Positions 1 to 62,115 of a stretch of DNA of 62,115 nucleotides are shown here, piece after piece. Made by a program: the position numbers and the translations under genes. Below the pieces are notes generated by a model. That model ran no database searches. It had not been told where the DNA came from and saw only the letters and a list, made by a program, of their open reading frames with translations. The DNA lies in sequence record DRR378314_172, one strand, 5' to 3'. How positions within the stretch are numbered: position 1 is the stretch's first letter; each line of letters opens with the position of its first letter.

Positions 1-587
1 GCAACTGTCGTCGCACCGGTGTAGGTGTTGTCAGCCTCAAGAACAACGGTACCCTGGCCCGAGACCTCCAGGCCGAGCACGCCCGCGCCTTCTTCCGCCA
101 GCGCCCCCGTAAATCGAGCCTCTTTCCCAGCTGCCACGTCGACATCCAGCAACACCGCTTCAGTGGCTGTGATCACGGCCTCCGAGACGAAATTTGCAAG
201 CATGGTGAAGACCGCATTCGCCTGCAATTTCAGCGTTAAATCGCCTGCAAAGACCGAAATCCCATCTGGACCATCGTAGGCAAGGCCAGCCGCGGCACCA
301 TCCAGTATCAGCGTACCGCCAGACAATTGCGTAGCTGACTGAATATCCAGTGAATTTACCGTGTACTCGGTTACACTACCATCATTGTTGGAGATCTGGA
401 CAGTTGTATCTCCATCCTCTCCGGAGAAAACGACCTCGCCGTCGGCGGCTGGCACCTCGGACGCAGACCAATTGCCCGCCTCGCCCCAGTTTGAAGTACC
501 ATTCTCGTCGGTCCAAGTTTGCGACCCGACAGGATTGGCAGCCAAGCCAGCATAAATAGCGGTGGTTCCGAGCAGAAGAATGCGCAT
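1..587 (-). CDS. Autotransporter/adhesin-like secreted protein with passenger-associated repeat (5' part only; runs off the left edge)
   Basis: Not in the ORF track because it has no stop in the window. Manual translation from ATG 587 gives MRILLLGTTAIYAGLAANPVGSQTWTDENGTSNWGEAGNWS... (signal-peptide-like start) and is open to base 1. It ends ...LEVSGQGTVVLEADNTYTGATTV, matching the autotransporter-associated beta-strand repeat (GxGTLxLxxxNTYTGxTTV). Confidence 0.75.
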   Translation of the reverse strand, partial: MRILLLGTTAIYAGLAANPVGSQTWTDENGTSNWGEAGNWSASEVPAADGEVVFSGEDGDTTVQISNNDGSVTEYTVNSLDIQSATQLSGGTLILDGAAAGLAYDGPDGISVFAGDLTLKLQANAVFTMLANFVSEAVITATEAVLLDVDVAAGKEARFTGALAEEGAGVLGLEVSGQGTVVLEADNTYTGATTV

Positions 588-1065
588 AAAAATACCAGAC
601 GTTAGAAATACTATGTAAAGGCGATTTGTAGCAAGTCGCTTCGCCGATAGCGAGCAACAAAGCAACATAATGAGGTATGTGAACAAAACAATGGTAAAAC
701 TTAACCTTTTATTCACCCTTGCAAGGACGCGTCTTCAAGACGCAAATACCCCTTACGCGACTCAGAGACGCTTTCCTGCGGCGCTCATGGACTTCACGGT
801 CGAAGCCTGCACCTCACCCAGAACCTCCGATTGCTTCCAAAGTCACACACCTACCAGCCAGACCTCACAGCTTCATGATCGTGTGCGAAATGAACCTCGT
901 CGGCGCGTATGTGCCTGTCCCGGCTCCGAAACCCTTGCGCAGGTCGCTACACTCGGTGCAAGACTAGGTATCGATTTCAACCGCGCCGGTGTGCCAGCAA
1001 TTCTATTTTCGTCCGCCATCACGCCGCATTCTCCCAGACTTTGACTATTTGGATGATCGAACCAA

Positions 1066-1695
1066 GTGACTTCCAACCTGAATGAAATACCCCCATTCGC
1101 AGAGCAGCCGCGCGCCGATCAGGAGGAGCAGGACAAAACACAGCCGCCACTTTCTGCGTTGCGCTTTGAAATTCCCTCCGACCTGTATCATAATATGCCT
1201 CAGCTTGGGCGGCTGACGCAGAATCGCCCGCGTGAGAACGAGGATGGATTGTCCTATCTGATGCGATTGCGGGCTTCGACGACACCGGAGGATGCGGTCA
1301 CATTCACTGCCTTCGCAGCCAAACCCAAGATGGCGATTTGGTGGGGGTATGAGTGCCTGCGTCTTGCATCCTACGAACTCAGTCATGACGACCGGCGCAT
1401 GATGGAACTGGTGGCGACCTGGACCACCTATCCGGATGATGAAAACCGCTTTCGCGCGGCGCGAGAGGCGCTCTACGCTGCGGTTCGGAGTCCTGCAGTG
1501 TTCCTCGGGCTCGCCGTGACCTGGTCTGGCGGCACCATCGCCCCCAATGATCCAGCCCCGGTTCCGGATCATCGCGCGCCTCGTGCCATCAATTCTGCTG
1601 TGCTATCATGCCTGAGCGGAGCGCCACTGACGAACCGGCCGGTGCAACTCGCCCGCTTTATTGACCTCGCAGCCCCGCTATTCCGCGCCTTCTAA
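1066..1695 (+). CDS. DUF6931 / Imm5-like T6SS-associated protein
   Basis: 209 aa, GTG start; motifs AIWWGYECL, WTTYPDDENRFRA and LAVTWSGGTIAP resemble the small helical family found in T6SS clusters; first gene of the T6SS run. Confidence 0.6.
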   Translation: MTSNLNEIPPFAEQPRADQEEQDKTQPPLSALRFEIPSDLYHNMPQLGRLTQNRPRENEDGLSYLMRLRASTTPEDAVTFTAFAAKPKMAIWWGYECLRLASYELSHDDRRMMELVATWTTYPDDENRFRAAREALYAAVRSPAVFLGLAVTWSGGTIAPNDPAPVPDHRAPRAINSAVLSCLSGAPLTNRPVQLARFIDLAAPLFRAF

Positions 1696-1770
1696 CCGGC
1701 CCGCCCGAACCAACCGGCCCAACCAAACGCCGAGTATTGCCGTACACATGTATCAAGAACTGCGCCGACT

Positions 1771-3072
1771 ATGACCTTGACTCTGAGACTGGAAAATTTC
1801 GACTTGCTGCAAGACGGCAGCCCAGCCTGGATCACGCTGCAGGGCAATAGTGTCAGCGTAGGGCGGAACCGCTCGATGGACTGGGTTCTGCCGGATACAT
1901 CTCGCCATGTCTCCGGGCATCATTTTGACGTACGCTACCATGATGGCGCCTATTGGCTAACCGATGCCTCGACAAATGGGACCTTCATGCAGGGCCAGCA
2001 CCATCGGATACAGGGGCCACTGCAACTGCGAGGGGGCGAACGCCTCATTGTTGGGCACTACATCATTTCCGTCGATGCAGGGATGCCCGCCGCACAGGCT
2101 GCACCACGACCTCCGGTCAGCCAAGGGAGTGGCTATCAGGATGATGCCGACCCTTGGGATCTCGGTATGCAGCCGCAAGACCCGGTGAACCCCATTCCTC
2201 AGGCTCCAGCAAATGCGCGCGCATTTGATGACGTAGCTCAGGAATTCCTGCAACTCTCCCCGCAAATGCCCTCCCCGTCCAGGACACCGGCAGCAGCGCC
2301 AGAGGCTGCGCCACCTCCACCAGCGCCCGAAGCCCCCGCCGGACAGCCACCGATTGCTCCAGTTCCGATGCCGTCACCGGCTTCGCCGACACCGGCACCA
2401 GCACCGCAACCAGCGGCGTCTCCTCCTCCGATGCCCACCTCGGCATCAGCGCCTGCGATGCAACAGCAGCCCCAGGCGCCGGATCGGACTGCAGACATCC
2501 TGCGCGCCTTTTGCGAAGGCGCCGGATTGGACCCCAATCTGGCACGTACATCGGATCCGGAGAAGCTTGCCCATGCGCTGGGACAGGCCACATCTTCGGC
2601 CGCGACCGAAGTGATGCGCATGCTGCAGGACCGTGCCAGCGTCAAACAGTTCACCAAAGGCGGCGAGCGCACGATGCGCAACGCCCACGGCAACAATCCG
2701 ATGAAGTTTCTACCCGACGCGCCACAGGCAATGGAAACCATGTTCCTAGCGCCGCGCGAAGGGTTCATGGAAGGCCCGGAAAGCTTTGCCACCGCACTTG
2801 CAGATCTGCGCAGCCATCAGCAGGCCGTCTTTGCAGCACTGCAACCAGCGCTAGCCGCGGTTCTTGATGGGCTGTCGCCAGAAGAAATCGAATCGTCCGA
2901 GGAAGGCCGCGCGCTGCTGACTGGTGGGCGACGTGGGAAACTTTGGGAGAATTACGTTGCGCGCTGGGACAAAAAGGCTTCAGAAACTCAACATGGCATG
3001 CTGGACGTCTTCCTGAAGGCGTTTGCACAGGCCTACGCGGATGCGGCCGCCCAACATGGGAAATTTGACTGA
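1771..3072 (+). CDS. tagH: T6SS FHA-domain protein TagH/Fha
   Basis: N-terminal FHA domain (VGR...DWVLPD..RHVSGHH...DASTNGTF), Pro-rich linker, C-terminal NNPMKFLP...HQQAVFAA...LWENY...FAQAY region typical of TagH. Confidence 0.9.
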   Translation: MTLTLRLENFDLLQDGSPAWITLQGNSVSVGRNRSMDWVLPDTSRHVSGHHFDVRYHDGAYWLTDASTNGTFMQGQHHRIQGPLQLRGGERLIVGHYIISVDAGMPAAQAAPRPPVSQGSGYQDDADPWDLGMQPQDPVNPIPQAPANARAFDDVAQEFLQLSPQMPSPSRTPAAAPEAAPPPPAPEAPAGQPPIAPVPMPSPASPTPAPAPQPAASPPPMPTSASAPAMQQQPQAPDRTADILRAFCEGAGLDPNLARTSDPEKLAHALGQATSSAATEVMRMLQDRASVKQFTKGGERTMRNAHGNNPMKFLPDAPQAMETMFLAPREGFMEGPESFATALADLRSHQQAVFAALQPALAAVLDGLSPEEIESSEEGRALLTGGRRGKLWENYVARWDKKASETQHGMLDVFLKAFAQAYADAAAQHGKFD

Positions 3073-3166
3073 ACCGTCACCCTTGACGACAATTCATAGT
3101 TGATTACCTTCAGCCGAGGAATTTCCAAATCTAACCCTGGGTTGTAAGAATATATAGGATTGCCTG

Positions 3167-4528
3167 ATGCGCACCATCGCGCGCGCCGCCCCATTGTCAG
3201 ACGACTTACCTTGTGGACCGGATCTGAACGCCAGTTTTGATCCGGCCTATGAAGAGTATTATTTTGGCGCTCTTGGGCGGTTGCCCGGATTTTACATGCA
3301 ACCCGGTGTCGAGCGCCCTGATGGAAGCCGCTCGCCCGACCGGCTGTTTGATCCGAAGGATGTGGAGCACCGTTCCGAAACCCAACAGATCGACGCGCTT
3401 CTTGAACGCAGCAGAGACCTGCGGCTGCTTGTGCTGCAGGCGCAGTGGGACGCGCTGGCCGGGAATCGCCGGGCCCTGCGCGATACGATCGAGGTCATGG
3501 CAACGCTTCTGGAAAGCTATCCTGACGCGGTGCATCCGATGCTGGAGGACGGGCCATCCGAACGCCGCGATGCGGTGAACGATCTCAATCAGGCCGTGAC
3601 CATCGTACAGCCGCTGATGTTCATGGGGCTGACCGGCACAACCGAGGTGACCCTGCGCAAGCTCCGCGTCGCCAAGGGGGAAAGCGCCCCGCTTGAGCAC
3701 GAGGCCGATCTCGACTTCAAACCGCTGCTGGACGGGCTTACCAATCCAGCCAACAGCAAAAAAGTCGAAGAGGCACATCAAGACTTTTCTGACATGCTGA
3801 ATGCTGCAAACCGCATTCAGGCTGCATGCTCCGGCCATCCAACCGGACCGTTTCAGCCAAACCTGGAACAGCTGCGCCGCGTCCTGAACGATATCTTGGA
3901 GGCGATGAGCTCTGCCCGGCCGGATCTGGTCACAGCGGTCGCAACTGTGCCTGCAGCGTCGCCTCAGAGCGATGCGCCAAAACCTGATCTTCAGGCTCCG
4001 CCGATGCTTGCGACGGCACGCAGCGCGACCTCTGAGCAACCGCGCACGGCGGTCAAGATCCTGAGCCAATTGCATGCACGCCGCGTGCTGGAGGCCTGCG
4101 AACTATACTATCGCAAGGCTGAACCTTCGTCAGCGGCACTGCTGCTGGTCACCCAGGCCCGCCTGCTGATCGGCAAACCCCTAATCGACGCGCTCAATGC
4201 CCTGTTGCCGACGCAAGCAGCCTCGGCCGTGGTGGACTTTGGTGCCCCCAGTGGCTTTCTGCTCGGTGCGGATCGCCTTGCCGAACTGAGCAATGCGATG
4301 CCAGAGGACTCTAACGTTCCGCCGGAACTGCCGCAGGATCCCGGTCCCGACCCAAAGGTTGCCACCGCTGCTCAGGCTGCGCAGGCGCTACAGTCGGTCG
4401 AGGCCTATTTCCTGCAGACTGAACGGTCCAGCCCGGTGCCGATGCTCCTACAACGAGCTCAAAGCTATCTGGATAAAGACTTTCAATCCCTGATTGAGGA
4501 ACTTATACCTCAAGTTAATACAGCTTAA
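3167..4528 (+). CDS. tssA: T6SS protein TssA (ImpA family)
   Basis: ImpA N-terminal motifs (PLSDDLPCGPDL; LLERSRDLRLLV; YPDAVHPML) and C-terminal E(P/R)SS(A/P) helical segments; directly upstream of tssB. Confidence 0.85.
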   Translation: MRTIARAAPLSDDLPCGPDLNASFDPAYEEYYFGALGRLPGFYMQPGVERPDGSRSPDRLFDPKDVEHRSETQQIDALLERSRDLRLLVLQAQWDALAGNRRALRDTIEVMATLLESYPDAVHPMLEDGPSERRDAVNDLNQAVTIVQPLMFMGLTGTTEVTLRKLRVAKGESAPLEHEADLDFKPLLDGLTNPANSKKVEEAHQDFSDMLNAANRIQAACSGHPTGPFQPNLEQLRRVLNDILEAMSSARPDLVTAVATVPAASPQSDAPKPDLQAPPMLATARSATSEQPRTAVKILSQLHARRVLEACELYYRKAEPSSAALLLVTQARLLIGKPLIDALNALLPTQAASAVVDFGAPSGFLLGADRLAELSNAMPEDSNVPPELPQDPGPDPKVATAAQAAQALQSVEAYFLQTERSSPVPMLLQRAQSYLDKDFQSLIEELIPQVNTA

Positions 4529-4636
4529 GATGGCAAAAGCTGAATATATATTTGTGAAGACCCCAATTCGCCCCAAAGGGCAAACAACAACCTCTGGCCC
4601 TATTTAAAGAGCCGCACGTAACGGGAGTTAGCAATA

Positions 4637-5161
4637 ATGGCCTCAGATTCAGGTTCCAGCTTCATCAAACGCAATCGTCCGCCGCGCGTGCAGATCCAGT
4701 ACGAAGATCCGTTCGACAGCGAACAAATGGTTGAATTGCCGTTTGTGATGGGGGTCATGTCGGATCTGTCCGGCAATACACCCGGCGTCGAGAAGGCGCC
4801 CGTGGAAGAGCGCGCCTTCGCGGATGTGACAAAAGACACCGTTGACGACTTCATGTCATCCCTGCAGCCCGGCATGACTTTCATGGCCGAAAATCGCCTC
4901 AGCGGCGAAGGCAAGGAAAAGCTCGGCGTTGATCTGAAGTTCGAAAGCCTTGCGGATCTGGAACCGGCAGCGATCGCGCGTCAGGTCCCGGCGCTCAAGA
5001 AATTGCTGGAAGCACGCGAACAGCTGGCCAACCTGCAGCGTTACATGGCGTCAAAGCCAAAAGCGCAAGACCATCTCAAGAAACTGCTGGACGACCCGGA
5101 GCTGATGGCAGCCCTGGCGGAACGTGCGGCGCAGGATGAAACCGACGGCGAGGACGCCTGA
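4637..5161 (+). CDS. tssB: T6SS contractile sheath small subunit TssB
   Basis: RNRPPRVQIQYE, ELPFVMGVMSDLSG and IARQVPALKKLLEAREQL signatures. Confidence 0.96.
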   Translation: MASDSGSSFIKRNRPPRVQIQYEDPFDSEQMVELPFVMGVMSDLSGNTPGVEKAPVEERAFADVTKDTVDDFMSSLQPGMTFMAENRLSGEGKEKLGVDLKFESLADLEPAAIARQVPALKKLLEAREQLANLQRYMASKPKAQDHLKKLLDDPELMAALAERAAQDETDGEDA

Positions 5162-5198
5162 GCGCCACGACGCGTTTGGACAGGGACAGGTGAGAGAC

Positions 5199-6692
5199 AT
5201 GGACAACGAAGCACAGGTGCAGGCGGGCGAAACCGCGGCGGAGCTGGACGAACTGTCGGAGTTTTCCGACATTCTGAAGCAGACGATCAAACCGCGTAGC
5301 GATATCGCTGCGCAAGAAGTCGATAACGCCGTAGTGGCGCTGGTCCGCGAAGCGATGGACGATCAATCCGTCGTTGCCGAGGATATGATCGACACGGTGG
5401 ATGCGATGCTGGCAAAGCTGGACAAGAAATTGTCCGACCAGATGAACGCGATCCTCCACAACGAAGAATTCCAGCAGTTCGAAGCTAGCTGGCGCGGATT
5501 GGCCTATACGCTCAACAACGCGGAAACCGACGCGTCGCTGCGGGTAAAGGTACTGAACGTCTCCAAGAAAGAGCTGCAGGGAATGATGCGGCGCTTTCCG
5601 GGCGCTAAGTGGGACAAGTCTCCCCTGTTCAACATCGTTTATGAACAGAACCTCGGCACGCTCGGCGGCAAACCTTTTGGCTGCCTGATCGGCGACTATC
5701 ACTTCGATCATTCTTCGCCGGACGTGAACCTGCTGAACTCTATCGGCAAGATTTCCGAAGCGTCTCTGGCGCCCTTCATCTCTGCCGCGTCTCCGAACCT
5801 CTTGGGTTTGGATGACTGGAATGAGATCGCAGCTCCGCCGGATCTTTCCGAGATTTTCGAAACACCAGAATATGCGCAGTGGAACAGCCTGCGCGACAGC
5901 GAGAATTCCCGCTTTGTCGCCCTGACTCTGCCCCGCGTCCTCTCGCGTGAACCCTACAGCCAGAATTCCAATTCCGTGGTTGAAGAGTTCAACTTCGAAG
6001 AGGAAACCGACGGTCATGCAGGCGCGCAATATGCCTGGATGAACTCCGCTCATGCCATGGCGGCGAACATCAACCGCGCCTTCAAAGAGCATGGCTGGAC
6101 CGTCCGAATCCGCGGCGTCACCTCCGGTGGTGAAGTCGCAAACCTGCCGACCCATGTGTTCGACACCGGTGACGGCGCGAAAGATCTGAAGTGCCCGACC
6201 GAAGTGTCGATCACCGACCGCCGCGAAGGCGAGCTGAGCAAGGCGGGTCTGATCGGCCTCATTCACCGCCAGCACACCGATAAGGCCGCCTTCATCGGCG
6301 CCCAGAGCCTCTATCGGCCCAAAACCTATGTGGATGACCAGGCGACCGCATCGGACAACATGTCCTCGCGGATCCCCTACATCTTTGCCGTGTCGCGTTT
6401 CAGCCATTACCTGAAGGCGATGGTGCGCGACAAAATCGGTCAAAGCCCGGACGTGTCGCAGCTGCAGCGCGATCTGCAGGCCTGGGTCAACAAATACGTC
6501 TCCGGGAACCCGGAGAGCGCCAGCGAGATGGAAAAGGCCAAGAAGCCGCTCGCCGGTGCAAAGGTCGAAGTTGTCGAGGACGAACTGAACCCCGGCTATT
6601 ATCAGGGCAAGTTCTTTCTCAAACCGCATTTTCAGATGGAAGGCATGGATATCGGCATGAGCCTTGTGTCGAAACTGCCATCTGGAAAGTAA
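5199..6692 (+). CDS. tssC: T6SS contractile sheath large subunit TssC
   Basis: QMNAILHNEEFQQFEASWRGL, LPRVLSREPY, IRGVTSGGEV, CPTEVSITDRRE, SRFSHYLKAMVRDKIG, LKPHFQ; start set at ATG 5199 after the tssB stop. Confidence 0.96.
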   Translation: MDNEAQVQAGETAAELDELSEFSDILKQTIKPRSDIAAQEVDNAVVALVREAMDDQSVVAEDMIDTVDAMLAKLDKKLSDQMNAILHNEEFQQFEASWRGLAYTLNNAETDASLRVKVLNVSKKELQGMMRRFPGAKWDKSPLFNIVYEQNLGTLGGKPFGCLIGDYHFDHSSPDVNLLNSIGKISEASLAPFISAASPNLLGLDDWNEIAAPPDLSEIFETPEYAQWNSLRDSENSRFVALTLPRVLSREPYSQNSNSVVEEFNFEEETDGHAGAQYAWMNSAHAMAANINRAFKEHGWTVRIRGVTSGGEVANLPTHVFDTGDGAKDLKCPTEVSITDRREGELSKAGLIGLIHRQHTDKAAFIGAQSLYRPKTYVDDQATASDNMSSRIPYIFAVSRFSHYLKAMVRDKIGQSPDVSQLQRDLQAWVNKYVSGNPESASEMEKAKKPLAGAKVEVVEDELNPGYYQGKFFLKPHFQMEGMDIGMSLVSKLPSGK

Positions 6693-6741
6693 TTCGTTTT
6701 CCCCCCGGAAAGCGATGTGTAGCGCCTAAAGGAGTTATTTC

Positions 6742-7239
6742 ATGGCGATTGATTGTTTTTTGAAACTTGATAACGGCATCGTTGGCGAATGCCAGGATGA
6801 TAAACACAAGGATTGGATCGACATCCTGTCCTGGGGCTGGTCGCTGTCTCAGTCCGGCACCACCCACACCGGTGGCGGCGGCGGCGGCGGTAAAGTCGAC
6901 GTTCAGGACATTCAGGTCACCAAATACGTGGACAAAGCAACCCACGACCTGATCAAGCGTTGCTGCTCCGGTGAGCACATCAAATCCGGTCAGCTGGTTG
7001 TTCGTAAATCCGGCGGCACCGCTCCGGTCGACTACCTGAAGATCGACTTTGAAGACGTGATGATCACCACCTACCAAACCGGTGGCAGCAAGGATGGCCT
7101 GGACCGCGTTCAGGAAACTCTGACGCTGAACTTCCGTCGCTTCCAGGTGACCTACACCTTCCAGGAACAGACCGGTGCCGCAGGCCCGGAAAGCCTGGCT
7201 GGCTGGGAAATCGCCGAGAACAAGGAATGGGGCAAGTAA
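6742..7239 (+). CDS. hcp: T6SS tube protein Hcp (TssD)
   Basis: GECQDDKHKDWIDILSWGW, GGGGGGKVDVQD, ETLTLNF; RBS AAGGAG upstream. Confidence 0.96.
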   Translation: MAIDCFLKLDNGIVGECQDDKHKDWIDILSWGWSLSQSGTTHTGGGGGGGKVDVQDIQVTKYVDKATHDLIKRCCSGEHIKSGQLVVRKSGGTAPVDYLKIDFEDVMITTYQTGGSKDGLDRVQETLTLNFRRFQVTYTFQEQTGAAGPESLAGWEIAENKEWGK

Positions 7240-7268
7240 GACCAGCCCCACTGGTTCGATATATCCCC

Positions 7269-7293
7269 GAGAAGGCCGTCCTGCGGCCTTCTC
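7269..7293 (+). terminator. Stem-loop after hcp (possible terminator or mRNA-stabilising hairpin)
   Basis: GAGAAGGCCG-tcctg-CGGCCTTCTC inverted repeat 30 nt after the hcp stop, followed by a pyrimidine-rich tail without a clear U-run. Confidence 0.5.
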
Positions 7294-7373
7294 CCTTCTC
7301 AGCGCAACGGCCCGCGCTTTAAACCGGGGTCGTATCTCTACCTAATTTTCAGTCCGGTGCAGAAGGTGCAGAC

Positions 7374-7967
7374 ATGCGGCGCGGCGAAGCGGACAATTCT
7401 GAAACCGGTGACCTCCGCTGGCAAACTGGCCGCAAGGCCAAGACCTCCATTCTACAGGTGTTCCGCGCCTCTCACAGCGACCGCGACGCCCATCGTCGGC
7501 GCGAGATTTCCGGTGATGGCACCGCGCAGTTGACCTCTGCACGCAAGCAACGTCGGTTTGGCGTCTCCGAGAACGAATTGCGCCAACATCTCGAAGCGGA
7601 TCTGGCCGCACTCCTCAACACCATCCATTTGGAGGCGGTCTCGTCCCTAGAGGATGCACCACATGTGGCAAATTCCATTTTGAACTACGGGTTTCGTGAT
7701 CTCAGCGGCATGGGCAAGGTCGCGCTCAACACCCCTGCCGTTGTGGACACGTTGCGGCAATCTCTGATCCGGTTTGAACCGCGCCTCATTGCCGACAGTC
7801 TCGATGTGCAGATCCGCGACACCAGTGGCGGGAAAAACCATCATCTGGCGATCTTTGTCAGCGCCGAACTGCTGGGCGATCCTGTCGATGTGCCACTTGA
7901 TTTCGATGCCGAAATTGATCTCGGCGCCGGCAAGATGTCCCTGTCCAACCTGCGGGTGAACGCATGA
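7374..7967 (+). CDS. tssE: T6SS baseplate subunit TssE (gp25-like)
   Basis: DLAALLNT...SILNYGFRDLS...FEPRL motifs; stop overlaps the tssF start (ATGA). Confidence 0.9.
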   Translation: MRRGEADNSETGDLRWQTGRKAKTSILQVFRASHSDRDAHRRREISGDGTAQLTSARKQRRFGVSENELRQHLEADLAALLNTIHLEAVSSLEDAPHVANSILNYGFRDLSGMGKVALNTPAVVDTLRQSLIRFEPRLIADSLDVQIRDTSGGKNHHLAIFVSAELLGDPVDVPLDFDAEIDLGAGKMSLSNLRVNA

Positions 7968-9892
7968 GACGAGCGCTCCGCGATGCCTATAACCAAGAGC
8001 TTGGCCTGCTGAAGGAACGCGCGGCAGAATTTGCCGGCGAATATCCGGGCCTTGCGGACCGGCTTGGTGGGTTGCTTGAAGAAAACATGGACCCTGCCGT
8101 TGCAGGGCTGCTGGAAGGGTCGGCGTTCCTGTCCGCACAGGTCAAGGTCAAGATGGCCGAGGAGTACCAGACCTTTACGCGTGAACTGCTGGAGCAGATC
8201 TTTCCCGATGCACTGGCTCCGACCCCCAGTGTGATGCTGGTCAAGGCCCATGCGCCAGTAGACAGTCCAGAAATCGAAACCGGCCTGTCCTTCACCGCGG
8301 GTGAATACATGGACGCCCGGTTTCTTGATGCCCAGCAGCGCGTCTCCTGCCGCTTTTCACTCGCCGCCCCTCTCACGGTCTGGCCCATAGGCATCACCGA
8401 AGCCGCCTATCATGCCAGCGCCGGCCCGATCAGCGCCCTGGGTCAGGAAATCGCCAGCGGCACCAAGGCCGGTCTGGTGGCGGATGTCTCCCGCCTTGAC
8501 AAGAATGGGGTGCCAAGCCTCAGCGACAGCCTCAACACGCTCGAAATGGACAGTCTGACACTGCATTTCACCGCCCCGATGGATGAAGCGGCTGTGCTCT
8601 ATGAGCAGGTCTTCTGTGATTGCACACGGGTGTCGCTGCGCTGGCTCAACGCGCAGGGAGATCCGGTATTCGCGCGGCTTTCACCAAATCAGATTCACAA
8701 GATCGGCTTTGGCGATGGGGAACAGTTGTTCCCCCATCAAAAACGCCTGTTCGATGGTTTTGCCCGGCTGCGCGAATTTTTCGTCTTCCCCCGCAAGTTT
8801 CTCGGCCTGCGCCTGAGCGGTCTTGGGAACATTCTGCCGCATGTACGCAGCAACACGGTGCAGCTGGTGTTTGAATTCTCCAGCGCACGCCAACGACTGG
8901 CCGCCAGCCTTGATCCGCAGGATCTCGCAGTGAACGTGGCCCCGACTGTGAACCTCTTTGAGGAAATGTCCAGCCATCTGCATCTCGACCGCAAGCGGCA
9001 TGAATACACCATCACACCAAACTCAAGCCCGATCACCCATTACGAGGTGCATCACGTCACGGAGGTCTGGGCGCACTACACCGACCGGCAGAGCAAATCC
9101 GAAGTCTACCCGCTCTATGCACTGCCGCCAGAAGGCAAGAACGCACGGCAGACGTTGTATTTCACCACGCGGCGCAAACCACGCCGTCGCACATTGGCAG
9201 AACAGCGCAAGGGCATTCCCCGCAACCTCTATCGCGGCACTGAAACCCTGATCAGCCTCTACCAGCCCTCAGAACACGACAGCGTCACTCGGCTGCAGGT
9301 AAAACTCCTGTGCTCCAATCGCCATTTGCCGGAATACCTGCCGATTGCCGAGAGCACCGAAAGCTTTCACCTCTGTGACGATCAGACCGTCTCCCTGACC
9401 TGCCTCGCGGGACCGACGCCGCCGCGCGACAGCCTTGCGGATCGCGAAACCAACGCCAATCACCGCACGTCGGCGGGCGACACCTATTGGCGTCTGCTGT
9501 CTTATCTTTCGCTTGGCACCTCCGGTCTGCAAAGCCCGGAAGGCGGCATGTCGGCGGCCTCTCTGCGGGAAATGCTGTCGCTGTTTGCAGACCTGTCCGA
9601 CACCGTCAGCGAGGCTCAGATCAGCGGCATTCGTCAACTCGATTGCACTCCGGTGACCCGAACCGTTGCCGCACCCGACGGCTATCACACAGCCCGCGGT
9701 TTGCTGATCCGGGTGACCTTTGACGAGACCGAGTTTGAAAGCACAGGCATCGTTCCCCTTGGCGCGGTTCTGGATCAGTTTTTTGCCGAATACGCCGCGG
9801 TCAATAGTTTCACTCAAACCGTGATCCACAGCCAGCAGCGAGGGGAGATCACCCGCTTCGCTCCCAGATCCGGCGCAGGGGCACTGCTGTGA
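7964..9892 (+). CDS. tssF: T6SS baseplate subunit TssF
   Basis: YNQELGLLKERAAEFAGEYPGLADRL, DPAVAGLLEGSAFL, LREFFVFPRKF, LCSNRHLP, FFAEYAAVNSF. Confidence 0.95.
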   Translation: MRRALRDAYNQELGLLKERAAEFAGEYPGLADRLGGLLEENMDPAVAGLLEGSAFLSAQVKVKMAEEYQTFTRELLEQIFPDALAPTPSVMLVKAHAPVDSPEIETGLSFTAGEYMDARFLDAQQRVSCRFSLAAPLTVWPIGITEAAYHASAGPISALGQEIASGTKAGLVADVSRLDKNGVPSLSDSLNTLEMDSLTLHFTAPMDEAAVLYEQVFCDCTRVSLRWLNAQGDPVFARLSPNQIHKIGFGDGEQLFPHQKRLFDGFARLREFFVFPRKFLGLRLSGLGNILPHVRSNTVQLVFEFSSARQRLAASLDPQDLAVNVAPTVNLFEEMSSHLHLDRKRHEYTITPNSSPITHYEVHHVTEVWAHYTDRQSKSEVYPLYALPPEGKNARQTLYFTTRRKPRRRTLAEQRKGIPRNLYRGTETLISLYQPSEHDSVTRLQVKLLCSNRHLPEYLPIAESTESFHLCDDQTVSLTCLAGPTPPRDSLADRETNANHRTSAGDTYWRLLSYLSLGTSGLQSPEGGMSAASLREMLSLFADLSDTVSEAQISGIRQLDCTPVTRTVAAPDGYHTARGLLIRVTFDETEFESTGIVPLGAVLDQFFAEYAAVNSFTQTVIHSQQRGEITRFAPRSGAGALL

Positions 9893-10998
9893 ATTCGCCG
9901 GTTCCCGCCCCTGTCGCCCCCCGCGCCAGCGACGTTTTGGAGAAACGTGACAGGCAGAAACGGTCTGCCACTGGTGTCGGCCTGTTCACGCTGTTGCGCG
10001 AATTGGAACGCCGCGCTGACAACAAGCCCGCCATCGGTCAGAACAAGCGCTTGCGCGATGCGATCGTGCATCTGGGGCAGGATCCGGCGCTGGCCTTCCC
10101 GACCCGCGACGTCGCACGGGTTGATCTAAGTGAGAGCACACCGCGCTTGCGGGCGCAATTCATGGGGTTGTTCGGTGCCTTCGGCGCCCTGCCGCTCAAC
10201 TGGACCGAAGAGGTCGAGTCCTGGTTCGCGGCCGGGGATGAGAGCTTTGTCGCGTTCTGCGATATTTTCACCGCCCGTTTCCAAGAGCTGTTCTTCCGCG
10301 CCTGGTCCGACGCACAACCGATTACCCAGTTTGACCACGCCGACAGTGATCGCTTTCAGGCCTACATCCTGTCCCTCCTGGGCTGCGGTTCAGCCGCTGT
10401 CCGCACGTCCAAGCAGCTCGATGACATGACCAAGCTGCATCTGGCACCGCTTGCGGTCGGCCGGGTCAAAAGCCCGGTACGGCTGCGACAAATGCTGGAA
10501 CTGCGGTTCGATGGGCGCGCGACCTTTCGCATCGAGGAACATGTGCCCTGCTGGCTTGCCCTGGAACCCGACGCCCTCTGTCTGCTCGGCGATCAGGGAT
10601 GTACATTGGGCGAAAACGCGGTTCTCGGAGGTCACGTGCAATCGCTAAGTGCCAAGATCCGTATCCATGTGATGCTACGCGATCTTGGTCAGTACCAGCG
10701 CTTCCTGCCGGGCGGCGCCGATCATGCGGCACTGCAGGCCATCGTGTTCTGGTATTTGGGTCAGGCCTTCGACATCGAAACCGCGCTGTGGCTGCCCCGC
10801 CCCGAGATCTCCACTGCAGTGCTCGGCCAGAGCACGCAGGTTGGCTGGCTGGCCTGTATCGGCCCTGTTGCAACGCCAGAGCCGGGCGCCCCACCCGGTG
10901 CCCAGCCCATCACCGCCGCAGATCATATGCAGGTCAGCCGCTATCCGCTCCTGCCCGAACCCTTTGTCGACGATGAATTGAAGTCCACCGCAGCCTGA
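9889..10998 (+). CDS. tssG: T6SS baseplate subunit TssG
   Basis: LGQDPALAFP, FMGLFGAFGALPL, FCDIFTARFQELFFRAW, YQRFLPGG; overlaps the tssF stop. Confidence 0.93.
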   Translation: MNSPVPAPVAPRASDVLEKRDRQKRSATGVGLFTLLRELERRADNKPAIGQNKRLRDAIVHLGQDPALAFPTRDVARVDLSESTPRLRAQFMGLFGAFGALPLNWTEEVESWFAAGDESFVAFCDIFTARFQELFFRAWSDAQPITQFDHADSDRFQAYILSLLGCGSAAVRTSKQLDDMTKLHLAPLAVGRVKSPVRLRQMLELRFDGRATFRIEEHVPCWLALEPDALCLLGDQGCTLGENAVLGGHVQSLSAKIRIHVMLRDLGQYQRFLPGGADHAALQAIVFWYLGQAFDIETALWLPRPEISTAVLGQSTQVGWLACIGPVATPEPGAPPGAQPITAADHMQVSRYPLLPEPFVDDELKSTAA

Positions 10999-11029
10999 TA
11001 GGCGACGGTACAATCGAGGCCCATATTTG

Positions 11030-13747
11030 ATGACCGAAATCACCATTGAGAAATACGCCGGCAAGATGAACCGCGCCGGCTATGACGCCTTCCTGCACAG
11101 CATGCGCGAGGCCCGTGGCGCCCGCAACCGCTATGTCGATCTGTGTCACTGGCTGTTTCATTCGGTGTCGAACCAGAACGCCGACATCTCCGTCACCCTG
11201 CGCCAGCTGAACCTGGACCGGGGCCGCGTGCTCAAGGATCTGTCGGCGGCGATGGATCGGCTGGACAAGAATGTCACCGAAACCCCCGGCATCAGCGATC
11301 ATCTCGCGGATGCGCTGAACCACGCCTGGACCTATGCGACGCTGTTTTTCGGCGAGGCGCAGATCCGCACCGGCCATGTGCTCACCGCGCTGCTGAATGA
11401 CCCGTCGCTGCGGCGCCAGCTGCTGCGTTACTCCTCGGTGTTCGAACAGATCTCCGCCGAGCAGCTTGGCCAGGACAGCCGCAGCCTCTGGACCGGCAGC
11501 GAAGAGGACAGCATGCGCCCGATGGACGGCGCCAACCTCTCCACCGCCGAGGATGCGGCGGAGGGCGGCGCGGGCAAGGGCGGCACCACCGCGCTGGGAC
11601 GCTTTGCCAAGGACATGACCGCAGCCGCCGCCGAGATGGACCCGATCAAGGGCCGCAACGACGAGATCCGCCAGCTGACCGACGTGCTGCTGCGCCGGCG
11701 CCAGAACAACCCGATCCTCACCGGCGAGGCCGGGGTCGGCAAGACTGCCGTGGTCGAGGGCTTTGCCCAGCTCCTGGCGGCGGGCGACGTGCCGCCCAAG
11801 CTCAAGGGCACCCGCCTGTTCGAACTGGACATCCAGTCGATGCAGGCCGGCGCCTCGATCAAGGGCGAGTTCGAACAGCGGCTGAAATCGGTGATCGACG
11901 AGGTGCAATCGGCGCCCGAGCCGATCATCCTGTTCATCGACGAGGCCCATACGCTGATCGGCGCCGGGGGGCAGGCGGGCACCGGCGATGCCGCCAACCT
12001 GCTGAAACCGGCGCTGGCGCGCGGCACCCTGCGCACCATCGCCGCCACCACCTGGAGCGAGTACCGCCAGCATATCGAGAAAGATCCGGCCCTGACCCGG
12101 CGTTTCCAGCCGGTCAATGTCGACGAGCCCTCGGTCGAGGTCTGCTGCGACATGCTGCGCGGCATCCTCGGCCCGATGCAGGCGCATCACAACGTGCGGA
12201 TCTCCGACGCCGCCATCGTCAGCGCCGTGACCCTGTCGCATCGCTACATTCCGGCGCGGCAGCTGCCCGACAAGGCGGTGTCACTGCTCGATACCGCCTG
12301 CGCCCGCGTCGCCCTCAGCCAGTCCGCCCTGCCCGCCCGCATCACCGCCACCCGTGCCCGGATCGAGGCGCTGGAGGCCGAGCTGGACGGCAAGACTGCC
12401 GCCCGCGACCTCGGCGAGGTGCATGACGAACGCCTCATCGAGATCCGGACCGAAATCGCAGAGCTGTCCGACCGGCTGGCGACGCTGGACACCAGTTACA
12501 CCCGCGAGAAGGAGATCGTCGATCAGGTGCTGGACCTGCGCGCCCGGCTGCACGCGCAGGACGCTGCAACGCCCGGCGCGACCGACCTCGAGACAGACGA
12601 GACGGCGGACGCCGGGCCACCGCCGGCAGAGGCTGCAGACGACACGCCGCAGATCGACCCCGACGCCCTGCGCGCCGAGATGCAGAGCCACATGACCGCA
12701 CTGGACGGCGCCAACCCGGACGACCGCATGGTCTTTGCCCATGTGGATGCGCAGGCGGTGGCCTCGGTGATTTCCGACTGGACCGGCATCCCGGCGGGCC
12801 GGATGATGCAGGACGAGCTGGACGCGGTGCTGAACCTCGCGGACGACCTGCGCGCCCGCGTCATCGGTCAGGACCACGGGCTCCAGTCCATCGCCAAACG
12901 CATCGAGATCAGCCGCGCCGGTCTTGGCAATCCCAACAAGCCGATCGGCGTCTTCATGCTCTGCGGCCCCTCCGGCGTCGGCAAGACTGAAACCGCCCTG
13001 GCCCTGGCCGAGACGCTTTATGGCGGGGAACAGAACGTCATCACCATCAACATGAGCGAATTCCAGGAGGCCCATACGGTCTCGCTGCTGAAAGGCGCGC
13101 CTCCGGGCTATGTCGGCTATGGCGAAGGCGGGCGGCTCACCGAGGCGGTGCGGCGCAAGCCCTATTCGGTGGTGCTGTTGGACGAGGTCGAAAAGGCCCA
13201 CCCGGATGTGCATGAGATCTTCTTCCAGGTCTTCGACAAGGGGGTGATGGAGGATGGCAACGGCCGGGTGATCGACTTCAAGAACACGCTGATCCTGCTC
13301 ACCTCCAACGTCGGCACCGAGGTGATCATGGACCGGGCGCCCGATGACGGCAGCGCCCCCGACCTCGAGGCGCTGGAGGTTGCGCTGAAACCCAGCCTGC
13401 TGGAGGTCTTCCCGCCGGCGCTGCTGGGCCGCATCGTCACCGTGCCCTATCTGCCGCTCGGCGCGAAGGTGCTCGGCGGCATCACCCGTCTGAAACTCGC
13501 GGCGGTGGAAAACCGCCTCAAGGGGGCCCATGGCACCGAGCTGGTCTATGGCGCCGATGTCATCGACCATATCACCAGTCTGTGCCGCGACCCGGACAGC
13601 GGCGGGCGGATGATCGACAATATCATCACCAATTCGATCCTGCCGGAGCTGAGCCGCAAGGTCCTCAAGACCCTCAGCAGCGGCGGCGAGATCCATCGCG
13701 TCATCGTCAGCGCCGATGCGGACGGGTTCCACTACGTACTGAGCTGA
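11030..13747 (+). CDS. tssH: T6SS AAA+ ATPase TssH/ClpV
   Basis: Two AAA+ modules (RRRQNNPILTGEAGVGKTA; GPSGVGKTETA), LLKGAPPGYVGYGEGGRLTEAVRRKPYSVVLLDEVEKAH; ClpV-type N-domain; T6SS context. Confidence 0.96.
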   Translation: MTEITIEKYAGKMNRAGYDAFLHSMREARGARNRYVDLCHWLFHSVSNQNADISVTLRQLNLDRGRVLKDLSAAMDRLDKNVTETPGISDHLADALNHAWTYATLFFGEAQIRTGHVLTALLNDPSLRRQLLRYSSVFEQISAEQLGQDSRSLWTGSEEDSMRPMDGANLSTAEDAAEGGAGKGGTTALGRFAKDMTAAAAEMDPIKGRNDEIRQLTDVLLRRRQNNPILTGEAGVGKTAVVEGFAQLLAAGDVPPKLKGTRLFELDIQSMQAGASIKGEFEQRLKSVIDEVQSAPEPIILFIDEAHTLIGAGGQAGTGDAANLLKPALARGTLRTIAATTWSEYRQHIEKDPALTRRFQPVNVDEPSVEVCCDMLRGILGPMQAHHNVRISDAAIVSAVTLSHRYIPARQLPDKAVSLLDTACARVALSQSALPARITATRARIEALEAELDGKTAARDLGEVHDERLIEIRTEIAELSDRLATLDTSYTREKEIVDQVLDLRARLHAQDAATPGATDLETDETADAGPPPAEAADDTPQIDPDALRAEMQSHMTALDGANPDDRMVFAHVDAQAVASVISDWTGIPAGRMMQDELDAVLNLADDLRARVIGQDHGLQSIAKRIEISRAGLGNPNKPIGVFMLCGPSGVGKTETALALAETLYGGEQNVITINMSEFQEAHTVSLLKGAPPGYVGYGEGGRLTEAVRRKPYSVVLLDEVEKAHPDVHEIFFQVFDKGVMEDGNGRVIDFKNTLILLTSNVGTEVIMDRAPDDGSAPDLEALEVALKPSLLEVFPPALLGRIVTVPYLPLGAKVLGGITRLKLAAVENRLKGAHGTELVYGADVIDHITSLCRDPDSGGRMIDNIITNSILPELSRKVLKTLSSGGEIHRVIVSADADGFHYVLS

Positions 13748-13781
13748 GCCTTTTAACACTGGTATATTTGAGAGAGTTCCC

Positions 13782-14540
13782 ATGCCCGAAACACTTGCAA
13801 CCGGCAGCTGCACCATCAACACCGACAACCGCGAGATCACACTGGAAGAGACATTGCTCTACGTGATCGAGATCAACAACGAGATGGCAGAGGCCAGCGG
13901 CATCGATCTGGTCACCGCGGGCACCGCCGGTATCGACGCCGCCGGGGCGGCCCAGCTGGTGCGCACCCTCGGCCTCAGCGGGCGGGCCTATATCAAGAAT
14001 CTCAACGGCAAGGACTACGTGATCATCAAGGGCTATCCCGGCCAGCGCGCAATGCTGCGCGGCACCCGGTATCTGGCCAGCAACCCCAAGGTGGCAAAGA
14101 TGGTGCTTGGCGCCAAAAGCCTCGGCAAGGGCGCGGTGCGCATGACCGGCGTCGCCGTGGTCGCCTTTGCCGCACTGCGGGTGGTGGAACATGTGCTGTC
14201 CGACAACGACCCCCGACTGACCCAGCTGCTGGGCACCATCGCCTCGGATGTGGGCAAATTCGCCATCGCTGCCGGGGCCGGCTTCCTGGTCGGCGCAGCG
14301 GTCGGCACCCTCACCACCATCGCCGCCGGTCCGGTGATCGCCGCCATCGTGGTTGGCATCGGCGTGTCGATCCTGTTGGATCGCGTGGACCGGAAGTTCG
14401 GCCTGACCGAGACGCTGGTTCGGGCGATCGAGGACACGGTGGATTCCTTTGAAAACCCGCTGCGGATTCTGGCCCGGCAAATCCGCGCCTGGGAAGAGCA
14501 TCTGGTCAATCAGGCCCTCGGCCACATCGGACCGCGCTGA
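13782..14540 (+). CDS. Putative Tme-like membrane-disrupting T6SS effector
   Basis: 252 aa; core YIKNLNGKDYVIIKGYPGQR..LRGTRYLASNPKV followed by hydrophobic Gly/Ala-rich helices and LDRVDRKFGLTETLV. This resembles the Tme domain (recognised by eye). Directly after clpV and coupled to a small membrane protein. Confidence 0.65.
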   Translation: MPETLATGSCTINTDNREITLEETLLYVIEINNEMAEASGIDLVTAGTAGIDAAGAAQLVRTLGLSGRAYIKNLNGKDYVIIKGYPGQRAMLRGTRYLASNPKVAKMVLGAKSLGKGAVRMTGVAVVAFAALRVVEHVLSDNDPRLTQLLGTIASDVGKFAIAAGAGFLVGAAVGTLTTIAAGPVIAAIVVGIGVSILLDRVDRKFGLTETLVRAIEDTVDSFENPLRILARQIRAWEEHLVNQALGHIGPR

Positions 14541-14926
14541 TGCCCCGCCCCCTCGCCATCACCATTCTGGCCGGCTTTGCGCTGTTTGGGCTTGTGGTGG
14601 CGGGCTGGGGTCTATGGGACATTGCCGCCGCCCTCACCGCCCTGTCGGACTGTGCAGGGCAGGTCATCTTGGACAGCAGCGCCTTCTGGTTTCTGGCGAT
14701 GGCAGTGCTACCGCTGTTCCTGCTGCTGGCGCGTCTGGATCAACGCAATCACACGCGCCTGCTGGCGGGGATTGTGGCGCTGGCGATCACGCTGCCCGCC
14801 GGTGGCTTCGTGATGGTGCAGCATCGCGCGGCAACGACGGGGCATAGCTTTGTTCCCCCACTCACGCTGTTTGCCCTGCGCGAGGTCACGGCAGCCCGCC
14901 CGCCAGCCTGCGACATTGACAGCTAG
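14540..14926 (+). CDS. Putative immunity protein (DUF1240/Tmi-like, about 3 TM)
   Basis: 128 aa, three hydrophobic segments, C-terminal Cys; start overlaps the effector stop (TGATG), the usual effector-immunity layout. Confidence 0.55.
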   Translation: MPRPLAITILAGFALFGLVVAGWGLWDIAAALTALSDCAGQVILDSSAFWFLAMAVLPLFLLLARLDQRNHTRLLAGIVALAITLPAGGFVMVQHRAATTGHSFVPPLTLFALREVTAARPPACDIDS

Positions 14927-17073
14927 AGCTGCGCCAGCAACGCATCAATCTGTGACATGTAGGCCTTGACCTCGGGCGGGATGGCAACGACCGCACGCCG
15001 CCCCCCCTCCTGCATCTTGCGATCCGCCCAGGCCAGCAGATCGGCAATCCGGTCGCCCTCCAGGAACGGATTTGCCGCCACCACCTGAGCGCCCAGAACC
15101 TCCTCGACGCTCAGCTCCGGATCGCTAGCCAGCGCCCGATGCGCCCCTTCCGCGCCGAGGAAATGCGCCAGATACAACCGCCCGGCGGTGACCTGATGGC
15201 CGCGGGCGCGCAGATAGGTCTCACCTTCCTGCGCCAGGCGGCGCACCATCTCCCGGCTCAAGACGGGATCATTGCGCAACTCCAGAAGCTCGGCCCGCGA
15301 AAGCTCCGCGACAAGATCAGGCCGGTAGCTGGTCATCATCCGGACCCAGGTGCTGGCGATGAACTGCCCGGCCCCCGTGGCCGAGGACAACGGGTTCTGC
15401 GCATCGGCGCGCCCGCCGCTCTCCACCTGGATGATACGGTCGACCAACGCCGCCACCGCGCCGCTGCCGAATTGCGCCGGATCGGTGGGCCGCCCGCCGA
15501 CCCAGAGCTCAAAATGCAGATGCGGCCCGGTGGAGCGTCCGGTGGAGCCGACAAACCCGATCTGCGCCCCGGCGGCCACGTGTACCCCGGGCGAGATCCC
15601 GTCGGCAAACCCCTGTAGGTGAGCGTATCGGGTCTCCACGCCATCTGCATGACTGATCGCCACCAGATTGCCATAGCTGCCGCTGTCCCCGGCCAGGCGG
15701 ATCTCGCCGGCGCGCGCCGCATAGACCGGCGTGCCTTCGGGGGCGGCCCAGTCGACACCATTGTGCGGCAGCATCTTGTCGCGGATCGGATGCATCCGCA
15801 TGCCAAAGCCGCTGGTCTTCACGCCGGTCACCGGAATTGCCAGCCCGGCCCCCAGCCGCATCCCGCCGCCACCACCGCTGGCACCATCGAAACACCCAAA
15901 ACTTGCCTCCGGCCCGGATTTCTGCGTGACATAGCATTGCATGCTTTCCGAGGACCCTTCGATACCGGCATACAGGATCTGGCCCGCGCTCCCCTCCTCA
16001 ACATCGCTGGAGAACAGAAGAACCAGACGCTCCCCCTCCTCAGCCAATCGCTCCAGATCGAACCGCCGCGACATCATCACGATCAACTCGCCGACGAGCC
16101 CGGTCGAAACACCATTGCGCAGCGCCGTGGAATAGAGCGCATCCATCAGGCGCACACTCCGCCCCGGCACATCTTGTCCCATCAGCTGATCGGAGCGTTG
16201 CAACAGATCCTGCTCGGCCCATGGATCGGCAGCCCGAGCGAACCGGCCAGGGCCATTCTGCGCCAGACTCGCCAGATACCTGTCCGGCGCATAGAGCGAC
16301 AGCTGCAGCAGCTGGCGCCCTTGCACCACCTCCGGGCCGGTTCTGGAGCGCAAGGCGACCACGCTGCCCGCGTCTATCTCGCCCTCCACGCCAGCAATAC
16401 GGTTGACCGCAGAGGCGATCGCTTCGGCTTGCGCGATGTCGAACCCGGCGTCGGTCAGCACGTCCAGCAACATCTGCCGCGTATTCAATATGATGATATC
16501 ATCATCAAACAGCGCGGTTCGCCGAGTTCCAGGCGTTGCCAATGCGACACTGGCATCCCGCTGCGCAATTTCCGATCCGCCGTCGGTGCTGTCCCCACCA
16601 TGCAGAGCATCCCTGCGCTGCGCCTGAAACAACGCAAAATCATCCCTGCCGGACGGCAACTGCAGCACCAGATTGCGCCCGCTCGCTACAAGGTCATCCT
16701 GCAATGCCGACAGGCGATTCATCTGTGCGCGACCGCTGGTGGCAAGCGCGCCATCGGATGGAAGCGCAAGATCCTGAACCCTGTCCCCATCGCCTTCATC
16801 GACATGAAGCAACATCGGCGCACGGCGCAAATTCAACATTGCGCGCACCCGCGCCTGTCGGACGGACGGTTCCGGCGCGATCGTTTCCGTAGGCACCATC
16901 GCAAGATCCGTATCCACATCAGGCCCGCGGTCACTGCTGAGCCAGATCCCGAGCCCCGCCAGCACGGCCAACGCTGCACCGCCTCCGAGCAACCGTAGCG
17001 CAAGGCGGCGGCGGCGACGTTTGCGTGCTTGTGCCGTCGCCCGCTGAAATGCCGGATCGATTGAGTAGGACAC
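14923..17073 (-). CDS. Membrane-anchored M23 metallopeptidase fused to a lysozyme-like lytic transglycosylase domain
   Basis: N-terminal basic stretch plus TM helix (RKRRRRRLALRLLGGGAALAVLAGLGIWL); M23 motifs HNGVD and STGPHLHFE; C-terminal IIQVESGG...SSATGAGQF..STW...LYLAHFLG transglycosylase motifs. Confidence 0.85.
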   Translation of the reverse strand: MSYSIDPAFQRATAQARKRRRRRLALRLLGGGAALAVLAGLGIWLSSDRGPDVDTDLAMVPTETIAPEPSVRQARVRAMLNLRRAPMLLHVDEGDGDRVQDLALPSDGALATSGRAQMNRLSALQDDLVASGRNLVLQLPSGRDDFALFQAQRRDALHGGDSTDGGSEIAQRDASVALATPGTRRTALFDDDIIILNTRQMLLDVLTDAGFDIAQAEAIASAVNRIAGVEGEIDAGSVVALRSRTGPEVVQGRQLLQLSLYAPDRYLASLAQNGPGRFARAADPWAEQDLLQRSDQLMGQDVPGRSVRLMDALYSTALRNGVSTGLVGELIVMMSRRFDLERLAEEGERLVLLFSSDVEEGSAGQILYAGIEGSSESMQCYVTQKSGPEASFGCFDGASGGGGGMRLGAGLAIPVTGVKTSGFGMRMHPIRDKMLPHNGVDWAAPEGTPVYAARAGEIRLAGDSGSYGNLVAISHADGVETRYAHLQGFADGISPGVHVAAGAQIGFVGSTGRSTGPHLHFELWVGGRPTDPAQFGSGAVAALVDRIIQVESGGRADAQNPLSSATGAGQFIASTWVRMMTSYRPDLVAELSRAELLELRNDPVLSREMVRRLAQEGETYLRARGHQVTAGRLYLAHFLGAEGAHRALASDPELSVEEVLGAQVVAANPFLEGDRIADLLAWADRKMQEGGRRAVVAIPPEVKAYMSQIDALLAQL

Positions 17074-17085
17074 CGCGCGCCCGGC

Positions 17086-18528
17086 CTAGCGGAAGACGCC
17101 GCCCAGAGCAGCGCCCGGAGCAATCTGGGTCTGAGCAGGCGCAGGGTTGGCCGGAGCTTGCGCCGCCGGGCGGGACGCTGCAGGGGCGGTGGTTGTCCGA
17201 GGCGGTGATATGGCGGCAATCGGCTGTGTACAAGTCACGTCCTCACGCCCGATAATTGCACGAAACAGCGACACGCTGGCGGCTTGTGTCGGAGCTGGGA
17301 CGCCAACTTCGGTATAATAGCGTTGGACGGCGCGTTGCGATCCCGGCCCCCAGGCACCGTCGACGCGGCTGGTATAACATCCCATACGGGCCAGCTCCTG
17401 CTGCAATGCCTGTACCAGAACAGGGCCCGGCGGATCAAAGGCACCGCTGGAAACCAAATTGGCAAACAACTCCGGGTTCTGTCGCTGCAGCTGCTGGCGT
17501 GCCTCTACACTATCATAGCTGATCTCGCTGCCCGACAGGTCCGACGGATCCAACGCCGCCGAGAATCTCTGATCCGCGCCTTCAACAAGGCCGACGATAA
17601 TAGAGGGTTCAGGCAGGCCTTCTGCACGGGGCACCTCAGCCAGCTGTGGTGATGGAACAGGTGAGAAGATCATCACCTGAGATTGTGCATCAGGCTGGAC
17701 CAGCGGACGCGCCTCGGTGGTCCCAGGGCTGCGCACCGGGGTCAGGCCGACAGAAGCACTGGCCGGAATGTTGGCCGGAGCACTGGCCGGGGTCACTCGC
17801 ACCACATCAGTGATCATCACCTGATCGCTGCGCGGGGTATCAGCGGATGCAGTCTCCGGGGGGATCACTTCAACCTGTGGCAACTGTTGCGCAGAGCCCT
17901 GTCGCAGAAAGGGCACCAGAACGGATACAGGGGCGGCAGAAGGTTTTGACGCATTTCGAAGCGCATCGCTGAGCCGCTCGCCTTCGACCGGACACGCCGC
18001 GCCTGCTTCGGCGCTGGCTGCGATAACCAATGTGAAACGGTTCGAGATACCTGGATCCGGCAAAGCGGAGGCGCGGTCAGTGTCTCCTGCGCAATTCTCC
18101 ACCAACAGCAGCAAATGCCTCAGCCCATCATCCGCAAGGGTCTCGATACGCGGAGCCAATGGAACGTCACGTCCATCCACGCGCATCATATCGTCGGCAA
18201 GCGGGCCAGCATAATAGAGGACAAGCCGTGAGTGCCCCCGCAGGTCGGCAAAGGCCGCATCAACCGCGTCAATGTTGGTGTTGCGCAACAGAACAGGTGC
18301 CTGGCTGCCCCAGCTCTGCACTGCTTCCGCCGCATAATAGGAATCTGCAAAGGCGCGTCCCGCCCCCTGCCCGGTATCTCCAACAACCAGCGCAGGCCAA
18401 TCCTGCGCCATGCCGAAGCTGCCGATGACGCAACCAAAGGCGCCGAGCACAAAAGAAGACCACCGAGGAGCAAACGTCAAAACAAGCCTCAACGCACAAT
18501 GGGAAGAATTGCTATCTCTATTTCGCAA
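17086..18528 (-). CDS. Exported caspase-like (probably inactive) protein with C-terminal peptidoglycan-binding domain
   Basis: Signal-like N-terminus; caspase-fold-like strands ALVVG, LVLYYAG and LLLVENC; C-terminal LQQELARMGCYTSRVDGAWGPGSQRA (PG_binding_1-like). Start codon uncertain (TTG). Confidence 0.6.
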   Translation of the reverse strand: MRNRDSNSSHCALRLVLTFAPRWSSFVLGAFGCVIGSFGMAQDWPALVVGDTGQGAGRAFADSYYAAEAVQSWGSQAPVLLRNTNIDAVDAAFADLRGHSRLVLYYAGPLADDMMRVDGRDVPLAPRIETLADDGLRHLLLLVENCAGDTDRASALPDPGISNRFTLVIAASAEAGAACPVEGERLSDALRNASKPSAAPVSVLVPFLRQGSAQQLPQVEVIPPETASADTPRSDQVMITDVVRVTPASAPANIPASASVGLTPVRSPGTTEARPLVQPDAQSQVMIFSPVPSPQLAEVPRAEGLPEPSIIVGLVEGADQRFSAALDPSDLSGSEISYDSVEARQQLQRQNPELFANLVSSGAFDPPGPVLVQALQQELARMGCYTSRVDGAWGPGSQRAVQRYYTEVGVPAPTQAASVSLFRAIIGREDVTCTQPIAAISPPRTTTAPAASRPAAQAPANPAPAQTQIAPGAALGGVFR

Positions 18529-18569
18529 CCATACCTTGCACCGCCTAGAGAAGCGACCGGAAGATCGCG

Positions 18570-18992
18570 CTAATCATCTGTAGAGCGCAGAAAAAATGAC
18601 CAACTGCTCGATTGCTCCGTGTCAACCTCGTGAAAGCGCGCGTCGATAAAGCCACGAGTCAGGCACTCTTCCTCGCCACGGATGAAGAACCGGCCGGTAT
18701 CCACACACATCGGAGTGGCCCCATCCAGCAACGCCCGTCCAAACACATCTTTGGCAAAGACATACACAAACCGCGACGTCAGGTTTTCGCTGATCACCTC
18801 TGCGCATTGATTGGGTCCGACGACCCACCATCCTGAACTCTCGAACGCCCCGTCATCATAGGCCGCCACCGCAACATTGGCGACGTCCAGGGTCTGATTG
18901 CAGAATGTGAACTCGGCACGCGCCGGCCCTGCGATGTACAGACCGGCACACAGGGCCGCGCCGAAAACAGCTTTTAACATATTGATGTACAT
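18570..18992 (-). CDS. DUF1036 family exported protein
   Basis: Signal peptide ending ARA, then FTFCNQT...SSGWWVVGPNQC...FVYVFAKD...C..RGF..ARFHEVDT, the DUF1036 pattern. Confidence 0.8.
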   Translation of the reverse strand: MYINMLKAVFGAALCAGLYIAGPARAEFTFCNQTLDVANVAVAAYDDGAFESSGWWVVGPNQCAEVISENLTSRFVYVFAKDVFGRALLDGATPMCVDTGRFFIRGEEECLTRGFIDARFHEVDTEQSSSWSFFLRSTDD

Positions 18993-19132
18993 GCTTTCTT
19001 ATAACGTCCACCCTCCGTCGAAGCATTCTTGGATGACGCGACACACGAGGACTTGGCAACATTTTGTCACCCTACACCATGAAGTTGAACGAAATGACTG
19101 GCAATCGCCATTTGGAAGTCTACAATTGAGGT

Positions 19133-19747
19133 ATGGTTCGTATTGCTGTGATCATTGCAGGCACCGCCTGCCTCTCTATTGCGACAGGCATGGTTCTGAC
19201 GCTGAGCCATGGTGCCCTGTCGAACAAGAATCGGATCAGTTCGCTGTCCGGTTTGCAGGACACGGTCCCCGCTCCGCCCAACAGTGCAGCTCCAGCTGAC
19301 CCAACGCGGTCACAATCGGGTCAGAGCGCTCCGAAACCGCTCGCTGACGTCTCGATCAGCCGCTCCTCCTCCGACAGTGACAAGCGCACGGTATCGAACG
19401 AAACGCCGATCCGGGTACGTCCTCAAGGCGATACGGCGCAATCCACCATTACAGCAACCTTTGATCGATCCACAGCAGTGGCGAAATCAGAGCCGGCGCT
19501 GTCTCAGACGGATGTCGTGCGACCACCAGAACGTCCCTCCGAAACATCTCTACCGAGGGCTCAATCTAATGTTGCGCCCATTGGGTCGTCTGATCAGGCC
19601 CTTGAAGAAAGTCAGCCCCCCACCACTTTTGCGGCACGGGAAACACCTCGGCAATCCTCCCCCGATCTGGTCTCTCTCCCTCCGCAATTGTCGCGCCAGA
19701 GTACGATTTCACCGAACCCAAGTTTCTTCATTGGTGTTTTTCGCTGA
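19133..19747 (+). CDS. Hypothetical exported/membrane-anchored, S/P/T-rich disordered protein
   Basis: 204 aa ORF with RBS GAGG; hydrophobic N-terminal helix, low-complexity body, C-terminal FFIGVFR. Confidence 0.6.
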   Translation: MVRIAVIIAGTACLSIATGMVLTLSHGALSNKNRISSLSGLQDTVPAPPNSAAPADPTRSQSGQSAPKPLADVSISRSSSDSDKRTVSNETPIRVRPQGDTAQSTITATFDRSTAVAKSEPALSQTDVVRPPERPSETSLPRAQSNVAPIGSSDQALEESQPPTTFAARETPRQSSPDLVSLPPQLSRQSTISPNPSFFIGVFR

Positions 19748-19852
19748 TTCGCCTCGTGCGGGTATAAAATTCAAAAAATTCCCGGTTGACCTGTGGGCAT
19801 GATTGCCGCCCAAATGGCCACGATTTGATTATTCAGACTCGTTGAGGACACC

Positions 19853-20305
19853 ATGGGCATTCTGACTGCGGCCAAGACATTCGTTCTGGCCACTACAATC
19901 CTTGCAACACAGACTGCTGCGACCTTCGCACAGGACACATCAGAGCAAACGGAAGAGTTTCAACTCGACCTCAATTCGGTCACCGAAACAACCGAGGGTA
20001 GCTGCCGACTGACGTATGTGGCCTCAAATCGGTCATCTACGGCGCTGGATCGTGCATCCTACCAGATCGCCTTGTTTGACGGCGAAGGCGTGGTGACTCG
20101 ACTGCTGGTTCTTGAATTCGGCGAATTGACCGAAGGCAAAACCAAGGTTCTGCAATTCGATCTGGCAGAAACCGGGTGCGGTTCGATTTCGCGTATTGTG
20201 GTCAATGACTCGCCCGCATGTGTCGCCAGTGACGGCAGCGCAATCGACCTGTGCATGTCAGGTCTCGTTGCTAGCTCCCGCACCCCGATCCAGTTCGGTA
20301 TTTGA
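19853..20305 (+). CDS. Conserved periplasmic protein of the type found upstream of alphaproteobacterial exbBD operons
   Basis: Signal peptide; LDLN...CRLTYV..N...LFD.EGVV.RL.VLEFGEL..GKTKV.QFDL...C..ISRIVVND...C; RBS GAGGA. Confidence 0.65.
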   Translation: MGILTAAKTFVLATTILATQTAATFAQDTSEQTEEFQLDLNSVTETTEGSCRLTYVASNRSSTALDRASYQIALFDGEGVVTRLLVLEFGELTEGKTKVLQFDLAETGCGSISRIVVNDSPACVASDGSAIDLCMSGLVASSRTPIQFGI

Positions 20306-20370
20306 GCCAGCGCGTCATTCTGTTTTGAAACGGCTGGCCGCCCAGGGCGTCCACGCCATGGAGTAATCCC

Positions 20371-21018
20371 ATGACAAATTTCCGGGCAGACATGTTCGAT
20401 CCGTTGACGCTGATCGTTTTTGCAGCCCTTGCCGTGATGTCCGTCACCGTCTTGTCGGTCTTTTTCTTCAAGCTGCTGCAGTTTTCCCGCCTCGGCGTCG
20501 GTAAACGCCGGTTGGCAGAGCAGATCATCAACACCTGGCTGTCCGGGCAGGCCGAAACAGCCATGCAGCAGGCCGCCGCACGTCAATCTGTATTATCACG
20601 CATCCTGCATGCGGTGTTCACAGGCTTGCGTGCACGTCCGGGTGAAACCGCTTATGCAGAGGAGCTGGGTCGTCAAACTGCGATTTCCGAACTGGCGACC
20701 CTGTCTGATCGTATTCGTCTGCTGGAAATCGCAGTACACGCGGCCCCCATGCTCGGCCTGCTGGGGACTGTGATCGGCATGATCGACGCCTTTTCCGTTC
20801 TGGCACAATCGCAAGCGGCCGCAGACCCCGCAGCTCTTGCCGGCGGCATCTGGACCGCGCTGACCACAACAGCTGCTGGCCTCGCAGTCGCGCTGGTCGC
20901 GTTCTTCCTGACCAACTGGCTCGACGCACGCATCGAACGGGAGCGTAATCTGATCGAAGTGCTGATCTCTGCGGCAATTCACGGCCGGGTCGATCAGTCT
21001 GCGCGAGTGCAGGGCTAA
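20371..21018 (+). CDS. exbB: MotA/TolQ/ExbB proton channel family protein
   Basis: APMLGLLGTVIGMIDAF and LAGGIWTALTTTAAGLAVA signature helices. Confidence 0.9.
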   Translation: MTNFRADMFDPLTLIVFAALAVMSVTVLSVFFFKLLQFSRLGVGKRRLAEQIINTWLSGQAETAMQQAAARQSVLSRILHAVFTGLRARPGETAYAEELGRQTAISELATLSDRIRLLEIAVHAAPMLGLLGTVIGMIDAFSVLAQSQAAADPAALAGGIWTALTTTAAGLAVALVAFFLTNWLDARIERERNLIEVLISAAIHGRVDQSARVQG

Positions 21019-21024
21019 CCACAG

Positions 21025-21480
21025 ATGCAGATCAACCGGCTTGACCTTCCCATCCGCAAGCGGCGCGTCAGTTTCACGCTGACGTCGCTGGCGGATGTGA
21101 TGTTTCAGCTTCTGGTGTTTTTCATGCTGTCCTCCAGCTTGACCCCATACGCTCTACTGCCGCTTCACCGGACAGACCCAGTGTCAGATGAACGTATCGG
21201 GACCGGTTCTGGTCGCGAGACCACAACTGCAACCGCCGTAGGCGCCCCTAGCGCCGCACCTTTATGGAACCTTGAATCCGGTTCACTGTCGATACGCGGT
21301 CAATCCTTCGACTATACTGCCCTGCCCGATCTCGTCGCGGCATTGGGCAGCGAGACCACGCCTGCTTCGGTAGTCCTGATCGTCAAGGCCTCGGCTCGGG
21401 TTCAGGACGTGGCCACCGTATTGGCACATTTGCAGGCTGCGGATGTGACCGCGGTCCAAATCAGCGCAGGAGGGTTTTGA
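21025..21480 (+). CDS. exbD: ExbD/TolR family protein (canonical TM Asp)
   Basis: TSLADVMFQLLVFFML TM helix; C-terminal ARVQDVATVLAHLQAA...VQI. Confidence 0.85.
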   Translation: MQINRLDLPIRKRRVSFTLTSLADVMFQLLVFFMLSSSLTPYALLPLHRTDPVSDERIGTGSGRETTTATAVGAPSAAPLWNLESGSLSIRGQSFDYTALPDLVAALGSETTPASVVLIVKASARVQDVATVLAHLQAADVTAVQISAGGF

Positions 21481-21887
21481 AAATGCCCCGTCGTGCGCCA
21501 CTGCTTCCGCCACGCCCGCAAATGGTTCAGACCGACACCTCGCTGGCGATCGTCAATGTGGTCCTGCTGCTGTTGCTGTTCTTTCTCGCCAGTGGATCGC
21601 TCATTGCGACCCGAGACACTGAAATTCAACTGCCGTCGACACAGGAATTGTTTCCCGAACAACTGCCAAGTCCACTGCTGGAGGTGCGGCTTGATGGAAG
21701 CCTGCGCCTTGATGGCGACCCAACCACGCTGCCCCGGCTGAACACTGCGCTGACGCCTGGCGGCACGCTCTATGTCCTGATGGAGCGTACGGCTCCAGCC
21801 CTCGATCTGCTGGAGCTGCTGGCCCAGCCGCCCTTTGCCGAGATGAATGTTACCTTGGTCACGATACATGAGCAGGCGGATACGTGA
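21477..21887 (+). CDS. exbD: Second ExbD/TolR family protein (Asp replaced by Asn)
   Basis: SLAIVNVVLLLLLFFLASG TM helix, IQLP and LEVRLDGSLRLDG; overlaps the previous stop (start TTG 21477 or ATG 21483). Confidence 0.75.
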   Translation: MKMPRRAPLLPPRPQMVQTDTSLAIVNVVLLLLLFFLASGSLIATRDTEIQLPSTQELFPEQLPSPLLEVRLDGSLRLDGDPTTLPRLNTALTPGGTLYVLMERTAPALDLLELLAQPPFAEMNVTLVTIHEQADT

Positions 21888-23233
21888 GCATTCTTCCTTA
21901 TGGTCGTCCTGAGTCTTCGGGCTGGTTTTTTGCCAGTAGCGGATCACTGGCCGCACATGCTCTTGTCGGTGTGTTCATTCTCGGCGGGCTGCAGCCTCTC
22001 CTTCTGGCCGCACCACCATCGACGGATGCACCACGCTACAGCGTCACGTTACAGCCGCTTGATTCAGATACGCTGGCCGGGCTGGAATTACGCGAGGGCT
22101 TGGCTGGAGCCGAGATCCTTGAAGACAGCTCCGCCAATGTCGATCCCCTGCAGCCGGTGGAGGGGCTTGAAAGTCTGACAGCGGAAGACATCGACGAAGA
22201 AGAGCTTGCGGCACTGGGCCCGGACAACACTGATGCAACCCCACTACCGACGGGCCCGGAGCCTGTTTTGGCAGAACCGGTCGAAGCGGATCCCGTAGCA
22301 CCCGACACACAGGAACAGGAAACCGCAACGCTCGCCCAAGTGACGGCAGATCCGGTCCCACAGGACAGCCCGCTCTCTCCACTGATCCCCGAAGACACCA
22401 ACCCGTTGATCCCGGAAACGGTGACCGCCATCGCCTCATCCGGAGTGGCGACCATCTCCGCGGCACCGGTTTCCTCGCGGCCTTCGCCAGATGCAGTGGC
22501 GGTTCTTCAAAATGAGGCCCTTCGCCCTGTCGCAGTGCCCTCCTCCGGCGCAAGTGCGGGTCAGCCAGCCGAAGCCCAGGATACGACCACGTCGGCCCGC
22601 CCCCCTGCCAGCGCACAGGACCTTGCGGTGGGGAATCTCATCCGGAAGATCCGCGAAAACACCGGGCCCGATTGCCTACTGACCCTGCCACGCCGCGACG
22701 GCGAAGCAGGCGTCGGTCTTGATATGATGGCAACACGAGATACGGCGTTTTCCGAATTCTCCCGTACGACACTGACCCAAGGTGACGAAACACTGCGTCA
22801 GACGCGGACGCTGCTTGACCCACGGCAATGCCCGGCTGTGGACTACATCCGCGACAACCGGGACTACCCCGCTACACGTCTCGGCTTGCGTCTAGACACC
22901 CCGAATGTGGTCAGCGGAAACCGGATCACCGGTGTGCTGCGCGGCACCGGCGGCAAATACGTGGCCCTGCTCTTGGTCGACAACAACGGCGTGGTTCAGG
23001 ATCTGCAGCGGTTCCTCTCGCAGTCCGGCAACTTCACCCGCTTTGATGTACCGGTGACACGTGCGGGGCCCCGACGCGATACCGCACAAATCCTGCTCGC
23101 CGTTGCAAGTTCCAACCCGCTGCAACAGATCCGAGATCGCAGTGGCCGGCTGGCGGCGGATGTGTTTGCGGGACTGCACGCAGGGCTGACAGGACGCGAA
23201 GCGATCGCTGTTACAACGTTCGACGTACGCTGA
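21884..23233 (+). CDS. TonB/TolA-like energy transducer with atypical C-terminal domain
   Basis: N-terminal TM helix with S-x3-H (SLAAH), long acidic/Pro-rich linker and a ~200 aa globular C-terminal domain with two Cys; coupled to exbD (GTGA overlap). Confidence 0.6.
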   Translation: MSILPYGRPESSGWFFASSGSLAAHALVGVFILGGLQPLLLAAPPSTDAPRYSVTLQPLDSDTLAGLELREGLAGAEILEDSSANVDPLQPVEGLESLTAEDIDEEELAALGPDNTDATPLPTGPEPVLAEPVEADPVAPDTQEQETATLAQVTADPVPQDSPLSPLIPEDTNPLIPETVTAIASSGVATISAAPVSSRPSPDAVAVLQNEALRPVAVPSSGASAGQPAEAQDTTTSARPPASAQDLAVGNLIRKIRENTGPDCLLTLPRRDGEAGVGLDMMATRDTAFSEFSRTTLTQGDETLRQTRTLLDPRQCPAVDYIRDNRDYPATRLGLRLDTPNVVSGNRITGVLRGTGGKYVALLLVDNNGVVQDLQRFLSQSGNFTRFDVPVTRAGPRRDTAQILLAVASSNPLQQIRDRSGRLAADVFAGLHAGLTGREAIAVTTFDVR

Positions 23234-23337
23234 ACCTCGACCGAACTGGACATCGATCATCCCGTCGCCATAAGAACGTTTCATCATAGCGACGCAACAT
23301 GCTAAATATCATCGAAGAGGATTTGTGGAGGCACATT

Positions 23338-23718
23338 ATGTCAACGGTGACAGGGGGCTGCCTGTGTGGAAACGTCCGGATCGCAGCCACTGGAACGCCG
23401 CTGCGCGTTGGCTTGTGCCACTGTCTTGACTGTCGCAAGCATCACGGTGCGGTCTTTTATGCAGCCGCAGTGTTCTTGCAGGACGCCGTGACCGTCCATG
23501 GTGATCTGCGCCACTATCAGGAGCGGTACTTCTGCCCCACATGTGGGTCTTCCGTTTTTGCAAAAAGCGGCCGTGAGCTCGAAGTACATCTCGGTGCCCT
23601 CGACGCGCCGGACATGTTTCCACCAGAGTATGAACTGTGGGTCCAGCGGCGCGAGAGCTGGCTTCCCGCCCTGGATGGCCTACCGCAACACGATCAGAAC
23701 CGGCACCAAGAGGATTAG
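23338..23718 (+). CDS. GFA (glutathione-dependent formaldehyde-activating) family Zn-binding protein
   Basis: GGCLCG, CHCLDCRKHHG and FCPTCGS motifs; RBS GGAGG before ATG 23338. Confidence 0.9.
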   Translation: MSTVTGGCLCGNVRIAATGTPLRVGLCHCLDCRKHHGAVFYAAAVFLQDAVTVHGDLRHYQERYFCPTCGSSVFAKSGRELEVHLGALDAPDMFPPEYELWVQRRESWLPALDGLPQHDQNRHQED

Positions 23719-23852
23719 CGCAGCTCGTTTCCGTCTATATGACAGGACGCTGGTGACAAAATGGCGGCAGATTTCTAATCTCGTCTATGCCACCCTCAGA
23801 TGAAGCGTAGCTATCCACATGCCACTGTGGAAAACTTCCCCCAAGAAACCGT

Positions 23853-23898
23853 ACACCATATATTGACCATTTACTGGATCTGCATCAATATCGTGTTG
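23853..23898 (+). promoter_or_regulatory. Tandem NrdR boxes upstream of nrdHIEF
   Basis: ACACCATATATTGACC (23853-23868) fits the acaCwAtATaTwGtgt consensus; weaker CATCAATATCGTGTTG 30 nt downstream (23883-23898). Confidence 0.65.
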
Positions 23899-24065
23899 CT
23901 TTGGTTCTTGTGAGGCGACTCGCAAGCAGAGAGGGAAATCGGTGAAAATCCGGCGCTGCCCCCGCAACTGTAAGCGGCAAGTCCACCCTGGGCCACTGAT
24001 GCGCAAGACGCATTGGGAAGGCGGGATTGGGCATTTGAGCCGTGAAGCCAGGAGACCTACCAAAG
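23895..24065 (+). ncRNA. Cobalamin (B12) riboswitch
   Basis: Conserved elements in the correct order: AGGGAA-CGGTG-AAATCCG-GCTGCCCCCGCAACTGTAA, GCCACTG, GGGAAGGC and B12 box AAGCCAGGAGACCT; in the leader of a B12-independent RNR operon. Boundaries approximate. Confidence 0.93.
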
Positions 24066-24179
24066 CAGAGAACGACGACCGCGGCGGAGGGCCCGGACGC
24101 GTGACAAGGTGCTGTTTATGCGCCGGGTTCCGTGTCCCCTTTCGTCCAAGCAGACAAAACCTGAGGGACCCTTTTGCAG

Positions 24180-24401
24180 ATGAGCATCACCGTCTATTCC
24201 AAACCCGCCTGTGTGCAATGCACCGCCACCACCCGCGCACTCGAGGCGAAGGGGATTTCTTTCGACGTGATCGATCTGACCGAAGATGCCGCCGCAATGG
24301 AAATGGTACAGGGCCTTGGTTACCGTCAGGCCCCTGTGGTTGTCGCCGGACAAGAGCACTGGGCCGGGTTTCGCCCCGACCTGATCGGCCGTCTGGCCTG
24401 A
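24180..24401 (+). CDS. nrdH: Glutaredoxin-like protein NrdH
   Basis: ITVYSKPACVQC...LGYRQAPVV...WAGFRPD. Confidence 0.95.
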   Translation: MSITVYSKPACVQCTATTRALEAKGISFDVIDLTEDAAAMEMVQGLGYRQAPVVVAGQEHWAGFRPDLIGRLA

Positions 24402-24416
24402 TCCGGCGCTGATCGG

Positions 24417-24839
24417 ATGGCCGGGCTCGTCTTTTTCTCTTCACGATCGGGCAACACGGCCCGATTGGTGGAGCGCCTCGGGCTGGAGGCTCTGCGGCTG
24501 CCGCAGGCAGGGCCGCCGCCTGAGCTAGACGCGCCTTTTGTACTGGTGTCTCCGACCTTCGCCGACGGCGAAGGGCGCGGCGCAGTGCCCAAGCCGGTCA
24601 TTCGGCTTTTGAACAACACACGCAATCGCGCCCTCCTGCGGGGCGTGATCGCGGGAGGCAACCGCAACTTTGGTGCGACCTTTGCCCTTGCCGGTGAGGT
24701 CATCGCACGCAAGTGCAGCGTCCCCGTTCTCTACCGCTTTGAACTGGCGGGAACCGAAACTGACATTACCCGCATCCGCGCGGGCCTTGCCCGGTTCTGG
24801 GCAGCACAGGAGAGCCAGACATGCTTGACGCAAGCGTAA
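24417..24839 (+). CDS. nrdI: Flavodoxin-like RNR assembly protein NrdI
   Basis: [31 protein letters not shown]. Confidence 0.95.
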
Positions 24840-26953
24840 CCGCCGATCTCGACTATCATGCCCTGAACGCGATGCTGAACCTCTATGATGATGAGGGGAA
24901 GATCCAGTTTGACGCCGACCGCATGGCGGCACGGCAGTATTTCCTGCAGCATGTGAACCAGAACACCGTTTTCTTTCATTCGCTGGAGGAAAAGCTGTCC
25001 TATCTGGTCAAGGAAGGCTTCTATGAAGCGGCTGTGCTTGATCAATACGAGCGCAGTTTCCTCCACCAGATCTGGGACGCGGCCTTTGCCAAGAAATTCC
25101 GGTTCCCGAGCTTTCTGGGGGCGTTCAAATACTACACCTCCTACACGCTGAAAACCCGCGATGGGCAGCGCTATCTGGAGCGTTACGAGGACCGGGTGGT
25201 GATGAACGCGCTGACGCTGGCGCGGGGTGACGCAGCGCTGGCGATGCAGCTGATGGGCGAGATCATCGATGGCCGGTTCCAGCCTGCCACGCCGACCTTT
25301 CTGAATGCCGGCAAGACGGCGCGGGGCGAGTTCGTCTCCTGCTTCCTGTTGCGGCTGGAAGACAACATGGAAAGCATCGGGCGCGGTATCAACTCCGCCC
25401 TGCAACTCAGCAAACGCGGCGGTGGCGTGGCCCTGATGCTGACCAACATTCGCGAGCATGGCGCCCCGATCAAGGGGATCGAGAACCAGTCTTCCGGGGT
25501 GATCCCGGTGATGAAACTGCTGGAAGACAGCTTCTCCTACGCCAACCAGCTGGGCGCCCGGCAGGGCGCAGGCGCGGTCTATCTGAACGCCCACCACCCG
25601 GACATCCTGCGCTTCCTCGACACCAAACGCGAGAACGCCGATGAGAAGATCCGCATCAAGACGCTGAGCCTTGGCGTGGTCATTCCCGACATCACCTTCC
25701 AGCTCGCCAAGAAGAACGAGGACATGTATCTGTTCTCGCCCCACGACGTGGAAAAGGTGTATGGCAAAGCCTTCTCGGAAATCTCGGTCACCGAGAAATA
25801 TCACGAGATGGTGGACAACCCGCAGATCCGCAAGAAGAAGATCAACGCCCGCGCCTTCTTCCAGACCATTGCGGAGATCCAGTTCGAATCCGGCTACCCC
25901 TACATCATGTTTGAGGACACGGTGAATTCGGCCAACCCGATCGCCGGTCGGATTTCGATGTCCAACCTCTGCTCCGAGATCCTGCAAGTGAACACCGCGT
26001 CCGAGTTCACCGATGACCTCTCCTACGCGCAGATGGGCACCGACATTTCCTGCAATCTCGGCTCCATGAACATCGCCCGCGCCATGGATGGCGGCGATCT
26101 GGCGGGCACCGTCGGCACCGCGATCCGGGCATTGAATGCGGTGTCGGAAATGTCCGCCATCGATAGTGTTCCCTCGATCCGCAAGGGCAATGACGAAGGC
26201 CATGCCATCGGTCTTGGCCAGATGAACCTGCATGGCTACCTCGCCCGTGAGCGCATCCATTACGGCTCGGCTGAGGGTATCGACTTCACCAATATCTACT
26301 TCTGCACCGTGTTGTTTCACGCGCTCAGTGCCTCCAACGCGCTGGCGCAGGAGAAAGGCACACGGTTCAAGGGCTTTGAGGACTCGACCTATGCCGATGG
26401 CAGCTTCTTTGCCAAATACGTCGACCGGGACTGGCTGCCGGAGACCTACCGCGTGCGCGAGCTGTTCGAGGGCGCCGGCATCCCTGTGCCGAGCCGCGAG
26501 GACTGGTCCGCCCTGTGCGAAAAGGTGAAGGAGCACGGACTTTATAACCGCAACCTGCAGGCGGTGCCGCCCACCGGGTCGATCAGCTATATCAACTATG
26601 CGACCTCCTCGATCCACCCGATCACCGCCAAGATCGAGATCCGCAAGGAAGGCAAGATCGGCCGCGTCTACTATCCCGCGCCCTATATGACCAACGAGAA
26701 CCTCGAATATTACCGCGATGCCTATGACATCGGTCCCGAGGCGATCATCGACACCTATGCGGCGGCAACGCAGCATGTGGATCAGGGGCTGTCGCTGACC
26801 CTGTTCTTCCCCGCGGAAGCCTCGACCAGAGACATCAACCGCGCGCAGATCTACGCGTGGAAGAAAGGGATCAAGACGATCTACTACATCCGTCTGCGCC
26901 AGCAGGCGCTGGAAGGCACCGAGGTCGAGGGCTGCGTGTCCTGTTCGCTGTAA
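24821..26953 (+). CDS. nrdE: Class Ib ribonucleoside-diphosphate reductase alpha subunit
   Basis: [51 protein letters not shown]-terminal CVSC; no ATP cone. Confidence 0.97.
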
Positions 26954-26968
26954 CCTGAGGTTGGGATT

Positions 26969-28038
<1,070 letters not shown>

Positions 28039-28044
28039 ACCAAG

Positions 28045-28077
28045 AAAGCCGCCACCGGACACCGGATGGCGGCTTTT
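28045..28077 (+). terminator. Rho-independent terminator after nrdF
   Basis: AAAGCCGCCA...TGGCGGCTTTT stem-loop just after the stop. Confidence 0.65.
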
Positions 28078-28335
28078 CACACTCTGCCCCGCCCTCCGAC
28101 GGACCTCACTGACGGGAGGATTGCCCTCCCCCGGAGCATCCATCAGGGGGCCTTAAGTCACTTTGCGCTGAAGAGGGCAAACCTTAAGTGCGCAGGATAC
28201 AGATGATTGCATCGGGATCCTCTTATCGTGCTGGCGCCTCATTCCGTGCGACGCAAATGCAGGCCTATGCGGAGGCCGGTTTGCCAATGAACCCGGTCCC
28301 TCCAATCACCAGATGTGCGCGACGACAGGCCCCAC

Positions 28336-28593
28336 TCAGGGCGCGACCTTATGGTTGGGCGAGCCGCTTGCGATCACACCGCCCACGGAGGTGGAGCAAC
28401 CGACATAGGCCACCGGCTTGCCATCATCGGTCGATATCGAGGACCCCGACGTAATCACCGCGCCGCAGGTGGTTTTATCACCGATACGGGCAACCGGGCG
28501 ACCGTCGATCGTCGCCGTCCCGCCACTGACAATCTCGCACTTCCGGCATCGGGTGCAGGCGTGTTGATCTCCAACACGGGCAACTGGTTGCAT
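28336..28593 (-). CDS. PAAR domain spike-tip protein
   Basis: Three PAAR-like motifs (PVARVGD, PVARIGD, PVAYVG) with His/Cys Zn ligands; directly downstream of vgrG. Confidence 0.92.
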   Translation of the reverse strand: MQPVARVGDQHACTRCRKCEIVSGGTATIDGRPVARIGDKTTCGAVITSGSSISTDDGKPVAYVGCSTSVGGVIASGSPNHKVAP

Positions 28594-28616
28594 TGGCTAT
28601 CCTTCCAGAGAGGGCA

Positions 28617-30665
28617 TCAGTCTTTTTGCGATACGCATTCTTCGACCAGAGGCAGCGCATCGCGGGCCGCGTTTTGCAACGTCGGAACCTGCGCACCACC
28701 GCTGCCGCCCATGCTCACCGCGCCTTTGAGGTTGATGCTGCCCGCCTCAAGCGTGATCCCCGACGCGTCCAGAGTGATCTTCCCCCCCGGCCCCTTGATG
28801 ACGAATTTCTCATAGGCCATCAGCGTGTGCTTTGCGGTGTTGTTGGTTATGGCTTCGGTCACGTTCAGCGTAGATTTGCCAAACACTGTTTCCTCGTGAT
28901 TGCGCCCGATCTGTACAAGGTGGTCGGCATAGATGTCCTGCTTGTGAATGTTTCCAACCACATGCACGTGATCCTTGCCGTATTTCTCCTGCTGATCGCG
29001 TCCCACCTGATAGGTTACGTCCTGACCCACGGTTTCGCGCTGATCGCGCCCCACCGACATCGTCTCGTCCTGACCAACGCTCTGTGTCCGGTCCCGACCG
29101 ATGGAGTTGGCCTCATCCCGACCGATGGTCTTGGAGCGGTCATTCTCGATGACGATCTCCTGATCCTTCTGGCCGTGCATGTAGATCAGTTCTTCGTCGC
29201 GTTCATCTTCAAAGGTCAGCTCATTGAAACCGCTGCCTTTGTGAGTGTCGGTCTTGAACACCGATTTGGTCTTGTTCGCAGGCAGAGGATAGGGTGGCTT
29301 GTTCTTGCCATTGTAGACACAGCCAGAAACCAGCGGTTTGTCGGGGTCCCCTTCGAGGAATTCAACCACGACTTCCATGCCGATGCGCGGGATCACCATG
29401 CCGCCCCAGCCCTGGCTGGCCCAGTTCTGCGACACGCGACAGCGCATTGAATAGGCTTTTTCCAGATCCCAATGGAAATGCACAAGAATACGACCGTATT
29501 CATCGCAATCAATTTCGCCTTCGCCAACAACGACGGCTGTCTGCGGCCCCTGCACGATAGGACGGGGCGTGCTGCGGGGAGGCACCATCGGGGCCGTTGT
29601 GGGCATCAGCTTGTATTCACCGACATAGGGCCGCTCTTCCGCCACAGCCTCACGGTTTGACCCGTAACTCTGGCTCACGAAGCGATACCGCGCTGCGAGG
29701 CAAAGGTGGTCATTGTCATTGCCCGGCACCACGTCGCCACCTGCCAGGTGCACGATATGGCCGGGACGAAACGCCACCAGGTCACCGGTCGCGACATTGC
29801 GGGCGTCATTGCCACGCTCTTCTTCGCAGCGCAGTTGCGCCACCGTATTGCCCCGTCCCAGATCCAGGTAGTCACCGGGGTAGTCATAGGCTTCCAGCTG
29901 GCCTTCGGTGTATTGCGCATCGCCGATACGGTCGGCTTCCATTGCCGCCGTCGGGGTTTTGAAGTTGTAGTCCATCAGCCGCGTTGCACCCGTGGTCAGA
30001 CGCCGCTCCGGCCCCCACTCCCAGAAATGCTCACCGCCTGTGCCCTTGTTCTGCCCCATGCCATAATAGGGGCGCGCACCGAAGGTTTCATGCTTCAGGA
30101 CATCATCCGATATGACCAGCGTATGCCCACCCTCTTGATGACGGAAATGAAACGACAGGCCAAACCGCTCCATCAGGCGGCGGGCAAAGGCAAGATCGCT
30201 TTCGCGATATTGCACGGTGTATTCCAGCTCCGGGTAGTCCCCGATCAGCGCGATCTCCAGATGGGGTTCACCCAGATGGGAGTAATCGGCGAGCAGTTCC
30301 TCGATGATTTTGACGACGGTCTTGTTGTGAAAGATCCGCATATTGCGGCGTTGGCCAGCAAGCCAGAACCATGGGCGCAGACGCAGATCATATCTCCAGC
30401 CGTTCTCACTGGGACCTTTCCACCGCGCCTCTGTCACGATGCCGTCGAAATGCGCGGGACCATCGGCACCTTCCAGCGTCGCCGTGGCATGGGTTCCGAG
30501 AAGAGAATCAAAATCGATGTCGTCACGCGAAGCGATCGCTTCGATGGTGAAATCGAAAAGACCATTCAGTGCTTCATCACCGTCAAATCGCCGTAGCACC
30601 AGCGCATCCGGGCCCAGAACAGTGGTGAGTCGCCCTAGACGGGCGTCTTGCGCAAATACACTCAT
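28617..30665 (-). CDS. vgrG: T6SS spike protein VgrG (TssI)
   Basis: YTVQYRESDLAF, GPQTAVVVG, DEYGRILVHFHWD, RVSQNWA..GWG...IPRIGMEVVVEFLEGDPDKP, gp5-like beta repeats; short C-terminal extension with no toxin domain. Confidence 0.96.
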   Translation of the reverse strand: MSVFAQDARLGRLTTVLGPDALVLRRFDGDEALNGLFDFTIEAIASRDDIDFDSLLGTHATATLEGADGPAHFDGIVTEARWKGPSENGWRYDLRLRPWFWLAGQRRNMRIFHNKTVVKIIEELLADYSHLGEPHLEIALIGDYPELEYTVQYRESDLAFARRLMERFGLSFHFRHQEGGHTLVISDDVLKHETFGARPYYGMGQNKGTGGEHFWEWGPERRLTTGATRLMDYNFKTPTAAMEADRIGDAQYTEGQLEAYDYPGDYLDLGRGNTVAQLRCEEERGNDARNVATGDLVAFRPGHIVHLAGGDVVPGNDNDHLCLAARYRFVSQSYGSNREAVAEERPYVGEYKLMPTTAPMVPPRSTPRPIVQGPQTAVVVGEGEIDCDEYGRILVHFHWDLEKAYSMRCRVSQNWASQGWGGMVIPRIGMEVVVEFLEGDPDKPLVSGCVYNGKNKPPYPLPANKTKSVFKTDTHKGSGFNELTFEDERDEELIYMHGQKDQEIVIENDRSKTIGRDEANSIGRDRTQSVGQDETMSVGRDQRETVGQDVTYQVGRDQQEKYGKDHVHVVGNIHKQDIYADHLVQIGRNHEETVFGKSTLNVTEAITNNTAKHTLMAYEKFVIKGPGGKITLDASGITLEAGSINLKGAVSMGGSGGAQVPTLQNAARDALPLVEECVSQKD

Positions 30666-31052
30666 AAAACATGCCTCTTAAAGATGCGCAGACTGTATCA
30701 AAACAACTAGGAGGGTCAACATCATGCGTGTTGCTTCCCGACCGTCATGCAGCCGCACAGTATGAAATGGGTGTCGATTTCGCCACGACAAGACCAGCCG
30801 AATTCACGTTCTGCCAGCCATCGCTACACCTGAGGCATACAACTCGGACTGACCTTTCCCCAATTGTCTCAAGGGAACATGGCGGGCGGAAGGGGAATTT
30901 TCCGACACAAAACCCCGCTCAGCACTGTCAGCGTTCCCACGATCTCTCCTCCTCCTGCCCACACCACAGTCGCTGCGCTCCACCCCATGGCCGCACTCGG
31001 ATATCTAGGCAGATACCACAGGCGCGCCGCGTGGTTGCTCGTTAACAAAGAA

Positions 31053-31079
31053 GCTCCGCCCGATCAGGTCGGACGGAGC
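31053..31079 (-). terminator. Putative terminator hairpin downstream of the DUF3100 operon
   Basis: GCTCCG-cCCGA-tcagg-TCGGa-CGGAGC inverted repeat; adjacent sequence reads TTCTTTGTT on the minus strand. Confidence 0.45.
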
Positions 31080-31113
31080 AATCTGGCTCAGATCATTTGC
31101 GTTGCGCTGCGGT

Positions 31114-31590
31114 TTACAGGAACATCTGTGCCACGATGGCAGAACCGACGTAGGTACCGGTCATGACCAACACCGCAACCACGGCGATCTTCCAGCCCGA
31201 TGTCTTGGCGATCTCAATCTCGCGCTTGGCGATGGCGATACCGGCGTAGGCCAGACAGGGCGTTGCAAGGGTCAGGAAGTTCACGTGACCGACTTTGTCC
31301 AGCACCCAGGCGCTGCCCGGCGTCCAGGGCAAGGTGGCCACGATACCGACGAGCGATATCCACGCCACGGAGGGCAGTTTGAACGGGACAAACTCGGTCA
31401 GCAGCAGCCCGACCATGCAGATCACCCAGAGGACGATCAGCCCGAGCAGCCCCTGCGGAACGGTGTTCTCGGTCGCCACCGTGTTGCCGACCAGCGCGAC
31501 AATGCTGACGACGATCAAAGCTGCCGCATGCGTGCCCAGGCCCAGCTTTGCCTCGGTGGTTGGGTCTTCGAAGGATTGCGTATCGCTCAT
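31114..31590 (-). CDS. Small integral membrane protein, partner of the DUF3100 transporter
   Basis: 158 aa, about 5 TM; LATPCLAYAGIAI and GTYVGSAIVAQ motifs; 2 nt after the DUF3100 stop. Confidence 0.75.
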   Translation of the reverse strand: MSDTQSFEDPTTEAKLGLGTHAAALIVVSIVALVGNTVATENTVPQGLLGLIVLWVICMVGLLLTEFVPFKLPSVAWISLVGIVATLPWTPGSAWVLDKVGHVNFLTLATPCLAYAGIAIAKREIEIAKTSGWKIAVVAVLVMTGTYVGSAIVAQMFL

Positions 31591-31592
31591 GA

Positions 31593-32414
31593 TTATTCTC
31601 CTGCCGCCGAGGCCGGTGCGTCCTTGCGGCCCAGCCAGTCATAGAGTTTCTCCGTCACCGGAAGCGCCACGAAGACGCACAGATACATGCCTGTTGCATA
31701 GGTCAGCACGTTGCTGGCGCCGGCCAGTGCAAGGATCTGATCCTTCATTTCGGGCACCGCGCTCACCAGGGCGCCAGAACATGCGGCCATCATGGACCCG
31801 GAGCCGATACCACATGCCATCGCCAGTGCGTCGATCGAGAACATTCCGGTCGTCGCAAGGATCGACGCCAGAATCGCAAAGATGAACGTGCCAAAGAGCG
31901 TGCCGATGACATAGACGCCCATGACGCCCGCACCTTCCTGGCTCTTCAGGCCATATTTATCCGCGATGATTGCAATGTTGGGCTCCCGCGCAACGGAGAA
32001 ACACGCGCCGATGGACTCGCGGCCCATGCCCAGCACAAGCACCGCAACAGGAAAGGCCAGCACCACGGTCGCCAGATTGCCCAGCTCCTGCAGGATCAGC
32101 GCCGGGCCTGCGTCGATGATTGTCGACATCGATGGGCCGATGATTGTGCCAAACTTTGCGATAAAGGGCATGATCGCGATGACGATCATCGGCGAAGCAG
32201 CGCTCACGTCCCGGTCCTTGATCCACACTTTGGCGCTGCGCACAACATTGGGATTGATCAACAGGCCCAGAACAAACGCATAGAGCAGCGGCAACAACAA
32301 GATCGCGCCGATCCCGATCGGCACCTTGATAACCCCGATCGCCTCGGCGATCACGGTGATGACCACGGCGCTCAGATGCAGCCGCCAGTCAAACAGGATG
32401 TCCTTGATATCCAT
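31593..32414 (-). CDS. DUF3100 family membrane protein (putative transporter subunit)
   Basis: GPALILQELGNL, GRESIGACFSVAREPN, LAMACGIGSGSMMAA. Confidence 0.85.
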   Translation of the reverse strand: MDIKDILFDWRLHLSAVVITVIAEAIGVIKVPIGIGAILLLPLLYAFVLGLLINPNVVRSAKVWIKDRDVSAASPMIVIAIMPFIAKFGTIIGPSMSTIIDAGPALILQELGNLATVVLAFPVAVLVLGMGRESIGACFSVAREPNIAIIADKYGLKSQEGAGVMGVYVIGTLFGTFIFAILASILATTGMFSIDALAMACGIGSGSMMAACSGALVSAVPEMKDQILALAGASNVLTYATGMYLCVFVALPVTEKLYDWLGRKDAPASAAGE

Positions 32415-32512
32415 GGATTTTACCTTCCGTTGGTTCCATTTGCGCCCTTCTGACGAGGGCGATTGGGATTTGCAATGGGACCAATGTGCTCACCGCCCCC
32501 ATTCCGTAGATC

Positions 32513-34048
32513 TCAGCCCGGTGCGTAGCCGAACCCCTGCACGGGATTTTCGGCCGTTTCGACCCAAACCGATTTGGTCTGCGTGTAGGCTGCCAAGGCC
32601 TCGCGCCCCGACGACCGGCCGTAGCCGGAGCGGCCGAAGCCACCAAACGGCGACATGACGTTGATCGTCTTGTAGCTGTTGATCCAGAATGTTCCGGCCC
32701 GGACCTCTGCCGCCACCCGATGTGCACGTCCGACATCACGGGTCCAGACGGCCCCGGCAAGCCCGTAGGGTGTGGCATTGGCAAGGGTGATCGCCTCTTC
32801 CTCGTCGTCGAAGGGCAGCACGGAAACCACGGGTCCGAACACCTCTTCGCTGGCGATGGTCATCGACGGGGTGACGGCATCCAGCACGGTTGGGGCGTAA
32901 AAATATCCACCGCTCTGCGCCAGCGCTTCGGGTTTGGCACCGCCGCTGGCGATCTGCGCGCCCTGCGCCACCGCCTCCTGCACCATGCTGTCGACCTTTG
33001 ACCATTGGCGCAGATTGTTGACGGGGCCAACCTGGGTGAGCGGGTCCATCGGAACGCCCACCGGAATGCGCGCAGCAGCCGTGGCCAGCTTGTCGACCAC
33101 TTCGGCCTGTATCGAGCGATGCACCAGAAGGCGCGATCCCGCAACGCAGCTTTGTCCGCATGACGCAAAGATCGCGGCCTGCGCGCCGACCACCGCACGG
33201 TCGATGTCAGCATCGCCAAAGACGATGTTTGCGGATTTCCCACCCAGTTCCAACACCGACGGAATGAGGCGCCTGGCTGCCGCTCCGGCGATCTGGCTGC
33301 CAGCCTCTGCCGAGCCCACAAACACCACCAATGCGGTTTCCGGATTGTCGATCATCGCCTGCCCGGACCCTGGCCCATTGCCTGCGATCACATTCACCAG
33401 CCCCTTTGGCACACCGGCCTTTTTACACAGGATCCCAACGACGATCGAGGTCAGCGGTGTCAGCTCCGAGGGTTTGATCACCACGCCATTGCCAGCACAG
33501 ATCGCGGGCGCAACCTGCCAGCAGCATGTGAACAGCGGCGCGTTCCAGGGGGTGATCTGGGCAACCACCCCAAGCGGTTCCTGACGCGTGTAGTTCAAAT
33601 GGGTCGACGGCACCGGGATCACGTCGCCCGTGATCTTGTCACACCAGCCCGCATAATATTCGAACATCTCCGCCATACGTGCCGGTTCGCCGCCGGTGTC
33701 ACGGATCGGGCGCCCGGATGAGAGCGCCTCCAGCTCCGACAACAAAACCGCATGGGCGCGGATCTGGCGTCCAATCTCGAACAGGATCCGGCCACGTTCC
33801 GAAGCGGTCTTTGCGTACCACTCCTTCTGCGCCGCCTTCGCCGCGGTGGCAGCCCGACCCACGACCTCGGCCCCTGCATCACGATAGCGAGCAAAAACCT
33901 GCCCGGTTGCGGGATCGGTCAGCTCCAGGTCAGCGCCGGTGCCCGGCACGAGTTCGCCGCCCACATAGGATTGCACATCCGCAGAGCCCGTCAGTTCGGT
34001 CAGCAGTTGCGCGACACGGCGCGCGGTATCAACAACAGCGTCGGTCAT
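32513..34048 (-). CDS. Aldehyde dehydrogenase family protein
   Basis: ITPWNAP, KPSELTP, LELGGKS, GQSCVAG, EEVFGPV, PFGGFGRSGYGR. Confidence 0.93.
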   Translation of the reverse strand: MTDAVVDTARRVAQLLTELTGSADVQSYVGGELVPGTGADLELTDPATGQVFARYRDAGAEVVGRAATAAKAAQKEWYAKTASERGRILFEIGRQIRAHAVLLSELEALSSGRPIRDTGGEPARMAEMFEYYAGWCDKITGDVIPVPSTHLNYTRQEPLGVVAQITPWNAPLFTCCWQVAPAICAGNGVVIKPSELTPLTSIVVGILCKKAGVPKGLVNVIAGNGPGSGQAMIDNPETALVVFVGSAEAGSQIAGAAARRLIPSVLELGGKSANIVFGDADIDRAVVGAQAAIFASCGQSCVAGSRLLVHRSIQAEVVDKLATAAARIPVGVPMDPLTQVGPVNNLRQWSKVDSMVQEAVAQGAQIASGGAKPEALAQSGGYFYAPTVLDAVTPSMTIASEEVFGPVVSVLPFDDEEEAITLANATPYGLAGAVWTRDVGRAHRVAAEVRAGTFWINSYKTINVMSPFGGFGRSGYGRSSGREALAAYTQTKSVWVETAENPVQGFGYAPG

Positions 34049-34959
34049 CAGTCTTTCTCCTTCCGGCTCAGACGATCCACTTTCGGGTCGCCCATCAGCA
34101 TGAAATCATCCGCATCACTCAGATCGGAATTCTCTTGTGCCCAGAGGGCTGCGGCGAGATCCGCGATTGGGGTAGCAACGCCGGCCTCGGCGGCCAGTTC
34201 GCGTGCCAGGCGCAGATCCTTGCGCATCAACCCCGTCGAAAACCCGCTGTCGAAACTCCTGGGCAGCACCCATGTCGGGACATGAACTTCCGAGATGGCA
34301 CTGCGTCCGGTGGCTGAATTGATCACCTTCAGCATCTCTTCCGCGTCCACTCCGGCGGCTTCGCCCAGACGCAGTGCTTCCAAGGTGGTCACCATGTGAT
34401 TGGCGACCAGCATGTTGTTCACCAGCTTGGCGACATTGCCCGCCCCGCTCGGCCCCACATGGATGATCTTGGCGGCCATCGCCTCCAAGACGGGCATCGC
34501 CACGACGACCCATTGCGCGCCCCCCCCCAACATCACCGAGAGCTGGCCGGAGGCCGCACCAGCAGGACCGCCGCTGACCGGAGCATCAAGGAAACCATGC
34601 CCTTTGGAGGCAAGCCGTGCAGATAGCGCCCGGCTGACCGCAGCCTCGGATGTGGACGTATCAATAAGAACCTTTGGCGCAGCGCCTTTGCTCAGCAAGG
34701 CCGTCTCTTCAGCCGCGGCAACAACCGTCTCGACATGCTGAGCCGTCGGCAGCGACAGCACGATCACATCGGCTGCAAAGAACACTGCATCGGTGCAGGG
34801 AACCGCTGTGATACCGGCATCCTCGGCCCGCTTGCACGCCGCCTCGGCGGGATCATAGCCAACCACATCGTAGCCTGCCTCCACCAGGCTAGAGGCCATA
34901 CCAAAGCCCATCGCCCCCAGTCCGATCACGCCTGCCGTCTTGCTGCTCTTCGCTGCCAT
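34048..34959 (-). CDS. NAD(P)-dependent beta-hydroxyacid dehydrogenase (3-hydroxyisobutyrate dehydrogenase family)
   Basis: IGLGAMG, FLDAPVSGG, AKLVNN, LMRKDL; start set at ATG 34959. Confidence 0.9.
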   Translation of the reverse strand: MAAKSSKTAGVIGLGAMGFGMASSLVEAGYDVVGYDPAEAACKRAEDAGITAVPCTDAVFFAADVIVLSLPTAQHVETVVAAAEETALLSKGAAPKVLIDTSTSEAAVSRALSARLASKGHGFLDAPVSGGPAGAASGQLSVMLGGGAQWVVVAMPVLEAMAAKIIHVGPSGAGNVAKLVNNMLVANHMVTTLEALRLGEAAGVDAEEMLKVINSATGRSAISEVHVPTWVLPRSFDSGFSTGLMRKDLRLARELAAEAGVATPIADLAAALWAQENSDLSDADDFMLMGDPKVDRLSRKEKD

Positions 34960-35078
34960 CTTGTGCTCTATCCCGTCGAATGACGCCCAATTCGGGGCTG
35001 TTCGACCGAACAAAGCCCAAGCAGGGCGATCACAGGAAGTAGCCCATTCGGGCACGATGCGTTGCTGTCAAGGCAACA

Positions 35079-35990
35079 CTAATCGCGAAACGCCAGCATA
35101 TGCTCGGACAGGAAACTGGCGACCAGAGCGACAGACTTCGGCAGGCGGCGCCGGGCGCGCACCATGAGATGTGTGCTGACCTGCTGCAAAGATGTCTCTT
35201 CGATGTCGAGGATTGCCAGATCTCCGCGTTCCGCCTGATTGGTTGCAGAAAAGCGCGGCAGGAAACTCACCCCGACCCCGGCACAGACATAACGCAACAG
35301 GAGCGAGATTGACGCGGTCTCAACCTGCACGCGCAACGCAAGGCCACGGTCGGCGGCAGCCTGCCCCACCAGATGTCGGATCGCATAGCCTGCATTCAGC
35401 ATCGCCACCGGCTGCTCCAGCATCTCGGCGAGGGTCACACTGCTGCGCCCGGCAAGCGGCGAGTGGCTGGGCACAAGTCCACAGAGCGATTGCCGGGAAT
35501 GGGCAAGTGACCGCGTCGCCTCGGTCATCAGCGGGTTATAGGCGATGCCGATATCGCACTGCCCCTCGATCACCCGGCGCTGCAACTCATCCGTTCCGGC
35601 GTGGTCGATGATAAAGCGCAAATGCGGATGGTCTCGCGTCAATGCGAGCAATCCGTTCTCCATCAGATCCGACGCGAACCCCTCACCGGTGGCAATCCGC
35701 ACGATCTGGCTACGCCCGTCCTGGTAGTGGCCGATCTGATCCAGAAGGTAGGTTTGTTCATCCCGCACATGCTGCGCATGCTCTCGCATCAACTCCCCCG
35801 CTTCGGTGAGTTTCACCCCCTTGGAGCTGCGTTCGAACAGGGGCACACCCAACCGCGCTTCGGCTTCTGCGATCTTGCGCGAGATGGCGGAGGGGACGAC
35901 ATTGAGCCGCTCCGCCGCGCGCCGGATCGAGCCTTCATGCGCGACCACGAGAAACTCACGCAGGAACTTCGTCTCAAACGCATCCATCAC
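35079..35990 (-). CDS. LysR family transcriptional regulator
   Basis: FLVVAHEGSIRRAAERLNVVPSAISRKI..LGVPLFER HTH plus substrate-binding domain. Confidence 0.95.
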   Translation of the reverse strand: MMDAFETKFLREFLVVAHEGSIRRAAERLNVVPSAISRKIAEAEARLGVPLFERSSKGVKLTEAGELMREHAQHVRDEQTYLLDQIGHYQDGRSQIVRIATGEGFASDLMENGLLALTRDHPHLRFIIDHAGTDELQRRVIEGQCDIGIAYNPLMTEATRSLAHSRQSLCGLVPSHSPLAGRSSVTLAEMLEQPVAMLNAGYAIRHLVGQAAADRGLALRVQVETASISLLLRYVCAGVGVSFLPRFSATNQAERGDLAILDIEETSLQQVSTHLMVRARRRLPKSVALVASFLSEHMLAFRD

Positions 35991-37126
35991 GCGGCCAGGC
36001 AGTATCGGGCCAATCGCACCCAGTATTCGGCTCCGACCGGTAGCACGGCATCGTTGAAATCAAACTTTGCCGAATGCAGGCCCGGGTTCTCGCCGTCGCG
36101 CGCGGCCCCCAGCCAGAGATATGCGCCGGGCACCTCGTTCAGCATGAAGGCGAAATCCTCAGACGCCATGCTGGGGGCGGCCAATGTGGTATCAAGCCCC
36201 ATCCCGGTCGCCACCTCGCGCGCGATTGCGGCCTCGGGCGCGGCGTTTATCGTCGCGGGATAGCGCCGTTGGTAATCCACCTGCGCCGTACATCCCTGTG
36301 CTTCGGCGCTCGCCCTGGCGATACACTGCAGACGCTCTTCGATCATGTCGCCGGCTGCTGCGTCAAACCAACGCGCGGTGCCGCGCAGGACAGCCCGATC
36401 CGGACATACGTTCCAGGCCGAACCGGAATGGATCTGCGTCACCGACACCACCCCCGGTTCCAGCGGCGACAGCGCACGGGCCGGGATTTCCTGCAATGCA
36501 CCCGCCATGGCCGCCGCAGCCGCGATCACCCCGTCAGACTGCTCAGGCATGGCGCCATGCCCGCCGCGCCCAGAAATTTCGATCTCAAAGACCGCAAAGG
36601 CCGCCATCATCTTGTCATCGCGCGCAACCATTCGCCCCGGTGCAAGGCCTGGCCAGTTGTGGATGCCAAACACCCGATCCACCGGAAACTCGCGAAACAA
36701 GCCCTGTTCGACCATCACCCGCGCGCCGCCGTCATTCTCTTCGGCGGGCTGGAAAATCAGCGTGACCGTCCCCGTGGTGACGCCCTCCTGTGCGATCTGG
36801 CGCGCCGCAAGCAACAGCATCGCGGTGTGCCCATCATGCCCGCAGGCGTGCATCTTGCCCGGCGTGGCGGAGGCATAAGGCAGCCCTGTTGCCTCGTCCA
36901 TCGGCAGGGCGTCGATGTCGGCCCGCAGGCCAATGACAGGAGCGCCCTGCCCCAATTGCGCCACGACGCCAGTGCCCGCGAGGCCACGATGCACCCGCCA
37001 ACCCCACTCCGTCAGCAGCCCGGCAATCATGTCGGAGGTGCGATGTTCCTCAAATCCAAGTTCGGGATGGCGATGCAGGTCGTGACGCCAGGCGATGGCA
37101 TCGTCGATATGGCTGTTGTCGAACAT
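35987..37126 (-). CDS. M20D family amidohydrolase (hippurate hydrolase-like)
   Basis: LHRHPELGFEE, RADIDALP, MHACGHDGHT, FQPAEE, IHNWP, SEDFAF, LHS. Confidence 0.92.
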   Translation of the reverse strand: MFDNSHIDDAIAWRHDLHRHPELGFEEHRTSDMIAGLLTEWGWRVHRGLAGTGVVAQLGQGAPVIGLRADIDALPMDEATGLPYASATPGKMHACGHDGHTAMLLLAARQIAQEGVTTGTVTLIFQPAEENDGGARVMVEQGLFREFPVDRVFGIHNWPGLAPGRMVARDDKMMAAFAVFEIEISGRGGHGAMPEQSDGVIAAAAAMAGALQEIPARALSPLEPGVVSVTQIHSGSAWNVCPDRAVLRGTARWFDAAAGDMIEERLQCIARASAEAQGCTAQVDYQRRYPATINAAPEAAIAREVATGMGLDTTLAAPSMASEDFAFMLNEVPGAYLWLGAARDGENPGLHSAKFDFNDAVLPVGAEYWVRLARYCLAA

Positions 37127-37136
37127 TAAGTGTCTC

Positions 37137-38030
37137 TCAGGTCTTGGGTGTTTCACAAAAGCACAGCAAGATGCCGCCCAACCGCGCAGGTTCGGTCAGC
37201 ACCACTGTCTCAGCGATGTCTCGGCAGGCAAAACCGCCCGCCGCAAGGTACGGGCGCAGATTTGCAAGCGCAGTGCATTTGATATCGAGCGAGATCACCG
37301 AAGGCGTCCCATCCGGCGCCAGATCATCAGGCAAGGGCCCGAATACAGCGGCCGCCGACGCACGACTGACCACGCGCCAGTTGCCATTGCCGGTGGTCAC
37401 TTCAAACCCCCAATCGGTGTCGCGCACCGCAGTGGCGCCATGCAGGGTCGACAGCCAATCGCACACAGCGGGCTGATCCGCAGGTTCGGCGAGGATGGTA
37501 GCAGACGCAAAGCCAAACGCGCTGTTGGGGTGGTTCATCCACTCGGGAAACTCGATCAGATCCCGGCGATGCTGCTGGCAGGCGAACATGCTCAACCGAG
37601 GCAGCCCCTCGCGGGCAAAGATCTTGAGCGTGGTCTTCGTTCGATCCGACGTTCCGTCCTCGCGCCGCACATCCCGGCCGAACTCGACCGTGCCCTCGCA
37701 AGTTCCGCCGCGCCCGACCACAGCGGCCTCATCCGCAGCAGCATCTGTTGAATGCAACGCGGAGAAGGGCACGCCTTCGCGATCTGAGAGCCACTGCTGA
37801 ATATGGCGGCCAAAACAGAACGTGCCCGCCGGATAGCTGTCCAACAGAGTTTCATCCTGCACCCCGACCAGCTCCAATAGCTGATTGCGAAAGATCACCA
37901 ATGCGGTGGACGTGCCCCAGGGGTGCTGGCCCGGCGGCTTCATCAGGAACCCAAGCGACCGATAGGTCTCGCGCGCCTGAACAATGTCGTTCACGCACAC
38001 CAGCGGGTGATCTATTCCAAGTCCAGTCAT
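37137..38030 (-). CDS. VOC family (Glyoxalase_3-like) protein
   Basis: IDHPLVCV...LGF...GQHPWGT...LLELVG and WMNHPNSA; start set at ATG 38030 (ATGA overlap, RBS GGGGG). Confidence 0.8.
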   Translation of the reverse strand: MTGLGIDHPLVCVNDIVQARETYRSLGFLMKPPGQHPWGTSTALVIFRNQLLELVGVQDETLLDSYPAGTFCFGRHIQQWLSDREGVPFSALHSTDAAADEAAVVGRGGTCEGTVEFGRDVRREDGTSDRTKTTLKIFAREGLPRLSMFACQQHRRDLIEFPEWMNHPNSAFGFASATILAEPADQPAVCDWLSTLHGATAVRDTDWGFEVTTGNGNWRVVSRASAAAVFGPLPDDLAPDGTPSVISLDIKCTALANLRPYLAAGGFACRDIAETVVLTEPARLGGILLCFCETPKT

Positions 38031-38809
38031 CGCATCCCCCGCTTTATATCCTTGAGCGCCGCAAACCCGCCAAACCGCCCCGCGCCACGATCTGTGCCGC
38101 GCGGCCCGGTCACCAGATGGCCGGCGGGGACATGACGCGTCACGATAGCGCCCGCTGCAACCGTTGCACCCGCTCCGACCTCCACCGGGCCAAGCACAAG
38201 CGCCCCTGCCCCCACAACCGCGCCACGACGCAGAATAGGGTGTCGGGCCTCGCCCATATCGACAAAATTCGATCCCAGTGTCACCCCATGCCACAGGCAA
38301 ACATCGTCTTCGATAACAGCCGTCTGACCGATGACGATACCCAGCCCGTGATCGAGCCAGACACCCCGCCCGATCTGTGCCTGGGGCCAGATCTCGACAC
38401 TCAGCGCGCGCGAAAACTGGCCTTTCACTGCCAGGGCAAGCGTCTCTCGCCCCGCCAGCCAAAGCGCGCGCGTCAGGCGGTAGGACATCAACGCGTGAAA
38501 CCCATGGGCAAAATGCAGAACCTGAGCCGCCCCGCCGGGTGCCTCGTCCCGCGCAGTGGTCGCAAGCAGATCATCCAGAATGAAGTCGAGCACCTGCGGC
38601 TGATCGTGCAGGACCTCGCTCGCAGTGGCGCGCAGTTGATCCCGTGGCGCCCCCTCGGGCAGGCATGCAGCAAGCACTGCCGCAATCAGTTCCGGCAGGG
38701 TCTCGATGCGCTCCGGGTCGTACCCGAAGAGCTGCACCAAAGCGGGCTCATGCGCGAACAAGGTCCGCGTGGCAGGCAACAGGGGATCCTGAAGGGGATG
38801 TGAGGGCAT
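38027..38809 (-). CDS. Serine O-acetyltransferase-like (CysE/LbH) acyltransferase
   Basis: RDEA...GFHALMSYRL, IGRGVWLDHGLGIVIGQTAVI..DV.LWHGVTLG, RHPIL, hexapeptide repeats. Confidence 0.8.
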   Translation of the reverse strand: MPSHPLQDPLLPATRTLFAHEPALVQLFGYDPERIETLPELIAAVLAACLPEGAPRDQLRATASEVLHDQPQVLDFILDDLLATTARDEAPGGAAQVLHFAHGFHALMSYRLTRALWLAGRETLALAVKGQFSRALSVEIWPQAQIGRGVWLDHGLGIVIGQTAVIEDDVCLWHGVTLGSNFVDMGEARHPILRRGAVVGAGALVLGPVEVGAGATVAAGAIVTRHVPAGHLVTGPRGTDRGAGRFGGFAALKDIKRGMR

Positions 38810-39044
38810 GACGATCTCGGCTGTTGGTCAGGCCAACTGTGCACTGAGATCGGTGATGCAGACAAGACGACTTTCGCGACACTTGCGTTGCCAGATCGAG
38901 AACACCAATGCGCCGCATTGGAACACAAGCCATGCGGCCAGCCTTAGATCGCATCGTTGCCAGCGCCGACCTGGGCGCGGCCCGTGATGGCCAGACGGGC
39001 GCGCGGGCATCCGTCCAGCCTTGCCTGATGAGATCCCGTAGCTC

Positions 39045-40571
39045 TCAACTCGCCTGCGGGTGCGCCTCCGCAGCGTGCGAAATCCCCGAGATCGCCTGAA
39101 TCAGGCTGTCTTCGGTGACCTCATCTGCCCCAAAGGTGCGGGTGATCCGCCCGCCATACATGGCGATGATCCGGTCGGAAACATGCAACACCTCGGGCAT
39201 TTCCGAGCTGATCACGATCACCGCATAGCCCTGTGCTGCCAGCTCTCGGATCAGATTATGAATTTCGGATTTGGACCCAACATCGATCCCGCGCGTCGGC
39301 TCATCCACGATTAGCACCTTCGGACGCATCGACAACCACTTTCCAATCACGATCTTCTGCTGGTTGCCGCCAGACAGGTTACCGACAATCTGGCGCCATC
39401 CGGGTGTACGAATATCAAGCTTGTCGCGGTATTGATCAAAGATCGCGATCTCTGCCCCTTCGGCAACAAAAGGGCCGGCCTTGAGGTCGTCCACCTGCGG
39501 CAACGTCATGTTGTCGCGGCAGTTCATGCCCAGCACCAGCCCCTGTTCCTTGCGATCCTCAGGCACCAGAGAAATCCCTTTGGAAATTGCATCGGCAGGC
39601 GACTGGATCCGTGTTTCCTGACCGTCGAGCAATATGTGACCGCCGGATGGATCCCGCAGACCGAATAGCGTTTCGGCGATCTCCGTGCGACCCGCCCCGA
39701 TCAAACCGTAAAACCCCACCACCTCGCCATAGCGCACAGTGAAACTGGCGTCATTGAACAGCTTGCCGCAGCTGAGGTCCCGCACTTCCAATGCCACGTC
39801 GCCCAATTCGTGATCGCTGGCGGCTCTCGACAGGTCCAGCTTGCGCCCGATCATCAGCTGGGTGACATCTTCTTCGGTGGTCTCAGCCGTCTTGAGGGTT
39901 CCGCGAAACTGGCCGTCGCGCAGCACGCTGATGCGATCCGTAATCTTGAAGATCTCCTCCATCCGGTGAGAGATATAGATGATCCCAACCCCCTGCGCCT
40001 GCAGGCTGGCGATCACGTCGAAGAGCACCACTTTCTCCGCATCTGTGAGCGAGGCGGTGGGCTCGTCGAAAATCACCGCCTTGGCGTCTACCGTCAGCGC
40101 GCGGGCGATCTCCACCATCTGCTGGTTGGCAATCGACAGGTCGCCGACACGCGTGCGCGCATCAAAGCCGACCTTCAGGCGCTCAAGGATGGCGTCCGTC
40201 TGCGCGTAGAGCGTGGCCCAGTCCACCAACCCCAGACGCTTGCGTGGCAGCTCTCCCAGATAGATATTCTCGGCCACTGACAGCTCGCCAGCGAGGCTCA
40301 GCTCCTGGTGGATAAACACAATCCCCTTTGCCTTGGCTTCGAGGGGCAGCGCCATGACCACCGGCTGTTCGCCGACGATGATCTGTCCGGCATCTGGTTG
40401 GTGAATGCCGCCGAGCACCTTCATCAGGGTGGATTTTCCAGCGCCATTTTCACCCATCAGGGCGTGCACCTCTCCGGGCATCACGCTGAAGGACACATTG
40501 TCGAGGGCACGCACGCCCGGAAATGTCTTTACGATCCCTTCCAGGCGCAGCGCGGGAGTTTGCTCGTTCAT
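39045..40571 (-). CDS. Sugar ABC transporter ATP-binding protein (CUT2/RbsA type)
   Basis: GENGAGKSTLMK, tandem NBDs, LSGGNQQK, DEPTRGIDVG. Confidence 0.95.
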   Translation of the reverse strand: MNEQTPALRLEGIVKTFPGVRALDNVSFSVMPGEVHALMGENGAGKSTLMKVLGGIHQPDAGQIIVGEQPVVMALPLEAKAKGIVFIHQELSLAGELSVAENIYLGELPRKRLGLVDWATLYAQTDAILERLKVGFDARTRVGDLSIANQQMVEIARALTVDAKAVIFDEPTASLTDAEKVVLFDVIASLQAQGVGIIYISHRMEEIFKITDRISVLRDGQFRGTLKTAETTEEDVTQLMIGRKLDLSRAASDHELGDVALEVRDLSCGKLFNDASFTVRYGEVVGFYGLIGAGRTEIAETLFGLRDPSGGHILLDGQETRIQSPADAISKGISLVPEDRKEQGLVLGMNCRDNMTLPQVDDLKAGPFVAEGAEIAIFDQYRDKLDIRTPGWRQIVGNLSGGNQQKIVIGKWLSMRPKVLIVDEPTRGIDVGSKSEIHNLIRELAAQGYAVIVISSEMPEVLHVSDRIIAMYGGRITRTFGADEVTEDSLIQAISGISHAAEAHPQAS

Positions 40572-41569
40572 AGTCTCAATTCCTCTTTGCCCTTGATGTT
40601 CAACTGACGGTCCAGAAACAGGACGGCCACAAGGATCAAACCGATCACCAGGTTCACGGTCGACGTGTCAGCACCGATATGGGCCAGCCCCTTGCGCAGC
40701 AGCTGGATCGCCAACACCCCACCAAAAGTGGACAGGATCGACCCCGCGCCGCCGGTCAGCTTGGTACCGCCAAGTACCACCGCAGTGATCACCCAGAGCT
40801 CATACAGCTCACCATCGTTGGGGTTTACAGAGCCGCTTTCGGAATAGAAGACCACTGCCGACAGGGCGGCAAGAAACCCGATGATGACGAAGTTTATCAT
40901 CATATGCGGCCCAACCCTGATCCCGGCATTGACGGCCGCCTCACGGTTGTTGCCAATCGCATAGGCGTTGCGGCCATGCACGGTTCGGTTCATCAGGAAC
41001 CAGATCGCTCCGGTCGCCGCCAACAGGAACCAGGTCGGGGTGTGCAGTCCCAGGAACTGCGCTTCGGCAAAATCCACAAGCGTCCAGTTCAGATGCGAGG
41101 TTGGCTGCTCGCCATTGTACATGAACACCAGACCGCGATAGCCCAGCATCGACCCAAGCGTCACGATGAAGGCATCCACGCCGGTTTTCCACACGATAAG
41201 ACCATTGAGCGCGCCCAGCATGGCCCCGGTCAGAAGCGCCAGCGCCCAGGACAGCGGGATCACCCAGTCGCCCAGCCCAGCAAACATCGGCCATGTCATG
41301 CTGTCCAACAGGACAATCGCGCTGATGGCGTAGATCGCCCCAACCGAAAGGTCGATATTGCCGTTGATCATGATGATCGTCATGCCCATGGCAATAATGC
41401 CGATGGGGGCGGATTGCTTGAACAACAACAGCATGTTGTCCAGATCCATGAAGGCCTTGTCGCTGAGCGACAGGAACTCTCCGGCGATGGTGAAGAAGAC
41501 CAGCTCGAACAGGATGAACCCCCAGATCGCGCCACGCTTCAGGAAAGTGCTGAGTGTGCCAGGTGCCAT
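40568..41569 (-). CDS. Sugar ABC transporter permease
   Basis: IDLSVG, FIVTLG, YAIGNN.EAA, ELWVITAVVLGG; start ATG 41569 after RBS GGAGG. Confidence 0.93.
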   Translation of the reverse strand: MAPGTLSTFLKRGAIWGFILFELVFFTIAGEFLSLSDKAFMDLDNMLLLFKQSAPIGIIAMGMTIIMINGNIDLSVGAIYAISAIVLLDSMTWPMFAGLGDWVIPLSWALALLTGAMLGALNGLIVWKTGVDAFIVTLGSMLGYRGLVFMYNGEQPTSHLNWTLVDFAEAQFLGLHTPTWFLLAATGAIWFLMNRTVHGRNAYAIGNNREAAVNAGIRVGPHMMINFVIIGFLAALSAVVFYSESGSVNPNDGELYELWVITAVVLGGTKLTGGAGSILSTFGGVLAIQLLRKGLAHIGADTSTVNLVIGLILVAVLFLDRQLNIKGKEELRL

Positions 41570-41582
41570 GTGCAAACCTCCG

Positions 41583-42602
41583 TTACGCGATGGGGGACCA
41601 AAGCTTGCCCCGCTTGGCCGCAATGTCGAGCCAGACGGCAAGGATGATGATGATCCATGTGACGACGTATTGAACGTAGAACTGCAACCCAACCAGCAGC
41701 AGACCGTTCTGGATGAAGCCGAGGATCAGCACGCCGATCACGGTTTTGAAGATTGTACCCGCGCCCCCCATTAGGGAGGCTCCACCGAGGATAACCGCCG
41801 CCAGAACCTCCAGCTCCAGCCCCTGCCCGACTGTGTTCTGACTGCCCAGCGAGCGACTGGCCTGAATGAGCCCGGCCGTCGCCACGCAAAAGGACGAGAT
41901 CAGATAGCAGCAGAACACCAGTCGCGCCCGCCGAATGCCGGAGAATGTTGCCGCCACGCCATTGCCGCCCACGGCATAGACCTTGCGACCAAAGGGCGTC
42001 TTTGACAGCACCGCGCCGAGGAGTGCGGCGAGCAGAACGAACAGCAGGATCGGGATCGGTATGCCCATGGCATCTCCCTGCCCGAACACGCCGAACCACG
42101 TGCCTTCCTTATCGGCGATGTCCATGTTCTTGCCGCCCGAGTAGGTCAGCGTCAGGCCATGAATGGCCGACAGCATGCCAAGGGTCACAATCAGGGAATT
42201 CAGCCTGAGATAGCCGACAAGAAACCCGATCAACGCCCCAAGGCAAAGCGTCATGGCGAACATCGCCGGGATCGCCAACGCCGGGCCAATCTTGTCGTGC
42301 AGGTCCAGCACCACGATAGTGGAGAAGGACATCATCGACCCGACAGACAGGTCGAGATTGCCGCTGATCACCACAAACGTCACGCCCAGCGCCATGACCC
42401 CGAGGATCGCCGAAGAGCGGATCACCCCCATCACGTTGTCCGGGTCGAGAAAGCGCTCGTTTGCGACGGTAAATCCGATCATGAAAATGACGAACGCCAC
42501 CAGGATGCCTTGCCGCGCAAGAAGACCGGTGATGTTCAATCTGGCAAACCAGCTCTCGGTCCGGCCGGACGGGCTTGCCTTGTGTTCCGCAGTTGGCGGC
42601 AT
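41583..42602 (-). CDS. Sugar ABC transporter permease
   Basis: LDLSVGS, FGRKVYAVGGN, ELEVLAAVILGG; start ATG 42602 after RBS GGAGG. Confidence 0.93.
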   Translation of the reverse strand: MPPTAEHKASPSGRTESWFARLNITGLLARQGILVAFVIFMIGFTVANERFLDPDNVMGVIRSSAILGVMALGVTFVVISGNLDLSVGSMMSFSTIVVLDLHDKIGPALAIPAMFAMTLCLGALIGFLVGYLRLNSLIVTLGMLSAIHGLTLTYSGGKNMDIADKEGTWFGVFGQGDAMGIPIPILLFVLLAALLGAVLSKTPFGRKVYAVGGNGVAATFSGIRRARLVFCCYLISSFCVATAGLIQASRSLGSQNTVGQGLELEVLAAVILGGASLMGGAGTIFKTVIGVLILGFIQNGLLLVGLQFYVQYVVTWIIIILAVWLDIAAKRGKLWSPIA

Positions 42603-42631
42603 TTGTTCCTCCCTCACCCGCTGGTTCTGTC

Positions 42632-43429
42632 TCATACCAGCGTCATGCCGCCATCGATCATCACGATCTGGCCAGTCATGTAGTCGCTGTCCTTTGATGC
42701 CAGGAATGTCGTTGTCCCGGTGATGTCTTCGGGGCGTGCCACGCGGCCACGCAGGATGGTGGCCGAAAACTCTTCCATTGCCTGACCGGGGCGATCCGCG
42801 GCTCCGATCTGCATCAGGTCCTGATCCACCTGCTCCCACATTTCCGTCGCCACCACACCGGGGGCAAAGCCGGTGACGGTGATGTCATGCTTCGCCAGGT
42901 CCCGCGCTCCGGACTGAACCAGCGCCACCACACCCCATTTGGAGGCGCAGTAGGGCGCCACATTGTCAAACCCCTGACGGCTGGCGATGGAGGCGGTGTT
43001 CACGATCTTGCCGCCTGTCCCCTGGGCGATCATCTGCTTGGCAGCCTCCTGCATTCCGATCAGGCAGCCCAAGCCGTTGACGTTCATGATGAAATGCCAG
43101 TTTTGCTCGGTCACATCCAGAAAGTTCATTGGCCGGTTCACACCGGCGTTGTTGAACTTCACGTCCAGCTTGCCAAAGGCCTCCACGGTCTTTGCGATCA
43201 TCTCGCGCACGTGCTGGCGGTTGGTCACGTCAACTTCGGCCCACGTCACCCGCCCGCCGTGGTCTGACGCGCGGGACTGGTTTGACTCGGCCACCTTGGC
43301 GGCCAGGGTGCCGTTGATGTCGGCAAAACAGACGTCTGCGCCCTCATCCAGAAGCGCCTCGCCAATGGCGCGTCCGATCCCCTGCGCCGCGCCTGTCACA
43401 ATACAGGAACGCCCGGTCATACGGCCCAT
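42632..43429 (-). CDS. SDR oxidoreductase (acetoin reductase/polyol dehydrogenase-like)
   Basis: TGAAQGIG, NNAG, YCASK, APGVVATEMWEQVD. Confidence 0.9.
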   Translation of the reverse strand: MGRMTGRSCIVTGAAQGIGRAIGEALLDEGADVCFADINGTLAAKVAESNQSRASDHGGRVTWAEVDVTNRQHVREMIAKTVEAFGKLDVKFNNAGVNRPMNFLDVTEQNWHFIMNVNGLGCLIGMQEAAKQMIAQGTGGKIVNTASIASRQGFDNVAPYCASKWGVVALVQSGARDLAKHDITVTGFAPGVVATEMWEQVDQDLMQIGAADRPGQAMEEFSATILRGRVARPEDITGTTTFLASKDSDYMTGQIVMIDGGMTLV

Positions 43430-43517
43430 GATTCATGTCCAATCTGTTGTGGTCGTGAAGTCTCGCATGGCGCACCGGGCGCAGGCCGCACAGGCGCGCG
43501 CCCGATGGCAGCCGGGA

Positions 43518-44474
43518 TCAGAACACCGGCTTGTCGAACTCGCCCATGTTGTCCTGGGTGATCTTCGGCGTATCGAAGTAATTCAGGAACGGCACATCCT
43601 TGCCGCTGAGCACATCAACCGCAGTCTGCAGGGCCGCTTCGGCGTCATCGACCGGAGACTGGTAGATCGACCCCCAGTATTCGCCCCGCTCCATCGCCTC
43701 ATACCCAACCGAGAAGTTGGTGGCGCCCACAAAGATGATACCGTCGCGCCCCGCCGCCTTGGCAGCATTCAGAGCGCCCACGCCCATGTTGTCATCGCCG
43801 GAATAGACACCGTCGATATCATCATATTTGACGAGGAAGGCCTCCATCACCTTTTGTGATTTCTCACGGTTCCAGTCACCGGGCTGTGTCTCGACCAGGG
43901 TCACGTTGGGGCAAACTTCCGGCAAGCGGTCCTCAAACCCCTTGGCGCGTTCGATCGCCGTGGTGTAGCCCGGTTGACCGGAAATCTGCACAATGCGGGC
44001 CTCATCCTCGATGCCGCTTGCCTTGAACTTGTCGCACATGATCTCTGCCGAACGGGACCCTTGGGTGATATTGTCCGGACCAGAGAAGGACGCGACGAAA
44101 TCAAATCCCTGTTCCGCGATGTTGGAATTGGTCACGATCACCGGGATATCGGCGTTGTGCGCCTTGCGTACTGCCGGGATTACCGCCTCACCGTTGGTGG
44201 GCCAAATGATGATGGCATCGACCTCTTGCTGGATCAGATCTTCCATCTGGGCGATCTGACGCGCCACATCACCGCCGGCATCCAGCACCACTGTTTCGAT
44301 ATCCGGATTGGCCTCCGCAGCCGCGATAAAGGCCTTTTCATAGGTGGTCTGGTAGCTGTCCACACCCACGTTATTCTGCGTGATACCGATCTTCATCGTA
44401 TCCGCGGCCACACCGCCGGCGGCCGTCAGTGCCAGAACGGCGGTGGCCGAAGCGAGAGTACTGTTAAGTTTCAT
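43518..44474 (-). CDS. Sugar ABC transporter substrate-binding protein (RbsB-like)
   Basis: Signal peptide; DAGGDVARQIAQMEDLI, ERAKGF, GDWNRE, DDNMGVGA, YQSP; start ATG 44474 after RBS GGAG. Confidence 0.93.
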   Translation of the reverse strand: MKLNSTLASATAVLALTAAGGVAADTMKIGITQNNVGVDSYQTTYEKAFIAAAEANPDIETVVLDAGGDVARQIAQMEDLIQQEVDAIIIWPTNGEAVIPAVRKAHNADIPVIVTNSNIAEQGFDFVASFSGPDNITQGSRSAEIMCDKFKASGIEDEARIVQISGQPGYTTAIERAKGFEDRLPEVCPNVTLVETQPGDWNREKSQKVMEAFLVKYDDIDGVYSGDDNMGVGALNAAKAAGRDGIIFVGATNFSVGYEAMERGEYWGSIYQSPVDDAEAALQTAVDVLSGKDVPFLNYFDTPKITQDNMGEFDKPVF

Positions 44475-44610
44475 TTCGGGTCTCCTCCCAGATATTCCCC
44501 TGTTTCGTCCCATACCGGCGAACTCCTCCCGTTCGGTCAGCATGGCCCGCCAGTTCCGGCGGCTGCCTCAAAGAATGCCGCGTACCGCAAATCTGCGTGC
44601 CCGGAATTTT

Positions 44611-44644
44611 ATCCATAATGGATTATTTTATATCCATAATGGAT
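44611..44644. promoter_or_regulatory. Tandem palindromic operator ATCCAT-A-ATGGAT, two copies
   Basis: Identical 13-bp palindromes at 44611-44623 and 44632-44644 (21 bp apart) in the AT-rich divergent intergenic region. Confidence 0.75.
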
Positions 44645-44699
44645 TTATTCGCGATCCCACCCAGTGACCAAACTGAACATCCTGCAAAGGAGCGGCGCA

Positions 44700-46529
44700 A
44701 TGCCAGACAATGATTCATCCAATCCGGATATGTTTCCCCCGCCGGGAGTGACCTCCGAGAGAAAGGTTCAAACGCATCTCATGAACATGATGCGCGGACA
44801 TAGCGAGGGCAACATGGTAACGCCCCAGGCCAAAACCGAGATGCTCCAGATGATGTCGTTTCTGGATGATTTCGCCGATGAGCTTGAGGACACCATAGAG
44901 CTGTTTGCGCCAAATCCGTTCTATCGGATGGCGCTACATCTCGTGCGTGGGCACCTCGAAGGCAAGGTCATCACCCCGACCTCGCTGATCGGCGCCGCGC
45001 GGGTTCCCTATGCCACCGCAACCCGTCGCCTGAAGGAGATGACAGACGCAGGTTTGGTAGAGAAGCGCCCACGGACCAAGACCGGCAAAAGCTTTTCCAT
45101 GCATCCAAGCGAGGCACTGCTCGACCAGTGGATGCGCCTGTCAGGACGCCTGCGCCGCATCGGAGATGCCCGGTTCGGTCGCGGCGGCGCGTCACAGGAC
45201 ACCACCGATTATTACTTCGGCGGCTCCTATCTGGCGGCGCAGTCGATCCCACCGCTACAGGTTCTGGCCGAACCGCTGAAGGCCTCTGGTGGTCTGCGGG
45301 TTCTGGTGCACGGCGACCCCACCTTCATGGTGATGGACAATCTGAAGCGCCAGTTCGAACAGGTGATCGGCACTCAGATCCACCAGCGCGCCTTTTCCAT
45401 CGACCGCCTGCGCGAGGAAGCGCTGCGCAATGCGGAGCGCAAGGCCAGCCGGTACGATATCATCGCCGTAGATCTGCCCTGGGTTGGCAGTTTTGCTGCG
45501 CGGAATGTGCTGATGCCGCTGGACGACGTGATGGATATCGCCCGTCTCGACCCGGCGGATTTCCACACAGCGGGCTGGAACGCGGCCCATTGCAGCGGTC
45601 GTCCCTACGGCGTGCCCGCCCAGACAACACCAGAATTGCTGTTCTATCGCCGCGATCTCTTTGCCGAGGCCGGGCTGGAACCGCCCGCCTCGACGGACGC
45701 GCTGCTGAATGCGGCCAAGGTGCTGCATGAGCCGCAACAGGGCCGGTATGGCATAGCCTGGAACGCGGCGCGCGGGACGGCGCTTGGCCACACCGTGCTG
45801 ATGACGCTGGCAGATTTTGGTCAGCCTGTTCTCGACCTGCCGGCGATCGCTGGCGGCTTTGACACCTCTGGGCTGCTGGATGGCGACCTGCGCCCCACCA
45901 TCGACACACCTGCCGGTTTGCTGGCAGCGGAGTATCTGCTGGAGATGCTGCAATACTCGCCACCCGATATCCTGTCGATGTCCTGGTACGAGCGGGTGCG
46001 CCCCTATGCGGCGGGCAAGGTGGCGATGGCCTATGGCTACACCCTGCTTGCCCCCTATTTCGAACTCGACAGCTCCTCGCCTGCCCATGGACAGACCGGG
46101 TACCTGCCACACCCCTGCGGTGCGGATGCAACGCCGGTCGCCCCGGTTGGAGGCTATGTGATGGGCATTCCGGCCAATCTGCCCCCCGAACGGGTGCCGG
46201 CCGCGGTGGAGGCCCTGCTGGTTTTCACCTCACCGGAAGCACAGAAGCTTTACGTGCAGAATGGCAGCCGCACCAACCCGCGCTATTCCGTGGGCGCAGA
46301 TCCCGAAGTGCGGCGGATCTCGCCCATCTTCGAGGCGGTGGATGCGATGTCCTGGCGTGACGAGCTGCAATTCTGGCCGCGCCCGCCGATGCCGGGGATC
46401 AACCGGATGATCCAGATCTGCGGCGAGGAATTCCACGACATGCTGCGCGGCATCCAGACCCCGCGCGAAACCCTGCGCCGCGCCCAGTCCCGGGCCGAAG
46501 ACATGCTGCGCTCGGACAAATTTACGTGA
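44700..46529 (+). CDS. Winged-helix DNA-binding domain fused to a family-1 solute-binding domain (probable one-component regulator)
   Basis: No signal peptide; wHTH-like ITPTSLIGAARVPYATATRRLKEMTDAGLVEKRPR; C-terminal SBP motifs YDIIAVD.PW, YGVP...LLFYRRDLF..AGL.PP; RBS AAGGAG before ATG 44700. Confidence 0.75.
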   Translation: MPDNDSSNPDMFPPPGVTSERKVQTHLMNMMRGHSEGNMVTPQAKTEMLQMMSFLDDFADELEDTIELFAPNPFYRMALHLVRGHLEGKVITPTSLIGAARVPYATATRRLKEMTDAGLVEKRPRTKTGKSFSMHPSEALLDQWMRLSGRLRRIGDARFGRGGASQDTTDYYFGGSYLAAQSIPPLQVLAEPLKASGGLRVLVHGDPTFMVMDNLKRQFEQVIGTQIHQRAFSIDRLREEALRNAERKASRYDIIAVDLPWVGSFAARNVLMPLDDVMDIARLDPADFHTAGWNAAHCSGRPYGVPAQTTPELLFYRRDLFAEAGLEPPASTDALLNAAKVLHEPQQGRYGIAWNAARGTALGHTVLMTLADFGQPVLDLPAIAGGFDTSGLLDGDLRPTIDTPAGLLAAEYLLEMLQYSPPDILSMSWYERVRPYAAGKVAMAYGYTLLAPYFELDSSSPAHGQTGYLPHPCGADATPVAPVGGYVMGIPANLPPERVPAAVEALLVFTSPEAQKLYVQNGSRTNPRYSVGADPEVRRISPIFEAVDAMSWRDELQFWPRPPMPGINRMIQICGEEFHDMLRGIQTPRETLRRAQSRAEDMLRSDKFT

Positions 46530-46547
46530 CATGAGGAGGAGAGACCC

Positions 46548-47357
46548 ATGGACCCCAATCGCCTGAACGGCAAGAATATCCTGATCACCGGTGCCGCCCG
46601 CGGCATGGGGGCTGCCAACGCCGAAGCCTTTGCCGCGCAGGGGGCCAATGTCTGCATCGGCGACCTTGATGGCGATGAAGCGCAGGCGATGGCGAACCAG
46701 ATCAACAGCGCTGGCAACGGCAAGGCGATTGCGGTCAAAATGGATGTGACCAAGCGCGAGGACAACGCAGCCGCTGTGGCTGCCACCGTTGACGCCTTTG
46801 GGTCCATTAACATCGGTCTGTTCAATGCTGGCCTCAACAAGCCCCGGTTCTTCATGGATATCGATGAAGACAACTGGGACATGATCATGAACGTCAACAC
46901 CAAGGCGATGTGGCTGGGAATGCAGGAAACTGCGCGCCAGATGATCAAACAGGGCCCGATGGACGGCCACCCCTACAAGCTGATCAACGTCGGTTCCATC
47001 GCCTCGCGCAAGCCCCTGGTGGATGTCACGGTCTACTGTACTTCGAAATACGGCTGCCTGGCGCTGACCCATTGCGGCGCCGTGAGCCTGTCGGAGCACA
47101 ACATCACCGTGAATGGCTACGCGCCCGGCGTGGTTGTGACCCCACTTTGGGAGCAGCTCGACAAGGATCTGGTCGATATCGGGTTCAAGGAACGCGAAGG
47201 TCAGGCCTATGACGACATCGTCCGCGATGCGCTGCAAATCAAACGCGTCTCCTACCCCGATGACATCACCGGCACGGCCTCTTTCCTGGCCAGCGATGAC
47301 AGCGACTACATGACCGGCCAGATGATCCACATCGATGGGGGCTGGTGCATCCAGTAA
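46548..47357 (+). CDS. SDR oxidoreductase
   Basis: TGAARGMG, FNAG, YCTSK, APGVVVTPLWEQLD. Confidence 0.9.
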   Translation: MDPNRLNGKNILITGAARGMGAANAEAFAAQGANVCIGDLDGDEAQAMANQINSAGNGKAIAVKMDVTKREDNAAAVAATVDAFGSINIGLFNAGLNKPRFFMDIDEDNWDMIMNVNTKAMWLGMQETARQMIKQGPMDGHPYKLINVGSIASRKPLVDVTVYCTSKYGCLALTHCGAVSLSEHNITVNGYAPGVVVTPLWEQLDKDLVDIGFKEREGQAYDDIVRDALQIKRVSYPDDITGTASFLASDDSDYMTGQMIHIDGGWCIQ

Positions 47358-47432
47358 CCCGCCGGACCTACGACAAATATCAGAATTCAAAGAACAACAG
47401 GCGGGGCACTCCCCGACCTGAAGGAGGAACCT

Positions 47433-48731
47433 ATGTCCCGCGCCCTGACCCCGAACGTGCTGACCCCGCAGGATCTCGATCCACATTGGCAATGGGAGGG
47501 GCGCCTGCCCGCCTGGGGCCACACCAACGTCGATTTTGAACGCCGCGTCGATCACGACCGTTTGCGCCGCTACCGTCTGAGCCGCACCCGCGAGGCGCTG
47601 AAGAACAGCGACTGCGGCACGCTTTTGCTGTTTGATGTCAACAACATCCGCTACGTCTCCTCGACCAAGATCGGCGAATGGGAGCGGGACAAGATGTGCC
47701 GTTTCTGTCTGCTGACCGGCGATGATGCGCCTTATGTCTGGGATTTCGGCTCCGCTGCCGTCCACCACAAGAAATACTCCGACTGGCTGGTGCCCGATCA
47801 TTGCCGCGCCGGTGTGGTGGGCATGCGGGGCACCATCCCGCCGTCGTTCGGGCTGATGCGCAAATATGCCGAGGAGATCGCAGGTCTGATCGAAGACGCG
47901 GGCATGAAGGGCATGCCGGTCGGCGTCGACTATGCTGAAACCGCCATGTTCCATGCCTTGAAAGAAGCGGGCCTGAACGTGGTCGATGGCCAGCAGATCA
48001 TGCTGTCGGCGCGCGAGATCAAGAACTGGGACGAGATCCAGTTGCTGACGCAGGCCGCCTCCATGGTCGATGGTGTCTACCATATGATCTACGAGGAGCT
48101 GAAACCCGGCATCCGCGAAAACGACATTGTCGCCATGTCCAACAAGCTCCTCTACGAAATGGGCTCGGACGATGTGGAGGCGATCAACGCCATTTCCGGC
48201 GAGCGCTGCAACCCGCACCCGCATAACTTCACCGACCGGCTGTTCCGGCCCGGCGACCAAGCCTTTTTCGATATCCTGCAATCCTATCAGGGCTATCGGA
48301 CCTGCTACTACCGGACCTTTAACATCGGCACCTCCACCCCCGCCCAGCGCGATGCCTACGTGAAGGCGCGTGAATGGATCGACGCCTCGATCCAGGCGAT
48401 CAAACCCGGCGTGACGACCGATCAGGTGGCCAAGCTCTGGCCCAAGGCCGAGGAGTTCGGCTTTCCGGATGAACTTTCGGCATTTGGCTTGCAATTCGGC
48501 CATGGTCTGGGATTGGCGCTGCACGAACGCCCCATCATCAGCCGCGCCGTCAGCCTTGATAACCCGATGGAAATCAAGACCGGCATGGTCTTTGCGCTGG
48601 AAACCTACTGCCCCGCCGCCGACGGCTATTCTGCCGCGCGGATCGAGGAAGAAGTGGTGGTGACCGACACCGGCTGCGAGGTGATTTCGCTGTTCCCGGC
48701 GCAGGATCTGCCGATCGCCAACAGGTACTGA
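47433..48731 (+). CDS. M24 (Xaa-Pro peptidase/creatinase-like) hydrolase
   Basis: NIRY, AREIKN.DEI, FFDI, GHGLGLALHE, ALETY, RIEEEVVVT. Confidence 0.88.
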   Translation: MSRALTPNVLTPQDLDPHWQWEGRLPAWGHTNVDFERRVDHDRLRRYRLSRTREALKNSDCGTLLLFDVNNIRYVSSTKIGEWERDKMCRFCLLTGDDAPYVWDFGSAAVHHKKYSDWLVPDHCRAGVVGMRGTIPPSFGLMRKYAEEIAGLIEDAGMKGMPVGVDYAETAMFHALKEAGLNVVDGQQIMLSAREIKNWDEIQLLTQAASMVDGVYHMIYEELKPGIRENDIVAMSNKLLYEMGSDDVEAINAISGERCNPHPHNFTDRLFRPGDQAFFDILQSYQGYRTCYYRTFNIGTSTPAQRDAYVKAREWIDASIQAIKPGVTTDQVAKLWPKAEEFGFPDELSAFGLQFGHGLGLALHERPIISRAVSLDNPMEIKTGMVFALETYCPAADGYSAARIEEEVVVTDTGCEVISLFPAQDLPIANRY

Positions 48732-48747
48732 GACACCTCCCCGACTG

Positions 48748-48781
48748 CCCGGCCCCGATCACTGCGGGGCCGGGATTTTTT
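48748..48781 (+). terminator. Intra-operon terminator-like hairpin
   Basis: CCCGGCCCCG-atcactg-CGGGGCCGGG followed by ATTTTTT. Confidence 0.6.
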
Positions 48782-48796
48782 GACCGGAGACACACC

Positions 48797-49801
48797 ATGA
48801 GTTCTGCCAAACAGACCCAGACAAATTCAGAGGATTATCTGCGCATGTACCGCCAGATGGTCCGTATCCGCACCTTTGAGGACAACGCCAACCAGCTGTA
48901 CCTCTCGGCCAAGATGCCGGGGCTGACGCATATGTATTCCGGCGAAGAAGCCGTCGCCGTGGGCATCTGCGAGGCCCTGAAGGTCAGCGACAAGATCACC
49001 TCCACCCACCGCGGCCATGGCCATTGCGTCGCCAAGGGCGCCGCCTTCAAAGAGATGTTCTGCGAGCTGCTGGGCAAGGAAGAAGGCTACTGCCGCGGCA
49101 AGGGCGGCTCGATGCATATCGCCGATCAGTCCAACGGAAACCTCGGCGCCAATGCGATCGTCGGGGGATCCATGGGCATCGCCACCGGAGCCGCCTTCAG
49201 CGCCAAACTGGCCGGGCGCGACGACGTGGCCGTGTGCTTTTTCGGTGATGGCGCGACCGCGCAGGGATTGATGTACGAGGTCATGAATATGGCCGCCCTG
49301 TGGAAGCTGCCGGTGATTTATGCCTGCGAAAACAACGGCTACTCGGAATACACCAAGACCGATGAAATCGCCGCCGGCTCCATCACGGCCCGCGCCGAGG
49401 CCTTTGGCATCGAGGCGCATCAGGTGGACGGTCAGGACGTGCTGGCGGTCAATACACTGACCCAGCAGCTGGTGGAGCGTGCGCGCAAGGGCGAGGGTCC
49501 GTTTTTCATGGAGCTGATGACCTACCGCTACCACGGCCACCATGTCGGCGACATCAATCGCGAATACTACCGCTCCAAGGATGAGGAACGCGACTGGAAA
49601 GACAACCGCGACCCCATCGTGCGGTTCCGGGCCTGGCTTGTGGACGAAGGGATCGCCACCGAGGACGAGATCGAGGCGCTGAACGCGGCCGTGCGCAAAG
49701 ATGCCGAAGAGGCCGTCACCTACGCGCTTGATGCGCCTTACCCCGATGGCGCGGAGGTCGACATGCATGTCTACACCGACGTCCCCCACGCGCTGGCCTG
49801 A
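48797..49801 (+). CDS. TPP-dependent dehydrogenase E1 alpha (acetoin/pyruvate dehydrogenase-like)
   Basis: STHRGHGH, GKGGSMH, GDG...ENN TPP motif, TYRYHGH. Confidence 0.93.
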   Translation: MSSAKQTQTNSEDYLRMYRQMVRIRTFEDNANQLYLSAKMPGLTHMYSGEEAVAVGICEALKVSDKITSTHRGHGHCVAKGAAFKEMFCELLGKEEGYCRGKGGSMHIADQSNGNLGANAIVGGSMGIATGAAFSAKLAGRDDVAVCFFGDGATAQGLMYEVMNMAALWKLPVIYACENNGYSEYTKTDEIAAGSITARAEAFGIEAHQVDGQDVLAVNTLTQQLVERARKGEGPFFMELMTYRYHGHHVGDINREYYRSKDEERDWKDNRDPIVRFRAWLVDEGIATEDEIEALNAAVRKDAEEAVTYALDAPYPDGAEVDMHVYTDVPHALA

Positions 49802-49808
49802 GGAGGAA

Positions 49809-50810
49809 ATGATGCGAGAGATTACCCTGTCACAGGCGGTAAACGAGGCTTTGGCCGAAGAAATGCGCCGTGATGAAAGCGTGTTCATCATCGGCGAGGA
49901 TGTCGCCGAGGCCGGAACGCCGTTCAAGGTCCTGTCTGGTCTGGTCGAGGAATTCGGCACCGCGCGCGTTGTCGACACGCCGATCGCCGAGCCCGGTTTC
50001 ATGGGCATCGCCGTCGGGGCCGCCATGACCGGAAGCCGCCCGGTGGTGGACCTGATGTTCGGCGACTTCCTGTTTCTGGTCATGGACCAGCTCTGCAATC
50101 AGGCGGCCAAGACGCACTACATGTCTGGTGGCAAGCTGAATGTGCCTTTGGTCTTGCGCACGAACCTTGGCGCCACCCGCCGCTCTGCCGCGCAACACAG
50201 CCAGTCCCTGCACGCGCTGGTCGCCCATATTCCGGGACTGAAGGTCGCAATGCCCTCCTCCGCGCTGGAGGCAAAGGGGCTGATGAAAACCGCCATCCGC
50301 GACGACAACCCGGTGGTGATTTTCGAAGACAAGCTGATGTACAACGACAAGGCCGAGGTGCCCGAAGGCGGCGATCTGCTGATCCCCTTTGGCGTGGCCA
50401 ACGTCAAACGCGAAGGGCGCGACATCACCCTGATCGGCACCTCCTCCATGGTGCAGGTCTGCGAGAAGGCGGCCGAACTCCTCGCCGCAGAGGGCATTTC
50501 CGCAGAGGTGATCGACCCGCGCACCATCGTGCCGCTGGATGAGGCGACCCTGGTGGCCTCGGCCAAGAAAACAAGCCGCGTGATCGTGGTGGATGAGGGG
50601 CATCAGAGCTACGGCATCACCGGAGAGATCGCCAGCCGCATCAACGAAAAGGCGTTTTATCACCTCGACGCGCCCACGCTGCGGATGGGGGCGATGGATG
50701 TGCCCGTCCCCTTCTCGCCCGCATTGGAGGATCTGACCGTCCCGACACCCGAGGCCGTGGCAGAGCAGGCCCGCAAACTCTGCGCCGGGGAGATGATCCA
50801 TGCCGCTTGA
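49809..50810 (+). CDS. TPP-dependent dehydrogenase E1 beta
   Basis: GEDV, DTPIAE, AAQHSQ, EVIDPRTIVPLD; RBS GGAGG. Confidence 0.93.
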   Translation: MMREITLSQAVNEALAEEMRRDESVFIIGEDVAEAGTPFKVLSGLVEEFGTARVVDTPIAEPGFMGIAVGAAMTGSRPVVDLMFGDFLFLVMDQLCNQAAKTHYMSGGKLNVPLVLRTNLGATRRSAAQHSQSLHALVAHIPGLKVAMPSSALEAKGLMKTAIRDDNPVVIFEDKLMYNDKAEVPEGGDLLIPFGVANVKREGRDITLIGTSSMVQVCEKAAELLAAEGISAEVIDPRTIVPLDEATLVASAKKTSRVIVVDEGHQSYGITGEIASRINEKAFYHLDAPTLRMGAMDVPVPFSPALEDLTVPTPEAVAEQARKLCAGEMIHAA

Positions 50811-52119
50811 CGTCATCATGCCCGCGCTCGGCATGGCGCAGGACACCGGACGCATCGTCGCCTGGCACAAGGCATCGGGCGATGCGGTTGCCGCGGGCGA
50901 CGTGCTGTTCGAGGTGGAGACCGACAAGGCCACGATGGAGGTCGAAGCACAGGAACCGGGCTACCTGACCGATGTGGCTGCCGCCGCCGGCGATGATGTC
51001 CCGGTCGGAGATGTCATCGCCCGGATCGCGGACGCCCCCGGCGACAGCGCCTCCCCCTCCCCTGCGCCGTCAGACAACGCGTCACCCCCGGCGGATGCCC
51101 TGCCCGAGGGCAACAGCGTCATCATGCCGACACTGGGCATGGCGCAAGACACCGGGCAACTGGTGGCATGGCACAAGACCCCGGGAGAGGCCGTGGCAGC
51201 GGATGATATTCTGTTCGAGGTGGAAACCGACAAGAGCACGGTTGAGGTGCCTGCCGGCTTTGACGGCTATTTCGCTGCACAACTGGCCGAGTCGGGCGAG
51301 GATGTGCCCGTCGGGGATACCATCGCCATCATTTCCGCCGCGCCCCCGGACACGCCTGTGGTCCGGCGCCATGCCACACAGACAGTCGATGACAACGCGC
51401 CGCCTGTGGCGGACGACACGAACCGCAAACCAAGCCCGCCGCCCAAGCCCGAGCCGGAGCGCCGCTCCAATGCGGCACAAGCGGGAACGCCCCGTTCCGA
51501 CGGGCGCATTCTGGCCTCCCCCAAAGCGCGCAGACTGGCGCGCGAACAGGGGCTGGATCTGGAGCGTTTGGTGCAGGCCGGACACCCGCAGCCCTATCAT
51601 GTGCGCGATCTGGAGGTGCTGAAGGCGTTGCCGACACAGGCACAGGCGATGCAGGCACAGACGTCACAGCCCGCGCGACGCCTGACCGCGGAATTGACGT
51701 CTGTGGACCTTGCGGCCTTCACCAACTGGGCGGCAGAGCATGCAGATATCGGCGACCCCAGAGCGCTGCTTGCCGGGCTGGCGGGCGCCGGGCTGGAACG
51801 TGATGACGCGGTGGTCGCGGTCGAACAACCGGGCGATCTGCGTCATTTTCACGTACCGCGCGGCGCATTGGGTGGCGTCACGCCGCATGACGGTGAAGAC
51901 CCCTCCCCCGACCTGATCTTGCGCGACTTGCGGCAGGCGCGGATCACGACCGTCGCCATCGGGCCCGAAAAGGCCCCGGTCCTGACCCTGACAACCTGCG
52001 GAGAGGGGCTTTCCCTCACCTTGGAATGCAGCGCCGAACAGCTCTCCGGGCCCGCAGCGGTCACCCTTCTGTCCGAGACGGCAGGCCGACTGGAGCAGCC
52101 GCTCCGCCACCTGCTTTGA
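50800..52119 (+). CDS. Di-lipoyl carrier protein with peripheral-subunit-binding domain and degenerate acyltransferase region
   Basis: Two lipoyl domains (EVETDKATME; EVETDKSTVE), ASPKARRLAREQGLDL; C-terminus lacks DHRxxDG. Confidence 0.8.
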   Translation: MPLDVIMPALGMAQDTGRIVAWHKASGDAVAAGDVLFEVETDKATMEVEAQEPGYLTDVAAAAGDDVPVGDVIARIADAPGDSASPSPAPSDNASPPADALPEGNSVIMPTLGMAQDTGQLVAWHKTPGEAVAADDILFEVETDKSTVEVPAGFDGYFAAQLAESGEDVPVGDTIAIISAAPPDTPVVRRHATQTVDDNAPPVADDTNRKPSPPPKPEPERRSNAAQAGTPRSDGRILASPKARRLAREQGLDLERLVQAGHPQPYHVRDLEVLKALPTQAQAMQAQTSQPARRLTAELTSVDLAAFTNWAAEHADIGDPRALLAGLAGAGLERDDAVVAVEQPGDLRHFHVPRGALGGVTPHDGEDPSPDLILRDLRQARITTVAIGPEKAPVLTLTTCGEGLSLTLECSAEQLSGPAAVTLLSETAGRLEQPLRHLL

Positions 52120-52136
52120 CCCCATTTTGATGACCC

Positions 52137-53579
52137 ATGGAGTATGACATGGACCACACGGATCTCTATATAAACGGCCGCTGGCAACCTGGTGCCGAGG
52201 GCGCCCGCTTTGACGTGGTGAACCCGGCGACCGAAACTGTTCTGGCCTCCGTCGCCTCGGCAGAAATCGCCGATGCAAATGCCGCGCTGGATGCCGCAGA
52301 AACCGCGATGAAGGACTGGGCCGCCCGCACGCCGCGGCAACGCTCCGAAGTGCTGCGCAAGGCCTGGGAGCTGATGACAGCGCGGCTGGACACATTTGCC
52401 CATCTGATCACGCTGGAGAATGGCAAGGCCGGGGCCGATGCCATGGGCGAGGCGACCTATGCGGCCGAGTTCTTCCGCTGGTTCGCCGAAGAGGCCGTGC
52501 GGGCAGACGGGATTTTGACCCACGCGCCTGCCTCCGGCGCGCGGATCATGGTGCAGCACAAACCTGCAGGCCTCGCGGTGCTGGTCACCCCGTGGAATTA
52601 CCCCGCCGCCATGGGCACCCGCAAGATTGCCCCTGCGCTGGCGGCTGGCTGTGGTGTCATTATCAAGCCTGCCTCGGAAACCCCGCTGACCATGCTGGCG
52701 CTGATGCCGCTGCTGGAAGAGGCCGGAGTGCCGCCGGGCCTGGTGAACGTGCTGCCCTCGCGCCGCACCGGCGCGTTGGTCGACCACATGCTGCATGATC
52801 CCCGCGTCCGGGTGGTGTCCTTTACCGGCTCCACCGGAGTGGGCCGCAAGCTGCTGCATTCCGCCGCAGATCAGGTCCTGAAACCCGCGATGGAACTGGG
52901 CGGCAACGCGCCCCTGATTGTCTGTCACGACGCCGATATCGAGGAGGCGGTGGCCGGCACCATGCTGGCCAAGATGCGCAACCTCGGCGAGGCCTGCACC
53001 GCCGCCAACCGCATCTACGTGCATGACAGCGTGGCAGCAGACTACACCCGTCGCCTCAGCGCGGCCATGTCGGAACTGAAAGTCGGCGATGGCAGCGATC
53101 CGTCGGTCGATGTGGGCCCGTTGGTCAATGCCGACACAAGAGACAAGGTGGCGGGCTTCGTGCAGGACGCGCTCGCCAAGGGGGCCAGACTGGAATGCGG
53201 CGGCGACATCCCGGCGGGCAAGGGGTATTTCTACCCGCCCACGGTGCTGTCGAACGTGCCGGAAACCGCTGATTGCGTGCATGACGAGATCTTTGGCCCG
53301 GTTGCCGCGATACAGACCTTCCAAGATGAAGACGATGCGATCACCCGGGCCAATGCCACGGAATACGGGCTGGTCGCTTATGTCTTCAGCCGCGACATGA
53401 AGCGCGCGCTGCAGCTGTGCGAACGTCTGGAATACGGCATGGTCGGACTCAACCGTGGGCTCGTCAGTGATCCCGCCGCCCCTTTCGGTGGTGTGAAACA
53501 GTCGGGACTGGGCCGCGAGGGCGGCCATGAAGGCATGCTTGAGTTCATGGAAACCCAATATATTTCGGCCAGTTGGTAA
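52137..53579 (+). CDS. NAD-dependent succinate-semialdehyde dehydrogenase-like ALDH
   Basis: TPWNYP, FTGSTGVG, ELGGNAP, GEACTAANR, EIFGPV, PFGGVKQSGLGREG. Confidence 0.9.
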   Translation: MEYDMDHTDLYINGRWQPGAEGARFDVVNPATETVLASVASAEIADANAALDAAETAMKDWAARTPRQRSEVLRKAWELMTARLDTFAHLITLENGKAGADAMGEATYAAEFFRWFAEEAVRADGILTHAPASGARIMVQHKPAGLAVLVTPWNYPAAMGTRKIAPALAAGCGVIIKPASETPLTMLALMPLLEEAGVPPGLVNVLPSRRTGALVDHMLHDPRVRVVSFTGSTGVGRKLLHSAADQVLKPAMELGGNAPLIVCHDADIEEAVAGTMLAKMRNLGEACTAANRIYVHDSVAADYTRRLSAAMSELKVGDGSDPSVDVGPLVNADTRDKVAGFVQDALAKGARLECGGDIPAGKGYFYPPTVLSNVPETADCVHDEIFGPVAAIQTFQDEDDAITRANATEYGLVAYVFSRDMKRALQLCERLEYGMVGLNRGLVSDPAAPFGGVKQSGLGREGGHEGMLEFMETQYISASW

Positions 53580-53589
53580 GGAGGCACAT

Positions 53590-54474
53590 ATGTCGGATAT
53601 CATCGCCTCCCCATCAGTCCGCGCATCTGCGTTGAACAAGGGCATAGACCTGGCGCAGTTGGCACAGGATCTGGGCCGCACCACCATCGGCCACGAGGAT
53701 CTGACCACGACGGCACGCGCGCCAGACGCGGGCGCCGCGCAGAACACGCAGTATTGGCAGGTCGACCACAGCGCCTATGGGCCCGTGACAGAAGAGCCGC
53801 TCAGCCGGTTCGCTCAGGTGGCTGCAGGTAATCTTGGTGCCGCCAATGCGCTGATCCCGCAGGTCACGCATCACGATCAGGCGGATATGGCGGCGATCGA
53901 GGCGCTGCGCCAGAACTGGAAACCGGACGCGCAGGCCCGTGGCATCAAGCTGACAGCGCTGGCCTTTCACGTCATGGCGCTGGCGCGCAGCCTGCGGGAA
54001 TTCCCCACGTTCAACGCCTCGCTCAGCGCAGATGGCAAGACGCTGATCCTAAAAGACTATGTTCACATCGGCATTGCCGTGGACACGGCCCATGGGTTGA
54101 TGGTTCCGGTCATTCGGAATGCGGACAGAAAAGGCCTGTTTCAAATTTCAGGTGAAATCACGGATCTGGCCGCTCGGGCGCAGTCGCGCAAGATTGCCCC
54201 CGATGAGATGGGCGGCGCCTCGATGAGTATCTCGAACCTCGGCGGGATCGGCGGCTCCGCGTTTACCCCGATCGTCAATCCGCCGGAGCTGGCGATCCTC
54301 GGCATTACCCGGTCGCAGATGGTCCCCGAGTGGGATGGCGAAGCCTTCAAGCCGGTGCTCAAGGCCCCGCTGGATCTGAGCTACGACCACAGGGTGATCA
54401 ACGGGGCCGATGCCGCGCGCTTCATGTCCTGCCTGTGTGGGTTTCTCACAGAACCACGGCGGCTCGTGATCTGA
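53590..54474 (+). CDS. 2-oxoacid dehydrogenase E2 acyltransferase lacking lipoyl domains
   Basis: ASPSVR binding-domain remnant, ISNLGGIGG.AFTPIVN.PE, catalytic DHRVINGADAARF; RBS AAGGAGG before ATG 53590. Confidence 0.88.
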   Translation: MSDIIASPSVRASALNKGIDLAQLAQDLGRTTIGHEDLTTTARAPDAGAAQNTQYWQVDHSAYGPVTEEPLSRFAQVAAGNLGAANALIPQVTHHDQADMAAIEALRQNWKPDAQARGIKLTALAFHVMALARSLREFPTFNASLSADGKTLILKDYVHIGIAVDTAHGLMVPVIRNADRKGLFQISGEITDLAARAQSRKIAPDEMGGASMSISNLGGIGGSAFTPIVNPPELAILGITRSQMVPEWDGEAFKPVLKAPLDLSYDHRVINGADAARFMSCLCGFLTEPRRLVI

Positions 54475-54507
54475 GAGACGCGCCAGGGACTTCACCCTAT
54501 TGGCGGG

Positions 54508-55677
54508 TTATCCTGACGCCTGCCTGCGCAATGAAGCCAGAACCTCCTCGGTATGTTCGCCTAATTCCGGGGCTGGCAGGCGCACCTCGCAGGGGGTGCG
54601 CGACAATTTCACCGGAAAGCCCAGCATCCGGACGTCGCCTCGATCACCGTGTGGCACATCGATAGCCATCTCCTGCGCCTGAATCTGCGGGTCCTCAAAC
54701 ACATCCTTGAGGGTCTGGACCTTGCCAGTCGGCACGCCAGCGCGATTCAATCGGGCAATCCAGTTTTCGCGCGTATCCGTGGCCAGCGCCGCATCGAGAA
54801 TGTCGTGCAACTCCGCGCGCCGCGAAAAGCGCGCATCATTGCTGGCAAAGCGCGGGTCGTCCAGCAGGTTCGGCAAGCCGATTTCACCCAGCAATCGACG
54901 CAATATCTGATCATTCGATGCCGCAATCGCGATTTGCCCGTCAGCCGTATTATAGAGCCCGTAGGGCGCCACAAGCGGATGGTCATTGCCGGTGCGCTGC
55001 GGGTTTTCTCCGGTGACGAAATGCTCTGACGCCAGATAGGCCATCATGCTCAAGACGCCGTTCACCATCGAGGTCTCAACAGCCTGCCCCACCCCGTCGC
55101 GGTTGCGCCCGTGCAGCGCCGATGCGATCCCAAACGCGGTGTACAACCCCGCCACGAGGTCCGTTACGGGCTGCGCGGCGCGAAGCGGCGGCTCTCCTGC
55201 GGGACCATTGACGCTCATGAAGCCGCTCATGGCCTGCGCAATAAAATCAAAGGCGGGACGATCCGTATAGGGGCCAGTCGAGCCAAATCCATTGACGCTG
55301 GCAACGATAAGGCGCGGATTGATGCTGTCGAGGCGGTCTTGCGGGAACCCCATGCGCGCAAGAACACCGGGGCGAAAATTCTCCAGCAACACATCCGCAG
55401 TCTCAAGCAGTTGGGCCAGAGTGTCGCGTCCTTCATCGGAATAGAGATCGAGCACCACGGACTTCTTGTTGCGGTTAAAGCTCGCAAAATACCACGAGAA
55501 CCCGTTCTTGTGATGCCCCTGCCCGCGCACCGGATCCCCCGCCGGGCTTTCGATTTTGATGACCTCGGCCCCCATGTCGCCCAGCAACATGGAGCAGAAT
55601 GGTCCGGACAGCACGCGGGTCAGGTCGACGACGCGAATGCCGTCCAGCGGCGGCTTCATCTCATTCCCGGAGATCAT
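54508..55677 (-). CDS. Family III CoA transferase (CaiB/BaiF)
   Basis: LDGIRVVDL..VLSGP, NRNKKS, ENFRPG, FDFIAQAMSG, APELGEHT. Confidence 0.93.
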   Translation of the reverse strand: MISGNEMKPPLDGIRVVDLTRVLSGPFCSMLLGDMGAEVIKIESPAGDPVRGQGHHKNGFSWYFASFNRNKKSVVLDLYSDEGRDTLAQLLETADVLLENFRPGVLARMGFPQDRLDSINPRLIVASVNGFGSTGPYTDRPAFDFIAQAMSGFMSVNGPAGEPPLRAAQPVTDLVAGLYTAFGIASALHGRNRDGVGQAVETSMVNGVLSMMAYLASEHFVTGENPQRTGNDHPLVAPYGLYNTADGQIAIAASNDQILRRLLGEIGLPNLLDDPRFASNDARFSRRAELHDILDAALATDTRENWIARLNRAGVPTGKVQTLKDVFEDPQIQAQEMAIDVPHGDRGDVRMLGFPVKLSRTPCEVRLPAPELGEHTEEVLASLRRQASG

Positions 55678-56639
55678 GCGCGGCTCCCACTTGAGGACCG
55701 GACATCCTCGCGCTCGTATCTGCGCAGCCGTGGACCGGCCTTCATGACCTGCCCCGGCAAAGTCTGTCCAAGCGCCTTCTCGGTGCGTCGCGCGACCTCA
55801 ATCAGCGCATCGAGATCTATGCCGGTCGCCACGCCGCTCTCCTGCAGCATGTAGACCAGATCTTCTGTACAGATGTTGCCGGTTGCGCCGGGTGCAAATG
55901 GACAACCGCCGATCCCGGCGATACTTGCCTCAAACCGGGTGATCCCTTCCTGCAGTCCGGCGTAGGCGCAGGCCAGCCCCACACCGCGCGTATTGTGGAA
56001 ATGCAATGCGATATCCGCCGCAGGCACCTCGGTCGCCAAAGTCCGGCACCGCTCCTGCACCAGTCTAGGCGTTGCCATGCCGGTTGTGTCGCCGAGGGTA
56101 AGCTGCGCGATACCGCAGTCGCCATAGGACTTCGCCACCTGCACAATATCTTTGATCGCGACATTGCCCTCAAAGGGGCAGCCAAACGCGGTGGCAATGG
56201 CACCATAAACCGGCACATCCGCATCCTGCCCCATACGAGCGATCTCCGCCGCTGCGGCCAGCGACTTGTCGCGGCTGCAATTCACATTGGCCTGATTGTG
56301 GCTTTCCGAAGCAGACAGAAACACCACCATCGCATCGACGCCCGCCTCAATCGCGCGTTCGGCACCGCGCGCGTTCGGCACCAACGCCGTCAGCTCTGCA
56401 CCCCGGCTGCGATCAATTCCCGCCATGACCTCACGTGCATCCGCCATATTGGGCACGGCGCGCGGCGCGACAAAGGATGTCACCTCCAACTGCGGCACAC
56501 CGGCAGCAATCAGCGTGTTGATCAATTCGATTTTCACATCAGTGGACACCGGGTCTGGCCAGGCCTGCAGCCCATCACGGGCGCCCACGTCCACAATGCG
56601 CACGCGCTCGGGAAACCCGTCTAGCGGAACCTCGGTCAT
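55674..56639 (-). CDS. HMG-CoA lyase family protein
   Basis: DVGARDGLQ, SFV.P.AVP.MAD, LHFHNTRG, GIGGCPFAPGATGN..TED; start ATG 56639 after RBS GGAGGAG. Confidence 0.92.
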   Translation of the reverse strand: MTEVPLDGFPERVRIVDVGARDGLQAWPDPVSTDVKIELINTLIAAGVPQLEVTSFVAPRAVPNMADAREVMAGIDRSRGAELTALVPNARGAERAIEAGVDAMVVFLSASESHNQANVNCSRDKSLAAAAEIARMGQDADVPVYGAIATAFGCPFEGNVAIKDIVQVAKSYGDCGIAQLTLGDTTGMATPRLVQERCRTLATEVPAADIALHFHNTRGVGLACAYAGLQEGITRFEASIAGIGGCPFAPGATGNICTEDLVYMLQESGVATGIDLDALIEVARRTEKALGQTLPGQVMKAGPRLRRYEREDVRSSSGSRA

Positions 56640-56665
56640 GAGCTCTCCTCCAAAAGCTGTTGATG

Positions 56666-56688
56666 TGGTCGACCGCGTTGGTATACCA
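56666..56688. promoter_or_regulatory. Putative GntR/FadR-type operators
   Basis: TGGTCGACCG (56666-56675) and perfect palindrome TGGTATACCA (56679-56688) in the 67-bp divergent gap between the lyase and gntR. Confidence 0.6.
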
Positions 56689-56706
56689 TTAGCGTAAGGA
56701 GGGTCA

Positions 56707-57444
56707 ATGCGGACCATGACGAGCGACAAGGTGACAGGCAAAGAGGAGCTGCCGCGCACGGAACGCGCACTTCAGGAAATCCGTCGGGATGTCCTGTCGA
56801 TGGCCTTTGCGCCCGGAGAACCTGTATCGGAACGCGCCCTGGAAGAGCGCTACGGCATGTCCCGCACCCCAATCCGCGCTGCTCTGGCAGCCCTGATCGG
56901 CGAAGGACTGATCGTCCGTGACCCACGGCGCGGATACATGATCGCGCCGATCAACCTGCAGGAAATCCACGATCTCTTCGAATTCCGTGAAGAGCTGGAA
57001 GACACCGCCGTGCGCCTCGCCTGTCGGCGCGCCCGTCCCGAAGACCTCGACGCGCTGCGCCGCACCGTCGAGCGCGGGCGCACCGACTTCGAGGTCGAGG
57101 ACTGGATGGCCTCCGGGCTCGACGTACATGTGGAGCTGGCGGCGTTGTCCGGCAATCCGTTCCTGCGCGATGCGGTCCATGCAGCCGTCGGTCGCGCGTT
57201 GCGACTGCGCTGGCTACTGGCCAGCGACAAGACGCAACGCGACGCGGCATTCAAGGAACACAGCGAAATCCTCGATCTGGTTGCCGCGGGCGACGAGGAC
57301 GAGGCGGCCCGCAAGATCCGGTTGCACACCCAGGCAGTGCGCGACCAGATTCTGGCGGCCGTGGAGGGCGCGCGCCGCTTTCTCGGCACGCGCGGCGTCG
57401 TGGATCAGACCAGCGCACAGGCGCGGAACGATACGGACGCGTAG
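56707..57444 (+). CDS. GntR family (FCD) transcriptional regulator
   Basis: PGEPVSERALEERYGMSRTPIRAAL HTH; FCD domain with H...SGNPFL and EH..I. Confidence 0.93.
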   Translation: MRTMTSDKVTGKEELPRTERALQEIRRDVLSMAFAPGEPVSERALEERYGMSRTPIRAALAALIGEGLIVRDPRRGYMIAPINLQEIHDLFEFREELEDTAVRLACRRARPEDLDALRRTVERGRTDFEVEDWMASGLDVHVELAALSGNPFLRDAVHAAVGRALRLRWLLASDKTQRDAAFKEHSEILDLVAAGDEDEAARKIRLHTQAVRDQILAAVEGARRFLGTRGVVDQTSAQARNDTDA

Positions 57445-57510
57445 CAAGACGATCCCGGAGTGGGAGTTCCGGGAAAATGGCCTTTGGGCCGAGGACTTAA
57501 GGGAGGAACC

Positions 57511-58488
57511 ATGTCCTATACACGCAAACTACTCGCCGGCGCGATACTCGCCACCGGCCTAACCGCCACGAGCGCAATTACTGCGAGCGCGGCAGAATGT
57601 ATTGCCCCTGCCGATCCCGGGGGCGGTTGGGATTTCACCTGCCGCACCGTCGGTCGCCTGCTTACCGAACTGGGTCTTGAAGAGGGCTCCGTTCAGGTCA
57701 CCAACATGCCCGGCGGTGTGGGCGCCGTCGCCTTTGCCAACGTCGCAGGCAAGCGTGCGGATGACGGCGACGTTCTGGTTGCAACTTCGACCGTTGGCGT
57801 CACTCAGATCGCCCAGGGCAAGTATCCGGGTGGTATCGACGTGATGCGCTGGGTCGGCATGCTCGGCACGGATGTTGGCGTGATCGTGGTCCCCGCAGAT
57901 TCGGAATATGAAACCGTCGATGACCTGCTCAATACCCTCAAGGCCGATCCAACGTCAGTGCCTGTGGCAGGATCTTCCGGCGCCGGTGGCTGGGATCACA
58001 TCCGCCTTCTGATGCTCGCCGATGAAGCGGGCATGGACGATGACGCCTATAAGGCAATTCGCTGGGTACAGTTTGACGGCGGCAGCCCTGCGGTGACACA
58101 GATGCTCGGCGGTCAGGTCGGCGCGGTGTCCACGGACCTTGGTGAGATTGCGGGCTTTGTGGAATCCGGCGACATCAGGATCATTGCGGCCCTGTCCGAC
58201 GACCCCATCCCGGCCTTTCCGGATGCCCCGACGGCCAAGGCGCAGGGCTATGACGTAACCGGATACAACTGGCGTGGGTTTTATACCGGCGGCGATGTCT
58301 CGGACGCGGAATATCAGGCCTGGGTCGAGGAACTGAAGTCACTCTTTGACACCGCCGAGTGGAAAGAGGCCGCCGAGGCGAATGGTCTCATTACTGTGTG
58401 GCGTGGCGGTGAGGCCTTCGAAGCCTATGTCGCAGAGCAAGCCAAGCAGATGGAAGACATCTCGCGCAGCATCGGGGTCATCCAATGA
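57511..58488 (+). CDS. tctC: Tripartite tricarboxylate transporter substrate-binding protein
   Basis: CIAPADPGGGWDFTCR, NMPGGVG, NWRGF; RBS GGAGG. Confidence 0.9.
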   Translation: MSYTRKLLAGAILATGLTATSAITASAAECIAPADPGGGWDFTCRTVGRLLTELGLEEGSVQVTNMPGGVGAVAFANVAGKRADDGDVLVATSTVGVTQIAQGKYPGGIDVMRWVGMLGTDVGVIVVPADSEYETVDDLLNTLKADPTSVPVAGSSGAGGWDHIRLLMLADEAGMDDDAYKAIRWVQFDGGSPAVTQMLGGQVGAVSTDLGEIAGFVESGDIRIIAALSDDPIPAFPDAPTAKAQGYDVTGYNWRGFYTGGDVSDAEYQAWVEELKSLFDTAEWKEAAEANGLITVWRGGEAFEAYVAEQAKQMEDISRSIGVIQ

Positions 58489-58916
58489 TCGACCGCATTG
58501 CCGGGGCCGTGATCTTTATGGTCTCGGTCTCGGCCGTCTGGGTTGCGCGCGACTACAAGGCCGGTTTCGGGGATCCCCTGGGCCCGGCGTTGTTTCCGCA
58601 GATGGTGGCCGCTGCGGCGGCCCTTCTCAGCCTCGGGCTCATCCTGCGCCCTGACCCCAATCCCGACGCACAACCGCTGCCGGCCTTTATCCGGCAGGCC
58701 TTCACGCTTGCCGTTCTTGTCGGCTATGTTCTTCTGCTGGAGCCATTGGGTTTCCCGCTGTCGACCATGCTTGGAACCGCGTGCCTCGCGCTGCTGTTTG
58801 GGGCAGAGCCCAAAAAGGCCGGAGTGACCGGCGTTGCGGTCGGCGTATCGCTCTATTTGATTTTCGACAACCTGCTGGGGCTGCCCTTGCCCCTTGCCCC
58901 TGCCACCTTCGGCTAG
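58485..58916 (+). CDS. tctB: Tripartite tricarboxylate transporter small membrane subunit
   Basis: DPLGPALFP, LEPLGF, F...LGLPLP; 4 TM. Confidence 0.9.
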   Translation: MIDRIAGAVIFMVSVSAVWVARDYKAGFGDPLGPALFPQMVAAAAALLSLGLILRPDPNPDAQPLPAFIRQAFTLAVLVGYVLLLEPLGFPLSTMLGTACLALLFGAEPKKAGVTGVAVGVSLYLIFDNLLGLPLPLAPATFG

Positions 58917-58925
58917 CGAGACTGC

Positions 58926-60428
58926 ATGGACATCCTGAACTCCCTCATCGGCGGCATCGCCGTCGCGGTGACGCCGCTCAACCTCGCGCTGGCGGTGTTC
59001 GGCTGTTTCGCCGGTACACTGATTGGCGCGCTGCCCGGGCTTGGCCCGGTTAATGGCGTGGCGATCCTGATCCCCGTCGCCTTTGCCATGAAACTCGAAC
59101 CCAGCTCCGCTCTGATCATGCTGTCCTGCATCTATTACGGCTGCATGTACGGCGGGCGGATCAGTTCCATCATGCTGAATATCCCCGGTGACGAACCTGC
59201 AATCATGACCACGCTGGATGGCTATCCCATGGCCCGGCGTGGTCAGGCGGCAAAGGCGCTTGGCATTTCCGCTGTGGCCTCATTCGTCGGCGCAACGGTT
59301 GCCACACTGGGACTGACCTTCTTCGCACCACTGCTGGCCAAGGCCGCAATCCATTTCGGCCCGGCCGACTATTTTGCGCTCTACGTCATGGCCTTTGCCA
59401 CCATTGGTGGGGTCACTGGCGTGAACCCGTTCAAGACGCTGCTGGCGGCCATGATCGGCCTTCTGCTGGCCAGTGTTGGTCTGGACCCCGGAACCGGCAC
59501 CGCCCGCTTCACCTTTGGGTCGTTCCATCTTTACGACGGCTTTGATCCGATCGTCGCCATCGTTGGCCTGTTCGCGGTCAGTGAAATCATCATGTATTTC
59601 GAAAGCCATGCCCTCTCCGGAGCAGGGCCGGTCAAACTTGGTCGGACGCTGCCGCGATTGCGTGAGGTATTCGAGGGCTTTGGCGCATCGATCCGAGGCG
59701 CCTTGATCGGCTTTGTCTGCGGCGTCCTTCCTGGCGCAGGCGCATCACTCGGCGCATTTGTGTCCTATAGCACGGAGAAGCAGCTGAACGATAAGAACGA
59801 CACATTCGGAACCGGTGACCCCCGCGGCATCGCCGCACCCGAAGCCGGCAACAACGCAGCCTCCGGTGGCGCTCTTATTCCGATGCTGACACTGGGTGTT
59901 CCCGGCAGCGGCACGACCGCCGTGATGCTGGCGCTTTTGGTCTCACTCAACATCCAGCCGGGTCCGCTGCTGTTTGAACGCCAGCCCGACCTTGTCTGGG
60001 GGCTGATTGCAGCGCTCTATCTCGCCAATGTCGTACTGCTGCTTCTGAACATTCCAATGGTGGGCATATTCACCCGCCTGCTGTCGCTGCCCCAATGGTT
60101 CCTGATGCCGGTTGTGGTGATGGTCAGCTTTATTGGCATCTATTCGATCAGCCATTCGACCTTTGACCTGTTTGTGATGATCGGTTTTGGCCTGCTTGGA
60201 TATGCGCTTCGCAAATTCGATATCTCCCTGGTTCCGGTGGTGCTGGGCCTTTTGCTGGGGGCAGATATGGAAAACAATCTGCGACGAGCCCTGTCGATCT
60301 CCGGCGGCGATTTCAATATCCTCCTGCAAAGTCCGATCGCTCTGGCGATCTATGCCTTCACCGCACTGATGTTGGCGTTTTCCTTTGGGATCGCGATGCG
60401 TCGCCGCGGGCCACGTTCTGCAAAATGA
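58926..60428 (+). CDS. tctA: Tripartite tricarboxylate transporter large membrane subunit
   Basis: GALPGLGP, YGG.ISSI.LNIPG, APEAGNNA, LTLGVPGS. Confidence 0.95.
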   Translation: MDILNSLIGGIAVAVTPLNLALAVFGCFAGTLIGALPGLGPVNGVAILIPVAFAMKLEPSSALIMLSCIYYGCMYGGRISSIMLNIPGDEPAIMTTLDGYPMARRGQAAKALGISAVASFVGATVATLGLTFFAPLLAKAAIHFGPADYFALYVMAFATIGGVTGVNPFKTLLAAMIGLLLASVGLDPGTGTARFTFGSFHLYDGFDPIVAIVGLFAVSEIIMYFESHALSGAGPVKLGRTLPRLREVFEGFGASIRGALIGFVCGVLPGAGASLGAFVSYSTEKQLNDKNDTFGTGDPRGIAAPEAGNNAASGGALIPMLTLGVPGSGTTAVMLALLVSLNIQPGPLLFERQPDLVWGLIAALYLANVVLLLLNIPMVGIFTRLLSLPQWFLMPVVVMVSFIGIYSISHSTFDLFVMIGFGLLGYALRKFDISLVPVVLGLLLGADMENNLRRALSISGGDFNILLQSPIALAIYAFTALMLAFSFGIAMRRRGPRSAK

Positions 60429-60503
60429 CATGCAAGCGCCCGCATTGCGGGCGCCTACCAATTTCCACCTGTCAGCGGAGCCACGCCGCGCTATGGTGCC
60501 CCG

Positions 60504-61703
60504 ATGACACGCTCCTTTTTTCTCGACAATCAAACCGCCCGTCGCCTGTTTCTGGACCGACATCTGTTGCTGCAACAGAGGTCCGGCGCTGGCAAAGGCG
60601 CGGATCTGAACCGGGTCCTTGATGATCTGGGCTTTGTCCAGATCGACAGCGTCAACACGCTCGCCCGCGCGCATGACCTCATCCTCTGGTCTCGACGCGG
60701 CCAGTATCGCCCGCGCGCATTGGAGCGTCTGGTTGCAAATGATCGCTCGGCCTTCGAGCACTGGACCCATGACGCGGCGGCTATTCCGATGCAGTTCTAC
60801 CCGCAGTGGCGCCTGAAATTCGCCCGCGATGAAGCGCGCATGCAGCGGCGTTGGCAGGACGGGCGCCGCCCCGGCTGGACCTCCGAGATCGACACCGTTC
60901 TGCGCCATATCTCCGACCATGGTCCGACCTGCTCCAAGGATGTCGGAGACGGTGAAAAGAAGGGCTCATCCGGGTGGTGGGACTGGCACCCCTCCAAAAC
61001 CGCGCTGGAATTCCTCTGGCGATCCGGCAGGTTGGCCATTTGTCACCGTGTGGGCTTTCGCAAATTTTACGACCTCAGCGAACGGGTCATCCCTGCTGAA
61101 ACCTTGAACGCACGACATTCAGAGGCCGAGATCGTCGATTGGGCCATGTCCGCCGCCCTCGACCGGCTTGGCTTTGGCACCAGTGGGGAATTGGCGGCCT
61201 TCTTCGACATCGTGACCCGCGCCGAAGCCAAACACTGGTGCGCCGCGGCATTGGCTTCGGGGCAGATCGTCGAGGCCGACATCGAACAGGCCGATGGAAC
61301 CTGCCGGCGGAGTTATACAACGCAGGCTCTGCTTGCGCAGGCCGCTGAGCTGCCCAGCCCATCGACACGCGTGCGCCTCCTGTCACCCTTTGACCCGGCG
61401 CTGCGTGATCGCGCCCGCGCCGAGCGCCTGTTCGGATTTCACTACCGGATCGAGATTTTCGTCCCCGAAGCCAAGCGGCGCTACGGATATTATGTGTTTC
61501 CGGTTCTGCAGGGGGATCGCCTGATCGGCCGGATCGACTGCAAGCGCAGTGGCGAGGTGTTGCAGGTGCGTGCCTTCTGGCCGGAGGTTGGCGTCGCGAT
61601 GGGCAAACAGCGGCGCTCCGGGCTGATCGCAGAGCTGGACCGCGTGCAGAAACTGGCCGGAACCGAGGTTGTGCGCTTCGCCGAGGACTGGCTGCGCTGC
61701 TGA
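60504..61703 (+). CDS. YcaQ/AlkZ-family (HTH_42) interstrand-crosslink DNA glycosylase
   Basis: FVQIDSVN (QxD motif), FEHWTH, GWWDW, LLSPFDP, YRIEIFVPEAKR.YGYYV. Confidence 0.88.
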   Translation: MTRSFFLDNQTARRLFLDRHLLLQQRSGAGKGADLNRVLDDLGFVQIDSVNTLARAHDLILWSRRGQYRPRALERLVANDRSAFEHWTHDAAAIPMQFYPQWRLKFARDEARMQRRWQDGRRPGWTSEIDTVLRHISDHGPTCSKDVGDGEKKGSSGWWDWHPSKTALEFLWRSGRLAICHRVGFRKFYDLSERVIPAETLNARHSEAEIVDWAMSAALDRLGFGTSGELAAFFDIVTRAEAKHWCAAALASGQIVEADIEQADGTCRRSYTTQALLAQAAELPSPSTRVRLLSPFDPALRDRARAERLFGFHYRIEIFVPEAKRRYGYYVFPVLQGDRLIGRIDCKRSGEVLQVRAFWPEVGVAMGKQRRSGLIAELDRVQKLAGTEVVRFAEDWLRC

Positions 61704-61808
61704 AAGCGCGCTTGGGAATTCCAGTTTACCGACAACGGTCGCCGTGCCGGGGCCATATCGGGATGTCGCGCGACCTTGGTGCATGATACCCCCGAACGCC
61801 GCCCGCCC

Positions 61809-62115
61809 TTAATGAAAGTCCCGACTTGGGAACAACCGTTTGGCCTGCTCTCTCGGGTGCCGTGCACTGGGGCCGGTGTTCTGTTTGCGCGGCGCATCAT
61901 CCGCCTGCGGTTGCGTTATGCCGACCGCATCCTCCAGCGGGTGGCCAAGCTCTGCAAGCTTGTAGGACATGTCGGCAATCTCCTGGGCGATCAGATGCAC
62001 GATGATCCCCTCGCGCTGCAGGTAGCCCCGCACTTTCAGCAGCCGCCCCCCCATCACAATCCGCCGAAACCGCTCATAGACCTTTGGCCAGACGACCACA
62101 TTGCTGACGCCGGTT
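61809..62115 (-). CDS. dnaE2: Error-prone DNA polymerase DnaE2/ImuC, 3' end (runs off the right edge)
   Basis: OB-fold segment VVWPKVYERFRR...GYLQREG.IVHLIA and the ImuC-specific C-terminal SRDFH motif. Confidence 0.9.
   Translation of the reverse strand, partial: TGVSNVVVWPKVYERFRRIVMGGRLLKVRGYLQREGIIVHLIAQEIADMSYKLAELGHPLEDAVGITQPQADDAPRKQNTGPSARHPREQAKRLFPSRDFH

Follow-up and report, generated by a model that had tools for sequence, protein, structure and literature searches.

An ExbB/ExbD-type motor module in T6SS gene clusters of Rhodobacterales and its possible link to the PpkA kinase

The Ser/Thr kinase PpkA triggers T6SS assembly via the FHA protein TagH. PMC10482370 describes that PpkA initiates assembly following dimerisation and that its periplasmic input differs by species, TagQRST and RtkS being two such inputs and that of Agrobacterium being unidentified. 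As comparators we used TagQRST of the Pseudomonas aeruginosa H1-T6SS, RtkS of Serratia and, from Acinetobacter, the contact sensor OmpA-TslA. The closest described motors are Ton (ExbB-ExbD-TonB), Tol-Pal (TolQ-TolR-TolA with TolB, Pal and CpoB) and the Agl-Glt machinery of Myxococcus gliding, which consists of AglR with AglQ and AglS and the TonB-like GltG/GltJ.

The window, the whole stretch of DNA analysed here (62,115 nucleotides), contains a T6SS gene cluster of a marine roseobacter with its own ExbB/ExbD motor module embedded. An earlier sequence-only reading had claimed nine envelope ORFs within 14923..23233. All nine are present and are given here with their T6SS context.

1066..13747, plus strand: T6SS core operon (context) with DUF6931, TagH (FHA), TssA, TssB, TssC, Hcp, TssE, TssF, TssG and ClpV in this order (Pfam)
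14923..17073, minus strand: M23 and transglycosylase-like protein, 716 aa; Pfam Peptidase_M23 with 111 bits at residues 436-532
17086..18528, minus strand: PG-binding tail protein, 480 aa; PG_binding_1 with 22.9 bits (cut-off 23), C-terminal GGVFR
18570..18992, minus strand: DUF1036 protein, predicted to be exported; Pfam DUF1036 with 111 bits
19133..19747, plus strand: tethered-tail protein, 204 aa; one N-terminal membrane helix, low-complexity linker of about 140 aa, C-terminal FFIGVFR
19853..20305, plus strand: 4-Cys protein, 150 aa, predicted to be periplasmic; signal peptide and four Cys
20371..21018, plus strand: ExbB/TolQ-type proton-channel subunit; Pfam MotA_ExbB with 92 bits
21025..21480, plus strand: ExbD1, plug subunit; Pfam ExbD with 42.5 bits
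21477..21887, plus strand: ExbD2, plug subunit; Pfam ExbD with 26.9 bits (cut-off 25.4)
21884..23233, plus strand: TonB/TolA-like protein, 449 aa; assigned by architecture, without Pfam family
28617..30665, minus strand: VgrG (context; Pfam)

Pfam agreed with the earlier calls of M23, DUF1036, ExbB and two ExbD proteins, and the PG-binding call has a PG_binding_1 match marginally below the cut-off. As had been described, the block is preceded by ClpV (11027-13747) and two membrane proteins without known family (13782-14926), and a Pfam scan of 62 window ORFs found no TonB-dependent receptor, TolB or Pal. Between the module and VgrG lie a GFA-family gene and nrdI-nrdE-nrdF. The nine genes do not form an invariant set; the core comprises seven (PG-binding tail protein, tethered-tail protein, 4-Cys protein, exbB, exbD1, exbD2 and the 449-aa protein), whereas the M23 and DUF1036 genes are absent from many loci.

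Linkage was surveyed in 80 related loci from about 20 named Rhodobacterales genera and phyletic distribution in 301 Rhodobacterales genomes. The genes exbB-exbD1-exbD2 adjoin the 449-aa gene in 77 of the 80 loci, and ppkA is directly convergent with the 449-aa gene in 55. The expected co-occurrence of the block with tss genes was found at both levels: T6SS genes lie at a distance of at most 10 kb in 69/80 loci, with eight of the 11 exceptions being short or truncated contigs, and 34 of the 35 genomes with the 449-aa family (35/301) are positive for TssF (83/301), counts which overstate the support because related genomes are not independent. The linkage is kept through at least five different gene layouts. 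Since 49 of the 83 TssF-positive genomes lack the module, a T6SS as such does not require it. In genus g34 (four genomes) the module is about 1.2 Mb distant from tssF. In G117 both TssF and TssC are absent and the module is kept beside tagH, DUF6931, ppkA and pppA; as ppkA of this genome is split over two reading frames, the locus may be a decaying remnant and not a working unit. G195 has lost the exbB operon, and its searched T6SS flank contains M23 and DUF1036 genes; the PG-binding tail protein was not found in this flank.

The motor resembles Ton in the combination of an ExbB-family channel with an ExbD-family plug and in the order of motor genes followed by the transducer gene. The window ExbB scored below all NCBIfam equivalog cut-offs. 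Genome G001 has five ExbB-type paralogues, four of them in ybgC-tolQ, exbB-exbD and motA contexts; the module copy is the fifth, extra to those of the Tol, Ton and Mot loci. Unlike Ton, the module has two different ExbD proteins, one of them without Asp. ExbD1 carries Asp24, aligned with the membrane Asp of a canonical ExbD, in 78/78 homologues. In ExbD2 the position aligned with the proton-binding Asp of ExbD1 and of a canonical ExbD is occupied by Asn27 (77/78 homologues), and Ile25 is present in 78/78. A search with ExbD2 recovered 148 relatives, and all named genera among them belong to the Rhodobacterales. Agl-Glt likewise combines a single TolQ/ExbB-like subunit with two distinct TolR/ExbD-like ones, and its non-canonical TonB-like arms, serving a machine other than import, are a further likeness. 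The module differs from Agl-Glt in the lack of glt genes, in the plug subunit without Asp and in its proposed service, which would be control or assembly of a secretion system and not motility.

The term TonB-like had been used for the 449-aa protein. It is justified by the succession of membrane helix, linker and head; a Pfam scan gave no family, TonB_C included, and the protein is TonB/TolA-like in architecture only. Its start codon overlaps the exbD2 stop codon in 53 of 77 loci. The N-terminal membrane helix contains SxxxH in 46 of 52 unique sequences, with the His in all 52, and the linker is acidic, Pro-rich and variable in length. The Ser-x3-His helix, the Pro-rich spacer and the periplasmic head are shared with the Ton transducer, but the head is without a TonB_C match and was modelled (pLDDT 92.5) with an alpha/beta part and an Ig-like sandwich (residues 92-215). 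It carries the strongly conserved polar motifs D-[DN]-N-G-V-V-Q-D and P-V-x-R-x-G-x-x-R-D-T-x-Q. Further differences from Ton are the embedding in T6SS clusters and the lack of a TonB-dependent receptor nearby.

With Tol-Pal the module has in common a motor, a long-armed transducer and a peptidoglycan-binding partner. The 480-aa protein is predicted to be exported and consists of a caspase-like N-terminal domain, a PG_binding_1-like domain, a Pro/Ala-rich stretch and the GGVFR tail. The label pseudo-caspase received indirect support: five of 15 long-form homologues reached Peptidase_C14, and in the alignment of the dyad the window copy retains the Cys motif and has Pro at the position of the catalytic His. 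The PG-binding protein ends in G[VIA][FYLVI]R in 64/69 loci. Pfam and NCBIfam scans of the tethered-tail protein gave no family; a single hydrophobic helix and a linker with a median of 143 aa were found in 65/68 unique sequences, and the tail-bearing ORF is located immediately upstream of the 4-Cys gene in 66/73 loci. Among 8398 six-frame ORFs of the 80 loci 139 end with G[VIA][FYLVI]R, and 130 of these 139 are the two module genes. The C-terminal G-V-[FY]-R tail is conserved on both partner proteins, PG-binding and tethered. TolA binds the N-terminus of TolB, and the short disordered terminal peptide of the module is a possible parallel handle. Unlike in Tol-Pal, the candidate handle is a C-terminal tail and not an N-terminal box, the window ORFs contain no homologue of TolB, Pal or CpoB according to Pfam, and the module coexists with a separate ybgC-tolQ locus.

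The 716-aa protein matched the PDB sequences 6muk and 3slu with an E value of 1e-34, and its C-terminal residues 538-651 are similar to the phiKZ gp144 lytic transglycosylase (3bkh, E 2e-5). It is a predicted membrane-anchored two-domain peptidoglycan hydrolase in which an M23 endopeptidase domain is followed by one resembling lytic transglycosylases. Like MltE and TagX it is a cell-wall hydrolase associated with a T6SS, by gene position or by recruitment, but it belongs to another family, an M23 and transglycosylase-like fusion, and is an optional part of its module: the M23 gene was found in type-B-like loci and is missing in many others. The DUF1036 gene is optional as well, being absent from Tateyamaria-type and other loci.

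Both phyletically and physically, the module is more closely tied to PpkA than to the structural genes of the T6SS. The 449-aa head aligned with the periplasmic domain of the G019 PpkA over 115 aa with 32% identity (E 8e-9), and in most genomes the 449-aa and the PpkA query each also recovered the neighbouring paralogue as reciprocal second match. Judged by sequence similarity, the Ig-like half of the head is homologous to the periplasmic C-terminal domain of PpkA. A PpkA with this domain is present in all 35 genomes with the 449-aa protein and in 39/301 genomes in total, the additional ones being G195, G197, G231 and, with a weak match, G307. The domain was found in five module-carrying genomes whose sole TssF belongs to the other score class, and was not found in the remaining genomes of this class. 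G195 and G197 have this type of PpkA and a T6SS without the 449-aa protein; the kinase can thus occur where the motor is absent. In pairwise alignment the polar motifs of the 449-aa head are not common to PpkA, and therefore the two heads need not bind the same thing. As with the known PpkA inputs, accessory envelope proteins are encoded beside ppkA-pppA-tagF in a cluster of the group-3 type, and the module occupies what we take to be the position of tagQRST in the Pseudomonas gene order. The module is a proton motor with an arm and its input would be energised, in contrast to the lipoprotein, periplasmic protein and ABC-like pair of the other inputs, which are unrelated. Action upstream of the FHA protein would be expected in both cases (PMC10482370, PMC9515649).

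The sequences show which genes are present, how they are linked and co-occur, which domains are homologous and which motifs are conserved; from this we infer how stator and transducer pair, what they bind, and which way the signal runs and what it means. The block may be a T6SS-dedicated accessory module of Rhodobacterales, with an extra Ton/Tol-type proton motor feeding the PpkA/TagH phosphorylation switch (probability about 0.5); the retention of the module beside tagH and ppkA in G117 is in line with this. ExbB with a mixed plug of ExbD1 (Asp) and ExbD2 (Asn) would form the inner-membrane stator, and the translationally coupled 449-aa protein would be the transducer, docking via its TonB/TolA-like SxxxH helix and spanning the periplasm with its linker, so that the two-domain head is placed at the far end. 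The Ig-like half of this head is paralogous to the PpkA periplasmic domain, and proton-motive force could act via the motor on the occupancy or contact of the PpkA sensor domain. The likeliest handle would be the G-V-[FY]-R tail on the peptidoglycan-bound and the membrane-tethered disordered proteins; alternatively, the two homologous heads of the 449-aa protein and PpkA may touch directly. The M23/transglycosylase and DUF1036 genes, which are divergent and occur in only some of the loci, might serve local opening of peptidoglycan for the apparatus. The module would then signal the state of the envelope to the threonine-phosphorylation switch in an energy-dependent manner, a role comparable to that of TagQRST and RtkS. 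A description of this motor module was not found in literature searches, and the likeness of the arm head to the PpkA sensor domain suggests that the T6SS has an energy-coupled control input of a kind not yet described.

It is possible, though doubtful, that the module is an assembly or anchoring device and not a sensor. In T6SSs without recognisable TssJ a local Tol-Pal-like machine of motor, arm, PG-binding protein and M23/transglycosylase would clear and then re-anchor peptidoglycan and outer membrane around TssLM. The PG hydrolase and the PG-binding protein of the block fit such a role, as do the OmpA-type PG-binding extension of the G019 TssL and the recruitment of the PG hydrolases MltE and TagX by other T6SSs. 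Searches for TssJ (PF12790) gave no match in G001, G019, G006 and G004, and in G014 a match only in a third, unrelated cluster; the lack of tssJ from roseobacter clusters is also reported in PMC9515649. However, clusters of the same genus without the module, for example the second cluster of G006, also gave no TssJ match, and the absence of TssJ thus does not track the module. Moreover, the optional M23 and DUF1036 genes argue against assembly, which would leave the PpkA-like arm head and the 35/35 co-occurrence unexplained.

Unlikely in our view is a Tol-like device for self-protection or repair of the envelope, co-regulated with the T6SS, which would stabilise the producer during firing or attack and have no role in activation. 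Tol-type motors keep the envelope intact, every module protein is an envelope protein, and G117 has kept the module without a T6SS apparatus. The genomes already possess a ybgC-tolQ locus, however, and neither the sharing of the PpkA domain nor the convergent adjacency would be predicted. Very improbable are an ordinary Ton/Tol system for nutrient uptake that happens to adjoin the T6SS and a Ton-type machine importing a metal-binding effector secreted by the T6SS, although the order exbB-exbD-exbD-transducer is typical for Ton loci and T6SS-secreted metal scavengers reportedly use TonB-dependent receptors. The TonB_C domain is absent; canonical ybgC-tolQ, exbB-exbD, TonB_C and TonB-dependent receptor loci are located elsewhere in G001, G019 and G006, with none of these on their T6SS contigs and no receptor in the window. 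In 35 compact loci the largest unassigned gap between clpV and tssM is at most 2.1 kb, which also speaks against this reading. That the linkage is conserved in different genera speaks against adjacency by chance and largely refutes ordinary uptake. Linkage and separate canonical loci in relatives bear out the view of the sequence-only reading that the module is dedicated and travels with the T6SS.

The loci gave no support to a motor that acts by pulling on the autotransporter-like protein nearby: its gene was matched in only 1/80 loci, and the common layout packs the module between clpV and ppkA and leaves no space for it. The 4-Cys protein had no family in Pfam and NCBIfam scans. Its four Cys are invariant among 72 homologues, and an AlphaFold2 model (pLDDT 95) predicts a beta-sandwich with FN3/Ig-like fold, with IrmA (5ek5) as the closest fold match at a TM score of 0.68, which corresponds to a generic sandwich.

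The nine predicted envelope genes between positions 14923 and 23233 were found in two divergent units, exactly as the sequence-only reading had described them. The module and its neighbors in the window comprise the following features.

Upstream of the module: T6SS core operon with Pfam matches to DUF6931, TagH, TssA, TssB, TssC, Hcp, TssE, TssF, TssG and ClpV
13782-14926, plus strand: two membrane-protein genes of no family, directly after clpV
Minus strand: M23 protein, 716 aa, with an N-terminal membrane helix (PF01551, 111 bits)
17086-18528, minus strand: PG-binding protein, 480 aa, exported, PG_binding_1-like (22.9 bits, slightly below the cut-off of 23), C-terminus GGVFR
Minus strand: DUF1036 protein (Pfam, 111 bits)
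19133-19747, plus strand: tethered-tail protein, 204 aa, with a single membrane helix, a low-complexity stretch and the C-terminus IGVFR; no Pfam or NCBIfam family
Plus strand: 4-Cys protein, 150 aa, exported, with four Cys; no Pfam or NCBIfam family
20371-21018, plus strand: ExbB (PF01618 MotA_ExbB, 92.1 bits, cut-off 22.9, residues 76-196)
21025-21480, plus strand: ExbD1 (Pfam ExbD, 42.5 bits, cut-off 25.4)
21477-21887, plus strand: ExbD2 (Pfam ExbD, 26.9 bits, cut-off 25.4), the weaker of the two
21884-23233, plus strand: 449-aa protein, the putative transducer; no Pfam or NCBIfam family
Downstream of the module: GFA gene, nrdIEF and VgrG (Pfam)

Four-base overlaps connect exbD1 with exbD2 and exbD2 with the gene of the 449-aa protein. 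On the minus strand, the 716-aa protein proved to be a member of Peptidase M23, and reading its translation by eye shows the metal motifs HxxxD and HxH. A search of PDB sequences revealed 6muk, 3slu and ShyA as the nearest solved relatives of the M23 domain, and a similarity of the C-terminal part to the lytic transglycosylase gp144 of phage phiKZ (E 2e-5). The 480-aa PG-binding protein had been addressed as a pseudo-caspase, which has indirect support: five of 15 long-form homologues reach Peptidase_C14, but the window copy has no C14 match. In the alignment this copy shows Pro at the position of the catalytic His and has retained the Cys, so that a His-Cys dyad is lacking; the dyad is intact in the homologues from the loci L071, L084, L092 and L114. 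Of the two proteins encoded at 13782-14926, one has 252 aa and a C-terminal half that is hydrophobic and rich in Gly, and the other is a multi-pass membrane protein of 128 aa; neither matches a Pfam or NCBIfam family. The gene pair has kept its place behind clpV in Tritonibacter and Leisingera and also in one Sagittula locus, and could be a candidate effector-immunity pair.

ExbB matches MotA_ExbB over its last two membrane helices, in agreement with its membership in this family. Its score is below the cut-off of every NCBIfam equivalog (TolQ, ExbB, MotA), which makes it a family member and none of the named orthologues. In the related genome G001 the ExbB of the module is the fifth paralogue, with the others located in ybgC-tolQ, exbB-exbD and motA contexts plus one more copy. 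Both ExbD1 and ExbD2 are recognized by the ExbD profile. The canonical membrane residue Asp24 of ExbD1 is present in 78 of 78 homologues. ExbD2 contains Asn27 in 77 of 78 homologues, aligned with the Asp of ExbD1 and of canonical ExbD, and thus lacks the membrane Asp. Since Asp-to-Asn changes inactivate the ExbD, TolR and MotB motors, a conserved mixed Asp/Asn pair is unusual. The ExbD2 family has 148 relatives, and every named genus among the 80 loci listed belongs to the Rhodobacterales.

The description of the 449-aa protein as TonB-like holds for its architecture but not for its C-terminal head. Located after exbB-exbD, with a start that overlaps the stop of exbD2 in 53 of 77 loci, the protein begins with MS-x-LP and has a single membrane helix, followed in the alignment by an acidic, Pro-rich linker of variable length. 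The helix carries the His in each of 52 unique sequences and the full Ser-x3-His in 46 of them. A membrane helix with Ser-x3-His and a Pro-rich spacer is what we take here to define the TonB-family motif. The head gave no Pfam match to TonB_C at E values up to 0.01 and no match in a profile search of PDB sequences, and for these reasons the protein is not of the TonB family by its head. Modeling of the C-terminal 215 residues (pLDDT 92.5) yielded an alpha/beta part and then an Ig-like sandwich. The best hit of a fold search, 4kh9 (Z 9.1, residues 91-215), is generic Ig/FN3-like and gives no clue to function; the search bore almost entirely on the part after the first 90 residues of the head. 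The Ig-like part has a homologue in PpkA, the T6SS Ser/Thr kinase, namely its C-terminal periplasmic domain (32% identity over 115 aa, E 8e-9), and each of the two queries, head and PpkA domain, also picks up the neighboring paralogue in most genomes. In addition, the head contains two invariant Cys and an invariant polar cluster, D-[DN]-N-G-V-V-Q-D and P-V-x-R...R-D-T-x-Q, whose residues are not common to PpkA in the pairwise alignment. For the 4-Cys protein a profile search of PDB sequences also gave no match; the best result of the fold search was IrmA (TM 0.68), a generic sandwich that does not allow a function to be inferred.

The GVFR tails of the two tail proteins turned out to be real and strikingly conserved. 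Among the six-frame ORFs of at least 60 aa in 80 loci from relatives, 139 of 8398 end in G[VIA][FYLVI]R, and 130 of these originate from the two module genes. The tail is present in the ORF directly upstream of the 4-Cys gene in 66 of 73 loci and in the PG-binding protein in 64 of 69 loci. Members of the tethered-tail family consist of a membrane helix (65 of 68 unique sequences), a low-complexity tether with a median length of 143 aa and then [FYW]-x-[IVL]-G-V-[FY]-R. The PG-binding family occurs in a long form with a caspase-like domain and a short form without it. The short forms keep the tail, which argues against the caspase-like domain as a general tail receptor that binds an Arg-ended product mimic. 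A general sorting signal was ruled out by genome-wide counts: G-V-[FY]-R directly before a stop codon, counted irrespective of frame for sites outside the module, occurs at 13 sites each in the related genomes G019 and G001, no enrichment over a reversed-pattern control with 14 sites in G019 and 7 in G001. We think that the tail may be a handle bound by a protein of the module. The head of the 449-aa protein is the first candidate for the receptor, because it has the conserved acidic/basic cluster and because TonB and TolA bind short terminal peptides. An extra G-V-Y-R-stop site, counted irrespective of frame, is located about 12 kb past ppkA on the T6SS contig of G019 (G019:C56:247022-247036).

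All genome-wide statements refer to relatives and not to the window's own genome. Within the genus (Tritonibacter/Epibacterium) the 449-aa protein was detected in 7 of 41 relatives, and these are the same seven that carry TssF of the lower score class. The block is conserved as a unit within the genus, and its position varies: it follows clpV in the window and in G001, G019 and G006, lies upstream of DUF6931-tagH in G014 and G020, where it runs in the direction of the core operon, and is found on a separate contig in G004. A profile of the 449-aa protein identified 130 relatives in the species genomes, and the best 80 loci of these 130 were analyzed. They cover about 20 named genera, all Rhodobacterales; the labels that deviate are those of MAGs not named below a higher rank and that of a single contig of 1.4 kb, which was binned as Chromatiales. 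Beside the gene of the 449-aa protein, exbB, exbD1 and exbD2 are present in 77 of the 80 loci. The expected co-occurrence with T6SS loci was confirmed, with at least one T6SS gene within 10 kb in 69 of 80 loci, a core tss gene in 65 and a tag gene or gene of the threonine-phosphorylation pathway (TPP) in 58. Eleven loci have no T6SS gene in this range, and in 8 of these the contig is short or truncated. In 55 of the 80 loci ppkA is directly convergent with the gene of the 449-aa protein. The commonest layout is clpV; M23, PG-binding and DUF1036 proteins; tail protein, 4-Cys protein, exbB, exbD1, exbD2 and 449-aa protein; ppkA, pppA, tagF, tssM, tssL and tssK. In 35 loci of this layout the largest unassigned gap is at most 2.1 kb, which leaves no space for a receptor gene or for tagQRST.

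In the window, a GFA-family gene and nrdI-nrdE-nrdF (23299-28038, plus strand) lie between the module and vgrG, in the place that is taken by ppkA to tssK in most other genera; the cluster has been rearranged in the window's lineage. The window shares most k-mers with G001 (41%), yet in a comparison of positions 1-31000 its T6SS genes and module resemble those of G019 and G006 far more. The identity of ClpV to the window copy is 90% in G019, 89% in G006 and 67.5% in G001, and the corresponding values for the 449-aa protein are 63%, 62.5% and 37% (tblastn). These identities suggest that an island of T6SS and module may have been exchanged within the genus.

For the phyletic pattern we used 301 Rhodobacterales genomes with at least 90% completeness. 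The 449-aa family is present in 35 of them (19 of 113 genera) and TssF in 83, including 34 of the 35 genomes with the 449-aa protein; 49 TssF-positive genomes lack the module. When TssF was divided by score and profile coverage into classes, a rough proxy rather than a tree, the module was found in 29 of 32 genomes of the window's class, in 5 of 37 with the higher-scoring class and in none of the 11 genomes of the third class. Two further genomes of the 37 carry both TssF classes, and there the module adjoins the window-class cluster. The periplasmic domain of the G019-type PpkA occurs in 39 of 301 genomes, namely all 35 with the module plus G195, G197, G231 and, weakly, G307. With 35 of 35 module genomes and four others, this PpkA type is tied more closely to the module than to the type of T6SS. 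G195 has retained the M23 and DUF1036 genes and lacks the exbB operon, G197 contains no gene of the block, and in G231 the contig stops inside the block. In genus g34 (four genomes) the module is about 1.2 Mb away from tssF. G117 encodes neither TssF nor TssC, and its module still adjoins tagH, DUF6931, pppA and a ppkA split over two frames. This locus (L115, G117:C11:197001-217000, in a 2.9-Mb genome) may be a remnant in decay, or the module may have a use there that is independent of the T6SS.

The window itself shows no TssJ, TssK, TssL or TssM. It begins inside an autotransporter gene, and in relatives tssKLM are located beyond that gene. In five relatives TssK, TssL and TssM are encoded within the same cluster, which rules out the module as a substitute for the TssJLM membrane complex. 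Past the giant autotransporter-like gene the order in G019 is TssK, TssL with an OmpA extension, TssM, TagF, a PP2C phosphatase and PpkA, a Ser/Thr kinase of 697 aa. The TPP pathway is thus encoded together with the module, with TagH in the window and PpkA, PP2C and TagF in the G019 cluster. No TssJ match was obtained in four of the five relatives searched, and the only one in the fifth lies in a third cluster that is unrelated. This absence does not track the module, because the module-less cluster of G006 is also without a TssJ match. The autotransporter-like gene contains PATR repeats and lies between DUF6931 and tssK (window 3-716, minus strand; L020:11501-19999, plus strand, in G019). Copies occur in the window, G019, G006 and G004; in G019 the reading frame stays open over more than 2833 aa. 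The proposal that the motor pulls on this surface protein fails on conservation, as the gene was matched in only one of the 80 loci.

We regard the block as very probably an accessory motor dedicated to the T6SS. An ordinary Ton system, or one for the import of effectors, is highly improbable: in G001, G019 and G006 the two TonB_C proteins and the TonB-dependent receptors, of which there are five to nine, are encoded elsewhere in the genome, and none of either kind on the T6SS contigs. As the sequence-only reading had noted, none of the 62 window ORFs scanned with Pfam is a TonB-dependent receptor, TolB or Pal. A less probable alternative is a local Tol-like device that aids assembly or anchoring. 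The block differs from Tol-Pal in that the window has no Pfam match to TolB, Pal or CpoB; the ybgC-tolQ locus of G001 lies elsewhere. A role of the block in protection of the envelope appears improbable.

The reading we favor, with a probability of about 0.5, is that the block would provide an energized input to the T6SS phosphorylation switch. It is based on the putative sensor domain common to the head of the 449-aa protein and PpkA, on the co-occurrence with that PpkA type in 35 of 35 genomes, on the convergent adjacency of the two genes and on the position of the module, which holds the place of tagQRST beside ppkA-pppA-tagF. In the related Pseudomonas H1 cluster, tagQRST adjoins these three genes. 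The roseobacter clusters are placed in 'group three', as is Pseudomonas H1, in a passage of PMC9515649. The review PMC10482370 also bears on this reading: according to it, PpkA begins T6SS assembly once dimerized, and its periplasmic input differs by species, with TagQRST, RtkS and an 'unknown' input in Agrobacterium.

A more far-reaching version, in which a proton-powered mechanosensor gates the contractile weapon, is doubtful as a whole. An asymmetric stator of ExbB, ExbD1 (Asp) and ExbD2 (Asn) would drive the TonB-like arm, the 449-aa protein, which would pull the G-V-[FY]-R handles on the peptidoglycan-bound and the membrane-tethered proteins. Pulling would free or load the homologous sensor domain of PpkA, and T6SS assembly would be permitted only at sites and times at which the envelope has reached a particular mechanical state. 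If true, this would be the first Ton/Tol-type motor signaling into a Ser/Thr kinase and the first natural stator with a mixed Asp/Asn plug.

Ton/Tol-type 5:2 motors power import, envelope maintenance, gliding and type IX secretion, and to our knowledge none has been tied to a type VI secretion system or a Hanks-type kinase. In the literature searched, whose coverage leaves out subscription journals, we found no description of such a T6SS-associated motor module and no papers on T6SS with DUF1036 or on T6SS with Rhodobacteraceae and ExbB. The same Leisingera and Tateyamaria clusters are described in PMC9515649, the main text of which contains no occurrence of ExbB, TolQ or TonB; according to this paper, no function is known for any roseobacter T6SS. 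How PpkA is activated outside Pseudomonas and Serratia is an open question, for which the module offers a genetically testable candidate input in an abundant group of marine bacteria. Mechanistic handles are the natural mixed Asp/Asn plug and the four-residue C-terminal tail on two partner proteins.

Elsewhere in the window (50800-54474, plus strand) a 2-oxoacid dehydrogenase cluster has its E2 divided between separate ORFs. The lipoyl and E3-binding part is encoded at 50800-52119 and the catalytic acyltransferase part at 53527-54474, with an aldehyde dehydrogenase ORF (52137-53579) between them.

Follow-up and report, generated by a model that had tools for sequence, protein, structure and literature searches.

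What does a TonB-like protein act on when its gene lies close to a type VI secretion system (T6SS) and its C-terminal end is foreign to TonB? The question is raised by an open reading frame (21884..23233, + strand) in a stretch of DNA of 62,115 nucleotides (DRR378314_172), the whole of which is referred to below as the window. The product of this frame, called the arm here, was compared with its relatives in a collection comprising one genome per species, where tblastn confirmed 137 of 334 pattern-matched stretches, 80 loci being kept. A profile of the C-terminal domain of the arm matched 1112 cluster representatives at E≤1e-3, and judging from these two sets of matches the arm family clearly extends far beyond chance.

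The motor operon and the anatomy of the arm

The arm is encoded by the last of five translationally coupled genes, which are arranged in the order u150, ExbB, ExbD1, ExbD2 and arm. The first gene, u150 (19853..20305, +), has a translation that shows a small secreted protein with a signal peptide and four cysteines; it gave no Pfam match, its look-alikes in the ESM Atlas are clusters that are unnamed or carry the name 'Tat pathway signal' (at 0.97), and 75 of the 80 related loci have a homolog immediately before ExbB. The second gene (20371..21018, +) encodes a proton-channel subunit of the ExbB/TolQ/MotA family (PF01618, E 3e-26), the best NCBIfam match of which, TolQ, scores 56 bits against a cut-off of 221 bits; since this score is far below the cut-off, the protein was assigned to a divergent clade. 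ExbD1 (21025..21480, +; PF02472, E 8e-11) carries the transmembrane Asp, which was found in 77/77 orthologs. In the second ExbD paralog, ExbD2 (21477..21887, +; PF02472, E 5.5e-6), this residue is lacking: of the 77 orthologs, 72 have Asn in the helix, 5 have Ser and none has Asp. ExbD2 overlaps the adjoining genes by 4 nt at both ends, its stop sharing 4 nt with the start of the arm frame. A promoter and terminator scan yielded nothing reliable above shuffles.

The setting of a TonB-like transducer, which had been proposed from the sequence alone, is a general one, ExbB, ExbD1 and ExbD2 being located directly upstream of the arm in 77/80 loci. The nearest genome (G001) has five MotA/ExbB genes. 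Two of these are no more than about 2 kb away from TonB_C genes, and the arm homolog has a different one at a distance of about 1 kb; the motor of the module is additional to the housekeeping one.

The arm has 449 residues and a GTG start codon, which is the right one, since the N-terminal motif MSxLPYG is nearly invariant among the family members. On the basis of hydropathy and alignment, residues 1-45 (21884..22018, +) form a cytoplasmic stub and a single membrane helix at about residues 14-40, the hydropathy peaking at about 22-44 (the best 19-residue windows start at 22-26). The sequence-only reading had described an S-x3-H helix of the kind found in TonB. The helix is present and its His25 (codon 21956-21958) occurs in 28/28 aligned members, but position 21 is Ser in only 19/28 and Ala in 9/28; since Ser21 is only partly conserved, the motif is really S/A-x3-H with an invariant His. 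It is followed by a juxtamembrane periplasmic segment (residues 46-75; 22019..22108, +) conserved in the family alignment (P.F.VTL..LDSDTLAGL), in which L59 is invariant and A65 nearly so. By composition, residues 76-244 (22109..22615, +) are an acidic Pro/Ala-rich linker, as had been suggested: its 169 residues include 25 Pro (15%), 30 Asp and Glu, and 3 Lys and Arg. The length of the linker is variable, the family members ranging from 349 to 720 aa. The C-terminal domain accounts for the remaining 205 aa. Searches of Pfam and NCBIfam with the N-terminus did not find a match to a TonB/TolA family, and the TonB-likeness of the arm is a matter of architecture and gene context, not of a sequence family match.

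Escherichia coli TonB is the reference for the role of the S-x3-H anchor motif in the Ton system. The Ton system and the present module have in common the single N-terminal helix with a conserved His, the Pro-rich spacer, the position of the gene after ExbB/ExbD and the Asp in ExbD1. They differ in that the Ser of the motif is not conserved in the arm family, that the arm lacks TonB_C (the PF03544 model matches two other genes in the nearest genome, not the arm) and has instead a tip homologous to a kinase sensor domain, that the module includes two ExbD paralogs, one of them without the Asp, that its operon is headed by a secreted four-Cys protein, and that it is linked to T6SS and kinase genes, not to TonB-dependent receptors.

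The C-terminal domain and its counterpart in a kinase

No Pfam or NCBIfam family matched the C-terminal 205 aa at E≤1, nor did any PDB sequence at E≤10, and the statement that the domain is not TonB_C is upheld. The further suggestion that it resembles the periplasmic domains of alphaproteobacterial T6SS Ser/Thr kinases proved to be correct. With hhalign, the profile of the arm domain matched that of the periplasmic domain of the Rhodobacterales T6SS Ser/Thr kinases at 99.2% (E 1.2e-19, 191 columns); BLASTP of the arm domain with the one kinase encoded in the nearest genome gave E 2e-4, and when this kinase was compared with the window by tblastn, the sole significant match in six frames was the arm domain (E 6e-5). 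Of 20 proteins found with the kinase-domain profile, 18 carry Pkinase, and the kinase-sensor profile had exactly two matches in each of the five closest genomes, the kinase and the arm. C264 and C316, for which a disulfide is predicted, are invariant in the arm family and in the kinase family; with the two families taken together, C264, Q315 and C316 each reach 90% conservation or more. In a tree, 35 arm domains were cleanly separated from 28 kinase domains (support 1.0), and the identity between arm and kinase was no higher in same-genome pairs (19.5%) than overall (20.2%), which points to one old duplication without gene conversion. The anatomy of the arm and the homology of its tip to the kinase sensor domain can be regarded as nearly certain.

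The Pkinase domain itself was absent from the arm and from the 15 family members tested in a Pfam scan, and none of the 28 members of the kinase family showed a match in its periplasmic domain to any relevant Pfam family. Many of the kinase-less arm homologs are named 'serine/threonine protein kinase' by the NCBI; this public naming is a widespread annotation error, which is corrected here.

The AF2 models of the domain (pLDDT 91.3 for the whole domain with its two lobes, and 90.9) include an alpha/beta lobe with C264 and C316 (residues 245-324; 22616..22855, +) and, as seen with VIA-align, an Ig-like beta-sandwich lobe (residues 326-449; 22859..23230, +) in which the sequence D366-N-G-V-V-Q-D is located. 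The VIA-align matches cover model residues 82-205, the best being 4kh9_B (DUF4785; Z 9.2, rmsd 3.7, 99 residues), followed by Ig and macroglobulin domains at Z 7-8. A Foldseek search of the PDB, run with the model of the whole domain, found nothing beyond generic matches to Ig, SoxZ and antibody chains (E about 1e-4, TMq≤0.34). When the N-lobe was modeled alone, Foldseek found no match at E≤1e-3, and VIA-align gave only weak matches (Z 5.0-5.5) to ring-building motifs of type III secretion systems and to BON domains; no fold name is claimed for this lobe. Neither fold search had a TonB_C or TolA chain among its listed matches. The predicted fold of the arm domain is that of a small alpha/beta lobe joined to an Ig-like sandwich.

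A DUF4384-like fold had also been put forward. In the accessible part of its source (10.1101/2025.01.12.632604), DUF4384 (PF14326) is described as a domain occurring at the C-terminus of certain bacterial Ser/Thr kinases and of caspase homologs. DUF4384 and the arm domain both have an Ig-like sandwich with a core consisting of a hydrophobic strand, D/N-x-G-x-V and L, and the arm domain differs in having the extra two-Cys alpha/beta lobe. Against an alignment of 24 DUF4384 domains, the match of the arm profile was weak (hhalign 31%, E 5e-4, 46 columns), and that of the kinase sensor profile reached 73% (E 3e-5) over 85 columns, that is, the whole of DUF4384. Among the language-model look-alikes, 24 of 30 clusters fall in the DUF4384-bearing set (12% of the members for the listed cluster), but the Pfam model matched neither the arm nor the 28 kinase domains at E≤1. 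A kinship of the arm domain to DUF4384 is thus weakly suggested.

The other T6SS subtype of the Rhodobacteraceae has an ExbB-ExbD-ExbD-TonB-like module of its own, in which the tip of the arm is a true DUF4384 that resembles the C-terminus of the kinase of its own cluster (BLASTP E 5e-6). No significant match was obtained between the profile of the present arm domain and either the single sequence P0254 (E 0.46) or the profile built from the DUF4384 arms of the parallel module (E 0.37 and 0.17), and no demonstrable homology is claimed between the tips of the two arm families. The parallel module was detected in at least 46 of 401 sampled genomes of Rhodobacteraceae, without any overlap with the 33 genomes carrying the five-gene module; the two modules together are present in at least 79/401, and TssF in 110/401.

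Linkage to the kinase and to the T6SS

The window carries a T6SS core block identified with Pfam (1066..13747, +), comprising DUF6931, Fha/TagH (1771-3072), TssA, TssB, TssC, Hcp, TssE, TssF, TssG and ClpV (11027-13747). Three divergent genes, likewise recognized with Pfam, are present between this block and the module (14923..18992, -), encoding an M23 peptidase (14923-17073), a protein with a peptidoglycan-binding domain (17086-18528) and DUF1036 (18570-18992). Their homologs occur in 51, 65 and 59 of the 80 loci, respectively, with order and orientation kept. In 41/80 loci, the 10-kb flank reaches ClpV at its edge.

Among the 68 loci with a flank of at least 3 kb, the kinase gene is convergent and downstream of the arm in 50, and in 47 of these it is no more than 1 kb away. 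This linkage also holds at loci such as L111 and L113, in whose neighborhood neither M23 nor DUF1036 was seen. The kinase is not adjacent to the arm in the other 18 loci with enough flank, which include the clade of the window, and it was not found by a six-frame tblastn search of the 62,115 nt. For this clade the comparison was based on the nearest genome and on the genomes behind loci L007-L012 rather than on the window's own assembly. In the five closest genomes the kinase gene lies beside TssM, apart from the module, at a distance of 38-84 kb on the same contig in three of them and on other contigs in two. A single contig of the nearest genome carries TssL, TssM, TagF, PP2C and the kinase, then Fha and the genes from TssA to ClpV, and then the module.

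In the 401 sampled genomes, the arm was detected in 33. TssF is present in 32 of these 33, as compared with 110/401 overall, and it lies on the same contig within 33 kb in 19/33; one arm-positive genome has no TssF match. In three others (G219, G207 and G033), the sole TssF found belongs to the other subtype, which scores higher, and is either distant or on another contig. The module is therefore not strictly tied to a cognate T6SS, and travels more tightly with the kinase than with the T6SS core.

Possible roles of a putative motor-driven arm

Motors of the Ton, Tol and Mot type drive uptake, division, motility and type IX secretion, and we know of none powering type VI secretion or kinase signaling. 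To our knowledge, the TagQRST route of Pseudomonas aeruginosa is the only case in which the sensing of the envelope by a T6SS kinase is understood. AglRQS-Glt is a gliding motor. GldLM is described as the motor of type IX secretion in the accessible part of its source (PMC8986121). Both resemble the module in that a proton motor of the MotA/ExbB type serves a machine other than an uptake system and has an output protein spanning the periplasm, whereas their output proteins and machines are different and include no secretion-system kinase. No report of an ExbB/ExbD/TonB-like module within a T6SS cluster was found in our literature search.

According to the portion of a review available to us (PMC13584744), TagR of P. 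aeruginosa activates PpkA to homodimerize and autophosphorylate, and PpkA then phosphorylates TagH/Fha. The TagQRST-PpkA-PppA-Fha1 pathway of the H1-T6SS, as outlined in the parts of two sources consulted (PMC13584744, PMC13713981), has the same general make-up as the T6SS cluster of the nearest genome, where PP2C, TagF and Fha accompany a membrane Ser/Thr kinase that has a periplasmic domain, and periplasmic accessory proteins would be expected to feed the kinase in both cases. It differs in that the periplasmic domain of the present kinase has no Pfam match and has a motor-borne paralog. The known PpkA pathway would seem to have no proton-driven component, since the accessible part of the review contains no mention of ExbB, TonB, TolQ, MotA or proton motive (PMC13584744). 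In the TssW-PpkA-Fha system of Acidovorax citrulli, as far as the excerpted source goes (PMC12607579), an envelope accessory protein is in contact with the periplasmic domain of PpkA and governs the place and frequency of T6SS assembly; unlike TssW, the candidate partner considered here is an inner-membrane, motor-coupled arm bearing the kinase's own domain.

In the mechanism proposed, ExbB, ExbD1 and ExbD2 would constitute a proton-driven stator in the inner membrane, and the arm would be the periplasm-spanning part of a dedicated third Ton-type motor, anchored beside the stator by its single helix with the invariant His and carried across the periplasm by the long acidic, Pro-rich linker. 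In place of TonB_C, its tip is an ancient paralog of the periplasmic sensor domain of a PpkA-type T6SS kinase. Since the arm and the kinase have periplasmic modules of one kind, it is probable that both recognize a common envelope partner or that they make contact with each other. The PpkA/PppA/Fha threonine-phosphorylation switch, which licenses the assembly of the T6SS, might have its input set or reset by the proton-motive force through the motor. The gene set suggests an energy-coupled control input to the T6SS, and we infer from the conserved gene order and one weak complex prediction that the force of the motor may reach the phosphorylation switch; that the arm feeds this switch is a serious possibility, which we put forward tentatively.

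The prediction in question concerns the arm and kinase domains of a same-genome pair (L013), for which the ipSAE was 0.38, as against 0.00 for the best of three controls, a result classed as 'weak support'; the runs agreed in at least 95% of the contacts, and the pLDDT of the partner was at least 85. The contact mark was reached by 51/78 solved complexes and 2/108 mismatched pairs, but passes at or below 0.60 included only 5/78 solved complexes, yet all 4 mismatches that passed. By the tool's calibration, a weak pass such as this one will, unless backed by a strong prior, be wrong in more cases than it is right. In the more specific form of the proposal, ExbB-ExbD1-ExbD2 would pull on the arm, the tip of which would pair with the PpkA sensor domain or compete for its partner; this plan, in which a DUF4384-type tip is common to the TonB-like arm and the kinase, would be kept in both of the major T6SS lineages of the Rhodobacteraceae. 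Mechanical gating of the kinase in this way is rather unlikely.

It is slightly less likely again that the motor and the arm serve to remodel or anchor the envelope, opening or marking the wall or outer membrane at the T6SS site together with the M23 peptidase, the peptidoglycan-binding protein and DUF1036, and that the kinase reads the same landmark with its paralogous domain, no signal passing from arm to kinase. The conservation of these three genes beside the module and the weak resemblance of the N-lobe to ring-building and BON modules of envelope machines would agree with such a role, and TagX-like cell-wall remodelers are listed among the recognized T6SS accessory factors in the part of the review available (PMC13584744). 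On the other hand, no peptidoglycan-binding family was detected by Pfam in the arm, and the tightest linkage is that with the kinase, which persists in the apparent absence of M23 and DUF1036 from the surroundings, as in L111 and L113.

It is improbable that the arm domain acts as a static decoy or co-receptor, which would pair or compete with the kinase sensor domain and tune its dimerization without any proton-motive force, ExbBD contributing only to stability or localization. That PpkA is activated to homodimerize, according to the accessible text of the review (PMC13584744), and the above contact pass, which falls in the mostly unreliable range, are both in keeping with this idea. The fact that His25, the Asp of ExbD1 and the three motor genes have been kept argues against it, since it suggests that the energy coupling is under selection.

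An equally improbable explanation is that the kinase and the motor form a self-contained sensor of envelope stress or nutrients, unrelated to the T6SS and often located beside its genes by happenstance. In three genomes (G219, G351 and G207) the module and the kinase have stayed side by side, with TssF lying at a distance of 1.2-2.6 Mb or on a different contig, and one arm-positive genome has no TssF match at all. Against this stand the enrichment of TssF among the arm-positive genomes, its presence within 33 kb in 19 of them, and the position of the kinase in the nearest genome, between PP2C/TagF/TssM and Fha.

That the arm is an ordinary, divergent TonB or TolA serving outer-membrane receptors or Tol-Pal function is hardly credible, since the His-bearing N-terminal anchor, the Pro-rich linker and the ExbB/ExbD operon would fit, but neither Pfam nor NCBIfam gave a TonB_C or TolA match, the model shows two lobes and its listed fold matches include neither TonB nor TolA, no TonB-dependent receptor gene was detected among the scanned ORFs of the window, and two canonical TonB_C genes, accompanied by their own ExbB, are present in the nearest genome.

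The reading of the arm as a motor-driven input to the PpkA/PppA/Fha switch provides a concrete hypothesis for the energy-coupled control of a secretion weapon, and the arm gives the kinase sensor domain a second, experimentally convenient context. If mechanical gating were true, T6SS firing would be licensed only in an energized cell with an intact envelope, and if the design were general, motor-coupled control of the kinase would be an overlooked general layer of T6SS regulation.

The operon and its putative motor

The target ORF (21884..23233, +) is a real gene encoding a protein of 449 aa with a GTG start, and it closes a tightly packed set of genes on the same strand. The set begins with u150 (19853-20305, +), encoding a small secreted protein with four cysteines and no family, followed by ExbB (20371-21018, +; PF01618, E 3e-26), ExbD1 (21025-21480, +; PF02472, E 8e-11) and ExbD2 (21477-21887, +; PF02472, E 5.5e-6), with 4-nt overlaps between ExbD1 and ExbD2 and between ExbD2 and the target. 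In the target, an N-terminal stub and a single hydrophobic helix (about residues 14-40) are followed by a juxtamembrane segment that is conserved (46-75), by a linker of 169 residues (76-244), of which 25 are Pro, 30 acidic and 3 basic, and by a C-terminal domain of 205 aa, called here the tip. The architecture proposed in the sequence-only reading, a transmembrane helix with S-x3-H and an acidic, proline-rich linker, is correct, but only the histidine of the motif is conserved: in an alignment of 28 members His25 is invariant, while four positions N-terminal of it 19 members have Ser and 9 have Ala.

Searches of Pfam, NCBIfam and PDB sequences with the target gave no match. A word-indexed search yielded 113 relatives of 270-720 aa, the length differences being accounted for by the linker, and all those carrying an organism name come from Rhodobacterales. 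Many are labeled "serine/threonine protein kinase" by NCBI; none of the 15 tested carries a Pfam domain, and no kinase domain was found among them, so that the label seems to have been transferred from the shared C-terminal domain. In a collection with one genome for each species, 334 stretches matched by pattern, and at 137 of them tblastn confirmed a relative; the 80 loci kept are nearly all from Rhodobacterales, the closest being Tritonibacter mobilis (63% identity). Of 1.84 billion cluster representatives, 1112 match a profile of the domain from the target and its orthologues (the arms) at E<=1e-3, and 247 do so at E<=1e-30. Within the top 150, the matches listed, one protein of 1874 aa (P0128) has five tandem domains of the arm/kinase sensor type and no Pfam domain.

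The transmembrane Asp of ExbD and TolR is the protonatable site. It is kept in all 77 ExbD1 orthologues, whereas the same helix site in ExbD2 is Asn (72/77) or Ser (5/77) and never Asp, which suggests that the two form a heteromeric pair with a single protonatable site. The genome nearest to the window (G001) has five MotA/ExbB genes. Two of them have a canonical TonB_C gene no more than about 2 kb away, and another is about 1 kb from the homologue of the target; this last one, being distinct from the TonB_C-linked ones, therefore represents an extra, dedicated motor. The u150 protein may be a periplasmic partner of the arm, the kinase or both; among its language-model look-alikes is an IrmA-family cluster at 0.95. 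The peptidoglycan (PG)-binding protein (17086-18528, -) and a Ser/Pro-rich ORF of 204 aa (19133-19747, +) end in GVFR and the target in FDVR; these endings may be a shared C-terminal tag.

A domain shared with the T6SS kinase

In G001, a T6SS cluster on the contig of the target homologue contains the genome's single Pkinase gene (633 aa), with PP2C/TagF/TssM/TssL on one side and Fha/TssA on the other. By BLASTP, residues 267-413 of the target align with residues 443-580 of this kinase (E 2e-4, 24% identity), a part sitting behind its membrane helix. Searching the six frames of the 62-kb window with the kinase gave one significant match, the domain of the target (E 6e-5), and no kinase domain. 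When the alignment of 35 arm domains was compared with that of the last 230 aa of 28 kinases, hhalign gave a probability of 99.2% and an E of 1.2e-19 over 191 columns, that is, the whole domain; the likeness of the tip to the periplasmic domains of T6SS Ser/Thr kinases, proposed in the sequence-only reading, is thus borne out. Eighteen of 20 matches to the kinase profile carry Pkinase, and each of the five closest genomes has just two matches to the profile, one in a kinase of about 700 aa (E 1e-77 to 1e-80), the other in the target orthologue (E 1e-17 to 1e-20).

In a tree of 63 domains, arms and kinases split exactly, with support of 1.0 and a long branch, and arm-kinase pairs from the same genome (n=18) are no closer than pairs overall (19.5 vs. 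20.2% identity), which indicates one old duplication with no later exchange. The columns at least 90% conserved over both families are C264, Q315, C316, L364, G369, G421, and A424 (target numbering), and C264 and C316 may form a periplasmic disulfide.

The AlphaFold2 model of the tip (35-row alignment; pLDDT 91.3, pTM 0.89) has two lobes. The second (model 82-205) is an Ig-like sandwich, for which VIA-align ranks 4kh9_B (DUF4785) first, with Z 9.2 and an rmsd of 3.7 over 99 residues, ahead of many Ig and macroglobulin domains (Z 7-8); Foldseek of the tip model returned generic Ig-like chains only. The first lobe, modeled alone (pLDDT 90.9), gave no Foldseek match at E<=1e-3, and with VIA-align only T3SS ring-building motifs and a BON domain at Z 5.0-5.5, within the noise of the tool. 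The suggested DUF4384-like fold is weakly supported: the Pfam model matches neither arms nor kinase sensor domains, whereas in hhalign against an alignment of 24 alphaproteobacterial DUF4384 domains the kinase sensor scored 73% (E 3e-5) and the arm 31% (E 5e-4), and 24 of 30 language-model look-alike clusters belong to a DUF4384-bearing set (12% of members in the listed cluster).

Linkage to T6SS genes

Using the window proteins as tblastn queries against the 80 loci, we found a conserved order: ClpV, M23 peptidase (-), PG-binding protein (-), DUF1036 (-), u150, ExbB, ExbD1, ExbD2, arm. Homologues of ExbB, ExbD1, and ExbD2 occur at 77 loci, u150 at 75, the PG-binding protein at 65, DUF1036 at 59, M23 at 51, and ClpV, at the edge of the 10-kb flank, at 41. 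This company of M23, PG-binding protein and DUF1036 is what a role in cell-wall remodeling, or as a landmark, would draw on; on the other side stands the kinase, which lies convergently 3' of the arm at 50 of the 68 loci with at least 3 kb downstream, within 1 kb in 47 of the 50 (median gap 53.5 nt).

The 18 loci lacking an adjacent kinase include the window's own clade (L007-L012), in which the T6SS cluster is split and the kinase adjoins TssM. Of the five closest genomes, three have arm and kinase 38-84 kb apart on one contig, and two have them on separate contigs. At the start of the window (1-1700), an unrelated autotransporter-like ORF, encoded on the opposite strand and bearing a PATR repeat, precedes the T6SS block, which begins abruptly at DUF6931 (1066)/Fha (1771) and runs from TssA through ClpV; no TssL or TssM was detected among the scanned window ORFs. 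A block starting from DUF6931/Fha, with the kinase absent, fits the split arrangement of this clade. Beyond the module (window 23299-30665), a GFA gene and nrdIEF come between it and a VgrG gene (28617-30665, -). The accessible text of a survey of Leisingera ANG-M7 and JC1 describes the same block as a smaller "cluster 2" with only tssA-H, and contains no occurrence of ExbB, ExbD or TonB (PMC9515649).

Among 401 genomes sampled evenly across the family, 33 carry the arm (E<=1e-30) and 110 carry TssF. Of the 33 with the arm, 32 also have TssF, which in 19 lies no more than 33 kb away on the arm's contig. Six genomes count against a strict tie between arm and T6SS, as would be expected of a T6SS-independent sensor: G039 has no TssF match, G219, G207, and G033 have only a TssF of the other, higher-scoring subtype, far off or on other contigs, and TssF lies 1.2 Mb from the arm in G351 and 168 kb in G189. 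In G219, G351, and G207, u150, ExbB, ExbD1, and the arm domain remain clustered; ExbD2 and the kinase catalytic domain were likewise found in G219 and G207, but neither in the G351 stretch. In the genomes examined, arm and motor thus stay with the kinase even where the T6SS core is distant.

A second five-gene set lies in the other T6SS cluster of Leisingera G003 (contig C7, L144:6302-9645, -), consisting of a 139-aa ORF, ExbB, two ExbD genes and a 447-aa TonB-like protein with an S-x3-H helix, a Pro/Ala-rich linker and the same C...QC spacing as the arm tip. This protein ends in a true DUF4384 (34.5 bits vs. a cut-off of 27). Relatives lie at loci L147-L176; at least 46 of the 401 sampled genomes have one, and in the genomes compared a TssF of the higher-scoring subtype is about 9-10 kb away. 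Its tip matches the DUF4384 profile (99.2%, E 1.8e-19), shows no significant profile match to arm or kinase sensor domains, and resembles the kinase C-terminus of its own cluster (BLASTP E 5e-6, 28% over 119 aa). Thus, in both T6SS lineages of the family, a TonB-like arm appears to have its tip in common with a T6SS kinase.

A possible motor input to the kinase switch

The arm thus combines a TonB-type anchor, linker and motor operon with a tip that is an old paralogue of the kinase periplasmic domain, and it has long been co-inherited with the kinase, mostly also with a T6SS. Arm and kinase would place the same kind of module into the same compartment, and their tips therefore probably bind each other or a shared partner in the envelope. 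According to the accessible text on the P. aeruginosa model, PpkA is activated to homodimerise and then phosphorylates Fha/TagH (PMC13584744), and in Acidovorax the outer-membrane protein TssW is described as binding the PpkA periplasmic domain and positioning the system (PMC12607579). For the arm and kinase tips of one genome (L013), complex prediction gave an ipSAE of 0.38, the best of three controls giving 0.00, with runs sharing at least 95% of contacts and a partner pLDDT of at least 85, a result that the tool rates as weak support. In its calibration, 51 of 78 solved complexes and 2 of 108 mismatches attain the ipSAE mark, and the passes at or below 0.60 stem from just 5 of the 78 solved complexes and from all 4 of the mismatches that got through, so that the predicted contact tips the balance only slightly towards direct binding.

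The arm might instead, with lower probability, be a static decoy that pairs or competes with the kinase tip; the invariant His25, the motor genes at 77 loci and the invariant Asp of ExbD1 point rather to selection for energy coupling. An ordinary TonB shares the anchor and the motor type, but no TonB_C or TolA chain is among the fold matches listed, and the tip is not TonB_C, as had been claimed.

In openly accessible papers, we found no description of a T6SS cluster with a Ton-type motor, nor of domain sharing between arm and kinase, and ExbB, TonB, TolQ, MotA, and "proton motive" do not occur in the accessible text of a 2026 review of T6SS accessory factors (PMC13584744). We class the module as a Ton-type motor with a new output: it has the motor type in common with the Ton system and differs from it in an output linked to the T6SS kinase. 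In these Rhodobacterales, the motor would introduce an energy-dependent step on the input side of the PpkA/PppA/Fha switch.
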